The notes under the pieces are model-generated. The model was not told where the DNA came from and made no database searches. It saw only the letters and a list, made by a program, of their open reading frames with translations. A program made the translations under genes and the position numbers. Below are positions 1 through 64,000 of a stretch of 64,000 nucleotides of DNA, piece by piece (positions within the stretch are counted from its first letter, which is position 1; each line of letters begins with the position of its first letter). Origin of the DNA: Mobula hypostoma (Eukaryota); contig NC_086101.1 of NCBI RefSeq assembly GCF_963921235.1, forward strand, positions 31,124,001 through 31,188,000, given 5' to 3'.

Positions 1-1204
1 AAACATACTGATACTTACTGGGACACTGTTCAATCTCCTGCTATCTGGTAGGAGAGACAGAAACACCTTTGCCAAGACTGTTCCACTGAAAAACAGCTTC
101 TTCCCGAGGGTTGTAATGCAGCTGATTAATGCTGCACCCCGGCTTGCCAATGGCCTTTGGGTGTTAGGGACTATCGAAGTCACTTGTATGTAAATAAGGA
201 ATTATTTATTTATTTTAACCAAACCATACCACATGCATTGTAAATATCCGTTTTACACAGACTGAAGTAGCACAGCAAACTCGCAGTCTTGAGCAATGAC
301 AATAAAGTTCTGTTCTATTAACAACCCTTCACCATTGGCTGGCCGATGTTCTTCCTTAAATATCTTGCCAGGCAGCCTCATTACGCACTTGGGCACTGTT
401 CGAGTTACAAAGAGCAACAGAACTCTGTCATAACCTGGGAATATCTGCACTTGCATACTCCCAAACTCACAAGCTCCAGCACCAGAATGGACAAGGGCAG
501 CAGGCCCAAGGGTACACCACCTGCAAGTATCTCTCCCCGTTGCACACCAATACACCTGAAAATATATCACCAATCGTTCATTGTTTCAGAGGACCTGAAT
601 GAGCACTCTGCGTACACTCTCACAACCAGTTTCTGTCTCCTTTTCCCCTCTCTTTCTTGCCATATCTCCACTACTCTACCCATCTCTCCCTCTCCCACAC
701 ACTCCATTCCTCTGCTGTCCTGCCTGCTGGAGCTTCTCTTGCTCTATCTCAGCAACCAATGGCTGAGCTCACGACAGCCAAATGCCCAGCACATGGCATA
801 GCAACAGCAACTGAATATCATCCAGGGCCACCACAGAGCTGCAGGTACCAAAATCTCATGGATTATGGTCTCCACTATTCCTGGCAGAGCAGCAGCTCTA
901 GGCCCAACATCAGTCATCTGATGTCTGGCATTGGAACAACAGGAGACTCTAATTTCCCCCAATATGCGTCTATCAGTGCAGTCCCAGACGATGACAGAGT
1001 TAGGGACTCTGTTGTCACTCACTAACAATGAATGAGTGATGAGCACTGGGTAATTACAAGATGTTGCACATTGACATTTCCTGTCAGAGTCACCTTACGT
1101 ACAGAATGTCCTGCACCAAGCATCACTTTATGTACATACAGCCAGTCGACCTAATACGCTGATCAAATGTATATACAGCCATACTCAAACAGTTATTTGT
1201 ACAT

Positions 1205-1835
1205 TAGCCTCCAATCTGATGGCATGAACATCAACTTCTCCAACTTCTGGTAATTTCTTTCCCTCCACTTCAATTCCCCACCCTGGCCTCTTACATCTTC
1301 TCCTTGCCTGCCTATCAGCTACCCCTCGTGCCTCTCTTCCTTCCCTTTCTCCCATGGTCCTCTCACCTCTCCTATCAGATTCCTTCTTCTTCAGACCTTT
1401 ACCTTTACTATCTATCACCTCCCAGCTTCTTACTTCATCCCCCCCTCTCCCCACCCAACCGGCTTCTAGCTTGTACGGCTTCCCTTCCCCCTTCTGGCAT
1501 TTTCCCCCTTCCTTTCCAGTCTTGATGAAGAGTCCCAGCCCAAAATATCAACTGTTTATTCATTTCCATGGATGCTGCCTGACCTGCTGAGTTCCTCGAT
1601 CACAAACAAGAGAAGATCTGCAGATGCTGGAAATCCAAGCAAACACACACTCAAAATGCTGGAGGAGCTCAGCAGGCCAGGCAGCGTCTATGGAAAACAG
1701 TACAGTCGACCTGCAGGACTCAAGCCTGAAACTTCAACTCTACTCTTTTCCATAGATGCTGCCTGGCCTGCAGAGTTCCTCCAGCATTTTGTGTGTGTTG
1801 CTCGGATTTCCAGCATCGGCAGAATTTCTTGTGTT
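1205..1835 (+). mobile_element. Penelope-like 3' end followed by a fold-back (inverted) pair of terminal repeats (about 1615-1825)
   Basis: GATGGCATGAACATC end of endonuclease; arms about 1618-1703 and 1740-1823 are reverse complements. Confidence 0.72.
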
Positions 1836-2074
1836 TATCAGTTACTTGTACATGGTGTTTTATAGGCTTGTTTTTATATTTATTATGTTTTTTTTGCTTA
1901 TTGTGTTTTGGTATGCTGCATCAGATCCAGAGTAACAATCATTTTGTTCTCCTTTACACTCGTGTACTGAAGAAAGGACAGAAGGTACCTGTCAATCCCT
2001 GTAGTTAAATTAATTGTACAGCGCAAAAGGACAATCAATGCTCATTCAGTGCCTAAAGCCAGTCACTGTCATAC

Positions 2075-2271
2075 CTGTATTGAAGTCACGAGACTGTGGA
2101 CACTCTGTGGGGAGGTCACATCCGTTAGGAACACAGAGTGCTTCTGCTCATTGCAGCGCAGGCTCTTCAAAGTTTCGTTGGCCGAGCTTTCGTCGATGTC
2201 CACCACTGCCACCGAGGCTCCCTCATCAGCGAACCGCTGGCAGACAGCACGCCCGATCCCACTCCCACCAC
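2075..2271 (-). CDS. HSD17B8: HSD17B8 exon 2 (197 nt, phase 1 to 0)
   Basis: Open frame GGGSGIGRAVCQRFADEGASVAVVD bounded by AG and GT. Confidence 0.9.
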
Positions 2272-5200
2272 CTTCGCAACATCATACGGCAGCATTAAGG
2301 GCATTGTGTCAACCGAAATAACATGAAGCAATACAAGAAGGCAGAGCACCACCACCTTCTCAAGGGCAAGGTGGGACTACCAGCTCGTGCACCTTGAGTG
2401 AAAATCCAAGGCAGCAGAATACGGGGGATACAGCCTGCAGAAGTTTGCACTGTACTCAGGGAGGGCACAGGTAGGAGGCAGGAGCAGAGCAGCTTTAATG
2501 GGTGAGAAGCAACATGTGATGTTAATAGGGATGGGAGCTGGGGAGACTGGAATGAGTAAGCAGAGGGCTGGATGGGTGGATAGTGAAGGGTGGGATGGGC
2601 AGGGAAGTGACAGATGAAGGGAGCCTGAAAGGGGGAGTCCTGGGGGCATGCCTGAAATGTTTCAACTACTCACCTGTCCCTCTCGGTCCTGTTCACTCAC
2701 AGTCCCACTTCCTCTCCATGTCTCACCTATCTTCTCTTACCCCCACTAACCGATCCCTCTTCCCATGCATACTGGCTGCATCTCTTCCCAATCAGTTCCA
2801 TCCTGTTTCCCCATCCCAGTCCTCTGCTCCCTTTGGGTCCCGGACAGACCAACTATCCCTCATTCCCTTGGCAATGAGCTGGTCCCAACCCTCCCTTCCC
2901 CACAGACCCCATCCGGCACTGAGTCTGACCCGGTGGTGCAGAAGGGTGGTACGGAGAAGAGGAGAGCTGTCGTCATTGGAGACTCTATAGTCAGGGGACC
3001 AGACAGGAGATTTTGTGGGCGTGAGAAGGACACCCGCATGGTTTGTTGCCTCTCAGGTGCCAGGGTCCAGGATGTCTCTGACCGGGTGCACGACATCTTG
3101 GTACGAGAGGGAAAGCAGCCAGAAGTCGTGGTACATGTTGGAACCAACGACATAGGCAGGAAGAGGGATGAGGTCCTGAAGTGTGAGTTTCGGGAATTAG
3201 GCAGAAGGCTGAGGAACAGGACCTCAAGAGTGGCGTTCTCAGGATTGCTGCCAGTGCTACAAGACAGTGATGGTAAGAATTGGAGGAGATGGCAGTTGAA
3301 TGCGTGGCTGAGGAGTTGGTGCAGGGAGCAGGGTTTTAGATTTTTGGATCATTGGGATCTCTTCTGGGGAAAGTGGGACCTGTACAGATTAGATAGGTTG
3401 CACCTGAACTCGAGGGGGAGCAATATCCTTGCAGGTAGGTTTGCTAGCATGGTTCGGGAGGGTTTAAACTAATTTGCGAGGGGGATTGGACCCAGAGAGA
3501 TAGAGCAGTGAAAGAAGCGCATAGAGTAAAGCCAGATCTAACATACAGAGAGGCTTTGAGGAAAGAGAAGCAGAATAAACCATGTACAAACAGTAAGGTA
3601 GAATGGCTGAAATGTGTGTACCTCATTGCAAGAAGCATCGGGAACAATAGTCATAGTCATACTTTATTGATCCCGGGGGAAATTAGTTTTCGTTACAGTT
3701 GCACCATAAATAATTAGATAGTAATAACACCATAAATAGTTCAATAGTAATATGTAAATTATGCCAGGAAATAAGTCCAGGACCAGCCTACTGGCTCAGG
3801 GTGTCTGACCCTCCAAGGGAGGAGTTGCAAAGTTTGAAGGCCACAGGCAGGAATGAATTCCTATGACGCTCTGTGTTGCAACAAAGGTGATGAACTGAGA
3901 GCTTGGATACATACATGGAATTATGATGTAGTGGCCATTACAGAGACTTGGCTGGCACCAGGGCAGGAGTGGATTCTCAATATTCCTGGATTTCTGTGCT
4001 TTAAAAGGGATAGAGAGGGCGGAAAAAGGGGAGGAGGGGTGGCATTACTGGTTAGAGATACTATTCCAGCTACAGAAAGGGTGGGTAATGTAGCAGGATC
4101 CTTTTTTGAGTCAGTATGGGTGGAAGTCAGGAACAGGAAGGGAGCAGTTACTCTATTGGGGGTATTCTATAGGCCCCCTGGTAGCAGCAGAGATACAGAG
4201 GAGCAGATTGGGAGGCAGATTTTGGAAAGGTGCAAAAATAACAGGGTTGTTACCATGGGTGACTTTAACTTCCCTAATATTGATTGGCACCTGATTAGTT
4301 CCAAGGGTTTAGATGGGGCAGAGTTTGTTAAGTGTGTCCAGGATGGATTCCTGTCACAGTATGTGGACAGGCCGACCAGGGGGAATGCCATACTAGATCT
4401 AGTAGTAGGTAATGAACTGGGTCAGGACACAGATCTCTCAGTGGATGAGCATCTGGGGGACAGTGACCACCGCTCCCTGGCCTTTAGCATTATCATGGAA
4501 AAGGATAGAATCAGAGAGGACAGGAAAATTTTTAATTGGGGAAGGGCAAATTATGAGGCTATAAGGCTAGAACTTGCAGGTGTGAATTGGGATGATGTTT
4601 TTGCAGGGAAATGTACTATGGACATGTAGTCAATGTTTAGAGATCTCTTGCAGGAGGTTAGGGATAAATTTATCCTGGTGGGGAAGATAAAGAATGGTAG
4701 GGTGAAGGAACCATGGGTGACAAGTGAGGTGGAAAATCTAGTCAGGTGGAAGAAGGCAGCATACATGAGGATTAGGAAGCAAGGATCAGATGGGTCTATT
4801 GAGGAATATAGGGAAGCAAGAAAGGAGCTTAAGAAGGGGCTGAGAAGAGCAAGAAGGGGGCGTGAAAAGGCCTTGGCGAGTAGGGTAAAGAAAAACCCCA
4901 AGACATTCTTCAATTACGTGAAGAAAAAAAGGATGACAGGAGTGAAGGTAGGACCGATTAGAGAGAAAGGTGGGAAGGTGTGCCTGGAGGCTGTGGAAGT
5001 GAGCGAGGTCCTCAATGAATACTTCTCTTCGGTATTCACCAATGAGAGAGAACTTGATGATGGTGAGGACAATATGAGTGAGGTTGATGTTCTGGAGCAT
5101 GTTGATATTAAGGGAGAGGAGGTGTTGGAGTTGTTAAAATACATTAGGACGGATAAGTCCCTGGGGCCTGACGAAATATTCCCCAGGCTGCTCCACGAGG

Positions 5201-7064
5201 CGAGGGAAGAGATTGCTGAGCCTCTGGCTAGGATCTTTATGTCCTCGTTGTCTACGGGAATGGTACCGGAGGATTGGAGGGAGGCGAATGTTGTCCTCTT
5301 GTTCAGAAAAGGTAGTAGGGATAGTCCGGGTAATTATAGACCCAGTGAGCCTTACATCTGTGGTGGGAAAGCTGTTGGAAAAGATTCTTAGAGATAGGAT
5401 CTCTGGGCATTTAGAGAATCATGGTCTGATCAGGGACAGTCAGCATGGCTTTGTGAAGGGCAGATCATGTCTAACAAGCCTGATAGAGTTCTTTGAGGAG
5501 GTGACCAGGTATATAGATAAGGGTAGTGCAGTGGATGTGATCTATATGGATTTTAGTAAGGCATTTGACAAGGATCCACACGGTAGGCTTATTCAGAAAG
5601 TCAGAAGGCATGGGATCCAGGGAAGTTTGGCCAGGTGGATTCAGAATTGGCTTGCCTGCAGAAGGCAGAGGGTCGTGGTGGAGGGAGTACATTCAGATTG
5701 GAGGATTGTGACTAGTGGTGTCCCACAAGGATCTGTTCTGGGACCTGGATGTGGGGGTAGAAGGGTGGGTTGGCAAGTTTTCAGATGGCACAAAGGTTGG
5801 TGGTGTTGTAGATAGTGTAGAGGATTGTCAAAGATTGCAGAGAGACATTGATAGGATGCAGAAGTGGGCTGAGAAGTGGCAGATGGAGTTCAACCCGGAG
5901 AAGTGTGAGGTGGTACACTTTGGAAGGACAAACTCCAAGGCAGAGTACAAAGTAAATGGCAGGATACTTGGTAGTGTGGAGGAGCAGAGGGATCTCGGGG
6001 TACATGTCCACAGATCCCTGAAAGTTGCCTCACAGGTGGATAGGGTAGTTAAGAAAGCTTATGGGGTGTTAGCTTTCCTAAGTCGAGGGATAGAGTTTAA
6101 GAGTCGCGATGTAATGATGCAGCTCTATAAAACTCTGGTTAGGCCACACTTGGAGTACTGTGTTCAGTCTGGTTGCCTCACTATAGGAAGGATGTGGAAG
6201 CATTGGAAAGGGTACAGAGGAGATTTACCAGGATGCTGCTTGGTTTAGAGAGTATGCATTATGATCAGAGATTAAGGGAGCTAGGGCTTTACTCTTTGGA
6301 GAGAAGGAGGATGAGAGGAGACATGATAGAGGTGTACAAGATAATAAGAGGAAAAGACAGAGTGGATAGCCAGCGCCTCTTCCCCAGGGCACCACTGCTC
6401 AATACAAGAGGACATGGCTTTAAGGTAAGGGTTGGGAAGTTCAAGGGGGATATTAGAGGAAGGTTTTTTACTCAGAGTGATTGGTGCGTGGAATGCACTG
6501 CCTGAGTCAGTGGTGGAGGCAGATACACTAGTGAAGTTTAAGAGACTACTAGACAGGTATATGGAGGAATTTAAGGTGGGGGGGTTATATGGGAGGCAGC
6601 GTTTGAGGGTCGGCACAACATTGTGGGCCGAAGGGCCTGAAATGTGCTATGTTCTGTCCGAGGTTTGCATCCTGCACAGGTCCAGGGTCTAACCCACTGT
6701 CTTCCCCAGAATCCCCACGCCGTCATCCTCTATACAGTAATCGTAGTCCATTCCTCTCAGATGTCACTCACTGCCAGGAGACCACGCCCCCTCCATGCCC
6801 CGCCTCTCTTCTTCACGCCACGCCCACTGACCCGGGAACTGTCCCCTCTCCACCTTCTACTAACCCGCTCCATGATTGGGAGATGCTCCCCACTCAGAAG
6901 CCCTTGGCTCCCGGCTTGTCCCCTGTCCCCCCCTACCTTGTGTCATTGCCCCCGGACCTCTCCCGCGGCCCGGTCCGCGTAAACTGACGCCCCTCACCTG
7001 TCACCAGCGCCAGCCGCGAGCTGAGGCGGAGACCCAGCCCCAACCTTTTGCCGCTCGCCGCCAT
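2075..7064 (-). CDS. HSD17B8: HSD17B8 (Ke6/FABGL, short-chain dehydrogenase), coding exons 1-2; gene continues beyond the left edge of the window
   Basis: Exon 1 is 7064-6998 (ATG; MAASGKRLGLGLRLSSRLALVT-G|gtgagg). Exon 2 is 2271-2075 (aag|GGGSGIGRAVCQRFADEGASVAVVDID...FLTDVTSPQSVHSLVTSIQ|gtatga). The spliced product has the SDR TGxxxGIG motif. Sequence and intron positions resemble human HSD17B8 as recalled (LALVTG|AGSGIGRAV...VQ|). Confidence 0.88.
2905..6657 (+). mobile_element. CR1-clade LINE, large decayed copy (SGNH esterase ORF1, APE-RT ORF2) in HSD17B8 intron 1
   Basis: ORF1 motifs VIGDSIVRG, VHVGTND, DRLHLN. ORF2 motifs ITETW, MGDFNFP, SDH, QHGF, GVPQGSVLG, broken by stops and frameshifts; RT catalytic motif decayed to FSDGT. 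Boundaries approximate. Confidence 0.92.
3648..3879 (-). mobile_element. Rex1/Babar-like LINE 3' end inserted in CR1 ORF2
   Basis: Reverse complement of the 3' end of the element at 14903-16970, including the (ATGACT)n tail; TSD AACAA at 3643-3647 and 3880-3884. Confidence 0.85.
6998..7064 (-). CDS. HSD17B8: HSD17B8 exon 1 (67 nt, phase-1 donor)
   Basis: ATG in a CpG-rich patch, ending ...LALVT G|GTGAGG donor. Confidence 0.87.
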
Positions 7065-7150
7065 CGAACTGTATCCCCGGGCAAGTCCCTCTGCGCATGC
7101 GTGCCGCCTTGCTCAGCAGCGCCGTTCCCACAGCCGGTGGATGGCGGAAT
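7065..7150 (-). promoter_or_regulatory. CpG-rich HSD17B8 promoter/5'UTR with NRF1-like site TGCGCATGCG (7092-7101)
   Basis: Local CpG enrichment (about 6950-7150) and a match to the NRF1 palindromic consensus ~30 bp upstream of the ATG; fits a nuclear-encoded mitochondrial enzyme. Confidence 0.5.
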
Positions 7151-7339
7151 TGCAGCTTCGTTGGTCAACTCAGCCACCACGGCAGTACAGGAATCCCATT
7201 CATCCCGTGTCCTGATTCCCCTGCATACCTGTGATCCAGGGATTCCCCACCTTCATTTATGCCACGGACCAATACCATTAAGCAAGGGGTCCAACAACCC
7301 AGTTTGGGAACCACTTCACCTTTCGTCAAGCACGCCCTT

Positions 7340-7894
7340 GGATGATATTCGGAGAAGGACATAAAGGTACGGAAGGCGCTGGCGTGGAGGGCTGTGAACG
7401 ACATGAAGGAAATCTGGAAGTCCAGAGGGCTTAAAAAGAGGATTTTCATAGCAGTCATAGAGTCCATTCTCACGTACGGATGCGAGACGTGGACACTCAC
7501 CAAGACGATGCGAAAGTCTCTAGGTGGTTGCTATACACAAATACTCCGGATGGCTCTTGACGTGTGTTGGCAACAGCACATGACGAACATCGAGCTCAAT
7601 AACAACCTACCGATGCTCACCTCTAAAATCGAGGCGAGAAGACTGCAACTAGTGGGGCACTGTCTATGCCACCCCGAGCTACCTGCCAGCCTAGTCATCA
7701 TATGGGAGCCCAAGCATGGGAGGATGAACCCTGGGCTCCCTCCCAAGACTATGGTCAACACGCTCCTAGAAGACAGCGGCGCGGCTAATGTCGATGAACT
7801 GAACACACTGATGAGGGAGAGGGAGAAGTGGAGAGTCCATCATCGTGCCCGACGCCAGCCCCCTAGGCCTGAGTCGACGTAGTAGTGGTAGTAG
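7340..7894 (+). mobile_element. 5'-truncated RTE-clade LINE
   Basis: ILTYGCETWTLT motif; (GTA)n tail; 13-bp TSD CAAGCACGCCCTT at 7327-7339 and 7895-7907. Confidence 0.85.
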
Positions 7895-9221
7895 CAAGCA
7901 CGCCCTTAATCCTAACACTAGGGGTGATTGAGAGGAGCCGATTTATTACCGGCATGAATTTGAGATACGATAGGAATCAGGGACACCGAAGATCAGTGGA
8001 GACACAAGAGACCATAGACACTGGAATCTGGAGCAACAAAGAATCTGCTGGAGGAACTCAGTGGGGGCAAAGTTGGGAGAGAACTCCGCATATCCGTCAC
8101 CTGCAGCTGCCTCCCAGTCTCAGCACTGCTCACCTCTAACTCTAGGGGGCACTGGTTTAAGTGAGGGGGGTACAGTGAAAAACTTTCTTTTGCATGCCAT
8201 TCATATAGATCATTTCATCACATCAGTGCATTGAGGTAGTACAAGGGTAAACAACAGTAGAACAAAATGCTAGTTACAGAGAAAGTGCAGGCAGAAAGAA
8301 GGGCAAAGTCATAAGTGGTGGCTGAGGTCCAGAATCCATCATCATATTAGGATAATATGATAAATACTCTTATAACTAAAGGTAGTAGCTGTCCTTAAAC
8401 CTGGGGGTACATGTTTCTGGCTTTTGTATCTTCTGTCCAATGGGAGGGAGAAGAAGAGAGAATTTCCAGGCTGGGCCGGTCAGTCTTTGGTTATGTTTGC
8501 TTTACCAAAGCAGCAAGAAGAATAGAGTCCGTGGAGGGGAGGCTGGTTTCGGTGTTGTGCTGAGCTGCATCCACAACTCTGCAACTTTTTGCTCTTGGGA
8601 AGTTTATCTGCCACGTCAGCCCGAGATAGGATGATCTGTGTGGTGCATCAGGAAAAACTGATGAGGGTCACTGGGCACGTTGCAAATTTCTTTAGCCACC
8701 TGAGGAAGCAGAGGTGTTGGTGAGCTTTCCTGGCTGTGTACTCTATACAGTTGGACCAGGACAATATGTTGGTGAAATTTGCTAGGAATTTGAAGCTCCT
8801 GCCATCTCCAGCTCAGCATCGTCGATTCTTACAGCAACATGCTTTCCATCCCAGTTCCTGAAGTCAATGACCAGATCCTTTGTCTTGGCAACATTGAGGA
8901 AAGATTGTTGTCTTGACCCCATGCCACCAGGATCTCTATTTCCTTCCTGTAGTCCGGCTTGTCATTGTTTGTGATCCAGCCCATAGAAAACCCTTAGGTG
9001 GAATTAGAGCAGAATATTGTCCCACAGTCACGAGTGTCAAGGGAGCAAAGTAGGAGGCTGAGGATGCAGTCTTGCAGAGCACCATTGTTGAGGGTCATTG
9101 TCACAGAGGTTTTGATGCCTATCCTTGCTAATTGTGGTCTGTTGGTCCTGTTGCAAAGTGAGCTCCAGGAGTTCATAGATGAGTTGGTTTGGAATTATGG
9201 GATTGAAGGCGGAGCTGTAGT

Positions 9222-9608
9222 AGTAGGCAGCCGTCAATCCCAGGGGATCACGGGTTTGTGCCTGTGGTGGACTGTGTCCCCTCCAGGGCGCAAGGCTGGG
9301 CGGGAAGATTTGAGGAACCAGCTTTTGCCCATGCAGTGGGTTCTCCCCCTCCACGTCACTGATGAAGTCCAAGGGAAGGTCAAGTGCTGATACAGCTTGG
9401 CACCAGTGTCGTCACAGAGGTTGCCAGAGTGAAGTTGTAAACAACATCAAACTACCTTAGGGACCCTGGCTCCAGATTTCTTCCTTGGGGTTTACTCCTG
9501 AAGCCTTTTCCATGAGTGGGTATGGCCGCAAGGCAGCGGAGGTTTAAGGTCAGAGTTTTCATTCTCCTAGGCGGGCTGCTGCCCAAAGGCTGATGAGCCC
9601 CACCTGTC
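9222..9608 (-). mobile_element. Short non-autonomous retroposon, probably RTE-mobilised
   Basis: 18-bp TSD TGAAGG(C/T)GGAGCTGTAGT at 9204-9221 and 9609-9626; short trinucleotide tail; interrupts a decayed minus-strand RT fragment. Confidence 0.65.
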
Positions 9609-11242
9609 TGAAGGTGGAGCTGTAGTCAATGAACAATAATCTGTACAAGGTGTATTTACTGTGCAGATGCTCCAGAGATGAGTGTAGGGCCAGGGAGATG
9701 GCTTCTGCTGTGGACCCATTTTGGTGGAAGGTGAAATACCGTGGATCAAGGCGAAGGAGATTTTTTGACAAGAATAAGTCGGTGGATGTTGCCTGCATGA
9801 CCCTAGGAAAGCATCAACAAGTTTTCTCATGGGTCCTGCTCCCGCACATAGCAGCCACAGTGATTTGGTGGACCGACTTCAAAACTGGGTTGACCACAGA
9901 AGACAGGGTAATGGTGCAGGGTTGTTATGACTGGTGTTACACATGGATCAGTGCTGAGACCTCTGTTGTTTCTGAAATATAAAAATGATTTAAACAAAAA
10001 TATAGCAGGGTTGTTTGGTGAGTCAAAAAGTGGTGGTGCTGTGAATCGTGGGGAAGGTCGTCAAAGAATTCAACAGGAAATTTGGCCAGAGAAATGGCAA
10101 CAGGAAGGTTACTCCAGACAAGTGCGAGGTGTCAAATGTAAGAAGGTGTAGAGTAGATGATGAGACACTTTGGAACACTGATGCACAGAAAGATTGTAGG
10201 GAGTAAGACCAAGGCTGCAAACAGTAACACAAGTAGTGGGTAAATAATGTTCACTGCATGCCTGCCTTCATGGGTTGATGTGTTGAGTACAAAAGTTAGC
10301 TGGTCATGATGCAGCTGTATACATTTTTAGTTAGGCTGCAGTGTGTAGTCCTGGGTCTCTCCATTATGACAAGGATTTGGAGGCTTTAGAGAGGGTGCAG
10401 AAGGGATTCACCAGGATATGTCCTATCTCAAGAGTATAAGCTACAAGGAGAGGTTGGATCATCCTGGTTTATTTCTCGGTGTGTCAGAGGCTGAGGGGAG
10501 ACCTGTTTATAAAAGGATGAGAGGCATTGATGGGGTAGATGGTCCTGAAGCAAGATTTTGACCTGAAACACAACATTTCCTTTCCCACCATAGAGCTGAG
10601 TTTCTCCTGCAGATTGTCTTGTTGTTGGATAGTGAGCTAAGCTCAGTAACTCCCTGACGTCAGAGTTCAGCGATGCAGCAGAGGGGGGTGGGTGAGGGGT
10701 GCTGGTGTCCTGACCCAACCCAGCACACCACGGGGGCATCTTCAAGAGGTGCTGCCTAAAGAAGACGGCATCGATCACTAAGTACCCTCGCAATCAGACA
10801 CGCCTCTTCTTATTAATACCATCAAAGAATACTGGAGATCCAGAGTCAAGAAACATCTTCTTCCGCTCAGGCATCAGATTTCTGAACAGTTCACAAACCT
10901 GTGAACACTACCTCATTATTTCTTTTTTTTCAGAATTTATTTATTTTTATAACTTAAAGTAATTTTAGTTATGCCTTTACATTGCAATGTTGTCTCAGGA
11001 CAATTTTCATATGATATTAATGATAATCAATCTGATTCTGATTAATGTACGTATTTTTGTGAATGTTGTTTCTCTGAAGCCATGTGTCCGTGATGCTCTT
11101 GTAAGTTTTTCATTGCACCTGTGTATACATTTACTTGGGCATATGGCAATAAACTGCACTTTGACTTTTGCGGCAGGCACGCTGGCTGAAGTGAATTTGC
11201 AAATGTTGTTTGAGAGACGTTGTCGGTCTTTGTAGTGGCAGA

Positions 11243-12609
11243 TCAGCTGCTGTGAGTACGGGACCACTGCCACCACGCTAAGGTGCCAATGCCCAGAGCG
11301 ATCGCAGAGAGCTCTGCGTTGCCCACCAGCGCACACCACACTGCATTGTAGAACAGCAGGCCCATCAGACTCCACAGGCTGTGTGCGGAGCCCCTCCGGG
11401 ACAACTGCAGCCCCACCATGCCGGATACGATCCAGATTAGACCCCAGAGTGGAGAGGAGCACAGCAGGAGAAGGCACAGGCCAGCGTAGCCCTGGGTGCC
11501 ACAACACCACCAGCAGACCTTGGAGACACTGCCACAGCCCAGCAATGATAAGAATGTTCCAGCATATCCCAGCACACCACAGCAGACCCACCAGATCCAA
11601 GCATTATTGTCTAACAGCCACAGGAGCCCTAGGAAGCCCACAAAGCTCAGCTCCAGCCAGGAAGGGACTGTGTAACCTCGGGATGACAGACACCACCCAA
11701 AGAAACTCAGCCCAACCAGGCAGATTCCAGGGAGCCCAGCAGAAGCCAGCAGGAAGCAGGAGAGCCCAGCGTGTCCCAGCACACCACAGTACTGCCAAGA
11801 GATCCCAGCCAGGTTCCTGTCGTCCAGCAGAGACCACCAGAGACCGGAAAATCCCAGCACACCACAGCAGACCAAGTACACCTCCAGAAAGTCGGCTCTC
11901 CCTGGCCAGGCAGCGGCAAGGGAGATCAGCAGGCCGGAACAGAGCCAGTCCCAGCGCCTGCCCGGGACCCCGTCGCTGCGGTCCCCAGGTGGAGCCGCGA
12001 GGATGGCATCCTCTCGCTTGGGCTCTGGCGGCCCAGCCAGCCTCTCCAGGCCCAGGCCGGGATCGTCGGCAGAAGAAGGGAGCAGCCGGAGGGGCTCGGC
12101 ATTCCTGCCACCCAGTGCCGCTCCTGGGCTGCAGAACGGGAAGAGCCTCTGGGTGAACCGGTCATGGTAGGTGTGGAAGTGGGACATCCCATCGGCGTTA
12201 TAAAAGGACACCCGGCCTCCCTCGTAGTCCAGGTAAACCCCCACCACCCGGGGCTGCAGATCCAGCTGCAGCTCCTCCGAGGCACCGGTGAAGGCCTTGT
12301 ATGTCACCCCGTTCCTGAGTCCCAGAGTCCAGTATCCGTGGGTCGGAGACAGCACAATGCTTCCCTTCCTCCTGGTCAGCTCGCTCGCCACCCCGACAGT
12401 CCAGGAGATCTTGCGGCCCACCTTCACCTCCCAGTAGTGCCTCCCCATCGCAACGCCCCCGAAGGCAAGGACACAGGGACTGGGGTCAAGGCTCAGCAGG
12501 TGTTCAGGCCACAGCTGCTTCTCGGGCCGGGGCCCCGTGCTGCTCAGATCCTCGGATAAGGAGAGCCACGGGCTGACTGTGGCCAGGTTAAGGATCAGTG
12601 GGCCGGAGC
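11243..12609 (-). CDS. Terminal exon: PRY-SPRY (about 12609-12077), acidic/Pro linker and hydrophobic tail (11953-11243)
   Basis: ORF 11243..12622; acceptor ttgtgttccacag| at 12610; canonical B30.2 motifs. Confidence 0.88.
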
Positions 12610-15600
12610 CTGTGGAACACAACAGAGGGCAGATCAGGGGGTCTCACTTCGTCTGAGCCGGCCAGAGATTCATTTGTACCCCTAGACCGATTACTACAGC
12701 AAGCTCAAACTAACCCTGTGACTGGACGTTACAGACGAAGAGTGGAACTCAAGTACCACCTCCCACTGAGGGAAAACAGCAGCAACATTTAAAACTGGGC
12801 CCAAGATTACACAGGGAAGTTTCTGTCAAGACATATGGAGGGGTGGGATGTGTAGGGAGAGCAATACACAAAATATGGGGCACTGGACATTAACGGCAGA
12901 CAGCCCTATACAAAATAAACCACCCAATCAGGCCAGATCTCCAAAAGGTAGACTCCCCAGTGGTGTACACTCCCCCCACAATATACCCACATATGCCCTC
13001 CACCATCCCACATATGCCCCATGACAATGTATCCACAGCAACCGGAATGAACACCTAGATATTCTGTCGGAACAGCTCTGGCTCTGACTCTGGTATGCTA
13101 GTTTGAATGCACGGGAAGGTAAGAAGCTGCAAAGTGTTGTGGGCAGAATACATCGCAGTACATCCCTCCCTGTCATCAGAATTAGCTGCAGAAGGTACTG
13201 CCTCAAACATCTAGCATCAGAGAACACCAAACTATCTGCTGGAAGAACTCACTGGCACAAGTGGCAACTGCATGAATGCTTCAACCCAAAATATCAATGA
13301 CTGCTTTCCTCCCACAGATGCTGCTTGACCTGCTGAGCTCCTCCAGCTGGTCGGTCGTTGCAGCAGAATCCAGCATCTGAAGTCTCTTGTGTCTCTACCA
13401 TCAAAGATCACCACTGTCCAGGCCATGCCATCTTCTTGCAGCTACCATTGGGCAGGAGGTATGGAAGCCTCAAGTCCCACGGGGTTCAGGAACGGCTACT
13501 TCCCTTCAAACATTCAATTCTTGAACCAGTCTGAACAACCCTAGTCACTGCCTCCTTAGATTGACATTTTGACAACTTTTCACTACAATGGGCTTTGCTT
13601 CTTTGTTCTGAACAAATTTATTTCTCATTTATGATTTTCTTGTGAATGTTGTGTATGTGATGCAATGGGCTTGTGATGCTGCTACATGTAAGTTTTCCAT
13701 TGCACCGTGCACACATGTATTTGTGCATTTGAAAATAAACTCAACTTTAACTTTGACTTTGACCAATTGTTGTCCCAAAAGCAACCTGGTCCTATATCAC
13801 GCTACTGCTTTTGCCATCTTTTCTCTGCTAACGTCCTGCTGTACTGTAACAAGCCCAGCAGAAGCAGCAGCTTATTGGCTGCAGGATAATCAATGTCTCT
13901 CCTTTTCCCCTGAATTGCCAGAACATTTAGCTGGGCATGGGAATGGGAAGCTGAAGGAAGATTTAGAAGGGAGAATAACTAACCTAGAAATAGACAGTGA
14001 GAAATCAGAAGATTGTGGGTGATTAATAATTGCAGAAGTGAAGTCTGGCTGTGTTTAATGGTACACATCCAATGCACAAAGAGAGATTGAGTCAGGAAAT
14101 AAGCTGAGGGCACTAAGGGACACATGGAGGAACAGTTAATTAGCTCAGTGAAAGTCAAAGTACTGTAGATACTAGAAATTGGAAATTTAATAAAAATAGA
14201 ACATGTTAGAAACGCTTAGCAGGTCAGGTAGCTTCTGTGGGGAGAGAAACAGAGCTAACCGGTCACGATGAAGACCTGATGAAGTCCAGACAAAAGGCCT
14301 TTGAGCTGAAATGTTAATTCTGTTTCTCCTCATGCAGGCCTGCTGGGTGCATCCAGAATTTTCTGTTTTTATTATAATTTAGCTAACAAGCAGGGACAGC
14401 AGTAGTCCCATTAAATGTCAGGAAAGACTGGGAGAGCTGAATGGCTCACTCTAGTGTTCCTATTTCAGGTCTTCTGTCCTTTGAGGCATTAGGAGTTTTC
14501 GGGATGAGACAGAAAGAGGAATAAAAAAAGATTGTGTTCAAGAAAGGGGCCAATAGGTCTTTAGAGCCCTCCCTTACTCCATCAGACACCCTTTCTGCAT
14601 TGTCCTCTCTCCCACTTCTCTTCAACACCTTCCATGTCCTCCCTCCCTCTGCTGGCGGCCGTTCAATGTCATTCATGGACAACTCTGCGCAATTGGTTCC
14701 CAGTGCAGTCCCAGCTCCACACTGGGCCAACCACTGTCTGGTGAGGGATCATCAGTGCTCTCTGTTCAGTGCGAAATCCTGGTGACTTCCCTGGAAACGG
14801 GGTTGCTGGTACGCTAAGCACGGAGAACACAGAACAGTACGCAAAGGGACAGACACTATGGCCCTCAAAGTTGTGCCAAACTAACTAAATTATTCATTAA
14901 ATGGCAGACCACAGTACTTGTGCTTGCAACACTGTGTGTCCGACAGAGTGATCAGCAGAACTGGGGCTCCACAGGGGACTGTCTTGTCTCCCTTTCTTTT
15001 CACCATTTACACCTCGGACTTCAACTACTGCACAGAGTCTTGTCATCTTCAGAAGTTTTCTGATGACTCTGTCATAGTTGGATGCATCAACAAGGGAGTT
15101 GAGGCTGAGTACAGGGCTACGGTAAGAAACTTTGTCACATGGTGTGAGCAGAAGCATCTGCAGCTTAATGTGAAAAAGACTAAGGAGCTGGTGGTGGACC
15201 TGAGGAGAGCTAAGGTACCGGTGACCCCTGTTTCCATCCAGGGGGTCAGTGTGGACTTGGTGGAGGATTACAAATACCTGGGGATACGAATTGACAATCA
15301 ACTGGACTGGTCAAAGAACACTGAGGCTGTCTACAAGAAGGGTCAGAGCCGTCTCTATTTCCTGAGGAGAATAAGGTTCTTTAACATCTGCCGGACAATG
15401 CTGAAGATGTTCTACAAGTCTGTGGTGGCTAGTGCTATCATGTTTGCTGTTGTGTGCTGGGTCAGCAGGCTGAGGGTAGCAGACACCAACAGAATCAACA
15501 AACTCATTCGTAAGACCAGTGATGTTGTGGGATGGAACTGGACTCTCTGACGGTGGTGTCTGAAAAGAGGATGCTGTCCAAGTTGCATGCCATCTTGGAC

Positions 15601-18600
15601 AATGTCTCCCATCCACTACATAATGTACTGGGTGGGCACAGGAGTACATTCAGCCAGAGACTCATCCCACCGAGATGCAACACAGAGTGTCATAGGAAGT
15701 CATTCCTGCCTGTGGCCATCAAACTTTACAACTCCTCCCTTGGAGGGTCAGACACCCTGAGCCAATAGGCTGGTCCTGGATTTATTTTACATATTACTAT
15801 TTAACTATTTATGGTTTTATTACTATTTATTATTTATGGTGCAACTGTAAATAATAAACGGGACGTTTTCAGAATGGCAGGCGGTGACTAGTGGGGTACC
15901 GCAAGGCTCAGTGCTGGGACCCCAGTTGTTTACAATATATATTAATGACTTGGATGAGGGAATTAAATGCAGCATCTCCAAGTTTGCGGATGACACGAAG
16001 CTGGGTGGCAGTGTTAGCAGTGAGGAGGATGCTAAGAGGATGCAGGGTGACTTGGATAGGTTGGGTGAGTGGGCAAACTCATGGCAGATGCAATTTAATG
16101 TGGATAAATGTGAAGTTATCCACTTTGGTGGCAAAAATAGGAAAACAGATTATTATCTGAATGGTGGCCGATTAGGAAAAGGGGAGGTGCAACGAGACCT
16201 GGGTGTCATTATACACCAGTCATTGAAAGTGGACATGCAGGTACAGCAGGCGGTGAAAAAGGCGAACGGTATGCTGGCATTTATAGCGAGAGGATTCGAG
16301 TACAGGAGCAGGGAGGTACTACTGCAGTTGTACAAGGCCTTGGTGAGACCACACCTGGAGTATTGTGTGCAGTTTTGGTCCCCTAATCTGAGGAAAGACA
16401 TCTTTGCCATAGAGGGAGTACAAAGAAGGTTCACCAGATTGATTCCTGGGATGGCAGGTCTTTCATATGAAGAAAGACTGGATGAACTGGGCTTGTACTC
16501 GTTGGAATTTAGAAGATTGAGGGGGGATCTGATTGAAACGTATAAGATCCTAAAGGGATTGGACAGGCTAGATGCGGGAAGATTGTTCCCGATGTTGGGG
16601 AGGTCCAGAACGAGGGGTCACAGTTTGAGGATAGAGGGGAAGCCTTTTAGGACCGAGATTAGGAAAAACTTCTTCACACAGAGAGTGGTGAATCTGTGGA
16701 ATTCTCTGCCACAGCAAACTGTTGAGGCCAGTTCATTAGCTATGTTTAAAAGGAAGTTAGATATGGCCCTTGTGGCTACAGGGGTCAGGGGGTATGGAGG
16801 GAAGGCTGGGTTCTGAGTTGGATGATCAGCCATGATCATAATAAATGGCGGTGCAGGCTCGAAGGGCCGAATGGCCTACTCCTGCACCTATTTTCTATGT
16901 TTCTATGTTTCTATGTAACGAAAACTAATTTCCCCCCAGGATCAATAAAGTATGACTATGACTATGACTAAATGCTTAACTAAGCTAATCCCTTCTGCCT
17001 ATACAATGTCTATATCTCTCCATTTCCTGCGCATTATGTACCTATCTAAGACTGTCTTAAGTACGTCTATCATATCTGCCCCCACACTAACCCTGGCAGT
17101 GCATTCCAGTCATTCTCCATTCCCTGAGTAAAAAGCTTGCCCCATGCGCCTTTGAATTTAACCTTCTCACCTTGAATGCATACCTCTAGTGTTAGCCATT
17201 ATGACCCAAGGAAAAAGACAGCAGCTATATCTATATGCCCATAACAATCTGTAATCACATGTTGCATATAGAGTTCATGGAAATTCTGATCACCGGAAAA
17301 GTTTGCAAAATCGCACAGTAACATATGTCGAAGAACCGCCCCGGAATTTCACAGACAGATGAGCCACAAGAGACAGCAGATGTCAGAATCTGGAGCAGCA
17401 CTCAATCTGCTGGAGAAACTGAGAGGGTCAAGCAGCATCCAAGGGGAGAAAGAAACTCTCAACATTTCAGGTAGAAACCCTGCATCAGAATGAGAGTGGA
17501 GAGGGGAAATGGCCAGAATAAAGAGGGGATGGGGAGCCATGAGACAGGCACCCGCAGGTGATTGGTGGACTTGATGGGGGAGTCTAGTACGAGAGGGCAT
17601 GACTTAAGGATTGAAGGGCACCCATTTAGAACAGAGATGCAAAGAAATTTTTTTAGCCAGAGGGTGGTGAATCTATGGAATTTGTTGCCACAGGCAGCAG
17701 TGGAGGCCAAGTCATTAGGTGTATTTAAGGCAGAGATTGATAGGTATCTGAGTAGCCAGGGCATCAAAGGTTATGGTGAGAAGGTGGGGGAGTGGGACTA
17801 AATGGGAGAATGGATCAGCTCATGATAAAATGTTGGAGCAGACTCGATGGGCTGAATGGCTGACTTCTGCTCCTTTGACTTATGGTCTTATGGACTGGCG
17901 GGGGGGGGTGAAATATGACAGGCATGTTACAGCAGGTATGGGAGAGGAAGGGTGGATTTGGACAGTGTCAGGAGGACGAGAGATGTAGGGGTGGGGGTAG
18001 AGACCATGAGTGAACTGCATATGTAGTAACTGGATGGAATCAGAAGGGGAAATGGCACAATGACGGGGGATGGGTGGATTGGCGGGGGGGGGGGTTGTGG
18101 GAAAGGGGACAAAAATGGGAGGACCAGACTAGGATGAGAGGTGAGTGGGACGGGGTGAAAAGGAGGAAGTGGGCATTCAGCCAAGTCAATTCACAGACCA
18201 AAATGGAGCGTGTGCAGTTCCTGTCAGGAGTTGTCTGCAGAACTCAGCACTGACCATGGTGGTCTAACACAAAGGTAATGAAGGCTCCTGTGGACTCACG
18301 GAGAGGGGGGCAGGCTGCTCTGCAGTCCCACGTAACCCAGGCCAATCGATTCCAATGGCACTGCAGGGTACTGGCCAGTGGAAGGGGGTAGAAAATTATA
18401 AGGGGCTGTGATAAGGGACCTGGAGCTTCAGATATCGGGGGATGGGTGGGGAGAGGGGAGGGTGGACTGAAATTGGGGGTGGAATACTGAAAACCAGGCA
18501 TAACCACGGCTGAATTATACAGAAAGAGGCCACTCATCACAACTCTTGCACCTGAACCTCCTCCAGCAATTCCTCAGCACAGCCCTCTATTCCTCCTTCT

Positions 18601-21514
18601 CATGGTGACCCATCTTCCTCTTAAACGTCTCTGCATTACTCAACGCAACCACGGGGAGTGGGGAGTGCTCACATTTACAATGCGCTTTGGGTAAAGAAGG
18701 TTCTCCCAATCACTCCTGAGGAGGGGTGATGTGTTCGGCATCTGCCAACTGAAGCAAAATGAGTCCAGCAAGTACAGCAGGATATTGGTTGTTGTTGTAT
18801 GGGCTGAGGAAAGGCAGATGGAGTTTAGTCTAGACAAGTGTGTGGAGTTGCACTTTGGGAGGTCAAATGTAAGAAGTAAGTACACAGTAAATGGCAGGGC
18901 CCTTGGGAGCACTGAAGTACAGAGAGACCTTTGGGTGCAAGTCCATAGCTCTCTGAGAGTGGCAACATATGTAGTTAGGATGGAAAAGAAGGTGTCTTCA
19001 TTGTTCAGGGTGCTGAGTTTAAAAGTTGGTAAGTCAGGTTGTAGTGTACAAATAAATTTTGGTTAGACTGTATTTGGAGATTTGTGTGCATTTCTGGTCA
19101 CCACATCACAGGAAGGACGTGGAGGTGTTGGCGAAGGTGTAGAAGAGGTTCACCACAATCCCCATCTGAAATAGAGAGCATGAGTTATAAGGAGAGGCTA
19201 GGCAAACTGGGATGGTTTATTTCGGAGTGTTGGAGACTGAGGGGTGACCTGACAGAAGATTATTAAAAATAGAGAGGGGTTAATTTAAGATGAGGGGGTG
19301 AACTTAAAGAAGATTTACAAGTTTTTTTACACAAAGTAGTAGATGCCTGGAGCACGCTGCCAGAGGTGATTGTGAGGCAGATATAACAATGTTCAGGAAG
19401 CATTTAGTCAGGCACATGGGCAGGCAGGAAATGGAAAGAAAAAGAGCATTTTCAAGTACATAGTATTAGTTCAAATTGGAATCATAGTCAGCATAGACAT
19501 TGTGGGCTGAAGTGCCTGTTCTTCTGTTGTGCTGTTCTGTGTAAAGTATCCTGGACAATATTCATCCTGTAGTTACATCACCTAGAAGCTATTCTGCTCA
19601 ATCTCTCTGCTGCTGAGGGCGTCTGCTGGTTGAAGTTTGATGTGGATGACAACGGGGACTGCTCTCCAGCCAAGCAGAGTCATTGAGTCATATACCATGG
19701 AAACAGGCCCTTTGTCCCAACTGGTCCATGTGGACCGAGATTCCCATCCAACCGAGTCCCATTTTCCCACACTTGGCCCATTTCCCTCTTAAACTTTCCT
19801 GCCTATGTGTCTATCCAAGTTCCTTTTTAATATTGTTAATGTACCTGCCTCAACTACTTCCTCAGGCAGCTCATTCAGTCTCATGACCAGTCTCTGGGTA
19901 AAACAAGTTGCCCTTCAGTTCCTTATTAAATCTCTTCCCTCACACTTTAAAACAATCCCTTCTAGTTCTTGATTCCCCAGTCCTGGGAAACAGACTATAC
20001 ACATTCACCCTGTTGATTTCCCTCATGATTTTATAGATCTCTACAAGATCATCCCTCATTCTTACTGTATACTGTATACTCCAGTGAAAAAATGTCCTAA
20101 CCTAATCGACCTCTCCCTCTACCTCAGTCCCTCAAATCCTGGCAACATTATTGTAATCTCACTCTTCCTAGTGTAACAGCATCTTGGGACATCCTGAGGC
20201 TGTGAATAGCCCCAAGGACCTCTTCCTTTCTTACCTGGTCTGATGACAGCTCCCAACTTTTTCCACAAACTGTACTTTAAAAGGCCTTTTGGTAAGTCCA
20301 GAGAGAGATCTTCAGATAAAGGCTGCAGGTCTTGTGAACACCTGTACATGTAGGAAGACTGTACATTAACAATACTAAAACAAAGCAAATGTCCCAATGT
20401 TGAACATTTTTGGATATCTATTCGCGAATGAACTACTTACCTCAGCTCTGAAAATCCCTTCAAAAACAGAAAGAAAAAATTAAGAGAATCAGAATCAGAA
20501 TTAATATCCTGCTTTATGTCGTGAAATTTGTTTTTGCTTTATCTTATTGTGAAATGCTGCTGTTATTTTTACCACCAGCAGAATATTTAATTGTGCCGTC
20601 TAGACAAATCACATAGTTGCTTCAACTGATTGCTCAACGGAGATGAAATTATACTCTGGCAAGCAATTAGCTCAAAAATTAAATGCATAACACAGACACT
20701 CACAGACTTACTCATCCATAAACCCACCTCTGATAATTGTTGGATGGTCTATTCCTTTTTAAATGAATATTAGGTACACCAATTTTTTTAATGTTTATAT
20801 TTTATATATTTACAGATCACAGCACGGTAACAGGCCCTTCTGGCCCAGCGAGCCTGCTCTGCCCAGTTACACCCTTGTGACCAATTCACCATTAACTACT
20901 ACTCGTTTGGAACATGGGAGGAAACCGGAGCCCCTGGCGGAAACCCACACAATCACATGGAGAAAGCACAAGCTCCTTACATTCAGCGGCAGTATTGACC
21001 CAAGGCCTCTGGTGCTGAACAGCATCATGCTGAACTCTACGCTACCATGGAGACCCTTATATTCTCTGTTTTAAGTTTATAACATGAATCCTGTTTGCTC
21101 CAGCTTGTACCTGCAGGAACTGAGAGCTGTCTTCATCCTGCAGCTGTTCCTCCGCCTTTGCCAGATCTGCTGTGATGCGTGTCAGACTTTCCTGGATCTC
21201 TTCCAGTCTCAGTTCCATCCTTTTCAAAATGTTCTGCTTTTTTCCTTCCAGCCTTTCGGCCACGGTTTGGACCTTTCCCTTCAAGAGCTCTGTTGTTTCA
21301 GCAAAGCAAAGTCGGACCTGGTCCACCTCAGTCACAAAAGCCTTCTGCAAGGCAGACAGATTCCAGTGTTAGCAAGCAGGCAGAGAACAAGTAACTGAGT
21401 GACCATGGAGGGGATGTCCATTGAACTCACCTCCAACTCAGCCATGTTCTGCTTCTGTTTAATCTGGGCACTGGCAATGGCCTTCAGTGTGTCCCAGATC
21501 TCATTCAGAGCGGC
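11243..21514 (-). CDS. TRIM-derived coiled-coil + B30.2/PRY-SPRY protein with long hydrophobic multi-TM-like C-terminal tail (5' end unresolved; 602 codons readable)
   Basis: Phase-compatible GT-AG exons: 21514-21431 (84 nt), 21344-21111 (234 nt, coiled coil), 20457-20441 (17 nt), 20341-20235 (107 nt, KGLLKYSLWKKLGAVIRP), 12609-11243 (1367 nt; GRHYWEVKV, VGVYLDYEGGRVSFYNAD, then the hydrophobic tail). The total of 1809 nt is open to the TGA. Confidence 0.8.
14903..16970 (+). mobile_element. Rex1/Babar-like LINE 3' part, interrupted by a CR1
   Basis: GAPQGTVLSPFLF, LQKFSDDS, YKYLG motifs; tail AATAAAGT(ATGACT)n at about 16944-16970. Confidence 0.85.
15851..16913 (+). mobile_element. Young 5'-truncated CR1 LINE (open RT C-terminal ORF 15884-16816)
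   Basis: GVPQGSVLGP and FADDTKL intact over 310 aa; (TTTCTATG)n tail; TSD TGTAA at 15846-15850 and 16914-16918. Confidence 0.92.
17578..17890 (+). mobile_element. CR1 3' fragment
   Basis: TRGH...FFSQRVVNLWN motif and CR1 3'UTR. Confidence 0.8.
18775..19540 (+). mobile_element. Decayed CR1 3' fragment
   Basis: QMEFSLDKCVELHFGRSN, QRDLWVQVH, MSYKERLGKLG. Confidence 0.75.
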
Positions 21515-22562
21515 CTACAATCACAAAGACAGAATTGAGTGAATCCATGCAGTGGGTTTGGACAGTGAGGCACAGTAGCCTATTTCACCTTCCAGTTTCA
21601 ATAAGAGTGAAAGAGTCCGTAACAATACACAACCACCCTGCAGATGTCATTTGCCCAACCGTTGGCTCTTGTGTCTTCAAATTCTGAGTCCAGAATACCC
21701 ACCCCTTCCCTTCCTCAGACAGTTCCGCCTCCAGCTCTCACCATTGGTCCAGAAAGTCCACGCGCTGACCAATGGAAAGGTCAGCAAGCTTTCCATTACC
21801 CAACCAGAGACTCCCCAATGGGCAGCCTAACCATCTGTCTTCATCCCACATCACTATGAACAGTACACAAAGAAGAAACGTTGTTGCCACTATGACCTTT
21901 TTTCTTCGGGATGTTGGACCCTGCAAAGGCCAGCAGTTTATTTGTCAATTCTTGGAATATATAGGACTATCCCATACCATTGGCAGCCCTGCTTCAGGGT
22001 CTAGGGAAAGTGCTCTGCAATTTACTTCATAAGTTCTTCCCAAGCAAACAACGCAGCCGACATAAGTACCATGGTCCAGTGAATATGCATATGCTTTACA
22101 GCACACGGGCACACAGAATCTCCACATGAACCTCATGAGCACACACTATGTAGAACACACACACACACACACGCACAATGTATAAGATATACGGACTAGT
22201 AAGGGCAGAAGTAGGAAGGGTATTGAAGCTTTCATCAGGTGGGGCGGGGGGGGAGTTACAGACCGGAATATAACTGTGTGCATCAGGCGTTTTGTATAAA
22301 CTATTAACACTCCCTAAACACGGACACAAAGTGATGGGGGTAAAGAGCGGGTCGAGCAGTATTTTTAGAGAAACAATTAATATCTCACGTCAAAGATGAT
22401 CAGAACTGAGACGTTCAACGCACCAAAGACGCTGCCCGACCCGCCGTGTGTTTCCAGTATTTTGTGTTTTGCAGCTCCTTGGAATTATTATTTTACAGTA
22501 TTCCCACTGGAGAGTGGCGTAAAGCTCAATTGCACAGGAGTAAAGCACCGAGAGCTGGAGTG

Positions 22563-22933
22563 NNNNNNNNNNNNNNNNNNNNNNNNNNNNNNNNNNNNNN
22601 NNNNNNNNNNNNNNNNNNNNNNNNNNNNNNNNNNNNNNNNNNNNNNNNNNNNNNNNNNNNNNNNNNNNNNNNNNNNNNNNNNNNNNNNNNNNNNNNNNNN
22701 NNNNNNNNNNNNNNNNNNNNNNNNNNNNNNNNNNNNNNNNNNNNNNNNNNNNNNNNNNNNNNNNNNNNNNNNNNNNNNNNNNNNNNNNNNNNNNNNNNNN
22801 NNNNNNNNNNNNNNNNNNNNNNNNNNNNNNNNNNNNNNNNNNNNNNNNNNNNNNNNNNNNNNNNNNNNNNNNNNNNNNNNNNNNNNNNNNNNNNNNNNNN
22901 NNNNNNNNNNNNNNNNNNNNNNNNNNNNNNNNN
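22563..22933. other. Assembly gap (371 N)
   Basis: Run of N. Confidence 1.
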
Positions 22934-23289
22934 ATGCCATGAACATCGATTTATTGAACTTCCGGAAATTGCCCCCCCCCCACCTTCTCCTTCACCATCC
23001 CGCATTCCTGATTCCCTCTCACCTTATCTCCTTACCTGCCCACCGCCTCCCTCTGGTGATCTCCCTCCTTCCCTTTCTTCCATGGTCTTCTATCGTCTCC
23101 CATCAGATTCCCCCTTCTCCAGCCTTTTATCTCTTTCACCAATCAACCTCCCAGCTCTTTACTTCACCCCTCCCCGTTTCACCTGTCACCTGCCACCTTG
23201 TACTACCTCCTCCCCTCCTCCCACCTTCTTACGCTGACCTCACCGAATAGACTTCTCGGCCCGAACAGTCGACTCTACTCTTTCATAAA

Positions 23290-23920
23290 TGCTGCCTGGG
23301 CTGGAGCCGGTCCCCGCAGCGCCCCGGGATGAACGCGGTGGGTCTGCCGATTCAGCCGACCGGTGAGTTCCCGTTCGCGTTCCTCAAACCCGGCTGTCAG
23401 TCCGCCAACCTCGCCCGAAGCAGCAGTGCAGTCACCGGTCGGACCTTTCGCAGTTCCTCAGTGCCGGGACCGTCATGCAGAAGGAACCGGCCACCTTCAG
23501 CTCCTCGTCCTTCCAGAGCTGCTGTGATTCAGCTACGGTCCGCAGGGTGAACGTGTCGATAAGAACCCCAGTCCCAGCTGATCAGATCCCCGGAATTGGA
23601 ATTTTAGTGTTTGGATTTATTTATATTACATGTTTTGGAGTTGGATTTGGTTTACTATTGTCACATGTGCCGGGATACGGTGATACAGTGGGGATGAGTT
23701 CTGGGTTTAACCTGAGGCCGCCTTTCCACGCGGCGTAGCACAGAAAGGCTTCCTGCTCCGACGCACCAGACTCCGCATCACCTATTTCCTCGCTGATGCC
23801 GGAGCTGAGGATATCTCGGAGCGGGCGCGGGCCTCGCTGCGGGAGCAGGGTGAACAGCCAACGGTCACGGTACACGACGCACCAGGGTGTCCGTCTCCAA
23901 AGGGATGAGACGCCACAAGC
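23290..23920. promoter_or_regulatory. CpG-rich region between the divergently oriented B30.2 genes (candidate promoter)
   Basis: Visible CpG enrichment relative to flanks; lies 5' of both gene models. Confidence 0.4.
23329..23362 (+). CDS. Candidate first coding exon of the butyrophilin-like gene (MNAVGLPIQPT-G)
   Basis: gggATG in a CpG-rich patch with a strong phase-1 donor CG|GTGAGT, compatible with the exon at 28753 (would give 454 aa); no independent support. Confidence 0.35.
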
Positions 23921-24752
23921 TATGCTTGTGCATGGGGAGAAGGGGGGCTTAAATGAAGGCTGAGGACCAGGGGCCAGCATCGCAAAACCGAAGTTCTCAC
24001 TGTACTTCGGTCCACATAACAATAATAAGCAATTTTGCCGATTTACCAATCACTCCTTGTGCCAAAATGCCAGCAAGAATAAAAACAGAACACAAGACAA
24101 GAAACTGGGAACAGGATCAAGCCACTCGGCCTCTCAAATCCACTCCAACCCCACCATTGCACATGATCACGCGCTCAACTCCTGTTCTCCGCCAGCTCCC
24201 CATAACCCTCGATTTCTCAATTTTTCAAATATTAATCCATCTCCAACTTAAAACTACCTCAAGATCTGAACTCCATCACCCTCAAGGGCAGAAAATTCCA
24301 GGGATTAGTTCCACCCTCGTTCTGTACACCTCGGTTTTAAATGACCGGACCCTTATCTTGTATCCATTTCCCCTCGTTTGTGACTCTACCAGTGGTGGAA
24401 ACACCCAGCATCTACCCGTTAGGATCTCATATGCTTGAATAAGGCCAGCGCTCCTTCTTCTAACCTCAAGGAGCTCCGACCCAGACTGTGTTGGTGTTTT
24501 ACAGGGCGGTTAATTCCCCACGGTGCCCAGAGCTGGTCGCCTCGAGTATGGGAAGCCTTGACAGTGACTGTAATCGCGGTCAGCGTAACGTCCTGGATAT
24601 ATTTTCGGAAAAGTAAGTATCAAAGAAGTGATAGAAGACTTAGGTGGGAAGGAAAATTATGAGAATTTCACCAGTGATTAGGAAGGCCAGGGGACGTAAA
24701 ATGTATCTTCGTTGGAAGATGCGCTTCCCCGCAGAGGGCCGCCAGTGGTTCG

Positions 24753-26427
24753 GATGTAATTGAAGGCTATAGCCACTGGGTGGCTCCCTCGGACCATTAT
24801 CTCCAGAGCTTCCTTCAGTCGCTCAGATCAGAAAAGAGTACTGTATCTTAATTTTTTTTGGATAAAACCCTGCTCGTTTGAATAGCATCCGCTAATGGGC
24901 CACTTTTCTGTGAATGATACACTTCTTATAGAGTCTCAGACAGATACAGCACAGGAAGAGGCCATACCGGCCGCAATGTCTGTGCTGTTCCTTTAGCATG
25001 TCTACACCAATCCCGTTTGAGGGGAAATTAGAAAGGTTAGGTCTGTATTCCGCGGAGCAGAGGAGATTAAGAACATACACAAAATGCTGGAGGAACTCAG
25101 CAGGCCAGTGTCAAAAAAGGGCACTGAGAGAAATTATAAGACTATGGGGTGTGGTTGGTTAGCTTTAATAGGGAGCCATTCGAGTTCTCAGGGGCAAGTT
25201 GCATCATCCTGTGCTGCATGATTCTACAATATATTGAACAAAGTAACTCATCTAATCACCAGCAGAATTAGACTGATTGTGTGCTACGTCTTCTTTATGT
25301 CCCATTGATGGTTTAAAAGACGCGTGTGTTTACAGACACTTAGGCTCTCTGTTCAGATGTTTACAGAGACTTCATCCCTGAGTCATAGCTGTGGTAACAG
25401 AGAGTGAGATGCTAATGTTGCAACTAAACACCCAAATCTGTTTTTAAAGTAATTACAGACTTTAACTTTAACAAAAAAACCTTACCCACCCCTCCCGGGA
25501 CCTCAGAAGCTGCCGACGCTGTGGCAGGCTTTCTCTGGAGTCAGCAGCCTCTGCCGGTGCTGATGTCTGACAGCTCAGACACCGGGCGTTAGCGAAGTGC
25601 AGGCGTGCCCACTAATCCCACCCGTCTACTCACCAAGGACAGCTCCGACTGAGGCCAAGGGTTAACAGTGGCTTGGTGGATTGACACACCTCAGGGGTAG
25701 AGACTGGGGGTCAAGTCCTGAGCTCATGAACCAAGCTGGAGGTTGGGGTAGAGTGGGGAAGGTATGCTATGCTCTAGGAGAAGCTGACAAACAGATAACA
25801 CATCCGCCTAACCAATAGAATGAGCACAGCGGACCTTAAAAGGACCCAACCTCACAATCAACCTCATTATGATCTTGCGACTTATCGTTTACCCGCACCA
25901 CACTTTCTGCTGATTTTTCGCTTTCTTCTGCAATGCTGTTTTCTCTTATTCTACCTCGATGCACTGTGTAACGAATTGATCTGTGTGAACAGTATGTAAG
26001 ACAAGTTTTTCACTGAATCTCAGACCATGCCACAATACTAAACCAGTTCCAATACCAAACCCTTCCCTCAGACACTCGGTCTCCACCCAGCAAGTTTCAG
26101 TCCCAGCCAACACCCAAACCCACCATACGATTGTTCTTCATTTACGTTTGCGGGTCCTTCCTCTGCGCACAAATTGGCTCCTTGTCCCTATAAGGATAGT
26201 TTGGAAGTGTTCCAATGGCTGTAAAATGCAGCCGATGTAATTGAAGGCTTTTGCCACTGGGTGGCTCCCTCGGACCAGTTTCTACAGCGCTTCCTTCACT
26301 CAGATCAGAAAAAAGTATCTGTGGTTTATCTGCTCGTTTCTATAGAATTAACGTCCGTTTAATGTGCCACTTTTCTGTGAATGACACACTTCTTATAGAG
26401 TCTCAGACAGACACAGCACAGGAAGAG
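24753..26427 (+). repeat. About 200-bp imperfect direct duplication (24753-24960 and 26234-26427)
   Basis: Shared GATGTAATTGAAGGCT...GCCACTGGGTGGCTCCCTCGGACCA...CCACTTTTCTGTGAATGA.ACACTTCTTATAGAGTCTCAGACAGA.ACAGCACAGGAAGAG. Confidence 0.9.
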
Positions 26428-27849
26428 ACCAGTAATCTGGCAAAGATCAGGAAAGAACATCCTTAGAAATAGTTCTAGGGTCTCGGTGATACTGGTGAGG
26501 CAGTATATTGTATTATCCATCCTAATTTCCCAGATGCCATTGGGAGCCAAAGACATGTCAAGGGCTGCCATCGTGTTCAGGTGAGATCCCAGGATGGGAC
26601 TGTGGGCTCCCTTTCCTAGGTCTTTGAACCAGGAATTTTATGGCAACATTGGTGCTCACTAGGCATCAGCAGTGGGGGTAGAATTGTGCTTTGCTGGATT
26701 GAATTTCCAGTTCAGATACCCTGTGGCTTTACCTCCCAGTGGAACAGCTAGTAGTGACATTCCCTAGATCTGGTTTGATCCCAGCCAAGGGTGTAAGAGA
26801 CCACAATGCAAGAAGAACTCAGCAAGTCAGGAAGCATCCCTGGAGGCAGAAGATATACAGTAGGTAAAGGTTTTAGATCAAGACCCTGTGTCAGGACTGA
26901 GAGGGGTTGGGGAAGATTGCCAGTATATAGAGTATAGAGGAGCATTTGACAGATCCAGGTGGGGAGGAGGGGGTCTTCTTCTCAAGCCCATCATCTCTAT
27001 TGGAGCATCGGCTCCTGGCAGCAGCTTACCAGAGTCCTCAGTCCTGAGCCCGTCTTTCAAGTTCTCCCTGTGTGCAGCCACCCTCATACTCCTTCTCCCA
27101 GGGTTGTGGTCTGTGGAGCTTCTGCTGGCCTCTCTGTAGCACTGGGTTTTTTACAGGGGTTGCCAGCCCAACGCCCAACCTTCCTCCCTTCATAACCGGG
27201 CTTGGGACCAGCCATGTGGAGTGTGGGTAGACGGAATCAGGTGGGGAGAGGGGATGGAGCAGAAGCTGCTGGGCAAGAGGTGGAACCAGATGAGAGGAGG
27301 AAAGCAGATGGAAGTTGGAACCAGGTAATGAAAGGATGGGAGGACTGAAGAAAGGGAGAAGAAAATCAGGTGGACAAATGAGTGTGGGGAGAGCATGGTG
27401 GCGAGTTGTGGGTTATGAGATAACTGGGAAATTCATTCTTCATACCAGTGGGCAGTAAGTCCCGCTATCACCCACCAATTTCTATTCCTCCCTCACATCT
27501 CCTCTGGCTGTCATGTCCCCTCTCAGTCCTGATGCCTGGTCTTGACTCAGACAATCAACTTTCAACATTTAGCCTCCACAGATGTTTCCTGACAAGTGGA
27601 GTTCTTCTAGCGTTGTTGCAGATTCCAACATTTCCCATTTCTCTTGTCTCCTGAGCTCCAGCGCTGTCTGTGTGTGGAGTTTACATGTTCTACCTGTGAC
27701 TGAGTGGGTTTCCCCAGGTGTTCCAGCTTCCTCCCTGCCTGCACTGCACTTTCTCCGCATTCAGATATTGTGTTCCTATGTACATGTTACTCCATGCACT
27801 GTAGTAATGTATTCATCTGTAGGGATGGCAAGCAAAACAAAGTTTTTCA

Positions 27850-28680
27850 TGCAACGCACACAAAATGCTGGTGGAACGCAGCAGGCCAGGCAGCATCTAT
27901 AGGAAGAAACACAGTCAACATTGCGGGTCAAGACCCTTCATCAGGACTAACAGAAAAAAGAGATAGTAAGAGATTTGAAAGTGAGAGGGGGAGGGGAGAG
28001 ACCCAAAATGATAGGAGAAGACAGGAGGGGGAGAGATGAAGCCAAGAGCTAGGAAGTTGATTGGCAAAAGGGATACAAGGCTGGAGACAGGGGAGGATCT
28101 TGGGACAGAAGGCCTTGGAAGAAAGAAAGGGGGAGGGGAGCACCAGAGGAAGATAGACAGCAGGCAAGGAGTTATTGTGAGAGGGAAAGAGAGAAGAAAG
28201 AGAGAGAGAGATAAATAAATGAATAAATACATACATACATAAATAAATAAATAAGAGTTGGGGTAAGAAGGGGAGGAGGGGCATTAACGGAAGTTTGAGA
28301 AATCAGTGTTCATGCCATCAGATTGGAGACTACCCAGACGGTATATAAGGTGTTGTTCCTCCAACCTGAGTGTGGCTTCATCTCGACAGTAGAGGAGGCC
28401 GTGGATTGACATATCGGAATGAGAATGGGACATAGAATTAAAATGTGTGGCCACTGGGAGATCCTGCTTTCTCTGGTGGACAGAGCATAGGTGTTCAGCG
28501 AAGCGGTCTTCCAATCTGCGATGGGTCTCACCAATATATAGAAGGCCACACCTGGAGCACCGGACGCAGTATATCACCCCAGCCGACTCACAGGTGAAGT
28601 GTCGCCTCACCTGGAAGGACTGTCTGGGGCCCTGAATGGTGGTGAGGGAGGAAGTGTAAGGGCATGTGTAGCACTTGTTT
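27850..28680 (-). mobile_element. Penelope-like element 3' part (GIY-YIG endonuclease and terminal repeat)
   Basis: CESAGVIYCVRCSRCGLLYIGETHRRLEDRFAEH; pyrimidine-rich 3' region and shared terminal repeat. Confidence 0.88.
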
Positions 28681-28752
28681 CCATTGTTTCTCATTGTAGC
28701 TCTGTGGATATGACAATAATAAACCCGTTTATCAATTTCTGTGCCTCAACAG

Positions 28753-31700
28753 GAAGTTCTGACAGGTCGGTCTCTGTGTGGAGGAGTAATCTGGTCGTGG
28801 AGATATTACTGCAGGTGGCGATACTTTCAGGAGCAATGCTCATCTCCTACTGGAACACGGCAAACCTAGGTAAAGTTTAGTGCAAGATAACAGAATAAAC
28901 ACCAAACTCCGGTGGGTTTGAGATCCCCCACTCTGGTTTGTAACTCACTTCATTCCTATCCTTCCTGCACACTCTAACCTCCTCCGGCCCATCAGCTCCC
29001 TGAACTCTCTGTGATCCTCCAATTCACTGAACATCACTGAAGTTGGGCAGCCCCCCCCCCCTTCAACAGCGTGGGACCTTGGCCCAGGAATGTTTTCCTT
29101 AACTTTCATCATTCGCGGTCTTCAACATAACAGCTGGGAAGTCATGATACAGCTCCAGGCCACACTTAGAGTGTTGTATGCTGTTCTGGTCTCTCCATTA
29201 CAGCATGGGTGTGCAGGCTTTAGGGAGGCTGCAGAAGAGGTTCACCAGGATGCTGCCTGGATTAGAGAGCATGAGCTGTGAGGAGAGGTTGGACAAATTA
29301 GGATTGTTTCTGCTGTGGAGTGGTGACCTGAAAATCATTTTAACCATAATGAGATATGGATAGGGTAGACAGCCAGAATCGTTGTCCCAGGATTTACAAG
29401 GATGTTGCCAGGACTTGAGAAACTCAGTTACAGAGAAAGGTTAGGACTTTATTCCCTGGAGCGTAGAAGAATGAGGGGAGATTTGATAGAGGTATATAAA
29501 ATTATGATGGGTATAAATAGAGTGAATGCAAGCAGGCTTTTTCCACTGAGGCAAGGGGAGAAAAAAACCAGAGGACATGGGTTAAGGGTGAGGGGGGAAA
29601 AGGTTAAAGAGAACATTGGGGGGGGGCTTCTTCACACAGAGAGTGGTGGGAGTATGGAATGAGCTGCCAGATGAGGTGGTAAATGTGGGTTCTTTTTTAA
29701 CATTTAAGAATAAATTGGACAGATACATGGATGGGAGGTGTATGGAGGGATATGGTCCAGGTGCAGGTCAGTGGGACTAGGCAGAAAATAGTTTGGCACA
29801 GCCGAGAAGGGCCAAAAGGCCTGTTTCTGTGCTGTAGTTTTTCTATGGTTTCTGTGGTTGAAGGGGCAAATTCTAAAGGGCAGAAGTTTAAGGCAAAAGG
29901 CGGAAAGTTTGAAAGAGATTAATGAGGCAATTTGTTTACACAAAGAGCAGTAGGTACAGGAACGCACTGCCAGGAGAGGAGGTGGAAGTGGAACGATAGC
30001 AATGTTTAAGAGACATTTAGACAGGATTAAGAACTAGCAGGAAATGGGTGGATATGGACCACTTGCAGGCAGGTGGGATTAATTGGGTTGGCATAATGGT
30101 CAGCACAGACATTTTGGGCTGAAGGGCCCTTTCTGGTAATGTTCTACGTCCTAACCCCAGGGTGGATGTGCTGGTTTAAAATTGTGGGATGGGAGGTGGG
30201 GATGGAGACAATGAGAGTTTGTGGTGCCCAGAAACTCGCCATGACAGGCAGTGATGTTGACTTAGCCTCCACTGTCTGCACAAATTCGTTCGGGTGTATC
30301 TGCGCACTCTCCAACTTCTGAGCTTGAGGTTATGACCAGTAAAATCATGGATCATTACAGTTAACATCACTTGCCCTCTGTGACTTTGAGTAATATATCT
30401 CAGACAGTGTAAGGCAATCCCAGAACATGCGATGTGGATCCAAACTCTTGAGTCACTGCCACTGCAGAATACCCAGCATGCTAATGTAGTAGCAGAAAGT
30501 TTATAGGACCTACTATGGTATGTGGGGAATTTGAGAAAGCGAGTCTGCTGGAGTGGACTGCAGGTAAAACTGAAACACAGGGCCTTAAGACCCCACTTCC
30601 CTTCTTACCATCCTCCTGGCTAATGCACAGTCTCTGAAAATTAAAACTGAAGATCTCCAAGAAAGATTGCAGTACCGGAGGGACATCAGAGACTGCTGCG
30701 TACGCTGCTCCACAGAGTCATGGCTCACCCCCAGCATCCAGCACAAGGGCTTCACCTTCCACCGCATGGATCAGATAGCGGCATCAGATAAAGGCAGAGG
30801 TGCGGAGCAAACTTGTTGGGCCAAGTGGCCTAATTCTGCCCTGGTAGTATTATGGACGAATGGCTGGAGCTACCATTCCCAGAACTAGTACTGTACCAGA
30901 GAAATATCTCACGGTTAAAGTGATCAGTGACCCTGAAACATACTGGAAAGGTTGGTGGTTCAGTGATTGGTCCTGCAGGGTAACTCAGGAGGGAGGAATG
31001 TTGAGCACTCCCCCATTGTCCTCACTGCATCTGCCCCTCTGTGGGACACTGCCATTGGTCATTGGTGGGTGGAGTTTCATACCTGGATACAACCAGTAGT
31101 TTTGCTGAGGGTGATGATGGGGTAGATGTAGAAGGCTGTATTCTTTCCCTGCTCTGTACTTTCACAGCAGCCATTACTCTTTACTCTGTGTTGTTATTGT
31201 CTTCCCTTGTTTTACCTCAATACCATGTGCAATGAGCTAATCTGTATGAAGCTACGCAAGACAAGCTTATCACTGTACTTCAGTGCAAGAGACAACAATA
31301 AACTAATTCTAATTCCAATACCAATAAACAGCGGCAGGGGTTTGGTCCAGAACTGTTCACTGCTCAAACGTCACAAAGAGAAACAGACTTTGTAATTTGT
31401 TTTTTATTGTTACATGCTATGAGGGATTCCACTGAGATTGGGCGAGACTAGAACTAGAGGTCATATGATAAGGGTGAAAGGTGAAATATCTAAGAGGAAC
31501 CTGAGGGGGATCTTCTTCGCTCAGAGGGTGGGTTCACATTCAATATTTAAGAGAATATTTTGTTAAGTACATGAATGGGTGGGCTCTGGTCTTGGGGCAG
31601 GACGATGGGATTAGTTTGGTATGGCCCAGATGGGCGAAAGGGCCTCTTCTTGTGATGTAGTGTTCTACGACTCCATACAGCAAGATAGAGTGGAAGGTTT

Positions 31701-34700
31701 TTGCTTGCCATCCAGACAGATCATCCCATAGAAAAGAGCATCAAGGTAGTAAAAAGGAAACAGAGTGCAGAATAGAGTGCTACAGTTATAAAGAGAGTAC
31801 AGTACAGACAGACAATAAGGTGCAAGGACAAGTCCACCTTACCATTCCAGAGGACTGATCGATGGTGTAGAAGCTGTCCCTAAGTCTGGTGAAAATGTAC
31901 TTTCAGGCTTTGTGTCTTCTGTCTAGTGGACGAGGGGAGAGGAGGCAACGTCTGGAATAGCTAGCTGCTGTGCTGAGATAGGGTCCATGCAGAGGAGGCC
32001 AGTTTGTGTGATAGACTGACTATTGACTCCTTGCTGGGTGGGTTTGTATTCTGCACTGGCAACATTGCTTGGCCTCCCGGGCCCTTGGGAATTTGAATTT
32101 AGTGGATGGCCCCCCTCTCACGCTCTCTTCTTTCATCCTAGAGTTGTTTCTGTTGAAGGGGCTGGACCATCCCATCGTGGCCCTGGTGGGTGAAAGCGCT
32201 GTATTGAACTGCTCGGTCACATTCCGCCTCCAGGACAGGGGGCTGGGGGTCGAGTGGAGGAACCTGAGGACTCGAGCTGTGGTCCTGGCCTGCGACGATC
32301 AGGGGGGGCCTTGCCAGTCCTTCCGGAACGGGACACACCTCCTTGGTGACCAGCTGGAGGATGGAAACGTGTCGATCAGACTAGAGGGGGTCCAGGCCTC
32401 CGACGCAGGGATGTACCAGTGCACCGTCTTCTCTGGGACCCACTCCAGCTACGTGTCAATGCATCTAAAGGTTGTGGGTATGACGGTGGTCAGTTACATT
32501 TCGGATGGGGTGAGATCCCACCACATCATAGGCTCAGGCTTGGCATCCTGGCGGAGTGGGCAGTACTCCACCTTATCCAGTAATCCCAACTGCAGATCGC
32601 ACTGCAGTGTGCATGGAGTATCCCTTGAATCACAGGAAATAGGAAGAGGTGGTTCAGCCTACTAGATGCACACTGACGCTGTCACGCTAATCCCAATAAT
32701 ACACGGACAATGAGGAAAGCTGTACCCACAGTGGAATTGGTTGTCTCTGCCACTCTCTGGAGCATCTTGCTTCCCTACATTTCCTGTCATTATAGAATGT
32801 TAGGGTCAAACAGCATGGACCCAGGTCCTTTGACCCATCTTGTCCAGCCCAACCATGGTACGCATCAAGCTAGTCCCATTTGCCCATAGTTAGCCTACAT
32901 CCTTCCAAATACCTCCTATCGATGTGCTTAGCCAAATGTACTTAAATGTGTCTGTACCTGCATCAAACACGAGTGATTTCATATACATTCCAGCCTCTGC
33001 TTGAAGAAGTTGCCCCTCAGATCCTCTCTGAATCTCTGTTCCCTCCTCTGGGGAAAAGACTGTGTGTATTCCTCATGATTATACGCATCTCCGTAAGGTC
33101 ATCTCTCAGACTGCTGCACTCCAAGGAAAGAAGTCCCAGCCTTCCCAGCCTCTCTCTAGAACACATGCCCTTGAGCTCAGACAGTGCACTTGTAAATCTT
33201 CTCTGCACTTTTTTCCAGTTTAGTGATGCCTTTCTTATAACAGGGTGGCCAAAACTGAACACAATACTCCATGTGTGGTCCCACCAACATCTTGCATACA
33301 TTATGTGTAGAGACATTAACCTAAATGGTGTCCATCTATCCAGGCTTCTCTAGGGCAAAGACCGAGAGGGTTTGCACCCTGTCAGATTGGGATTGGGGTA
33401 ATGAGGCTGTTCTCCATCTTGGGTGTCCATGGACACTAGCTGTGTTGAGGTGGCACCCTCTTGCTTGGTGGAGGTAAAGGTCCAGTTGAACTGGGAACCC
33501 AGATGGCGCTGGCCATGAATTGGATCGAGGGGGGATGTATGTTCCAGGGACCAGTGACAACAAGGAGTGGAGAGCTCCCCTCAGAATAAGGGTTGAATCC
33601 TTCAATACGAGCCTGAGCAGAAATCCTCATTCCAGTAAAACTCCAATAATCCTGCACACTTAAGACTTTGTGCTGGAGTGGGAAATACTCAGAATTGATG
33701 AATATCGTATCTCTTAAAACTCCTGGAAAGGTTTTAATTCATGTGTTAGATGTTGCAAAGGAGAGAAATGAATCTCTCATTGAAGTGGGTTAGTTCTAAA
33801 GGGAGAATCCGGGCATCCCAAAGAAATGCAGCACTGTTGAAGTGTGGTCACTAATGACCCAGGAGGGTAGTCCTTGTGTGCACAGTAAGATCCCACAAAT
33901 AGACAGATATTCCCTCAAAAAGTGAGTCAATTGTCAGCATACAGAGGCACCAGGGCTCCTTCAGTACAGTAGAACTCCAATAATTCACAGGAGTCAGAGC
34001 CCAGGAGGGAGAGTGCAGGAACTGGGGTGTAGTGGATTATCTGAATTTTACTGTCCTGAGGGAGTGCCAGTGTATCAGAGTTGGGTCAGTTGGGTGATAT
34101 ATTGACCTGCGATCTAAAATGGCCTGTTTGAGGGATTCATGTTGACGATACTTCAGCAGTTTTATTAATAATCCCTCAAACAAAAGTTATCAACTTCTCA
34201 TTTGTGGGATTTGTGCATGTTTTGACTGCCTCGCTCCGATGTGATTAGTGTCCACTCTCTGACAGTGCCTCATTGCTTTCGGATGTCCAGGGGGTGTAAT
34301 GTCTGTGCATCTTCCTCCAAACTGAGCCAATGGTCCCATTCCATTTCAGCCCTTGGCACGAAGCCCACCTTATCTGCAGAGCAGTTCAACGAGACCTCCT
34401 TCCTGTACACATGCCGGACAGAAGGCTGGTTCCCCGAACCCGCCCTCATCTGGAAGAACAGTGAGGGGAAGAACCTGTTGCCACTGTCAAAGGTAACCAA
34501 GACAACAGGAGAGGAAGGCCTGTACAAGTTGGAGATCCAGCACTGGACAGCCCAGGTTGTCCCACCGTCTGTCACTTGCATCATCCACAACAGGGTGAAT
34601 AACATCAAGAAGGTGTCAACTGCATGTACCAGAGGTGAGTTACTTGAACTTGCAAATGTATTTTACAAACTGTGCTTAAATGTAAATGACCAGCTTATTG

Positions 34701-37451
34701 AGAACAAGAATTGGAAAACATTACCCACTCCAGCATCTAGTTTAATTATTGAGCCACGGCAGGTACAGCATAGGACAGACAGAGAGAGAAGTTCCCTCCA
34801 CTCTGTCACATCACACATTCCCAGAGTCAGACATGGCATGAAGCTCCCAACATGGTCTGATCTGCTGCTGGAGTTAGAGACAAAAGGAATTCCCTCCACC
34901 CTGTCGCAGCACACCCTTCTGGGTTCAGACACAGAGGGAAACTGACTCCAAACCGTCCCATCACACACTCCCATGATCAGAGTGAAGCTTCTTCTCCACC
35001 GTCCCATCGCACACTCCCATGATCAGAGTGAAGCTCCATCTCCACCGTCCCATCACACACTCCCATGATCAGAGTGAAGCTCCGTCTCCACCGTCCCATC
35101 ACACACTCCCATGATCAGAGTGAAGCTCTGTCTCCACCGTCCCATCACACACTCCCATGATCAGAGTGAAGCTCCATCTCCACCGTCCCATCACACACTC
35201 CCATGATCAGAGTGAAGCTTCTTCTCCACCGTCCCATCACACACTCCCATGATCAGAGTGAAGCTTCTTCTCCACCGTCCCATCACATACTCCCATGATC
35301 AGAGTGAAGCTTCTTCTCCACCGTCCCATCACACACTCCCATGATCAGAGTGAAGCTCCATCTCCACCGTCCCATCACACACCCCCATGATCAGAGTGAA
35401 GCTCCATCTCCACTGTCCCATCACACACTTCCACGATCAGAGTGAAGCTTCTTCTCCACCATCCCATCACACACTCCCATGATCAGAGTGAAGCTTCTTC
35501 TCCACCGTCCCATCACACACTTCAACGATCAGAGTGAAGCTTCTTCTCCACTGTCCCATCGCACACTCCCACGATCAGAGTGAAGTTCCATCTCCACCGT
35601 CCCATCACACACTCCCATGATCAGAGTGAAGCTTCTTCTCCACCGTCCCATCACACACTCCCATGATCAGAGTGAAGCTTCTTCTCAACTGTCCCATCAC
35701 ACACTCCCATGATCAGAGTGAAGCTCCATCTCCACCGTCCCATCACACACTCCCATGATCAGAGTGAAGCTTCTTCTCCACTGTCCCATCACACACTCCC
35801 ATGATCAGAGTGAAGCTCCATCTCCACCGTCCCATCACACACTCCCATGATCAGAGTGAAGCTTCTTCTCCACCGTCCCATCACACACTCCCATGATCAG
35901 AGTGAAGCTTCTTCTCCACTGTCCCATCACACACTCCCATGATCAGAGTGAAGCTCGTTCTCCACTGTCCCATTGCACACTCCAAAGGTCAGACACAGGG
36001 TGAAGCTTCCTCTGACCCAACAGGGACTTCTGGGGCAGAGGTTTGTAACAGCAGCTATAATTCCCATCCCAATGTTTAATATGAGATGACAAATACTAAT
36101 TCAGCTATGGCAGGACTGAGTCACTGACTGGTACAGTAGGGAATGAGAGCAAAATGTGATGTGCACAAAGTTGAAAATCTGTGACTGTTTTATTGATATT
36201 TGCAGAACTGCTTCCACACACTCAGTTCTACATTGGCGAAACTGGTAAGACGTCTCACATTAAGATAAGCAAGTACTTAAAGTTTTGGTTCTTTGATCAG
36301 CCAGAATTGACCCTGGTTTCCTCTTGTTTCATAGAATGGAAACACATCCAAAGTTTCTCAGGTGAGTGAAGTGGATGGGGCAGTGGTAATTTAATCCATC
36401 TCACGTTGGGACCTCAAGGAACAGAGGCAAGAATGCTGGTTAACAGTTGCGGGGGGAGAGAGAGAGAGATCCCTGTTCAATTCCATGGCTCCGCTTGACA
36501 TCTGGAGCTGAGACATGCGTCATGTGACAGAAACACCCCTTACTGGGACAGTCAGGCTAAGTGATGTTTTCTGGCCCAATGTCTTCTCACTTTGGCCCAT
36601 GAGAATACCTGCATCGAAAGAGGGCACATATATAGTAGCCAATGGCAGCACTAGATGCAAGGCATCTTTGCATCAGCCCTGGGAACTCTCTAGATGATGC
36701 TCAGCCCCACAGAGTGAGGGAGCAGTGGCTGGCCTGAATAAGGGATGGGTCTACTGGTTGAGGGCAAGGTCAGTGCTGATGGGCCGAGGGTGAGCTTGCT
36801 CTTAATTGGTTTTCGGGGAAAAGGAGTGACCAATGACTATTCCATGCCATAGAGAGTTACCCGTCACTGGTCGCCGTGTTATAATGATGTTACTTTGACA
36901 TTTCCTTCTCCTTTTCCCTTTCAGTTTCCCAGAGTCTGGACACGGACACAGCCAATCTACACTTTGGCCGCTCAAATCACCTCACCAGCATGGCGGTGGG
37001 CTCCCTGCCAGCACTGGCCTCTGGACCGCTTTACAGCCTGCAGCTCAGCCCCTGTGCCCTCTCCTCCCGTGCTATTTCCTCAGATCGGGCCTACTGGGAG
37101 GTGGAGGTGGGTAGGAGCCAGGAATGGCACCTGGGCCTGCTGGGACAGAGGGACAATGACAAAGCCTGGGGAGAGGGATCAACCTGGGTACGGACCCTGT
37201 CCCGGCTCAACAAGACGGTGTATGGGGTGACAGGCTCCCCAGGGCGGACCCTGGTGCTGGACAATGAGCCTACAGTGGTGGGCCTGTACCTGAACCACCT
37301 GCGAGAGTACCTCTCCTTCTTTGACGCTCGCAGGCAGCTGCACCTCTGCACGTTGACAGTTGACTCCACCAAAAGGCTCCACCCCATCTTCTGCACTCCT
37401 TCCCCCACGGCACAGGCCCATAGCAACACTGGTAGTGACAGAGGGGTCTGA
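28753..37451 (+). CDS. Butyrophilin/B7-like protein: hydrophobic leader exon, IgV, IgC, two mini-exons, B30.2; no TM exon found
   Basis: All-phase-1 exons: 28753-28869 (leader), 32142-32477 (IgV: VALVGESAVLNC...W...GNVSIRLEGVQASDAGMYQC), 34350-34634 (IgC: YTCRTEGWFPEPALIW...VTC), 36206-36244 (39 nt), 36335-36361 (27 nt, EWKHIQSFS), 36925-37451 (B30.2: LDTDTAN, YWEVEVG, VGLYLN, LSFFD). Confidence 0.82.
29090..30150 (+). mobile_element. Nested CR1 3' fragments (younger copy about 29390-29850 inside an older one)
   Basis: Two successive RFTRMLPGL-type segments, each with a CR1 tail. Confidence 0.7.
32142..32477 (+). CDS. IgV exon of butyrophilin-like gene
   Basis: B-strand Cys, C-strand Trp and DxGxYxC motif; phase 1-1 splice sites. 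Confidence 0.9.
34350..34634 (+). CDS. IgC exon of butyrophilin-like gene
   Basis: BTN/B7-type CxxxGWFPxPxxxW motif; ttcag| acceptor and |gtgagt donor. Confidence 0.9.
34945..36010. repeat. 46-bp minisatellite, about 22-23 copies, in the intron after the IgC exon
   Basis: Unit CTCCACCGTCCCATCACACACTCCCATGATCAGAGTGAAGCT(TCTT/CCAT); GATCAG recurs from 34975 to 35941, exactly 21 x 46 bp; degenerate flanking copies from about 34790. Confidence 0.97.
36925..37451 (+). CDS. B30.2 terminal exon of butyrophilin-like gene (divergent)
   Basis: Long polypyrimidine acceptor; LDTDTAN, RAYWEVEVG, VVGLYLN and LHPIFC motifs. Confidence 0.88.
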
Positions 37452-38854
37452 CTGCAGCTCAGTACTGCTGCCCCCTCAAAGTAGGGTTGGTGGAGGGAGG
37501 GAGGGGGGAAAGAGGGTCCTCACTCTCACTCCAGTGACCAATCCAGTATGAGACATGGCAACAGGAGGCAGACACTCTCCGGGGTGACTGTATCACTGCC
37601 TCCCTTCACATCACACCAGTGGAGAGGGTGGGAGGGACCCTGTTTTCTCCTGTGAGAACCTGGACCCAGTCTGACAAGGACAAGGACATCCAGGAGTTGA
37701 TAAGCAACTCTCCTCCCTGAACCAGAAACTGCTGCTGGATTGAGAGCCCCACCAACCCCAGGGAAGGGAAGCAGCTCACAGGGCATCTGAGGACTGGGAA
37801 GCTGATCACTGAATGGCCAGTGGATGGAGAGAGTGTAGGAAAACCCAGTGAGTGGTTTATAACCACAGTGCGCACAGGCTCTCCATCACCAGCCCAAGCA
37901 CAAAGTCCCTCCAAGTGGAAAACCAAGAAAGAACCAGAGTTGTCAGTGTCAGCTGGGAACACCTTGAAAACCCTCCCCAGCCATCACTGCTTGGACAACC
38001 TCAGGGTAACCTGCCCAGCCAGTCCTGACCTGTTGGTCAGAAGAGGTGACAAGTCACAGGTCACATCAACTAAACCAAGAAGCCTTTGGCACACTGAATA
38101 CAACTGAACTCCAACAATCCAGTATCCAATTGTTCAGAAACCTTGTTGGTTGAGCAGCTGGCTTAGTCATTCAGAGAGTGAGCTGGGGTCCAGACTGCAA
38201 ATTGGGTTGTCCAGGAAGATGGCCAGAGTCGGGACTGAGATTGACGTGGGTGGCCTTACAGCTGGAGACAGGGTTTGGATTATTTGTATATTTTCCGCTT
38301 CCTTCGAACATACCAGGTTCACTGGAAGTTTGCTGCCCCAATGTGTAACAGGCAGAAAATTGTGTTGGAGTTTTTCCAAATCATCTACTAATCCAGGAAA
38401 ATATGCCGAATTATCAGATCAGAGCCAGGTTTAATATCACTGGCATATGTCATGGAATTTTATTAACTTTATGGCAGCAGTACAATGACATACATGATGA
38501 ATAAATATAGAGCACAACAAAAACTGAGTTACATTAACTATATATGTCTATTAAATAGTTGAGTTAAGATAAGTAGTGCAAAAAAAGTCATGAGGTAGTT
38601 TTCATGGGTTCAATGTTCATTCACAAATTGGATGGCAGAGGGGAAGAAGTTGTTCCTGAATCACCGCGTATGCGCCTTCAGGCTTCTGTATCTCCTTCCT
38701 GACGGTAACATTTCCCTCCATCTGCCCATGTGTGTGCCTGTCCATTTGTTGATGCAGATTTCCAGCATCATTCAGGACGTGACTGAGAACGCTGCACCTC
38801 TCTCTAGAGCACACTGACTCACTGCGTAAGGAATACACTCTTCCCCCGCCCATC

Positions 38855-39458
38855 TGATGGAGTGAAGGGATAGGTAAATGATGGTATAGACTGAGAACAA
38901 TGATTAACTAATGATCAATCACCTTGCGGGCACCTTAGCTTACTGTTTTGGACAGTCAAAAAGAAACTTTACCCAGCACCCGGTGACGTACTAGTCATTT
39001 TTCTCTAAAGATAGGCAAAGGCTCAAATAAGGAACTATCTGATCTTGCAGAAGCATCTCAAGGTAGCTAAATATGGGAAGTATAGTGTAAGGGCTAGAAT
39101 GTCCTGGAGAAAAGGGGAAGGGTCCGAACGAGGAACTGATGGGCTAGCTTTGGCTTAAAATAATTATAACTAACTAACCAATGATTATTTTACATCTAAT
39201 TGTACCTTAGCATGTGATTGAAATGATTCTAAAATTATCTAAACTTGTAATCGTTAGATATCCCGCTACCTGATCAATGTTATAAATTGTGGAGAACTGT
39301 AATTCGGGGGCAGTGTCTGGACTGGCTGTTTTGGGAGATCAGTCTGTAACTTCCCCCATAGCGTGCTATGAGTAAAGAATAAAGGTTTGAAAAAAGAATT
39401 ACGCGTGTTAGTGTATTTGTGTTACTATTGTTTTTGCATCGGTTGGTCCAGTATGACA
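38855..39458 (+). mobile_element. Solo LTR (604 bp)
   Basis: TG...CA termini; 5-bp TSD CCATC at 38850-38854 and 39459-39463; TATA-like TTATAAA near 39280 and AATAAA near 39378 in U3-R-U5 order. Confidence 0.7.
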
Positions 39459-39619
39459 CCATCCAGCACTCCCTGCTTTATGTGCGGCTCCCTGCCAGCA
39501 CAGAACCCAGAAAAACTATAAATGTGGACTCTGATACTCTTAGTTACCAGTTTCTCAAATAGCCAAATAACTGATCCACTAGGCTAGCATTTCTTTTATA
39601 ATAGAATAATAGTTTATGC

Positions 39620-40145
39620 AACACAAAGTTCTGGAGGTGCTCAGCAGGTCAGGGAGCATCTATGAAAATGAATAAACAGTCAACATTTTGGGTCAAGACT
39701 CTTCTTCAGGACTGGAAAGGAAGGGGAAGGAAAGACACTAGAATAAAAAGTGGGAGGAGAGGGAAGGAGAATAGCTGGAAGATGAGAGGTGAAGCCAAGT
39801 TGGTGGGAAAGGCAAAGAGCTGGTGAGTCAGGAATCTGTTGGGAGAGGAGGGTAGATCAGGGGAGAAAGGAAAGGGTGGGGCACCAGGATGAGGTGATAG
39901 GCAGATGAGCAGAGGGAAGGAGGATGCCATGGACTGACATGGCATATGGGAATGGAGGTGGGAACGAAAATGTTTGGCCACTGGGAAATTCTGCTTTTAT
40001 CGGATGGAGAAGAAGTGCTCGACAAAGCAGTCCCCAAATTTCTGTCATATCTCACTGATGTAGAGGAGACCATATCAACAGCAGTATATACAATAGATGA
40101 CCTCAACAGATTTGCATGAGTGTGGCCTCACATGGAAGGACTGTT
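39620..40145 (-). mobile_element. Decayed Penelope-like 3' fragment
   Basis: Degenerate similarity to 27850-28680. Confidence 0.7.
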
Positions 40146-41724
40146 GAATCATGATAGCTTACGATTCTTATTAACTGTTCACCAAGCAGTATTGTGCTCC
40201 CCATTACCAGTTTGCTCAACCCCTGCTTACAACTCCCTCTACAATATGTGAGCAGGTCCTCCCTACTCCTCCAGCCTTTTGTTGACTGAATGCCCTCCAT
40301 ATCCCATCCCCCAATGGTTTTATGGGAAAACTTGGCTGGTTCCAGAGAGTTAGACAGATTTCAGTATCAGGGCACTGAAGCTCTGAGGACGAAGTTCAAT
40401 GTCTGTTCAGCTCAGACTGTTCCTCGAGTGGTTTGTATCCAACGATTCAATAAAAATAAACTGAATGTGTCCTGAAAAGCAGAGCCAAGGGTAGTTTTCT
40501 ATTTATTTTCACTTACATCTTCAAGAGCAAAGTGTGCTAGGATCTGTGACACCATATTCTTCCTCTGTAAGGCAAATACTCATCACCCCACACCTGTTTA
40601 CATTATGAATACATGCTGGTATTTACAAATGTTTGTATTTATTTATGCACATTTTATTCAATATTCATCCTTCAATATTTTTTTTATAAAATTCTTTATA
40701 ATTGTGAAATATTGTTGGTTTTTGTTGCATGTCACACCATGACCAACACAACAAATTCCTAATACATGTAAATGTGTATGGTGGATAAAGATGATCCTTG
40801 ACCCTGGTTGAGTTTGGCAGTATCAGACACATCCAAGAGAATGGCCAGCTGCTCAGATGGACAGCGGGGTCCACTGCATCGACACCAAGACTACCTTCTG
40901 TAGGCAGCTCAAGGCACTACAGATGCCACTAATGCCATTTCTACAAAATCTTTCCAACTTCCTGGAAGAATAAGCAAATGGACATCAGCTCCTTCCCCAG
41001 CACAAACTCTCCCTTCCATCCTCACCCAACTCAACCAATAAAAATCTCCACCTCCAAACCATTAACACCTGGTAAGTGGGCCATCACCAGCATTGGCATC
41101 ATCCACCAGGTACTTCAAACTGGATACAGTTTAGAATGGGACAACCCTTTAGAATCAAGGTGTACAGAGTATGAGATCTTGAGTCTGGAGATGCCCAGTG
41201 CTTTCTATGTTCCAGGGTGACAGGAGTGTTTAGAAATGAACCGGGGTGCGGGGGTGGGGGAGTGGCATTGAGCTCTGATGTCCTTGAAAGGATTGAATCT
41301 CTGTTTGCCCCCTGGCCCGTCCACCATCTCCACTCACCTGGATTTTACCTACAAGTAACCCAAACCTTGACATCAGTCAGGACTTTAGGCCGTTGTTGAG
41401 CACTGTCAGTCTGCCAGATAATTCTGATCAGCAGTGAGCAACGTGAAGGGCAGTGAAGCAGGCAAACCACCCAAACCATCCACTCCCAGCTCCAGCAATC
41501 CAGGTTCAATGGCCATCTCAGATACCATGTGAGTGCAGAGTATGTCCCTTCTCTCTGTGCCCATATGGGTTTCCTGAGTGCTCCATCTTCCTCCAACATC
41601 CTGAAACCTGCAGATAAGTAAATTACGCAAACATGAGGAAATCTGCAGATGCTGGAAATTCAAGCAACACACACAAAATGCCAGCAGAATGCGGCAGGCT
41701 AGACGGCATCCATAGGAAGAAGCA

Positions 41725-41762
41725 CAGTCGACGTTTCAGTCCGAGACCCTTCGTCAGGACTA
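41725..41762 (-). ncRNA. Minimal type I hammerhead ribozyme motif in a Penelope-type terminal repeat
   Basis: Minus strand reads tagtc-CTGACGA-agggtctcggact-GAAA-C-GTC-gactg: core boxes, stem I tagtc/gactg and GTC cleavage triplet. Confidence 0.55.
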
Positions 41763-41807
41763 ACTGAAATAAGAGATAGTAAGAGATTTGAAAGTGGAAG
41801 GGGGCAG

Positions 41808-44800
41808 ATTCCTAAAGAATTCTTTGCAAATCTTTTGATGGAATTATTCCCTGATATTATAAAGTCTCTGCCTTTGATTGATCATGCTCAAAGATCGACT
41901 TCAAAATCAAAACCAAGATCAGTCATTATATGTTTCCATGAATTTCAAATAAAGGACCGTCTGATTCATGATGCCCATGGAAAAGGTATGATTGACTACC
42001 AAGATCAGAAGATTTGTATTGTTGAAGGTTTTTCATCAGAAGTTATGGCAGAATGTGTTAAGTTTAAAAAAGTTATGGCAGAGCTATACAGCCAAAATTT
42101 TAAGCCTTCTCTTCATGTTCCAGCTCAACTGAGAATCACAATGGAAGATGGATCATTTAAATGGTTTTGTACAAAGGCGGAAGAATTTTTAGACTCAAGA
42201 AAATGACTGTATACATATATTGAATAGATTAAAAATCTTGCAAAAACAGAAATACTATATATTAAAAAAATGACTGTTTAATATTTTTCAGTATGAATAA
42301 TTGCTCTTTCTGTTTGATAAACCTGTCTACACTTGTTTTTTTTTAATTTACTGTATATTATTTAGTCTTGGTTGAAACAGCAAATAACCTTGAATTCTTT
42401 GGAGCGGTTCCAACAGGCTTTCTAAGGGGATGTTTTCAGTGGGGGTAGATAGCGGTTGTTCTTTGACCGATTTTCTTTGGGAGGAGGGAGAGGGATGGGG
42501 AGTTCTTTTTTCTTGAAGCTGATTTGGGAACCTAGTCAATTCTGTTGCTTAGCCAATATATCTCAAGGTTTATTTTTTGGGTTTAACATACATTTCTCTG
42601 ATTGCTACTTTAACCTTTCTTATAAATAGTTTTAAAATGGATCAGTTTTAATCCAATTAGTTTTAACATGAAAGGGCTAAATCACCCCGTGAAAAGAAAT
42701 AAAGTTTTTGCCTATATTAAAAAAAATTAGGGTACCAATTGTTTTTCTTTAAGAAACCCATGTATGTAAGCGTGACAATTCATGCCTTTTTAATTGATGG
42801 AGAAGGTCTCATTTCCATTCCTCATTTCAAGCCAAAGAGGTTTCAATCCTTATAGATAATAAAGTTCCCTTTATTCAACATAAAGTAATTTCTGATATTA
42901 ATGGGCATTTTGTTATAGTATCAGGGAAACTGAATAACAAATTAATGGTATTTGCCAATGTGGATGCTCCAAATAAAGATGACCCAGGTTTCTTTGAGCA
43001 TTTTTTTCATTTTTAGCACATCTAAGTCTGTTCTCATTGGTGATGGGTGGAGACTTTAATTGTTGCATAGATCCAGCTTTAGATCATTCATCTTCTAAAC
43101 TAATGATACCAAATAAATCAGCTGTGTTTATTAAATCTTTTTTTTCATGAAATGTGGTATTGTTGAAGCTTGATGTTTTTTTTTCCATTTAGTGGACAAG
43201 GAATATTTGTTTTTCTCTCATGTCCATCATACATATTCCAGGATTGATTTTTTTTTAAATTTTTGCTAGCCGAATGATTCCATCAGTTTGATCCTGTGAA
43301 TATAAAGAGATTGCTATCTCAGATCACACTCCTGTGCTCCTACCTTTAAATCTCCCTGGTCTTTTTCAAACAAATAGGTTTTGGTGATTTAATTTAACTT
43401 TGTTATCTGAAAAAGATTTTTTGAAGTCAATTTTATATTCAGCGAGATAAAGCAGGTAAATTATTGGCTGATCAAATTAAAACGTTTATAGCTAAACAGG
43501 AGATTAAAGAAATATGCAAAGCTAATAGTGATAGGACAACAGATTATTTAGAAATAAATGATACTTTTAGAGACCTTATTCTAAACTCTATAGTTCTGAA
43601 TCTTTAAGGTTAACACTGTAATGAACAACTTTTTAGACCAACTAAACATCCCTACAATTTCTGCCGACAACAGAAAGTTGTTAGAACAACCTATTTCCTT
43701 TGAGGAAATTGTTGAGTCTGTGAGCTCATTACATTTGAGGAAAGCTCCGAGTCCAGATGGATTTTCTGGAGAGTTTTACAAGATCTTTTCCTCACTGCTT
43801 ATACCTCATTTATGTTCAGTTTTTTAGATTCATTCAAGTCAGGCAGACTCCCTCAATCTTTTTATGAGGCTTCCATTTTGCTTATCCTTAAAAAGAATAA
43901 GGATCCAACTGAATGCTCTTCTTATAAACCAATTTCTTTACTTAACGTTGCTACTAAGATCCTATCTAAAGTTTTGGCCCATAGGATTGAAAATATTTTA
44001 CCATCTGTCATTTCCGATAACCAAACTGGATTTATCAAAAATCAATATTCTCACTTCAATATTCGTTTGTTATTAGAAGGCTTTCGATAGAGTTGAATGG
44101 AATTATTTATTTAAAACTTTAGAAAAATTCAATTTTGGACCCGTTTTCATTCAATGGATTAAATTACTTTATTTAGCTCCTTCCACCAGGGTTATCACTA
44201 ATTCTCATAATTCTAAACCATTTAACCTTCAACATGGCTCTAGACAAGGCTGTCTGTTGAGCCCTTTGCTTTTTGATCTGGCCTTAGAACCTTTAGCCAT
44301 TGCCTTTGGAGAATCTAATGATATCACCGGTATTTTAAGGAGAGACACTATTCACAAAGTCTCACTGTACACTGACGATCTGCTGCTGTTTATTTCTAAT
44401 GCTGAGACTTGGTTACCCCATGCACTTTCTTTACTCTGTTTTAGCCAGTTCTCAGGTTATAAATTAAACTTATATAAAAGTGAACTTTTCCCTTTGAATA
44501 ATTTGATACGAACAAATTCTAAGCTTCCTTTTAAAATTGTAAGAAACCAATTTACCTACTTAGGTGTAACAATTACTAAAAACTACAAGTGTCTATTTAA
44601 AGAAAATTTTCGTACCATATTGAATCACGTAAAAAGGAGACTATCAAATTAGTTGCCTCTTTTGTTATCACTGATTGGCCAAATTAACTATTAAAATGAA
44701 TATATTACCTAAACTTATATCTTTCTCAGGCATTGCCTGTTTTTATTCCCAAATCTCTCTTTGATTCTCTTGACTCTATTATGTCATCTTTATATGGAAG

Positions 44801-46300
44801 AATTAGCATTCTAGATTAAATAAAATTCATCTTCAGAAAGATAAAAAGAATGGAGGATTAGCCCTACCAAACTTTAGATTTTATTATTGGGCAGTTAATA
44901 TAAAAATCTTACATTTTGGTTATATTACATTAATCTTGAGGATTGCTCAATGTGGGTTTTTTTTAAGAAGCTAACTCTGTTAATAAATTTTCTATTATTT
45001 CTCCTCTTGGATCCTCACTTCCTTTGTCTCTGAGCAAGTTAACTGATAATCTGGTAGTTAAACACACTATGAGAATTTGGATACAATTCCCAAAACACTT
45101 TGGCTTATTGAGATTTTCTCTTTCAAGTCCCATTCTTTCTAAATTTTTTTTTTAAACCCTCTTTGATTGATGTGGCTTTTAAAGAATGGGATAGATTAGG
45201 TATTAAATACTTTCAGGACTTGTTAGTAGAGGGAAGTCTCTTTTTGTTTGAACAACTGTCAACTAAATATAGTTTACCTAAAACTCATTTTTTTCAATAC
45301 CTACAAATAAGTGATTTTTTACAGTCTCAAATAAGTACATTTCCTAAAAGTCCTGATAAGAATCTACTAGATGTAATTTTTTAATTTGAAAACTTTTTAT
45401 AATGGATCTATATCTAATATTTATAATATGCTGTTGAGAATGAGAAGTGTTCCTTTAGATAAAATTAAAAATCTTTGGGAACAAGGTTTACAGACTTCGA
45501 TTTCTGAGGAAACTTGAAATCAATTTTTTTTAAACTAGTTAACACTTCATTGTTATGTGCCCACCACTCTCCCCTACAGTTTAAAGTGGTCCACAGGGCC
45601 CATATGACCAAGGATAAGTTATCTTGTCTTTACTTAGATGCATCTCCGTATTGTGATAAATGCAATAATGGAAAAGCTTCACTTATTCATATGTTTTGGA
45701 CATGCAAGTCTTGGAAAATATTGGAAAGTATTGGAAAGTAGTATTTCAAAATTTCTTGATACTTTTCAAAGTAAACTTTAAGCCTTGACCGCTTTATTTG
45801 GTATTGTTGGAGGGAAGGATATTATTTTGGAGTTATCTGACTTGCACATTTTGGCTTTTATGTCTCTTATGGCCAGAAGGACACTCTTGCTTAAATGGAA
45901 AGATGCAGCTCCTCCTATTCACGCTCAATGGTTACGTGATGTGATGTCATGTTTAAATTTAGAGAAGATTCGAGGTTCAATCTCTGAATCTAGCCAAGAC
46001 TTTCAAACATTGTGGGGGCCTTTTTTGAATTATTTTCAAAACCTTTGATTTGCTGATAAAGCACAAATGACTACAATAACTTTTTTCCCTTTGCTAATCA
46101 GCTTCAGTCTTGGTAGTGAGTTGGATTTTTTAATATAATAAAATTGCTATATTTCAATGTTATGAATTAATCAATCTGTATGAATATAGGGCAAAGAGTC
46201 TTTATATGCAATTTAGTATAATGTATTGATATATTTTTTTCCTCCTGCTCTGTATTCTTGTATGTAAAATTAATAATAAAAATATTGGAAAGATAAAAAT
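41808..46300 (+). mobile_element. Decayed L1-clade LINE (ORF1 C-terminus, APE-RT ORF2, A-rich end)
   Basis: PRSVIICFHEFQIKD (L1 ORF1-like); KAPSPDGFSGEFYK, YKPISLLN, NQTGFI, SPLLF, LYTDDLL; C-terminal CxxC...HMFWTC; many stops. Confidence 0.88.
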
Positions 46301-47389
46301 AACAAAGTATGGAATGGGACTGATGGAGTAACTCAGGACCAGGCAGGACCCAGTGGGCCCCAACAACCTCCTACATCACAGATGATCAGAAATGTGCAAG
46401 GGTGTTAATGGGCTGCAGTGACCCCCGAAAGTTGCCTCCCCCACCAACATGCAGAACCTGAGACTTTTACCTTATGTCATACACCACCCTGTGACACACA
46501 CAGCCAGTCAAACTACACCCCCCCCCCCCAGGAAAGGTCAGTCTATAGCCAGAGCCCAGACTGCCATGTCAGCAGTTCAAGAACAACCTCCTTCAGTCTT
46601 ACTGCCTCAGCCTGGTTGGGCACATTCTCAACAAATAGTGCAGTTTTGCCCAGTGTGGGGGAGTCAGAGTCACAGCACAGAAACAGGCCCTTGGGCCCAC
46701 AGTATGGATGTCAACCATCAGCTACCCATCTAGGCTCATCCCATTGAGTAGTCTTCACTGTCTCGGTGGTTCACGTGCTCACCTAGATATTTCTTAAATG
46801 CTGAGTGTATCTCCATCACCTCCTCTGGCAATGCACTCCAGATCTCTACCATCTGGGGTTGGGGAGATGAAGTTCATCCTCAGATTCCTTCACCTTAAGT
46901 CTAGGCTGCCTGGTTCTGGAGCCCTTCAGGTTTCTATCTGTGTTGCTCATCTACACCAAAGCCGGCCTCTCCCCTGAACAAAGCTGCATCCCAGGTCACC
47001 CTCCACAGTACAATCACATCATTACATTTCGTGGGGACAGTACTCCAGCAGAGGCTTAAGCTGTCTTTAATAGAATTGTCCAATAATCTCCCCCCACTTA
47101 TACTCTGTCCTGGATAATCCCAGGTGCCTTCTTCACCACCTACACTACACGAGCTGCCACGTTCCAGGATCCTAGGACTTGCATGGCAAGGTCCCTCTGT
47201 TCCTTGCTATTCCCTCGATTGTGGGAGCTGATGAATAAAAGTGAGGGCAGGGGATGCTGCGTCAAGTTCAATAGCCCTGCTGGTCCTCCACCAGGGAAAC
47301 AGGCCCTTCAGCCCATTGAGTCTATGCCAGCCATGAAACAGCCACTTTCACTGATCCCATCTTATTCTCTCCGCACTCCCATCCTCTAC

Positions 47390-47585
47390 CCCTCGTCCAC
47401 TCATTAGTGGCAACTTGTAGCAGCCAATCAAAACACTGACTCGCACATCTTTGGGACATGGAGGGAAATCAAAGCTCCTGGGGTCACAGGGAAGGCATGC
47501 AAACGCCACATAGACGGCACACAAGCTCAGGGTCAAACCCAGGTATGTGAAGTGTGAGCCAGTAGCTCCACCTGCTGTCACATCA
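47390..47585 (-). mobile_element. tRNA-derived V-domain SINE (HE1-like); related copies near 20900-21050(-), 27655-27740(+), 41480-41620(+), 56680-56820(-)
   Basis: Recurrent GGGTT(C/T)GA box-B-like motif followed by TGTGTGG(A/C)GTTTGCATG...CTCC...TTTCCTCC(C)ACAT. Confidence 0.6.
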
Positions 47586-48341
47586 TCAGTCAATGCAGGT
47601 GCTATATTGGTTACTGTTCAACCCCAAAAAGCAAGTTCAGTTCGCCCAAGGCTCTGCAGGGTGCTACATGGCAGTCTGATGACCAGAGCCAGGTTGAGTG
47701 TGCAAATCTAAATCTCCCTGTGGAGAGGAGAGGTTCTACAATTGCTGGATTCTGGGGAAGAACACAAAGTGCTGGAGGAGCTCGGCAAATCAGACAGGAT
47801 CTGTGGAGGGAAATGGAATATCAACATTTCAGGTTAACACTGTTGATTTACACCAGTGACATTTAGGGAGAGGGATCCTGCCTGAATAAAGTCCTGATGC
47901 AGGGATTCAACTCCAGACCTACACCATCCCCTTTCCCTCCACGGATGCTGCCTGACCCACTTGAGTTTCTGCAGTTTATCTTTTGCTTCAGCTTCCAGCA
48001 TCTGCAGCTTCCTGGAACATTAACAGTTTCTCTTCCCACAGATGCCATCCACCCTGCTGAGTGTTTCCAACATTTACCTCCCATTCACCTTTCTCCACCC
48101 CCCCAATGGATTTGAAGCATCTGCATCTAATAGATTTACAAGATTTTTAATGCTGTGTTTGCAGTAACAGAGGTCAACTAGTGCCAGGGGTTGTGTTGAA
48201 ATCTGGGTGCATTTAATGGAAATTGACAGTGTATAATGCTTGACACACAGATGGCCTATCAAGACCATGCCAGCTTGCAGTGGGGGTGCTAGGAAGTGGC
48301 AGGTCAGCAGGGAGGCAGGGGAGGACTGGGGCAAGTGTGTG

Positions 48342-51300
48342 CTACAGCTTCAGTCTGCACAGAATGAGGCCATCGGAATTGTCCCCACAGTTCAAGTATG
48401 GGCTGAAATAGGGGAACAGCCTCTCCGTGAAGGTGTCCCTGAAAGTGTAGAGGTGGGACATGTCATCAGCATTATAGAAGGACACCTGGCCTTCTTCGTA
48501 GTCCAGGTAGATTCCCACCCTCCTGGGCTTCACGGAGAGATGCAGAGGGATTGTGGACCAGTCGAGAGCCTTATACTCCTTGCCATTTCGTAGCCAAATG
48601 GTCCAGTAGCCATCCACTGGTGACAGGGTGAGGCGGCCCTTCCTCTGGACAGACTCTCGGGCCAGACCCAGGTCCCAGGCTGTCTTGGTGCCCACCTCCA
48701 CCTCCCAGTAGTGCCTTCCAGAGCTGAAGCCCTGAGCTGCCAGGATGTTGACGCAGGGTTCGAAGCGGTCAGCGGACGGAAGATGCTGCTGTCTGGTGTC
48801 AGTCAGGCGCACCTGGGTCAGGTCCTCTGAGACCAGGAGCTTGTGGTGTGCAGAGTTCAGGTCCAGCGTGAGAGAGGCAGGGACTGGCAGAAAACAGAAA
48901 AAAAAGATTTACACACCAGTACTCACTTCAGACTAAAGCATTCCCCCCCCCCACCCCGCCAAACATTGAACACATCTAAAAGCAGCACAGCCACAAGAAA
49001 GCAGCATCTATCATCTAGGCCATTCTCTCTTTTTGCTACTGCCAATGGGGAGGAGGAACAGGAGCCTTAGGTCCCACAGCTCCAGGTTCAAGAACAGTCA
49101 GCCATCAGGCTCCTGAACCAGTATGGATAACTTCACTCACCTCAGCACTGAACTGATTCCACAACCGATGGACTCACCTTCACGGACTATTACTTATGTT
49201 CCAATATTATTTATTGCTTACTTTTTTGTAACCAATTTGTCTTCTTATGCACATTGGCTGTTTGTCCGTCTTTGCACGTAGGTTTTCACTAATTCTATTG
49301 TTTCTCTGTAACTATCGTGAATGCCCGCAAGAAAATGAATCTTAGTATATGGTTATATATACGTATTTTGATAATAAATTGACTTAGAACTTGGATGATT
49401 GGCTTTGAAACTTAACATTCACAAATCCAAGTGACCCATTGGGCTGTAGAGATATCTCATTAGGACCACTCTCCTTTGTCAATTTTTCTGGCTCTGTAAG
49501 ATTACTAAATGATTCTTTCCTCTCTTCCCACCACCCCCACCCCTCAGGCTAGGAACTGACTATTTCCAGAGGGCTCCATTGTGTTGGGAATTTTCAGACA
49601 TCCTGTGCAAAATTTCCAACATATACTTATTGCTCAACAGTCAAGAAACCTGGGAACACCCACCCACCACCACCCTTACGACAATCCCAGTGGCATCATG
49701 CTGGCCCAGTTCCGCCAGTCGTGTCCTAATTGGGGGAAAAACATACAAAAAAAAAATCACGTCAAGAGGTTTTGCAGAATACCTGATACAGATCATAAGT
49801 GAGGCTACACCAGGTACTACGTCAATGCAAGTTCATGTTCACAGCCAACTGGATAGGTTACATAAACCACTTTTTAGCAACCTTCAGGGAGGGGAAATCT
49901 ATCTGAGGAGGGCCCAATCAAAGGATTTTGATAAACTCACCCTCAAAAGGCCTATTGGCAAACTTGGATTTCCCTCCACCATAATCCCTGGCAGCACATT
50001 CCAGACACCCAGCACTAAAAGCATGCCCCTTTCATCTACTTCCTTGCCCCCTTTACATCCCCTTCTCATGCATGTCCTATAGTAAGGCATTTCAACCTTG
50101 AGAAAGCGGTACAGGCTGTCTACTGACTGCCTCTCAATTTTATGAACTTCAGGTCTCCGCTCTGTTCCTCTAGAGAAAACCCGAGTGATATAGGATCAGA
50201 ACCACCCCTGGTATTGCCAGTAACACCCACACATGGAATGAATGGAGGTTGTCCTACCTGGGCCAATGAAGTCCTTCATCTCTCGCCACACCTTATACTG
50301 CAGGGGTCCCTTGAACACTCCCAAGGGCAGCACGGCTGGCACCTCACTGGGCATCTGGATGTTATCCAGCCTGTTAAAGCAGTATTGTGGCAGGTTGAAC
50401 AGGAACCTTGGCAGTCGAGTCAGCAAAAGTGAGCACGGAGTGTCCACCTACCTTAGGCTGCTCACTGTCTGCAGGGAGAAGAGAGAAGGACACATCAGTC
50501 TGAATTTGACCAACAAATCCCAGCTCTTGCATGCACAAACTGAGCTACTGGAATTGGTTTATTTTGTCACATGTACCAAGAGCCAGTGAAAAGCTTCTCT
50601 TGCATATTCATAGTGTTTATACAGATCAGAATACAGTGTAATTGAGGAGAAACAAGGTAAAATAATAACAATGCAGAATAAAATGCAACAGCAACAGGGA
50701 AATTGCAGAGCAGGTCAAAAAAGTACAAGATCATAACCAGGGAGATTGCACAAATCTATTCAAGAATGTATTTTATCAGACACACACAAAACAAGCCAAA
50801 ACTGAGTGGCATAGAATACAATACAATGGAATAAATGGGAAAATCGATTTCCAGAAGCAAGAAGCTGCAATGGGACTGTCTGAACCAACGGGATTTACAG
50901 TTTGAGGGAATGTGAAGAGAGTTTACAATCAGCAGGTTCAAGATTCAAAGTTTACTTCTGTTTTTCGGTACGTGAGTGAAGAACATGATTGTTACTTCAG
51001 ATCCACTGCAGCATTAAAACACATGCTCAGAACAATTAAAAAAGCAATAAATACAAAAGCTATCCTACAAAACAATGTACAAGTTGTATAGGTAAACTTT
51101 GTATGTACATAAAGTGATAGTTGTGATGTGTACATAGAGGTCGTGGTGGGGTGGGCTCATAGTTGGAGGGGTTGATCAGCCTAATGTCTTGGGGGAAGTA
51201 ACTGTTTTAGAGTCCAGTGGTCCTGGTGTGGATGCTGTATAGCTTCTGCCCTGATGGTAGTGGAACAGACAGCCCATGAAAGGATGGGTGTGATCCTTTA

Positions 51301-54300
51301 TGATATCGCTGGCCATTTTCTGGCATCTTACTGTACATATGAGGAACCCTCAGTAGGCAGTGATCATGAAATGATAAAATTCACCCTGCAGCTCGAGAGG
51401 AAGATGTATCAGTATTACATTGAATTACAGAGGCATGAGAGAGGAGCTGGGCAAAGTTGATTGGAATGGGATATTAGCAGAAATGACAGAACAGCAGTGG
51501 CTGGAATTTCTGGAGGCAATTCAGAAGGTTCAGGATAGATAATCCCAGAGATGTAGTATTCTAAAGGGAGGACGAGGCCACTGTGGCTGACAAGGGAAGT
51601 CAAAAGCAGGATAAAAGCAAAAAAGGGCATATAATATAGCAAAAAATTAGTGAGAAATTAGAGGATTGTGGAGCTTTTAAAAACCAATGGAAGGTAACTA
51701 AAAAAAAGCCAAACAGGGAGAAGAGATGAAATATGAAGGTAAGCTAGCCAATAATATAAAAGAGGATACCAGAAGTATTTTTTAGATATTAAAAAAAAGT
51801 AAGAGGTGAGTGTAGATGTTGGACCACTAGAAAATGACATAGGAGAGGTATTAATGAGGGACAAGAAATGTCAAACTAACTGAAGTGTTTTTAATCAATC
51901 TTCACTGTGAAAGACACTAGCAGTATGCTAAAAATTGAAGAGTGTCAGGGGGCAGACGTGTGTGCAGTTCCCATTACTATGGAGAAGGTGCTTGGGAAGC
52001 TGGAAGATCTGAAGGTAGATAAGTCACCTGAACCAGATGGACCACACCTCAGGGTTCTGAAGGAGGTCTTTCAAGTATCTCTAGGTTCTCGAATAGTTCC
52101 AGAGGACTGGAAAATTGCACATGTCATTTCACTCTAAGGGAGAGAGACAGGAGAAAGGAAATTATAGGCCGGTTAGCCTGACTTCAATAGATGGAAAAAG
52201 TCCTTAAAAATGGACTCCAAGGATGACGTTTCAGGGTACTTGGAAGGGCATGATAAAGTCGGGAAAAGGGGTTTTCTAAAGGGGAAAATCCTGCTTGATA
52301 ATTATGTTGGAAATCTTTGTGGACATAACAGGAAGGATAGAAAAAGGAGAGTCAGTGTATACTGTTCCCTTGAATTTTCAGAAGGCCTTTCACAAGGATG
52401 CTTAACAGGATAGGAGGCCATGGTATTACAGGAAATGCACTAGCATAGAAGACTGGCAGGAGCCTATTCTGGTTGGCTGCCGGTGACTGGTAGTGTTCTG
52501 CAGGGGTTGCTATTAGGACCACATCTTCTTGGATGACAGAATTGATGATTTCACGGCCAAGTTTGCTGGTGATACAAAAATAGTTGGAGGGGCTGGTACT
52601 GTTGAAGCAGAGAGTCTGTAGAAGGACTTGGATTGGGAGAATAGGCAAAGAACTGGCAGATGGAATATAGTGTCAAGAAGTGCATGGTCATACACTTTGG
52701 TAGAAGGAATAAAGACATAGAATATTTTCTAAACTGGGAGAAAATTCAAAATTCAGAGATGCAAAGACATTTGGGAGTCCTTGTGCAGAATTCCCTAAAA
52801 GTTAACTTGCAGGTTGAATTGGTGATAAATAAGGCAAACGCAATGTTAGCACATTTCAAGAGAGCTAGGATACAAGAGCAAGGATGTAATGCTGAGGCTT
52901 TATAAGGCATTATTCTGGCTGCACTTGGGGTATGGTGAGCAATTTTGGGCTCCTTATCTAAAAGATGTGCTGGCATTGGAGAGGGTTCAGAGGTCAATGA
53001 GAATGATTACGGCAATGAAAAAGTTGATGTAGGAGAGCATTTGATGGTTCCATCCTCACTTACAGCTGACCTCTGCTGGTCCATTAACACCCCCACGCCC
53101 AGCTTCTGCTCTGTTTGATAATCCACACATTTGGAAATCGTGGCCCAAAATCTAAAATCCAAACAGTTTCCGCACACTGAAGTAGTAGCTGCTCTTGTTC
53201 TTAAGCTTCTGGGTGATGGGATGATCTCACTGGGTTGCCTCAACAGGAGGGAGATGGAAACGCAAGAGACGGTAAATGTTGGGATCAGGAGCATTTGGGT
53301 GATTTGGTCAGCTACACCTCCAGCTTTTTCCCAGGGGAGAAATGCCTAATATAAGAGGACGTCATTTTAAGCTGATTGGAAGTATAGGAGCAATGGCAGA
53401 GGTAGTGTTTTTTTTTTAAATAAACGGCGACAGGTGCAGGAAAACACTGCTAGGGTTAGTGGTAGAGGGAGGTGCATTAAGGACATTTAAGAGACTCAGA
53501 TATGCAGAAGGATGATAGAAAAGTAGAGGGATATTGTCTATGTGGGAAGAATTAGATTGATTCTTAGATTAGGCTAAAAGGATGGCACAACGTTGTGGGC
53601 CAAAGGGCCTGTACTGTGTTGTACTCTTATGTTCCAACTGCTTCCCACCACTGATCCAATGCTGTAGCCCTGTTCCTTCTGCTCTATGGTGAAGGACTTG
53701 GATTGGGAGAATAGGCAGAGAACTGGCAGGTGGGATGGCGATGGGCTTCAGGTTTGTTATTTCCATGTTTTAACAGTCACTGTACACAGCATCAGCTGCA
53801 CTGCCCGATCTCAACCCATCAGGGCAGTGCCCGATCACCAATGTCCATTTTGTGGAACAGAGACCTGCATTACCCTACCTTCAGGAACTCAATGTCGCTC
53901 TCCAGAGCCTGATGTGTCCTTAACTCCTCCTGCCGGCTATTCAGGGAATCCAGCCCTTCCTGGATCTTCTGTAGGTTGCCCTGGATCTGCTCCAGGATGT
54001 GGTTCTTGTCCACCACCAGCTCCCGACACAAGCTCTCCTCCCTTTCCTGCAGGAAGGAGTGCATCTGTGCAAACTGTTCCCTGATGTGGAGCAACAGTTG
54101 CTCAGAGCTTCTCTACAATGAAAAATGAAAAAAGAAAAACCTACATTTATAATCGCAACTTTGACAACCTCAACAACCCACTGTTTTAGAAAGGTTACTA
54201 TTTACCAGGACAACCCATTTGCTAAGCATAATCATGTATTACACATTGTAATCCAGTTGAAGTGGTACAACTGCCCATTCACCTCCTCCCCCACTTCCAT

Positions 54301-57300
54301 CCAGGGTTCAAATAATCCTTCCAGGTGAGTCAACCCTTCACCTACAATTCTGCTGGGGTCGTTTGTTGTGTCTGGCACGTCCATTGCGGCCTCCTCCACA
54401 TTGGTGGAAACTGGCCACTTTGTCGAGAACCTCTGCTCCATTCGCAAAAGGTAGAAATTCCCAGTGGCCAAACATTTTAATTCCAATTCTGACATGTTAG
54501 TCCATGGCCTCCTCTTGTGGCGCAATGAAGCCACCCTCAGGGTGGAGGAGCAACACACTATATTCTGCCTGGGTAGCCACCAACCTGATGGCATGAATAT
54601 TGATTTCTTCTTTCCGGTAAAAGAAACTTGCTTCCCTCTGTCCTCTTCTTCTATTCCCCACTCTGGCCTCTTACTTCACCTGTCTGTCACCTCCCTCAAT
54701 TCACTCCCCTATCAGACCACACCAGCTTGGGAGCATGCGGAATATGGAGCTGAACCTTATTGATACTCTACTTGTACAGTGTGTGAACTCCTCCCATGTG
54801 CATAGGAATAACTCATTAACTACCACAATAACTTCCCCTCCTCCACTTTTTATTCTGGCATCTCCCCCTTCCTTTCCAGTCCTGATGCTCTAAACCTCAA
54901 CTTCTTCCACTAGACACTCATGAGGAACAATGCACAGCAACTATTTCACAAGACAAGGGTGCAGAAGTAGGCCATTCGGCCCATCAAGTCCACTGCATGA
55001 TGAGCTAAACTATTCTCCCATCTAGTTCCAATTTCCAGCTTTTTCCTCCCATATCCCTTGATACCCCGACTAATTAGATACCTATCAATCTCCTCCTTAA
55101 ACACCCTCAATGATTGGGCCTCCACAGCTGTATGTGGCAACGAATTGCATAAATCCACAACCCTCTGGCTACAAAAAAATTCTCCTCATCTGTTTTAAAT
55201 GGGTACCCTCTAATTCTAAGACTGTGGCCTCTTGTCCTGGACTCACCCACCAAGGGAAGCAGCCTTTCCACATCTACTCGGTCCAACCCTTTCAACATTT
55301 GAAACGTTTCTATGAGATCCCCTCTCATTCTTCTATACTCTAATGAATACAGCCCAAAAGCTGACAAACACTCCTCATATGTTAGCCCCTGCATTCTGGG
55401 AATCATCCTCATAAATCTTCTATGAACTCTCTCCAAATCAGTACATCCCTTCTAAGATAGGGGGCCCAAAACCGCATACAGTATTCCAAATGAGGTCTCA
55501 CCAGTGCCCCACAGAGCCTCATCAACACCTCCTTACTCTTATACACTATTCCTCTTGAAATGAATGCCAACATAGCATTCGCTTTCCTTACTGCCGATCC
55601 AACCTGGTGGTTAACCTTTAGGGTATCCAGCACGAGGACCCCCAAGTCCCTTTGCACTGATTTTTGTATTTTCTCCCCATCTAAATAATAATCTGCCTGA
55701 TTATTTCTTCTTCCAAAATATACAACCATATATTTCTCAACATTATATCTCATCTGCCATTTCTTTGCCCACTCTCCTAAACTGACCAAGTCTCTCTGCA
55801 ACCTTTCCGTTTCTTCAACACTTCCTGCTCCTCCACCTATCTTGGTGTCATCTGTAAATTTAGCCACAAAACCATTTAATCCATAATCTAAGTATTCAAT
55901 ATACATTGTAAAAAGAATTGGCCCCAACACTGACCCCTGCGGAACACCACTAGTAACCAGCAACTAATCAGAATAGGATCCCTTTATTCCCACCCTTTGC
56001 TTTCTACCTAGCAGCCAATGCTCCACCCATTCCAATATCTTTCCTGTAATTCCAAGGGCTCTCATCTTATTAAGCAGCCTCTTATGCGGCACCTTATGGA
56101 ATGCCTTTTGAAAATCCAAATACACAACATCCACAGTCTCACCATTGTCAATCTTATTTGAGATTACCTCAAATAATTCCAATAGGTTGGTGAGGCAGGA
56201 TCTTCCCTTCATGAAACCATGCTGGCTTGGGCCTATCTTGTCATGCTCCTCGAGGCATTTTATAACCTCGACCTTGAGGATTGACTCCAATTACTTTCCA
56301 ACTACCGTTGTCAGACTAATAGGTCTGTAATTTTCTTTTTGCTGCCTCCCACCCTTCTTATACAGCAGAACTACATTTGCGACCTTCCAGTCCTCCGGAA
56401 CCACGCCAGAGTTTATTGATTCCTGGAAGATCATTTCCAATGCCTCCACAATCTCCAAAGTCACCTCCTTCAGAACCCATGGGTGCACTTCATCTGGTCC
56501 AGGAGACTTAACTATTCTTAGTCCATATAGCTTCCCAAGCACTTACTTTCTAGTAATCTTGACTGTACCTAATTCTATTCCCTGAGACCTCTGGCTATCA
56601 GGTATTTTGCTAATGTCTTCCACTGTGAAGACTGATGCAAAATACTCATTTAGTTCCTCTACCATCAGATGTATTTAACCTACACCTTCGGGATGTGGGA
56701 GCAAACCAGAGCACCCAGTGGAAACCCAAGCAGTCGCAGGGAGAATGTATGAATTCCACACTGACAGCACCAGAGTCAGGATCAAACCTGGGATTCCAGT
56801 GCTGTGAGGCAGCAGCTAACAGCAATTGCGATGGCTTTTTTTCCCCCCATTTTGTGTATCTTTAATGTCTAAAATTTTCTTTATGTCAAGTGTTAAGCTT
56901 ACTGGCCTGTAATTTCCAGCGTTTTGCCTCCTTTCGTTTGAAGAAACTGCATTTGCTATTTTGCCCAAACTAAGAAAATCTACCATTTGTTAATTGATTT
57001 ACATTACTGACACTCCTGCCATTGAAAACAGTTACACTTCCTAGTTCAACCAGACCCTTCATTTTGAGCATCTCCATGGCCTGTGCCTCCTTCCTGAACT
57101 GCAGCAACAGCTACAATACTGTTGGTCTAGGTCCAAGCAACAACTCAAAAGCAGCAAACACACACACATCTCAGAGGGCATATCATTAGCAATTTTTACT
57201 TCATATTTCCAGTATCTGCAGCATTATAAATTTAACATTTTTCAGCTTGCTTTACACAAGGTTTGAGTACAGTGGATGTTGGTGCTTTGGAAATTAACAA

Positions 57301-60300
57301 TGGAATATACATTTTTTCACACACTCCCGTCTGAAGAGGAATCTTGTTTTGATTTCATGTACCCCACAATTATGGTTCCCACTGGTCCCAATGTCTTGGA
57401 CAGATTACAGGCAGGCAAAAAATCCAGCTATCATCCCTGACATTCAATGTTTCCTATGATGGTAGAGTCTGAGGTCACAGGACACAGCCTCAGAATAGAG
57501 GGGCATCCTTTCCGAATAAAGATCAGGAGGAATTTGTTTAACCAGAGAGTGGTGAATCTGTGGAATTCTTTGCCACAGGCAGCTGTGAAGGCAAAGTATT
57601 TATGTATAATTAAGGCAGAAGTTGATAGATTCTTGATTGGTCAGGGCATGAAGGGATACGGGGAGAAGGCAGATGATCGGGGCTGAGGGGAAAACTGATC
57701 AGTCATGATGAAATAACAGAGCAGACTATGTGCCAATGGCTTAATTCTACTCCTATGTCTCAAACAATAGAAAATCTGCAGATGCTGCAAATCCAAGCAA
57801 CACACAAAATGCTGGAGGAACTCAGCAGGACAGGCATCATCTATGGGGGGAGAAAAAAGTACAGTCAACGTTTTGGGACAAGGCCCTTCAGCAGGACCAA
57901 GACAAGTGGAGTCATTAAAGTTCATATGTTATCATATACTACCCCGAGATCTATTTTCTTGTAGGAAATAATGCAATATTTACAGAAAAAACTATACATG
58001 AACAAAGACTGACAAGCAACAATATGCAAAAGATGATAGAGTGTGCAAATAAAGATAATACTGAGAACAAAGTCATAAAGAGTCCCTGAAAGTGAGTGTT
58101 GGTCTTAGCATCAGATCAGAACGGTAGTGATTGAAGTTATCCACGCTGATTCAGAAACATTATGCTTATAGGGTAATAACAGTTTCTGAACCTGGCAATG
58201 TGGGACCCAAGGCTTCTGTACCTACTGCCCAATGGAAGCACAAGAAAAGGGCATCGCCTGGATGGTAGGAGTTCATAATGATGGATGCTGCATTCTTACA
58301 GTGGCACTCCATGCGTCTACTCAATTTTTGGAGAGGGCTTTGTCTGGGATGGACTGGGCAGTATCAATCATTTTCTGCAGCCTTTTCCGTTTCTGAACAT
58401 TGCGTTTCCATACCATACCTTCTGACTACCCATAGCCATCTCACCATCTACAAGACTCCAATCTGACTGTGATGGAACATTTCCCACTTGCCTAGGTGAG
58501 AGCAGCGACACTCAAGCCTATTATCATGCAGGACATAGCAGTTCATGAAACAGGGAGCTCATCCACTCCACCTGCAATGCAGAGTAGCAACAATTTGTAC
58601 CACCTACAGGATGCACAGCAGCAACTCTCCTGGCCACCACCTTCCAAACCTCTACCAGCTGGTAGGACAGCAGCAGCATGGGGACTACCAGCAGCAGGAA
58701 GTTACCCTCCAAGCCACACACCATCCCAACTCAGAAATACAGTATGTCATCATTCCCTCACCTCACTGGGTCGAAGTCTAATACACTAAGTGTTTCCTCT
58801 CACCTCAGGTACCAGAGCTCACCACAATCTTCTTAAGAGCAACTAGGGAAGGTTAAATGGTGGCTCAGCTGAAGTCATACCTCTTGAATGAACACATGTT
58901 TAAGAACAAGACATAGGAAATGGCTCAAGGATGTGGTCAAAGACTCCTTCAAGTAGAGCAATATCCCCACAGACTCTGGGAATCTCTGGCCTGAGACCAT
59001 TCAGTGGCGAGAAATGCCTTATTCTCATTAAAGCATATAACAAGATAGTGAAGACTCATCACATGCCTACTTTGCACAAATGTTGCACTCTTGAATCTAT
59101 TTACCATCAACTGCTGAACTGCAAGAGGTACCTTGCACAAATCACATCCTAGTGTCTATGAATGTTGGGCACGGCATTCAGAATCAGATGGGGCATGCAA
59201 CCCCGGAAGCGACCTCCTTACCTTGTGTGGCAGTCTACAGTCCTACCCACAATGCGCCTGTTGACTTCACTGAGAAGACAAATCTCCAAGTCAAGGATAC
59301 TGCCCCCCAAAAAAAGGACAGAACAATGTTGTCTTACAAACTCCAGCAGTCACCACTGTACAATGGCCAGGTTTAGTCTACCTTCTCCCTCTTCACCAAA
59401 CTACACACCTCAAACCTTGGTGGCAAGTCAGGCAAGTCACACCACAAAAGACAGCTGAATCCAGTTGACAGTGTCAAATCCCAAACCTCTTTATTCCAAA
59501 CACTATTGTTAGTTTAAACTGGTGTGCCAACTAGTCCAGATTATTTCAAAAACTGGTGGGATTGCACCTTGGAGAACCAATGCTGGGCTGTCAATTGCAA
59601 ATATTACCTTCAAGTCAGAAACTTTGTCTTGTTCATTACACAGGAGGTATCTGAAGGCGCATGATCGATCTTCTACTGAAGAGATCTGCAGTTGCAGCTC
59701 ACCCTGGGGGAAGGGAAAAGCACTTATGAGAAGGTCACAGGGGGAAAGGCAGGTACAGGAGGGACACAGGGGGCTGATGAGGGGTCCTGAATATACAAGT
59801 GTCTTCAGAGGAGGGATGTGGGTGAAAAAGGGTGAGGGGGGAAAAGATGGGGCTATATACCAGAGAACTATATTGTGATAGGGAGGGGATGGAAGGAGGA
59901 ACAGTTAGAGAAAGACTTGGCTGCATGGGTCGCTTAGTTTCATGACATTGGTCCAGGTTAAAGGTCTCCATGAGGGGTCAAATGCATTTAAATAAATACA
60001 TACTACTGACTGATATCTCAGCTTATGTTCGAACTCCGGAGAAGGACTGGGGAGTAGATTGGTGCTGTTTCCGACAGGAGAAGGCAGGTCTAAGTGATAC
60101 ATTAATAGGTTGAGAACCCCAGACAGGAAATTCCAGAATGGGCAGGTGTGGGGTTGATTTCAAAGGACTGATGAAAATACAGTCCAGCTGGCTGCTGTAA
60201 ATCGCCCTTAGTAAGTGAGCGAGGAGTAGAAATTGGAGGGAATTGAGAGGAAAGTGAAGAGAATGAAATGGGTTCAGTGTAGAGGGCTGGTTGACGGTCA

Positions 60301-60885
60301 CCAGGAGGAGGAGCCGGTTTCCGCTCTGCATTTACATTTCTACAGAACTTGACCCTCAGCTGACTACGCCTCCAGTAGGGTCAGCCGAGTATTATCTACC
60401 GGTAGTCTGCAAGGCTCAGGTTCTGTGTGAAAATCAGAAGCCTCCTCCCAACCCCCACACCACCCATTCCCCTCCCTCCCTCCCTCCCTCCCTACCCTGT
60501 AGAACCTGGCGGCCTCTCCGACCGGGCTGGCCTGGTGTTCCCGGTGCCCCGGTCCGTCTCGGCAGCCGAGGCAGACGAGGCGGAGGTCGGTGTCACAAAA
60601 CAGTTTGAACCGGAGGCTATGGGGCTCACAGTAGAGGTCAGCCAGAGCCCGGGACGCCTCGCTCAGCTGCCTCACCGCCCCGTTGGGCCGCAGGGTGGAC
60701 GCGCCCGCCGGCTCGCGGCATTCGGGGCAGCAGGGGTCCGGAGCCTGATGGTGCCAGTACCCCTCAACGCAGGACCGGCAGAAATTGTGGCCGCAGCCCA
60801 GAACAACGGGGTCCACGAAGAGCTCCAAGCAGATCGGACACTGTAGCTCCTCGCGGAAACTGAGGTCAACACTGTCCAAATCCAT
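48342..60885 (-). CDS. TRIM E3 ligase, RING-Bbox-coiled-coil-PRY/SPRY (class IV; TRIM39/TRIM69/TRIM27-like), 463 aa
   Basis: Exons 60885-60496 (RING CPICLELFVDPVVLGCGHNFCRSC...CPEC plus B-box CEPH...C...CLGC...H..H), 59703-59608 (96 nt), 54112-53879 (234 nt), 50468-50452 (17 nt), 50370-50258 (113 nt, LGVFKGPLQYKVW), 48883-48342 (PRY-SPRY). 1392 nt in frame, all introns GT-AG. Exact orthologue not assignable. Confidence 0.92.
51330..53640 (+). mobile_element. Heavily decayed CR1 ORF2 in TRIM intron 3
   Basis: GSDHEMIKF, DKSPEPDG, VPEDWK, KKCMVIHFGRRN remnants. Confidence 0.78.
54255..54890 (+). mobile_element. Decayed Penelope-like GIY-YIG fragment
   Basis: EATLRVEEQHTIFCLGSHQPDGMNIDF. Confidence 0.75.
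54950..56665 (-). mobile_element. 5'-truncated CR1 LINE (RT region)
   Basis: ORFs 56291-56542, 55964-56290, 55409-55963 and 55107-55436 are consecutive RT pieces (QHGF, GVPQGSVLGP, FTDDTK). Confidence 0.9.
57447..57760 (+). mobile_element. CR1 3' fragment
   Basis: GHSLRIEGHPFR...QRVVNLWNSLP. Confidence 0.8.
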
Positions 60886-61132
60886 CCCGGGTCTGGTAGG
60901 CGAGAAAGAAGAACGCAGGTGGGAGTTCTGAAACCGGAACATCGGAGAACCCACCGTCGAGTATTTTATCTCATCGGCCAATACCGAGCTAATTGATTCA
61001 ATGATTACTTTATGACTTTAACCTTCTCCCTCCTTAACTCAGAGGTGTGGCTGCCTGATTTAGTAGTCCGTTGTGGTTTGCACCGTAACATTCTCTATTT
61101 AAGCTTCCTCCTTCATTCCTTCGATCTGTGAT

Positions 61133-61167
61133 GACGCTTTTCGTCCTTTCGACTAAGATCAAGTGTA
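61133..61167 (+). pseudogene. RNU2: 5'-terminal U2 snRNA fragment
   Basis: cgcttttcgtcctttcgactaagatcaagtgta versus U2 CGCTTCTCGGCCTTTTGGCTAAGATCAAGTGTA (29/33 identical, U2 sequence from memory); no downstream U2 sequence. Confidence 0.8.
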
Positions 61168-61314
61168 ATGTCACGGTGAACTCGCCGTGATCAAGAGACC
61201 GAGAAGGGAGTCAGCCTGCTCATGTTGACCGAGGAGTGCATGCTGACTGGGGGTAAAAGAATCTAACCTCCTTTTCCGGCAATCGACATCCAGCTCCAAT
61301 CAACACACACATCC

Positions 61315-63690
61315 AGCCTCCAGCATTTTGTGTGTGTTGCTTGGATTTCCAGCATCAGCAGATTTTCTATTGTTTTGTGTTGGATTACTACACTGCTAAG
61401 CCTCTTTCAGGCATGCCTACCCTAAAGAACTTTAAATCTTCCCTTCAACGGGTATTCAGTGAAACTCTCTCTCTCACAGGTTCCCCGCCCCCCCCCCACC
61501 CCCGTGATCTCTGTTGCCCTCCGGCTCTTCGACCAGACCCGCTACCAAAGCCACGTATCCTTCCCGGGAACATGTCTCCACCGTCAGCTTGTGCCACATG
61601 ACTTCCAGATCCGTTTTCAAGTTTCTCGATCCGGACCGTCTGAGGATCCCGGGTACTGATTCAATCGAGTGCTGCTCCCACCGCGGATCTCTTTCCACCA
61701 TGAGGAGGTACCTGGGGTCCCTATCCCAGTCACTTCCACAACTCCGGGGTTCTCTCTCCGCCGCCTGTAATGGATTTATCCTTCGTCGGATCCGCGCTTT
61801 CAATCGCCGGTTCTTCGACTTTCTCATGTCCGGCAAGGATCGGAAGATCGCCCGTCTACAGAACACAGCACTTGCAGTCTCCAACGCCGGCAGGCAGGAT
61901 GTCCCCGGACCTCGACCCCTGCTGCCGACCTCAAGGATTCTAAGGATCCCGAGCAGATTTATTCCGGAACCTCCAACCCCGACTCTACCCTGGAACTCGA
62001 CCGTCAGCACCTCCAGGCCAAGACTTTACGCGCTGCCGCTGGAATCCTATTTCCTCCTTCCCCTACAACCACTCCGAAATCCCGTGTCTCTCAGGTCCCA
62101 CCGCTAGCTCTTGGCTCCTCGGAGACTCCATCTTCTTCACACCTCACCTTTACTGAACACTCCAACCTTCCCTCTCCTCAGACATTACCAACCCCTTCCC
62201 CCGCTGATCCCAGCTCTCATCCGTGCAGGGTTTTCACCATCCCCTCTAACCTTCCCCTCTCTGAGGCAAAGCGTTCTGTCCTCAGTAAGGGCCTCATCTT
62301 TGTCCCCCTGCGCCCACAACTCTGAGTTCAGCACCCGCCACAAATCTGAGCTTTTCTTCCGCCGCCTCCGTCTCTGGGCCTACTTCTTTGGCAAAGACTT
62401 TCCAGCCCTGCCCTCATATTTACCTGGTCAATTTCCGACACCTCCGCCCCCTTTCTCGATTGCGCTAATGCTGGAGACGGTTTATCTACTGATAGCTTTT
62501 ATAAAGCCATCGATTCTCACAGCTACCTGGACTATACCTCTTCCCACCCTGTTACTTGTCAAAATAATCTTTACTTCTCTCAATTCCTCTCTTTCTGCCG
62601 CATCTGCTCTCGGGATGAGGCTTTTCATTCCAGAACTATGGAGATGTCCTCCTTTTTCAAAGAAAGGGGCTTCCCTTGCTCCACCAACAACACTGTCCCT
62701 CACCCGCTTTGCTCCCATTTTGTGCACGTCTGCCCTCACCCCATTCGCCCATCACCACACCAGATATACGGTTCCTCTTGTCCTCTCCTACCACTACACC
62801 AACCTTCGAGTCCTGCACATAATTTTCCATGTCTTTCACCATCTCCAATAAGATCCTACCACCAAACACATCTTTCCCTCCTCCGCACTTTTTGCTTTCC
62901 TCAGGGATCGTTCGCCCCTCCCCATTGACTTCCCTCCTGGCACTTATCATTGCAAGCAGAACAGGTGCTACACCTGCCCCTACCCATCCTCCCTCACTAC
63001 CATTCAGGGCACCAAACAGTCCTTCCAGGCAAGATGACACTTCACCTGTAAGTCTGCTGGGGTCATCTGCTGAATCCAGTGCTCCCGGTGTGGCCTCTTA
63101 TATATTGGCAAGACCCGACACAGATTGGAAGACTGCTTTGCCGAGCACCTATGCTCCCTCCGCCAGAAAAAGCAGGATCTCCATTTTAAGTTCACTTCCC
63201 ATTCCCATTCTAATATGTCATTCCACAGCCTCCTCTACTGCCATGATGAGGCCACATTCAAGTTGGATGAGCGACATCCGAGTCTGAATAGCCTGCACCC
63301 TGATGGCATGAACATCGACTTCTCAAACTTCTGTTAATGCCCCCCATCACCATTCCCCATTCCCATTCCCTCTCTCACCTTACCTCCTTACCAGCCCATC
63401 ACTTTCCTCTAGTGCTCCTCCTCCTTTCCTTTATTTCATGGTCTTCTGTCCCCTCCTATCAGATACCCTATTCTCCAGCCCTTTACCTCTTCCACCAATT
63501 GACTTCCCAGCTCTTTACTTCACTCCTTCCCCCATCCTTCCAACTCTGACTTCTCATCTTTTTTTTCTCCAGTTCTGATGAAGGGGCTCAGCGAAAAACA
63601 TTGACTGTTTACTCTTCTTCCATAGATGCTGCCTGGCCTGCTGAGTGTTCCAGTATTTTGTGTGTGTTGCTTGGATTTCCAGCATCTCTT
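61315..63690 (+). mobile_element. Internally deleted Penelope-like element with direct terminal repeats
   Basis: Direct repeat CCAG(C/T)ATTTTGTGTGTGTTGCTTGGATTTCCAGCATC near 61320 and 63651; N-terminal VLSKGL motif; RT core missing; decayed GIY-YIG at about 62950-63337. Confidence 0.82.
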
Positions 63691-64000
63691 GTTTGTCCAG
63701 CTCAAATGGCTCCATGTAGCACATTCCCTGGAGGACCTGGGATCTGAAACACTGTCGAGGTGGCAGTGAAGGACCTCAGTCAGGGAAGATCTTTCAATGG
63801 GGACCGCTTAATTCAGAAGGTTTTTCTTGGCTGCTGCAAGTTTGAGTTGGGTTAGCAGAAGTTCTTGCAGGATTTCGACAGAAGGGGAACTAAGCTATCC
63901 GAACCCAGAAGGAGCGTGTCATCACATTCCTATTCAGCGCACAGTGCCCATTGTGGATGTCTTTGCCTTCCTTGCCCATTACGTTGAGCACAGGAAACTG

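What the first reader, a model, noticed from the sequence alone, without database searches (positions are those of the whole stretch)
11243..12609. B30.2/PRY-SPRY domain fused to a ~236-aa polytopic membrane-like tail
Seen: the terminal exon does not stop after SPRY (...FPFCSPG...EPLRLLP). It runs through a ~40-aa acidic/Pro linker into 236 aa (11953-11243) of roughly 8-10 hydrophobic Trp/Cys/Gly/Leu stretches, separated by short polar turns (PGRAD, DDRN, SRG, DNN, RRG). Known: B30.2 is normally C-terminal in TRIMs and butyrophilins, and the membrane TRIMs TRIM13/TRIM59 have a short C-terminal TM region and no B30.2. I know no family with coiled-coil + B30.2 + multi-pass tail. Inference: a membrane-embedded B30.2 sensor or scaffold (organelle-anchored restriction factor, or a ligand-gated/pore-like module). 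The juxtamembrane CC motifs could be palmitoylated.
Basis: partly seen in the sequence, partly recalled or inferred. Interest (0 to 1): 0.88.

Follow-up and report, generated by a model that had tools for sequence, protein, structure and literature searches.

The report
Shark/ray TRIM with multi-pass membrane tail
The last exon of this ray gene really does join a PRY-SPRY (B30.2) recognition domain to a 236-residue hydrophobic, all-helical tail, and because sharks and rays have kept that tail under purifying selection, it defines an undescribed membrane-type variant of the TRIM ubiquitin-ligase family.

Summary
Window 12609-11243 (minus strand) is one exon. It encodes PRY-SPRY (Pfam 5e-23), a 44-residue acidic/Pro linker and a 236-residue Leu/Gly/Ser/Trp/Cys tail that runs to the stop codon.

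The open frame is not chance: it has 0 stops against 6.1 expected, p about 2e-4. The tail is not a read-through artefact either. Nine shark and ray orthologues carry it in the same exon, almost without gaps and ending at the same place. A truncated skate copy also keeps it.

Tail omega is 0.32 (LRT against neutrality 99.8), compared with 0.19 for SPRY. The linker is far less conserved (14-27% identity).

The tail contains an ancient 95-residue duplication. One unit models confidently as four helices of 19-26 residues (pLDDT 80). This gives about ten helices in all. Lys/Arg counts fit a topology with both ends in the cytosol.

No Pfam, PDB, AlphaFold DB or Atlas relative was found, and no paper describing it was found.

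In sharks the protein is a full RING-B-box-coiled-coil-B30.2 TRIM. In this window and in Hypanus no RING or B-box is found.

The best reading is a membrane-anchored class-IV TRIM. Membrane insertion, location and function are inferred. RNA evidence for this window is almost nil.

The parts
11243..12609 (-). Terminal exon (exon D): PRY-SPRY + linker + hydrophobic tail + stop codon
   Evidence: ORF and acceptor site. A single ungapped tblastn HSP covers the equivalent exon in four shark loci.
12086..12609 (-). PRY-SPRY (B30.2) domain, exon residues 1-175
   Evidence: Pfam SPRY 5.3e-23, PRY 2.2e-4. 47-60% identical to sharks. omega 0.19.
11954..12085 (-). Acidic/Pro-rich linker, exon residues 176-219. 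It contains a small conserved motif (REDAI in the window; [RV][ED]DA[TI] across species).
   Evidence: 14-27% identity to sharks, with indels. Pairwise dN/dS 0.35-1.4.
11246..11953 (-). 236-residue hydrophobic tail, about ten predicted helices
   Evidence: Conserved in 10 other elasmobranch proteins. omega 0.32, LRT against omega=1 gives 2dlnL 99.8. AF2 predicts it all-helical.
11606..11890 (-). Repeat unit A of the tail (95 residues, four helices)
   Evidence: DNA repeat spacing 78/207/78. A and B are 24-38% identical in every species, against a background of 22% or less. Gap-free alignment A3. AF2 pLDDT 80.1.
11321..11605 (-). Repeat unit B of the tail (95 residues, four helices)
   Evidence: Same as unit A.
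20235..20341 (-). Exon C (coiled-coil to PRY connector, ...SEDLSLDLPKGLLKYSLWKKLGAVIRP)
   Evidence: tblastn to Hypanus P0001 residues 139-179. Splice sites ag|G ... CAG|gtaaga, and the junction with exon D reads in frame.
21111..21344 (-). Exon B (coiled coil, 78 residues)
   Evidence: 77% identical to Hypanus, 43-49% to sharks. Weak TRIM_CC Pfam hit, E 0.004, below the cut-off. Splice sites.
21431..21514 (-). Exon A (start of the coiled coil, AALNEIWDTLK...NMAELE). It is preceded by a splice acceptor, so a further 5' exon is unresolved.
   Evidence: There are stops in all frames just upstream. No RING or B-box was found in 21400-28800.

Best explanation
This is the terminal exon of an elasmobranch-specific class-IV TRIM gene. 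Its PRY-SPRY (B30.2) domain is followed, after a loosely constrained acidic linker, by a conserved integral-membrane domain of about ten helices. That domain is one leading helix, two copies of an ancient four-helix unit, and one closing helix. There is no signal peptide and the N-terminus is a RING, so the RING, B-box, coiled coil and B30.2 should sit in the cytosol, tethered to an endomembrane with both ends of the tail on the cytosolic side. In sharks the protein would then be a membrane-resident E3 ubiquitin ligase whose B30.2 recognises a membrane-proximal target. In this ray and in Hypanus the RING and B-box appear to be missing, leaving a coiled-coil-B30.2-membrane protein that could only scaffold or sense, much as butyrophilin B30.2 domains do. 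Shown here: the ORF, the domain content, conservation, purifying selection, the internal duplication, predicted helices and synteny. Inferred: membrane insertion and topology, which compartment, ligase activity, and any immune role.
For: ORF and Pfam domains. The open frame is not chance. Nine full orthologues carry the tail. They align almost without gaps, with about 45 invariant tail positions, many of them W, C or G, and they share a C-terminus. An exhaustive HMMER search of the tail against 1.84 billion proteins finds only this family, plus the skate copy and one satellite artefact. The tail lies in the same exon in Heptranchias, Stegostoma, Rhincodon and Chiloscyllium. Pairwise dN/dS: tail 0.16-0.46, SPRY 0.17-0.56, linker 0.35-1.4. 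ML omega: tail 0.32, SPRY 0.19; LRT against omega=1: 99.8 and 155.2. The 95-residue duplication is present in every species. One unit models as four helices of 19-26 residues at pLDDT 80.1. The whole tail models as all-helical. Only 6% of tail residues are charged, and 19-residue Kyte-Doolittle means reach 1.9-2.0. In a 10-helix N-in/C-in model, the cytosolic loops carry 4.5 Lys/Arg on average and the opposite loops 1.0. Shark orthologues have an intact RING, B-box and TRIM_CC. Synteny (butyrophilin-like gene, this gene, adh_short gene) is conserved.
Against: No dedicated transmembrane predictor was available. The whole-tail AF2 model has low confidence (pLDDT 58.5). RNA evidence in this window is one 191-nt contig over 11226-11416 in one library of uncertain type, and nothing lies over exons A-C. 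The 5' end of the window's gene is unresolved, and no RING or B-box is found, so the local copy could be decaying. The function of the B30.2 and of the tail is untested.
Confidence: 0.7

Rival explanations
1. The family is real, but the copy in this window is a decaying relic. The RING and B-box are lost, the 5' exon and a micro-exon are unresolved, and expression is not detectable. On this reading the intact terminal exon reflects past selection, not present selection.
For: No RING or B-box in 21400-28800. There are stops in all frames upstream of exon A. The micro-exon between exons B and C was not identified with confidence. RNA contigs are absent over exons A-C. The skate orthologue is clearly truncated by a retroelement.
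Against: The 455-codon exon has no stop or frameshift. It is 86-88% identical to Hypanus in both SPRY and tail with no gaps. The Hypanus gene model has the same RING-less structure, which suggests a stable derived form in stingray-like rays. The N run at 22563-22933 could hide an exon. The RNA libraries examined are small (115-241 million letters).
Confidence: 0.15
2. The tail does not cross the membrane. It is a hydrophobic hairpin or monotopic domain (reticulon-, caveolin- or lipid-droplet-like), or a lipid-anchored Cys-rich helical repeat, that sits in one leaflet or in a hydrophobic assembly.
For: The first and last hydrophobic stretches have cores of only about 14-16 residues. Several turns are only three residues long (LPG, SSP, DNN). 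Approximate insertion energies are marginal. The tail is very rich in Trp (9%) and Cys (7%), residues that favour interfaces and acylation.
Against: AF2 on the repeat unit gives four helices of 19-26 residues packed as an up-down bundle. Its nearest structural look-alikes, although not significant, are mostly small four-TM membrane proteins. The Lys/Arg asymmetry fits alternate crossing of the membrane.
Confidence: 0.1
3. The tail is a chance open frame or an annotation read-through into an A-poor, repeat-rich 3' UTR.
For: The tail DNA is only 11% A on the coding strand, and a second frame has just one stop. The tail matches no known family.
Against: Only 0.02% of dinucleotide shuffles are stop-free. 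The alignment across sharks and rays is near gap-free with a shared stop position. omega is 0.32, and neutrality is rejected at 2dlnL = 99.8.
Confidence: 0.02

Closest known systems
Class-IV TRIM proteins (RING-B-box-coiled coil-PRY/SPRY; TRIM39/bloodthirsty-like, TRIM69, 'zinc-binding protein A33', 'nuclear factor 7' as named in NCBI models)
   Same: Shark orthologues have every class-IV domain in the usual order. PRY-SPRY lies in one terminal exon. The gene sits beside a canonical TRIM paralogue and a butyrophilin-like gene.
   Different: Canonical members stop a few residues after SPRY, as the neighbour at 48342 does. This clade continues for about 280 more residues into a polytopic hydrophobic domain. 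The ray forms also lack a detectable RING and B-box.
Membrane TRIMs of class XI (TRIM13, TRIM59); also zebrafish btr31 (RING-TM-B30.2; PMC3137616)
   Same: A TRIM ubiquitin-ligase scaffold tethered to a membrane by hydrophobic sequence.
   Different: By established knowledge, TRIM13 and TRIM59 have a single C-terminal helix and no B30.2. In btr31 the TM replaces the B-box and coiled coil in the middle of the protein. Here there are about ten helices placed after the B30.2. No sequence similarity to either was seen.
Butyrophilins / BTNL (Ig ectodomains, one TM helix, cytosolic B30.2)
   Same: A B30.2 domain held at the cytosolic face of a membrane. A butyrophilin-like gene is the conserved neighbour.
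   Different: There is no signal peptide or Ig domain. The order of B30.2 and membrane segment is reversed. The anchor is multi-pass instead of single-pass.
Polytopic RING E3 ligases (HRD1, gp78, TRC8/RNF139, MARCH family)
   Same: In function, the shark form would also be a RING ligase embedded in an endomembrane by several helices.
   Different: These are unrelated in sequence. Their RING follows or is flanked by the membrane domain, and none carries a coiled coil plus B30.2.

Membership tests
TRIM class IV (RBCC-B30.2) | PRY-SPRY (B30.2) domain at the C-terminal side of a coiled coil | tested here: met
   Pfam SPRY 5.3e-23 and PRY 2.2e-4 in the window exon. The coiled-coil exons align to the orthologues. 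TRIM_CC is above its cut-off in P0003.
TRIM class IV (RBCC-B30.2) | N-terminal RING finger | tested here: inconclusive
   Present in six shark orthologues. Not found in the window between 21400 and 28800 or in the Hypanus model. The N run at 22563-22933 cannot be read.
TRIM class IV (RBCC-B30.2) | B-box zinc finger | tested here: inconclusive
   PF00643 hits P0003 at residues 85-122. It is absent from the readable window sequence upstream of exon A.
TRIM class IV (RBCC-B30.2) | Protein ends shortly after SPRY | tested here: not met
   About 280 further residues follow in all 10 orthologues. The neighbouring paralogue ends normally.
TRIM class XI (TRIM13/TRIM59) | RBCC followed directly by a single C-terminal TM helix, with no B30.2 | tested here: not met
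   B30.2 is present and there are about ten helices.
Butyrophilin family | Signal peptide and IgV/IgC ectodomains N-terminal to one TM helix and a B30.2 | tested here: not met
   The orthologues start with a RING and have no Ig Pfam hit. The membrane part lies C-terminal to B30.2.
Polytopic integral membrane domain (generic) | Several hydrophobic helices of spanning length, with few charges and a positive-inside loop bias | tested here: met
   6% charged residues and KD peaks of 1.9-2.0. Helices of 19-26 residues at pLDDT 80. 4.5 K/R on one side and 1.0 on the other.
Polytopic integral membrane domain (generic) | Experimental membrane integration and topology | not testable with these tools
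   Needs fractionation, protease protection or glycosylation mapping. DeepTMHMM and TOPCONS were not available.

The most novel reading that the evidence does not exclude
The tail is an autonomous membrane module in its own right, not just an anchor. It is an orphan 2 x 4-helix domain, with an invariant Glu in helix 2, a conserved Asp after helix 5, and Gly/Cys/Trp packing motifs. It may have arisen by stop-codon loss plus internal duplication in the elasmobranch ancestor. It might act as a channel-, transporter- or scramblase-like unit controlled by ligand binding to the attached B30.2. Its persistence in rays without the RING, and in skate without most of the SPRY, would then reflect selection on the membrane domain itself.
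Probability: 0.15. Interest if true: 0.85.

Novelty: new variant of a known kind. Interest (0 to 1): 0.66.

Why it matters
TRIM-B30.2 proteins are among the main families of innate-immune sensors and ubiquitin ligases. All described class-IV members are soluble and end at the B30.2 domain. A clade that has kept a ten-helix membrane domain behind the B30.2 since before sharks and rays diverged adds a new architecture to the family. It places a B30.2 recognition surface permanently at a membrane, as butyrophilins do, but on a ligase scaffold. It also offers a natural series (full RBCC form, RING-less form, tail-only remnant) for asking what each part contributes. The tail is an orphan domain with a clear internal duplication, so it is also a candidate case of a membrane domain born from a 3' extension. 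The family is limited to elasmobranchs, which narrows its reach, and function is entirely untested.

Tried and rejected
1. ESM Atlas feature search of the tail: best score 0.69, recognition 904, no structure search possible.
2. Pfam on the tail and on all 11 tails at E up to 10: nothing meaningful.
3. PDB sequence profile search: 0 hits.
4. Foldseek on the whole-tail model against AFDB clusters and the PDB: only TPR-, HEAT- and 14-3-3-like helical repeats at TM 0.33 or less. The model confidence is too low for these to be useful.
5. Foldseek on the 95-residue unit: generic four-helix bundles, E 0.47 or worse. I do not claim any relationship to cytochrome b561, DUF2231 or SFT2-like proteins.
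6. Profile search with tails only, to look for stand-alone relatives. It returned nothing and did not even recover P0010, so it was saturated by low-complexity words and is uninformative.
7. P0011 (1739 aa, 27 stretches) is a translated satellite-like repeat, not a relative.
8. DNA for Hypanus, Scyliorhinus and Heterodontus could not be fetched because the files are too large. No ray-branch dN/dS was possible.
9. Two read-laying runs on four RNA(?) runs gave one 191-nt contig over the end of the tail and nothing on exons A-C.
10. Search for the Hypanus first exon in the window: only a weak match containing a stop at 23286-23236.
11. A 20-nt micro-exon candidate at about 20625 (LKQLCD) fits the reading phase but matches Hypanus poorly. 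I left it unresolved.
12. Two literature searches found no description of this architecture.

Full report
**1. The observation**

- On the minus strand an ORF runs from 12622 to the stop at 11243.
- The sequence ttccacag|GCTCCGGC gives a splice acceptor, so the exon starts at 12609.
- Pfam places PRY at residues 5-50 and SPRY at 57-167 of the 455-residue exon product. It finds nothing in the last 236 residues.
- After '...FPFCSPG...NAEPLRLLP' the frame continues through a 44-residue acidic/Pro linker. It then runs into 236 residues made of L47 G32 S26 W21 A18 C16 V15, with only 15 charged residues.
- G+C stays at 0.57-0.69 through the tail and falls to 0.32-0.37 just past the stop.
- GC3 is 0.70, against 0.54 at codon positions 1 and 2.
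- The coding strand of the tail is only 11% A, which by itself favours open frames. Even so, 5000 dinucleotide-preserving shuffles give 6.1 stops on average, and only 0.02% have none.

The description and coordinates are therefore correct, and the open frame is more than chance.

**2. Conservation**

*Which proteins carry the tail*
- A search restricted to linker plus tail found nine proteins, all from elasmobranchs:
  - Hypanus sabinus (86% identity);
  - Pristiophorus, Heptranchias, Heterodontus, Cetorhinus and Scyliorhinus (50-58%);
  - Stegostoma, Rhincodon and Chiloscyllium (40-45%).
- A second search, seeded from the sawshark tail, added nothing new.
- An exhaustive HMMER pass of the tail over 1.84 billion representative proteins found three things: this family; a 292-residue little-skate protein (P0010, 'uncharacterized protein LOC129694460'); and a satellite-like artefact (P0011).

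*How well it aligns*
- The tails align essentially without gaps and end within one residue of each other.
- About 45 columns are invariant, many of them Trp, Cys or Gly.
- In Heptranchias, Stegostoma, Rhincodon and Chiloscyllium the whole SPRY-linker-tail block is one uninterrupted exon, as it is here.

*Identity of the window protein to the sharks*

| Region | Identity | Gaps |
|---|---|---|
| SPRY | 47-60% | 0-9 |
| Tail | 40-59% | 1-7 |
| Linker | 14-27% | 5-11 |

*Selection*
- Pairwise Nei-Gojobori dN/dS is 0.16-0.46 for the tail, 0.17-0.56 for SPRY and 0.35-1.4 for the linker.
- A GY+F3X4 codon model gives omega 0.32 for the tail, 0.19 for SPRY and 0.34 for the linker. The linker estimate rests on only 40 gap-free codons and has twice the tree length of the other two.
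- Fixing omega at 1 costs 2dlnL = 99.8 for the tail, 155.2 for SPRY and 11.6 for the linker.

The tail is therefore a protein-coding domain under purifying selection, dating from before sharks and rays diverged. By my own knowledge that split is on the order of 250-300 million years old.

**3. Anatomy of the tail**

*Internal duplication*
- DNA repeats spaced 78, 207 and 78 nt apart reflect a 95-residue duplication: unit A at 11890-11606 and unit B at 11605-11321. Each unit holds a 26-residue sub-repeat carrying the motif W-x-x-C-C-G-x-L-G-[YFH]-[AS]-G-L.
- Units A and B are 24-38% identical in every species, against 22% or less for other offsets. They align without gaps in all ten species.
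- The duplication is therefore older than the shark/ray split.

*Predicted structure*
- AlphaFold2 on the whole tail with 11 sequences is all-helical but has low confidence (pLDDT 58.5, pTM 0.54).
- AlphaFold2 on the 95-residue unit with 20 rows is confident (pLDDT 80.1, pTM 0.62). It gives four helices at 2-21, 25-50, 52-70 and 76-94.
- Mapped back onto the tail, this gives one leading helix, 4 + 4 helices, and one closing helix, so about ten in all.

*Topology and hydrophobicity*
- In a model with the N-terminus in the cytosol, the loops on the cytosolic side carry 4.5 Lys/Arg on average and the other side 1.0. Asp/Glu show the opposite bias, 2.3 against 3.4. This fits the positive-inside rule with both ends cytosolic.
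Individual helices are therefore marginal, as is common in polytopic proteins.
- I had no dedicated TM predictor.

**4. No known relatives**

- Pfam, a PDB sequence profile and the ESM Atlas gave no specific match.
- Foldseek on both models against AFDB clusters and the PDB also gave no specific match.
- The 95-residue unit resembles generic up-down four-helix bundles, many of them small four-TM proteins, at E 0.47 or worse.
- Two full-text searches found no paper on such a TRIM.
- Boudinot et al. 2011 (PMC3137616) list only the single-TM class, and zebrafish btr31, where a TM replaces the B-box and coiled coil.

**5. The gene and its neighbours**

*Domain content in sharks and rays*
- Shark orthologues are complete TRIMs. 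P0003 has RING at 11-51, B-box at 85-122, TRIM_CC at 155-267, PRY at 293-341 and SPRY at 345-457, and then 286 residues without any Pfam hit.
- In the window I can place four exons:

| Exon | Coordinates |
|---|---|
| A | 21514-21431 |
| B | 21344-21111 |
| C | 20341-20235 |
| D | 12609-11243 |

- Exon A is preceded by an acceptor site and by stops in all frames. The phases of exons B and C require a micro-exon that I could not fix.
- No RING or B-box is detectable between 21400 and 28800. An N run at 22563-22933 is unreadable and was left alone.
- The Hypanus model is also RING-less and starts with a short unrelated exon. Loss of the RING and B-box in stingray-like rays is therefore likely but not proven.

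*The skate copy*
- It keeps only the last 50 or so residues of SPRY plus the tail, with retroelement sequence upstream, in-frame indels and a lost stop.

*Synteny and paralogues*
- The gene order is conserved: a butyrophilin-like gene on the opposite strand, this gene, then an adh_short gene.
- In the window the butyrophilin-like gene is the one noted as s1-142478.
- A second TRIM on the same strand has its RING at about 60864-60496 and its SPRY exon ending at 48342. It stops right after SPRY ('...GLILCRLKL*').
- The tail is therefore an addition specific to this clade. It starts where canonical TRIMs end, which is compatible with stop loss and 3' extension, or with fusion to an unknown downstream gene. 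That is inference.

**6. Expression**

- Four RNA(?) runs, held as contigs, were laid on 10800-13200 and on 20000-22500.
- One 191-nt contig (depth 4, one mismatch) covers 11226-11416, that is, the last 170 nt of the tail, the stop and the start of the 3' UTR.
- Nothing covers exons A-C or the rest of exon D.
- This neither supports nor refutes transcription through the SPRY-tail junction in this species.

**7. Reading**

- The best-supported explanation is a membrane-anchored class-IV TRIM. The cytosolic RING-B-box-coiled coil-B30.2 (sharks) or coiled coil-B30.2 (this ray, Hypanus) is held on an endomembrane by a C-terminal domain of about ten helices built from a duplicated four-helix unit.
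- How it works like known systems: TRIM13 and TRIM59, or polytopic RING ligases, for the anchoring; butyrophilins for a membrane-apposed B30.2.
- Membership: it belongs to class-IV TRIMs by RING, B-box, coiled coil and PRY-SPRY in sharks, but it fails the 'ends after SPRY' feature. It meets none of the defining features of class XI or of butyrophilins.
- Rivals:
  - a decaying local copy (0.15);
  - a non-spanning hairpin or lipid-associated domain (0.10);
  - a chance ORF (0.02, effectively refuted).
- The most novel reading still open is that the tail has an activity of its own, channel- or transporter-like, coupled to the B30.2 (about 0.15).

**8. Verdict**

This is a new architectural variant of a known family, with an orphan membrane domain restricted so far to elasmobranchs. 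Interest is 0.66. It is surprising for TRIM specialists and directly testable, but it is lineage-restricted, has no functional data, and has weak expression evidence in this window.

Noticed in passing
window 48342-60864 (minus strand): A canonical TRIM paralogue lies on the same strand. Its RING/B-box exon is at about 60864-60496, a connector at about 50366-50247, and the PRY-SPRY exon ends at 48342 with a stop right after SPRY ('...GLILCRLKL*'). Its SPRY is 55-56% identical to the shark tail-bearing TRIMs (49% to Hypanus).
   Followed up: partly
window 28753-37451 (plus strand); SPRY-like match at 37047-37391: A butyrophilin-like gene (the scan's note s1-142478) lies head-to-head with the tailed TRIM. 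The same neighbour (V-set/C2-set Ig + SPRY) sits beside the orthologue in Hypanus and Stegostoma, an Ig-domain gene in the same position in Heptranchias has no SPRY hit on record, and a C2-set Ig gene does so in Leucoraja. I did not test the 'no TM exon' claim in that note.
   Followed up: partly
window 21400-28800, N run 22563-22933: No RING or B-box coding sequence is found upstream of the coiled-coil exons. The Hypanus model lacks them too, whereas six shark orthologues have them. This suggests loss of the ligase module in this ray lineage. The assembly gap was left unread.
   Followed up: partly
L001 9953-10879 (Leucoraja erinacea, GCA_028641065.1): The skate orthologue, in conserved synteny, keeps only the last 50 or so residues of SPRY plus the tail. 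It has retrotransposon sequence directly upstream, two 3-residue deletions, a 7-residue insertion and a lost stop, yet no frameshift. It is annotated as an uncharacterised 292-residue protein.
   Followed up: partly
window 12011-12025 (minus strand), exon residues 199-203 'REDAI': A short motif, [RV][ED]DA[TI], with an invariant Ala, is conserved in all ten species inside the otherwise fast-evolving linker. It may be a docking or sorting motif.
   Followed up: no
window 2765-6505 (+), 14918-16816 (+), 28284-28694 (-) and others: Many LINE-type retrotransposon fragments (endonuclease and reverse-transcriptase ORFs) fill the introns and the region downstream of the gene. One family also matches the insertion upstream of the skate copy.
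   Followed up: no
P0011 (1739 aa, library hit): A 27-copy tandem-repeat 'protein' rich in W/C/H matched the tail at 29% identity. It looks like a translated satellite and is unrelated to the family.
   Followed up: yes

Follow-up and report, generated by a model that had tools for sequence, protein, structure and literature searches.

An eight-exon butyrophilin gene in the devil ray Mobula hypostoma probably encodes a protein of permuted topology, in which the hydrophobic segments lie at the N-terminus and the Ig domains and the B30.2 domain are both exoplasmic, and the gene belongs to a lineage that spans the elasmobranchs. Butyrophilins draw current interest for a cytosolic B30.2 domain that senses metabolites and signals through the membrane to Ig domains that are read by gamma-delta T cells. 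The butyrophilin family is known, and the predicted variant with permuted topology and an extracellular B30.2 is undescribed in the literature searched: no description of a butyrophilin without an internal transmembrane (TM) segment, or with an extracellular B30.2, was found in literature outside subscription journals. Nor is such a topology mentioned in a phylogenomic survey from 2026 whose species include Hypanus sabinus (PMC12841164).

Gene structure and expression

The gene lies within the window, the 64,000-nucleotide stretch of M. hypostoma DNA that was analysed. Its coding sequence occupies 23329-37451 on the forward strand (Table 1), and the translation is exactly that of a 490-aa NCBI protein named "butyrophilin subfamily 1 member A1-like". 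All seven introns are in phase 1 and have GT-AG ends in the window sequence. A first-pass annotation had started the gene at 28753, too far downstream by two coding exons. The exons that it proposed for IgC, the two micro-exons and B30.2 are in frame and in phase 1, with the peptides it gave, and needed one-base coordinate adjustments only; the 46-bp minisatellite that it noted is also real. An assembly gap (22563-22933) lies ~400 bp upstream of coding exon 1.

Table 1. Coordinates of the gene's features in the window
Feature	Position	Strand	Description
Coding exon 1	23329-23362	+	ATG at 23329; MNAVGLPIQPT; phase-1 end; donor gtgagt
Coding exon 2	24505-24612	+	108 nt, phase 1 to 1; N-tail and H1 (VWEALTVTVIAVSVTSWIYF), then RK(R)
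Coding exon 3 (leader)	28753-28869	+	117 nt; basic loop SSDRSVSVWRSN and hydrophobic H2 (LVVEILLQVAILSGA|MLISYW)
IgV exon	32142-32477	+	Phase 1; Pfam V-set, 2e-9
IgC exon	34350-34634	+	Phase 1; Pfam C2-set_3 (butyrophilin IgC), 3e-16
Minisatellite	34952-35983		Intronic, 46 bp x 22.4 copies; non-coding, spliced out
39-nt micro-exon	36206-36244	+	ELLPHTQFYIGET
27-nt micro-exon	36335-36361	+	EWKHIQSFS
B30.2 exon	36925-37451	+	Stop codon 37449-37451; Pfam SPRY, 8e-8
3' UTR	37452-38400	+	At least 950 nt, under transcript contigs; AATAAA at ~38500

Transcript evidence comes from two probable RNA runs, X1 and X2, which are called RNA by inference. A spliced contig of 2,020 nt from run X2, ~96% identical to the window and derived from a close relative, carries the junctions 36244|36335 and 36361|36925. 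On its upstream side, an overhang of 235 nt terminates in the unique 30-mer at 34603-34632, so IgC (34634) is spliced directly to 36206; this junction-spanning transcript is one contig, from a related species rather than from M. hypostoma. The three junctions are those that the first-pass annotation had predicted. It had also held that a TM exon in transcripts, or Ig and B30.2 exons that are never joined, would overturn its reading; in the relative's contig the Ig and B30.2 exons are joined, and no TM exon stands between them. Within 35990-38400, the coverage of run X1 (99+% identical) is confined to the B30.2 exon and the 3' UTR and leaves out the introns, and six of six sampled words from coding exon 2 are present in it. 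For the junctions among exons 1, 2 and 3, the basis is the NCBI model, cross-species conservation and words in one probable RNA run, rather than junction reads. The gene is intact and expressed. A pseudogene is ruled out by the open frame, the spliced transcript, and the 99% identity of IgC between Mobula and the Hypanus protein.

The connector between IgC and B30.2

Type I butyrophilins have a single TM helix between IgC and B30.2, and the Mobula gene has none. A Kyte-Doolittle scan of all forward frames across 34635-36924 found nothing that reaches 1.2 over 19 residues, with one exception, where the reading of the polypyrimidine tract continues into the 39-nt exon. Enumeration of the 85 AG...GT open exons with phase-1/phase-1 ends in the same interval gave a highest 17-residue hydropathy of 0.86, with none hydrophobic. 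The two approaches agree with the earlier claim that this interval holds no hydrophobic exon. What does lie between IgC and PRY is a polar connector, exactly 38 aa long in the eight members measured, with a top 15-residue hydropathy of at most 0.5. In the family alignment, the 39-nt exon has the consensus DFLPHxQFxVSEA, with P297, Q300 and F301 invariant, and E307 and W308 of the 27-nt exon's peptide are likewise invariant; we take EWKHIQSFS to correspond to the (E/R)W(R/K)..Q motif ahead of PRY in butyrophilins and TRIMs. A TM-like segment after IgC is absent from all family members, as judged by the scan and by inspection of their sequences, and nine other full-length gene models, one of them from an independent annotation pipeline, have no TM between IgC and B30.2. 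Because no TM segment separates them, the Ig domains and B30.2 are expected on the same side of the membrane. A GPI anchor or other C-terminal anchor was considered and is ruled out by the polar C-termini.

N-terminal segments and predicted topology

From N- to C-terminus, the parts of the protein are an N-tail of ~25 aa, a first hydrophobic segment (H1), a strongly basic loop of 14-18 aa, a second hydrophobic segment (H2), IgV, IgC, the two-micro-exon connector and B30.2. Among family members, H1 has a Kyte-Doolittle hydropathy of 1.16-2.01 and flanking charges of ~+1 on its N side and +4 on its C side, and H2 has a hydropathy of 1.81-2.38 and an N-flank charge of +4. The hydrophobicity of H1 is marginal in rays (1.33-1.43) and in Hemiscyllium (1.16), where the segment may not cross the membrane. 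H1 is 85-90% identical among sharks and 65-75% identical between ray and shark, and is better conserved than IgV. Coding exon 2, which encodes H1, resembles the TM exon of a type I protein together with its stop-transfer cluster. Coding exon 3 is signal-peptide-like and carries a conserved small-x-small (S/A-G-A) motif. A full-length AF2 model built from an eight-sequence alignment places helices at 24-51 and 57-84 with low confidence (mean pLDDT 52, pTM 0.34). A search of the ESM Atlas for look-alikes of the N-terminal 86 residues gave no usable match. Pfam DUF2568, a bacterial small-membrane-protein family, matches the N-terminal 90 residues (E 7e-6, 26.6 bits); it was rejected as homology and regarded as a compositional two-helix match.

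How would such a protein be oriented? The loop carries a net charge of +3 to +5, against ~+1 on the N side of H1, so the positive-inside rule places the loop in the cytosol. In the family alignments, IgV has an invariant C110/C180 pair, an extra conserved C137/C144 pair and an invariant N162-x-S164 sequon. On the strength of the positive-inside rule, the conserved Ig cysteines and the conserved sequon together, IgV-IgC-B30.2 should be exoplasmic. H1 would be inserted N-out/C-in, keeping the basic loop cytosolic, and H2 would re-cross from inside to outside and translocate all of the downstream parts. IgV-IgC-B30.2 would then reside first in the ER lumen and afterwards at the cell surface, held to the membrane by a hairpin of N-terminal helices, and the short basic loop would be the only cytosolic remainder. 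In this predicted orientation, the protein should be either N-anchored or released by signal peptidase. A secreted or N-anchored protein with Ig and B30.2 on the same side is what the first-pass annotation had proposed, and the transcript, the exact NCBI model and ten other proteins support it; the N-anchored alternative gains support because two 5' exons encode a hydrophobic helix and a basic loop before the leader.

Three other arrangements deserve consideration. The intron 3' of IgC is the canonical site of the TM exon, and here it holds a 1-kb minisatellite of a kind that assemblies can collapse; the gene could thus be a canonical butyrophilin of type I with a TM exon that this intron conceals, that was collapsed together with it, or that is used in other isoforms, and the junction-spanning contig that speaks to this is a single one. 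However, that mRNA splices straight from 34634 to 36206, the assembled intron has no candidate exon, none of the nine other full-length models has a TM at this site, and the connector is identical in length in every member measured, so this explanation is close to refuted. Two hydrophobic segments also allow an even number of crossings in the opposite sense, with the N-terminus cytosolic, H1 crossing from inside to outside, H2 crossing back, and the Ig and B30.2 domains both in the cytosol. To our knowledge, almost every known B30.2 protein has this domain in the cytosol or the nucleus, which counts for this inverted arrangement. It is nonetheless very unlikely, given that the charge difference across H1 assigns the loop to the cytosol and that the invariant disulfide cysteines of the Ig domain, the extra cysteine pair and the IgV sequon all point to an oxidising, glycosylating lumen.

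A secreted form is a variant of the preferred exoplasmic arrangement, with the same domains on the same side of the membrane, and it is unlikely, although less so than the two arrangements above. H2 would act as a signal peptide that is removed by cleavage either at the end of S/A-G-A or within the next few residues, such that a soluble IgV-IgC-B30.2 is exported and a small H1-loop-H2 fragment remains. The conserved S/A-G-A motif would suit signal peptidase, and the ectodomain may accordingly be set free instead of staying anchored; all members have small residues at -3/-1 of H2 (SGA, AGA, AGT, LGC). H2 is as far from the first strand of IgV as the leader is in an ordinary butyrophilin, and the phase-1 end of the leader exon is likewise typical of signal exons. 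A little upstream of that exon, an in-frame ATG (28710) could yield an H1-less product with a classical signal, but this ATG is not known to be used or conserved. Against secretion, the hydrophobic run of H2 is ~21 residues long with the small-x-small motif in the middle of it, which fits a TM helix bearing a packing motif better than it does an exposed cleavage site, and the conservation of H1 and of E64/Q68 in H2 is hard to square with an N-terminal piece that is discarded.

Distribution among sharks and rays

The search for orthologues in sharks and rays, which the first-pass annotation had called for, found ten other elasmobranch proteins with the same architecture: those of Hypanus, Pristis, Cetorhinus, Pristiophorus, two Scyliorhinus species, Mustelus, Heterodontus, Heptranchias and Hemiscyllium. 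Nine of these are full-length models that retain B30.2, and the Heptranchias model stops right after the connector. The lineage is recognisable by an MxAVGF N-tail, H1, the basic loop, H2 (E..Q), IgV-IgC, a DFLPHxQFxVSEAEW connector and B30.2, and every one of these elements is present in Mobula. The protein searches were word-indexed and returned elasmobranch members only; they say nothing firm about chimaeras or bony vertebrates.

Divergence of B30.2 in rays

The B30.2 module of myliobatiform rays is fast evolving, with a degenerate PRY half. In Mobula, the SPRY core is intact, and strong divergence affects the PRY part and the C-terminal strand. Pfam recognises the Mobula SPRY but leaves PRY undetected, compared with 1e-19 for PRY and 5e-19 for SPRY in a shark orthologue; the ray PRY is 25-29% identical to that of sharks, and the EPLRL motif of the last beta-strand is replaced in Mobula by polar residues. 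The B30.2 exon of the window differs from the relative's transcript by at least 17 nonsynonymous and at least 5 synonymous changes (pN/pS ~1.2, from small counts), and divergence from that transcript is similar in coding sequence (4.2%) and 3' UTR (5.0%). Statements on selection and conservation draw on per-domain protein identities and on differences in one relative's contig. An NKT sequon that the first-pass annotation reported in B30.2 is present (aa 411) but not conserved: it is absent beyond Mobula and Hypanus (NET), and in the relative's transcript T413M has abolished it. The AF2 model of B30.2 has a pLDDT of 78, with 83-97 in the SPRY core and 47-66 in PRY, and is also unsure of the tail. 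It superposes on the B30.2 domains of BTN3A3, TRIM21 and pyrin with a TM-score of ~0.75, and the top Foldseek match is BTN3A3 (E 2e-11, TM-score 0.75).

Because PRY is undetectable by Pfam, EPLRL is lost and pN/pS is ~1.2, the ray B30.2 may be losing function. Taken to its conclusion, this would make the B30.2 of devil rays and stingrays a decaying appendage, with the gene relying solely on its Ig domains while the B30.2 exon drifts almost neutrally. The parity of coding and 3' UTR divergence, the uncertain AF2 prediction for PRY and the tail, and the Heptranchias model without B30.2 all fit such decay. However, a frame of 174 codons stays open, free of coding indels, in Mobula, Hypanus, Pristis and the related species, and the SPRY core, which folds confidently, is 89% identical between Mobula and Hypanus, on a par with IgV (87%). 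Rapid nonsynonymous change is also what diversifying selection typically produces in B30.2 binding loops, as established for TRIM5alpha, and the difference counts are small and are lower bounds. Decay is an unlikely explanation. If it is functional, the B30.2 of this lineage would be an extracellular binding module adjoining the Ig domains.

Relationship to known B30.2 proteins

The gene has the hallmarks of a butyrophilin, namely IgV followed by a butyrophilin-type IgC, a C-terminal B30.2, and phase-1 exons, one per domain, with short exons ahead of the B30.2 exon. The canonical human butyrophilins (BTN3A1/A3, BTN2A1, BTNL3/BTNL8, BTN1A1) are alike in having IgV, a C2-set_3 IgC and a C-terminal B30.2, in their all-phase-1 exons, in the micro-exons and EW..I motif just before PRY, and in having TRIM neighbours. 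A profile compared with full-length BTN3A3, BTN3A1 and BTN2A1 gave E-values of 6e-73 to 1e-62 in two stretches, one across the Ig domains and one across B30.2; across full-length BTN3A, BTN2A1, BTNL8 and BTNL3 chains, the range was 6e-73 to 7e-58, again in two stretches. Unlike these proteins, the ray protein has neither a TM nor a heptad/coiled-coil juxtamembrane region between IgC and B30.2, and it has two N-terminal hydrophobic segments rather than one cleaved leader. Its B30.2 is, in addition, predicted to be exoplasmic; on that prediction it could not be a cytosolic sensor, and inside-out sensing of cytosolic ligands of the BTN3A1/BTN2A1 type would be impossible. The nearest non-family match of the Ig-region search illustrates the difference. 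This protein (P0160, metaclust, 344 aa), which is canonical butyrophilin-like and 30% identical over the Ig region, carries a TM where one is expected (VAFLVAFSLVLGAAGVLVF, Kyte-Doolittle 2.64), after which come RKRLKK and, ahead of PRY, an extended heptad region rich in charge; the ray gene lacks both the TM and the heptad region.

The B30.2 of venom proteins of the vespryn/ohanin and stonustoxin type operates outside the cell. These proteins share an extracellular PRY-SPRY with the predicted ray protein, a likeness in how the proteins might work rather than of membership: their lineages are unrelated, and they lack both Ig domains and a membrane anchor. A vespryn is a cleaved signal peptide and a stand-alone secreted B30.2, whereas in the ray protein IgV-IgC and two hydrophobic segments precede B30.2. 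TRIM proteins (TRIM21, pyrin, neighbouring TRIMs) have the same B30.2 fold (TM-score ~0.75) and differ in having a cytosolic RING/B-box, no Ig domains and no hydrophobic segments. Two TRIM B30.2 exons in the window, at 48.4 kb and 12.1 kb, show 45-47% identity to the B30.2 of the shark family members.

Functional implications

What could have produced such a protein, and what might it do? One tentative reading, possible but open to doubt, is that a butyrophilin was turned inside out before the split of sharks and rays. A type-I-like TM exon (phase 1-1, with a hydrophobic core and an RKR stop-transfer cluster) would have moved ahead of the leader exon, with loss of the TM that separated IgC from B30.2, such that B30.2 is shown on the surface with IgV-IgC. 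B30.2 could then serve as an extracellular binder of ligands or pathogens, coupled to a T-cell-facing Ig head, and in rays it would be subject to diversifying selection. Through its conserved hairpin, in which H2 carries E64/Q68, the protein might recruit a membrane partner that replaces the cytosolic signalling domain.

The finding also bears on annotation: a type I protein is implied by the names of some ten public gene models, for example 'BTN1A1-like', 'ERMAP-like' or 'hemicentin-like'. Furthermore, the lineage offers a natural case for asking what an extracellular B30.2 binds, and a tractable secretion or topology experiment. For the butyrophilin family as a whole, the lineage shows that the Ig-TM-B30.2 arrangement is not obligatory: in these elasmobranchs the hydrophobic segments are at the N-terminus, and the three domains are predicted to lie on one side of the membrane.

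Gene structure and surroundings

All six exons listed by the first-pass annotation (leader, IgV, IgC, 39-nt, 27-nt and B30.2) are real and on the + strand, and Pfam agrees on the three large ones. Its gene start at 28753 was wrong, as two coding exons lie further 5′ (see table). Searched exhaustively with HMMER, the B30.2 exon matched P0001, a 490-aa NCBI protein of the devil ray Mobula hypostoma ("butyrophilin subfamily 1 member A1-like"), at 100% identity (B30.2, residues 317–490). P0001 exceeds a model begun at the leader exon's first ATG by 76 residues, the product of the two 5′ exons, and is reproduced exactly by translating the eight-exon model, in which all introns are GT-AG and phase 1. 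All 6 of the exon 2 words sampled are present in X1, a same-species public run that is probably RNA.

Features in the window
Feature	Position	Strand	Remarks
LINE-type retrotransposon fragment	2765-6505	+	
Endonuclease match	3853-4626		Pfam 9e-17
459-aa single ORF	11243-12622	-	B30.2 fused to long hydrophobic repeat-built tail; 34% identical to the gene's B30.2
LINE-type retrotransposon fragment	14918-16816	+	
Reverse-transcriptase match	15884-16813		Pfam 4e-12
Assembly gap	22563-22933		371 N
Coding exon 1	23329-23362	+	ATG at 23329; needed to reach P0001 length
Coding exon 2	24505-24612	+	Short tail, hydrophobic helix H1 (VWEALTVTVIAVSVTSWIYF), RK(R)
136-aa ORF	28287-28694	-	GIY-YIG nuclease domain, Pfam 1.1e-5
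In-frame ATG upstream of leader acceptor	28710-28752		MTIINPFINFCASTG...
Leader exon	28753-28869	+	Rest of basic loop and H2 (LVVEILLQVAILSGAMLISYW)
IgV exon	32142-32477	+	Pfam V-set 2e-9
IgC exon	34350-34634	+	Pfam C2-set_3 (butyrophilin-type IgC) 3e-16
Minisatellite	34952-35983		46-bp unit, 22.4 copies; in intron after IgC
39-nt micro-exon	36206-36244	+	Confirmed on sequence
27-nt micro-exon	36335-36361	+	Confirmed on sequence
B30.2 exon, including stop codon	36925-37451	+	Pfam SPRY 8e-8
AT-rich block	42001-46000		GC 0.32 versus ~0.47 elsewhere
SPRY exon	48345-48812	-	Pfam 6e-28; 47% identical to shark family B30.2
LINE-type retrotransposon fragment	55409-55963	-	Placed from ORF translation resembling reverse-transcriptase ORFs
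RING and B-box exon	60367-60981	-	Pfam 3e-11 and 9e-5

The assembly gap lies ~400 bp upstream of the start codon, so the promoter and 5′ UTR may be incompletely assembled. An internal promoter using the ATG at 28710, just ahead of the leader exon and in frame with it, would yield a product without H1 that opens with a long-n-region signal; no evidence for use of this ATG was found. The GIY-YIG ORF, which adjoins the leader exon but runs on the other strand, is probably a Penelope-like retroelement fragment. The SPRY and RING/B-box exons look like the two ends of a single TRIM gene of ~12 kb that lies beyond the AT-rich block, downstream of the butyrophilin-like gene.

Absence of a transmembrane exon between IgC and B30.2

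The first-pass annotation proposed that no transmembrane (TM) exon separates IgC from B30.2, and hydropathy, exon enumeration and transcript junctions all agree with this. Across the three + frames of 34635–36924, the sole 19-residue stretch with hydropathy of at least 1.2 is a polypyrimidine tract read into the 39-nt exon, in a frame closed by an upstream TGA. There is likewise no hydrophobic exon among all 85 open AG...GT candidates with phase 1 on both sides (best 17-residue hydropathy, 0.86). Public contigs were placed on 35990–38400 only, a stretch chosen to avoid the minisatellite. Here the coverage by X1 (99+% identical) is confined to the B30.2 exon and 3′ UTR, with none over the introns. 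In X2, a run from a closely related species (~96% identical), a single 2,020-nt contig lacks both introns (junctions 36244|36335 and 36361|36925) and extends ~950 nt into the 3′ UTR. Its 235-nt overhang upstream of 36204 ends with a 30-mer that is single-copy in the window, at 34603–34632, the 3′ end of the IgC exon. Thus, IgC is spliced directly to the 39-nt exon in the relative's transcript. Every junction of the predicted chain 34634-36206-36335-36925 is seen in this contig, which joins Ig to B30.2 with no TM exon between them, the contrary of either outcome that the first-pass annotation named as refuting, and settles the question of a hidden TM exon.

Conservation in sharks and rays

Orthologues occur in sharks and rays, where the first-pass annotation suggested looking. 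Ten further proteins with this architecture emerged from searches with P0001, the family profile and the Ig region of one shark member; they come from Hypanus sabinus (88% identical), Pristis pectinata (68%; an N-truncated isoform), Cetorhinus maximus, Pristiophorus japonicus, Scyliorhinus torazame, Scyliorhinus canicula, Mustelus asterias, Heterodontus francisci, Heptranchias perlo (model stops ahead of B30.2) and Hemiscyllium ocellatum. The S. canicula member (P0008, 874 aa; NCBI "LOW QUALITY PROTEIN: hemicentin-1-like") carries a tandem array of four near-identical IgV domains ahead of IgC, which could reflect real amplification of the IgV exon or an assembly artefact.

Hydropathy scanning and sequence inspection found no TM-like segment after IgC in any member. 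In 8/8 members measured, the connector between the IgC end (STA) and the PRY motif (LDxDTA) has a length of exactly 38 residues and a maximum 15-residue hydropathy of at most 0.5. Micro-exon residues P297, Q300, F301, E307 and W308 are invariant. H1 is better conserved (85–90% identity among sharks, 65–75% ray versus sharks) than IgV (60–68% and 46–57%), which marks the N-terminal segment as under selection and no annotation accident. In P0153, the two-helix N-terminus (residues 21–85) matches DUF2568, a bacterial small membrane protein family, just over the Pfam cut-off (26.6 bits, E 7e-6); the match is probably compositional.

Predicted membrane topology

On which side of the membrane does B30.2 lie? 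Among family members, H1 has a Kyte-Doolittle mean of 1.16–2.01 and flanking charges of about +1 (N side) and +4 (C side); for H2 the mean is 1.81–2.38 and the N-side charge +4; and the loop joining them has 14–18 residues and a net charge of +3 to +5. By the positive-inside rule, the basic loop would lie in the cytosol and the short N-tail would be exoplasmic, and H2 would take all of the downstream chain across the membrane. A lumenal or extracellular Ig part fits the invariant cysteine pairs C110/C180 and C220/C275, the conserved extra pair C137/C144 and the invariant N162-x-S164 sequon. Since only the polar connector follows, B30.2 is predicted to be exoplasmic, on the same side as the Ig domains. 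The earlier proposal of a secreted or N-anchored protein is thereby supported and sharpened, at the level of predicted topology. The full-length AlphaFold2 model is poor (pLDDT 52), with helices drawn at 24–51 and 57–84.

The chain could also be released by signal peptidase cutting within H2, where a conserved small-x-small motif (SGA, AGA, AGT, LGC) is a candidate site. However, this motif sits midway in a 21-residue hydrophobic run that suits a TM helix better, and H1 is conserved, as are E64/Q68 in H2, which speaks for some role of the hairpin. Because H1 is weakly hydrophobic in rays (1.33–1.43), type II anchoring by H2 alone is possible as well. Whether tethered, released or type II, the protein would keep B30.2 on the same predicted side.

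The B30.2 domain in the ray

Pfam detects PRY (1e-19) and SPRY (5e-19) in a shark member, and no PRY in the Mobula protein. Ray PRY shares 25–29% identity with that of sharks and 73% with that of Hypanus; IgC is 99% identical between Mobula and Hypanus. Both rays have polar residues in place of the C-terminal EPLRL strand motif. AlphaFold2 of the Mobula B30.2 (49-sequence alignment) gave pLDDT 78 (SPRY core 83–97, PRY 47–66, tail 56–64), and the top Foldseek matches were the BTN3A3, TRIM21 and pyrin B30.2 domains (TM about 0.75).

Between the window and the X2 transcript, the B30.2 exon differs at no fewer than 17 of 387 nonsynonymous sites and no fewer than 5 of 135 synonymous sites, a pN/pS of ~1.2 among the differences listed, these being small counts. 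Coding divergence (4.2%, without indels in the reading frame) is similar to that of the 3′ UTR (5.0%). Together these point to either diversifying selection or relaxed constraint. The NKT sequon described earlier in B30.2 is present in the window and is lost in the relative's transcript through T413M. At 36989, X1 reads A and the window C, giving S337R in the PRY part, which may be an allele.

Relation to butyrophilins

By homology, the gene belongs to the butyrophilin family: the family profile matches full-length BTN3A, BTN2A1, BTNL8 and BTNL3 over two stretches (6e-73 to 7e-58). Phase-1 domain exons, micro-exons ahead of B30.2 and neighbouring TRIM genes are shared, but the devil ray gene lacks the hallmark TM between IgC and B30.2. 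The nearest non-family match, the canonical butyrophilin-like protein P0160, has a TM (hydropathy 2.64), then RKRLKK and, ahead of PRY, a long charged heptad stretch, all absent from the ray gene. BTN3A1 and BTN2A1 operate with a cytosolic B30.2; with the TM hallmark missing, the ray protein could not act in this way. Proteins whose B30.2 is extracellular, vespryns among them, are the closest functional analogy, although they have nothing else in common with the ray gene. Exon 2 is phase-symmetric and resembles a type I TM exon plus stop-transfer cluster; speculatively, such an exon came to stand ahead of the leader exon.

Public gene models of the family carry automatic names (BTN1A1-like, BTN3A3-like, BTNL2, ERMAP-like, hemicentin-1-like). 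No account of a butyrophilin that lacks the internal TM, or whose B30.2 is extracellular, was found in the literature searched, most subscription journals being outside its scope, and a 2026 butyrophilin phylogenomic survey using Hypanus sabinus (PMC12841164) gives none. The gene is a variant of the butyrophilin family, undescribed in the literature searched, with a predicted change of topology that is conserved across sharks and rays.
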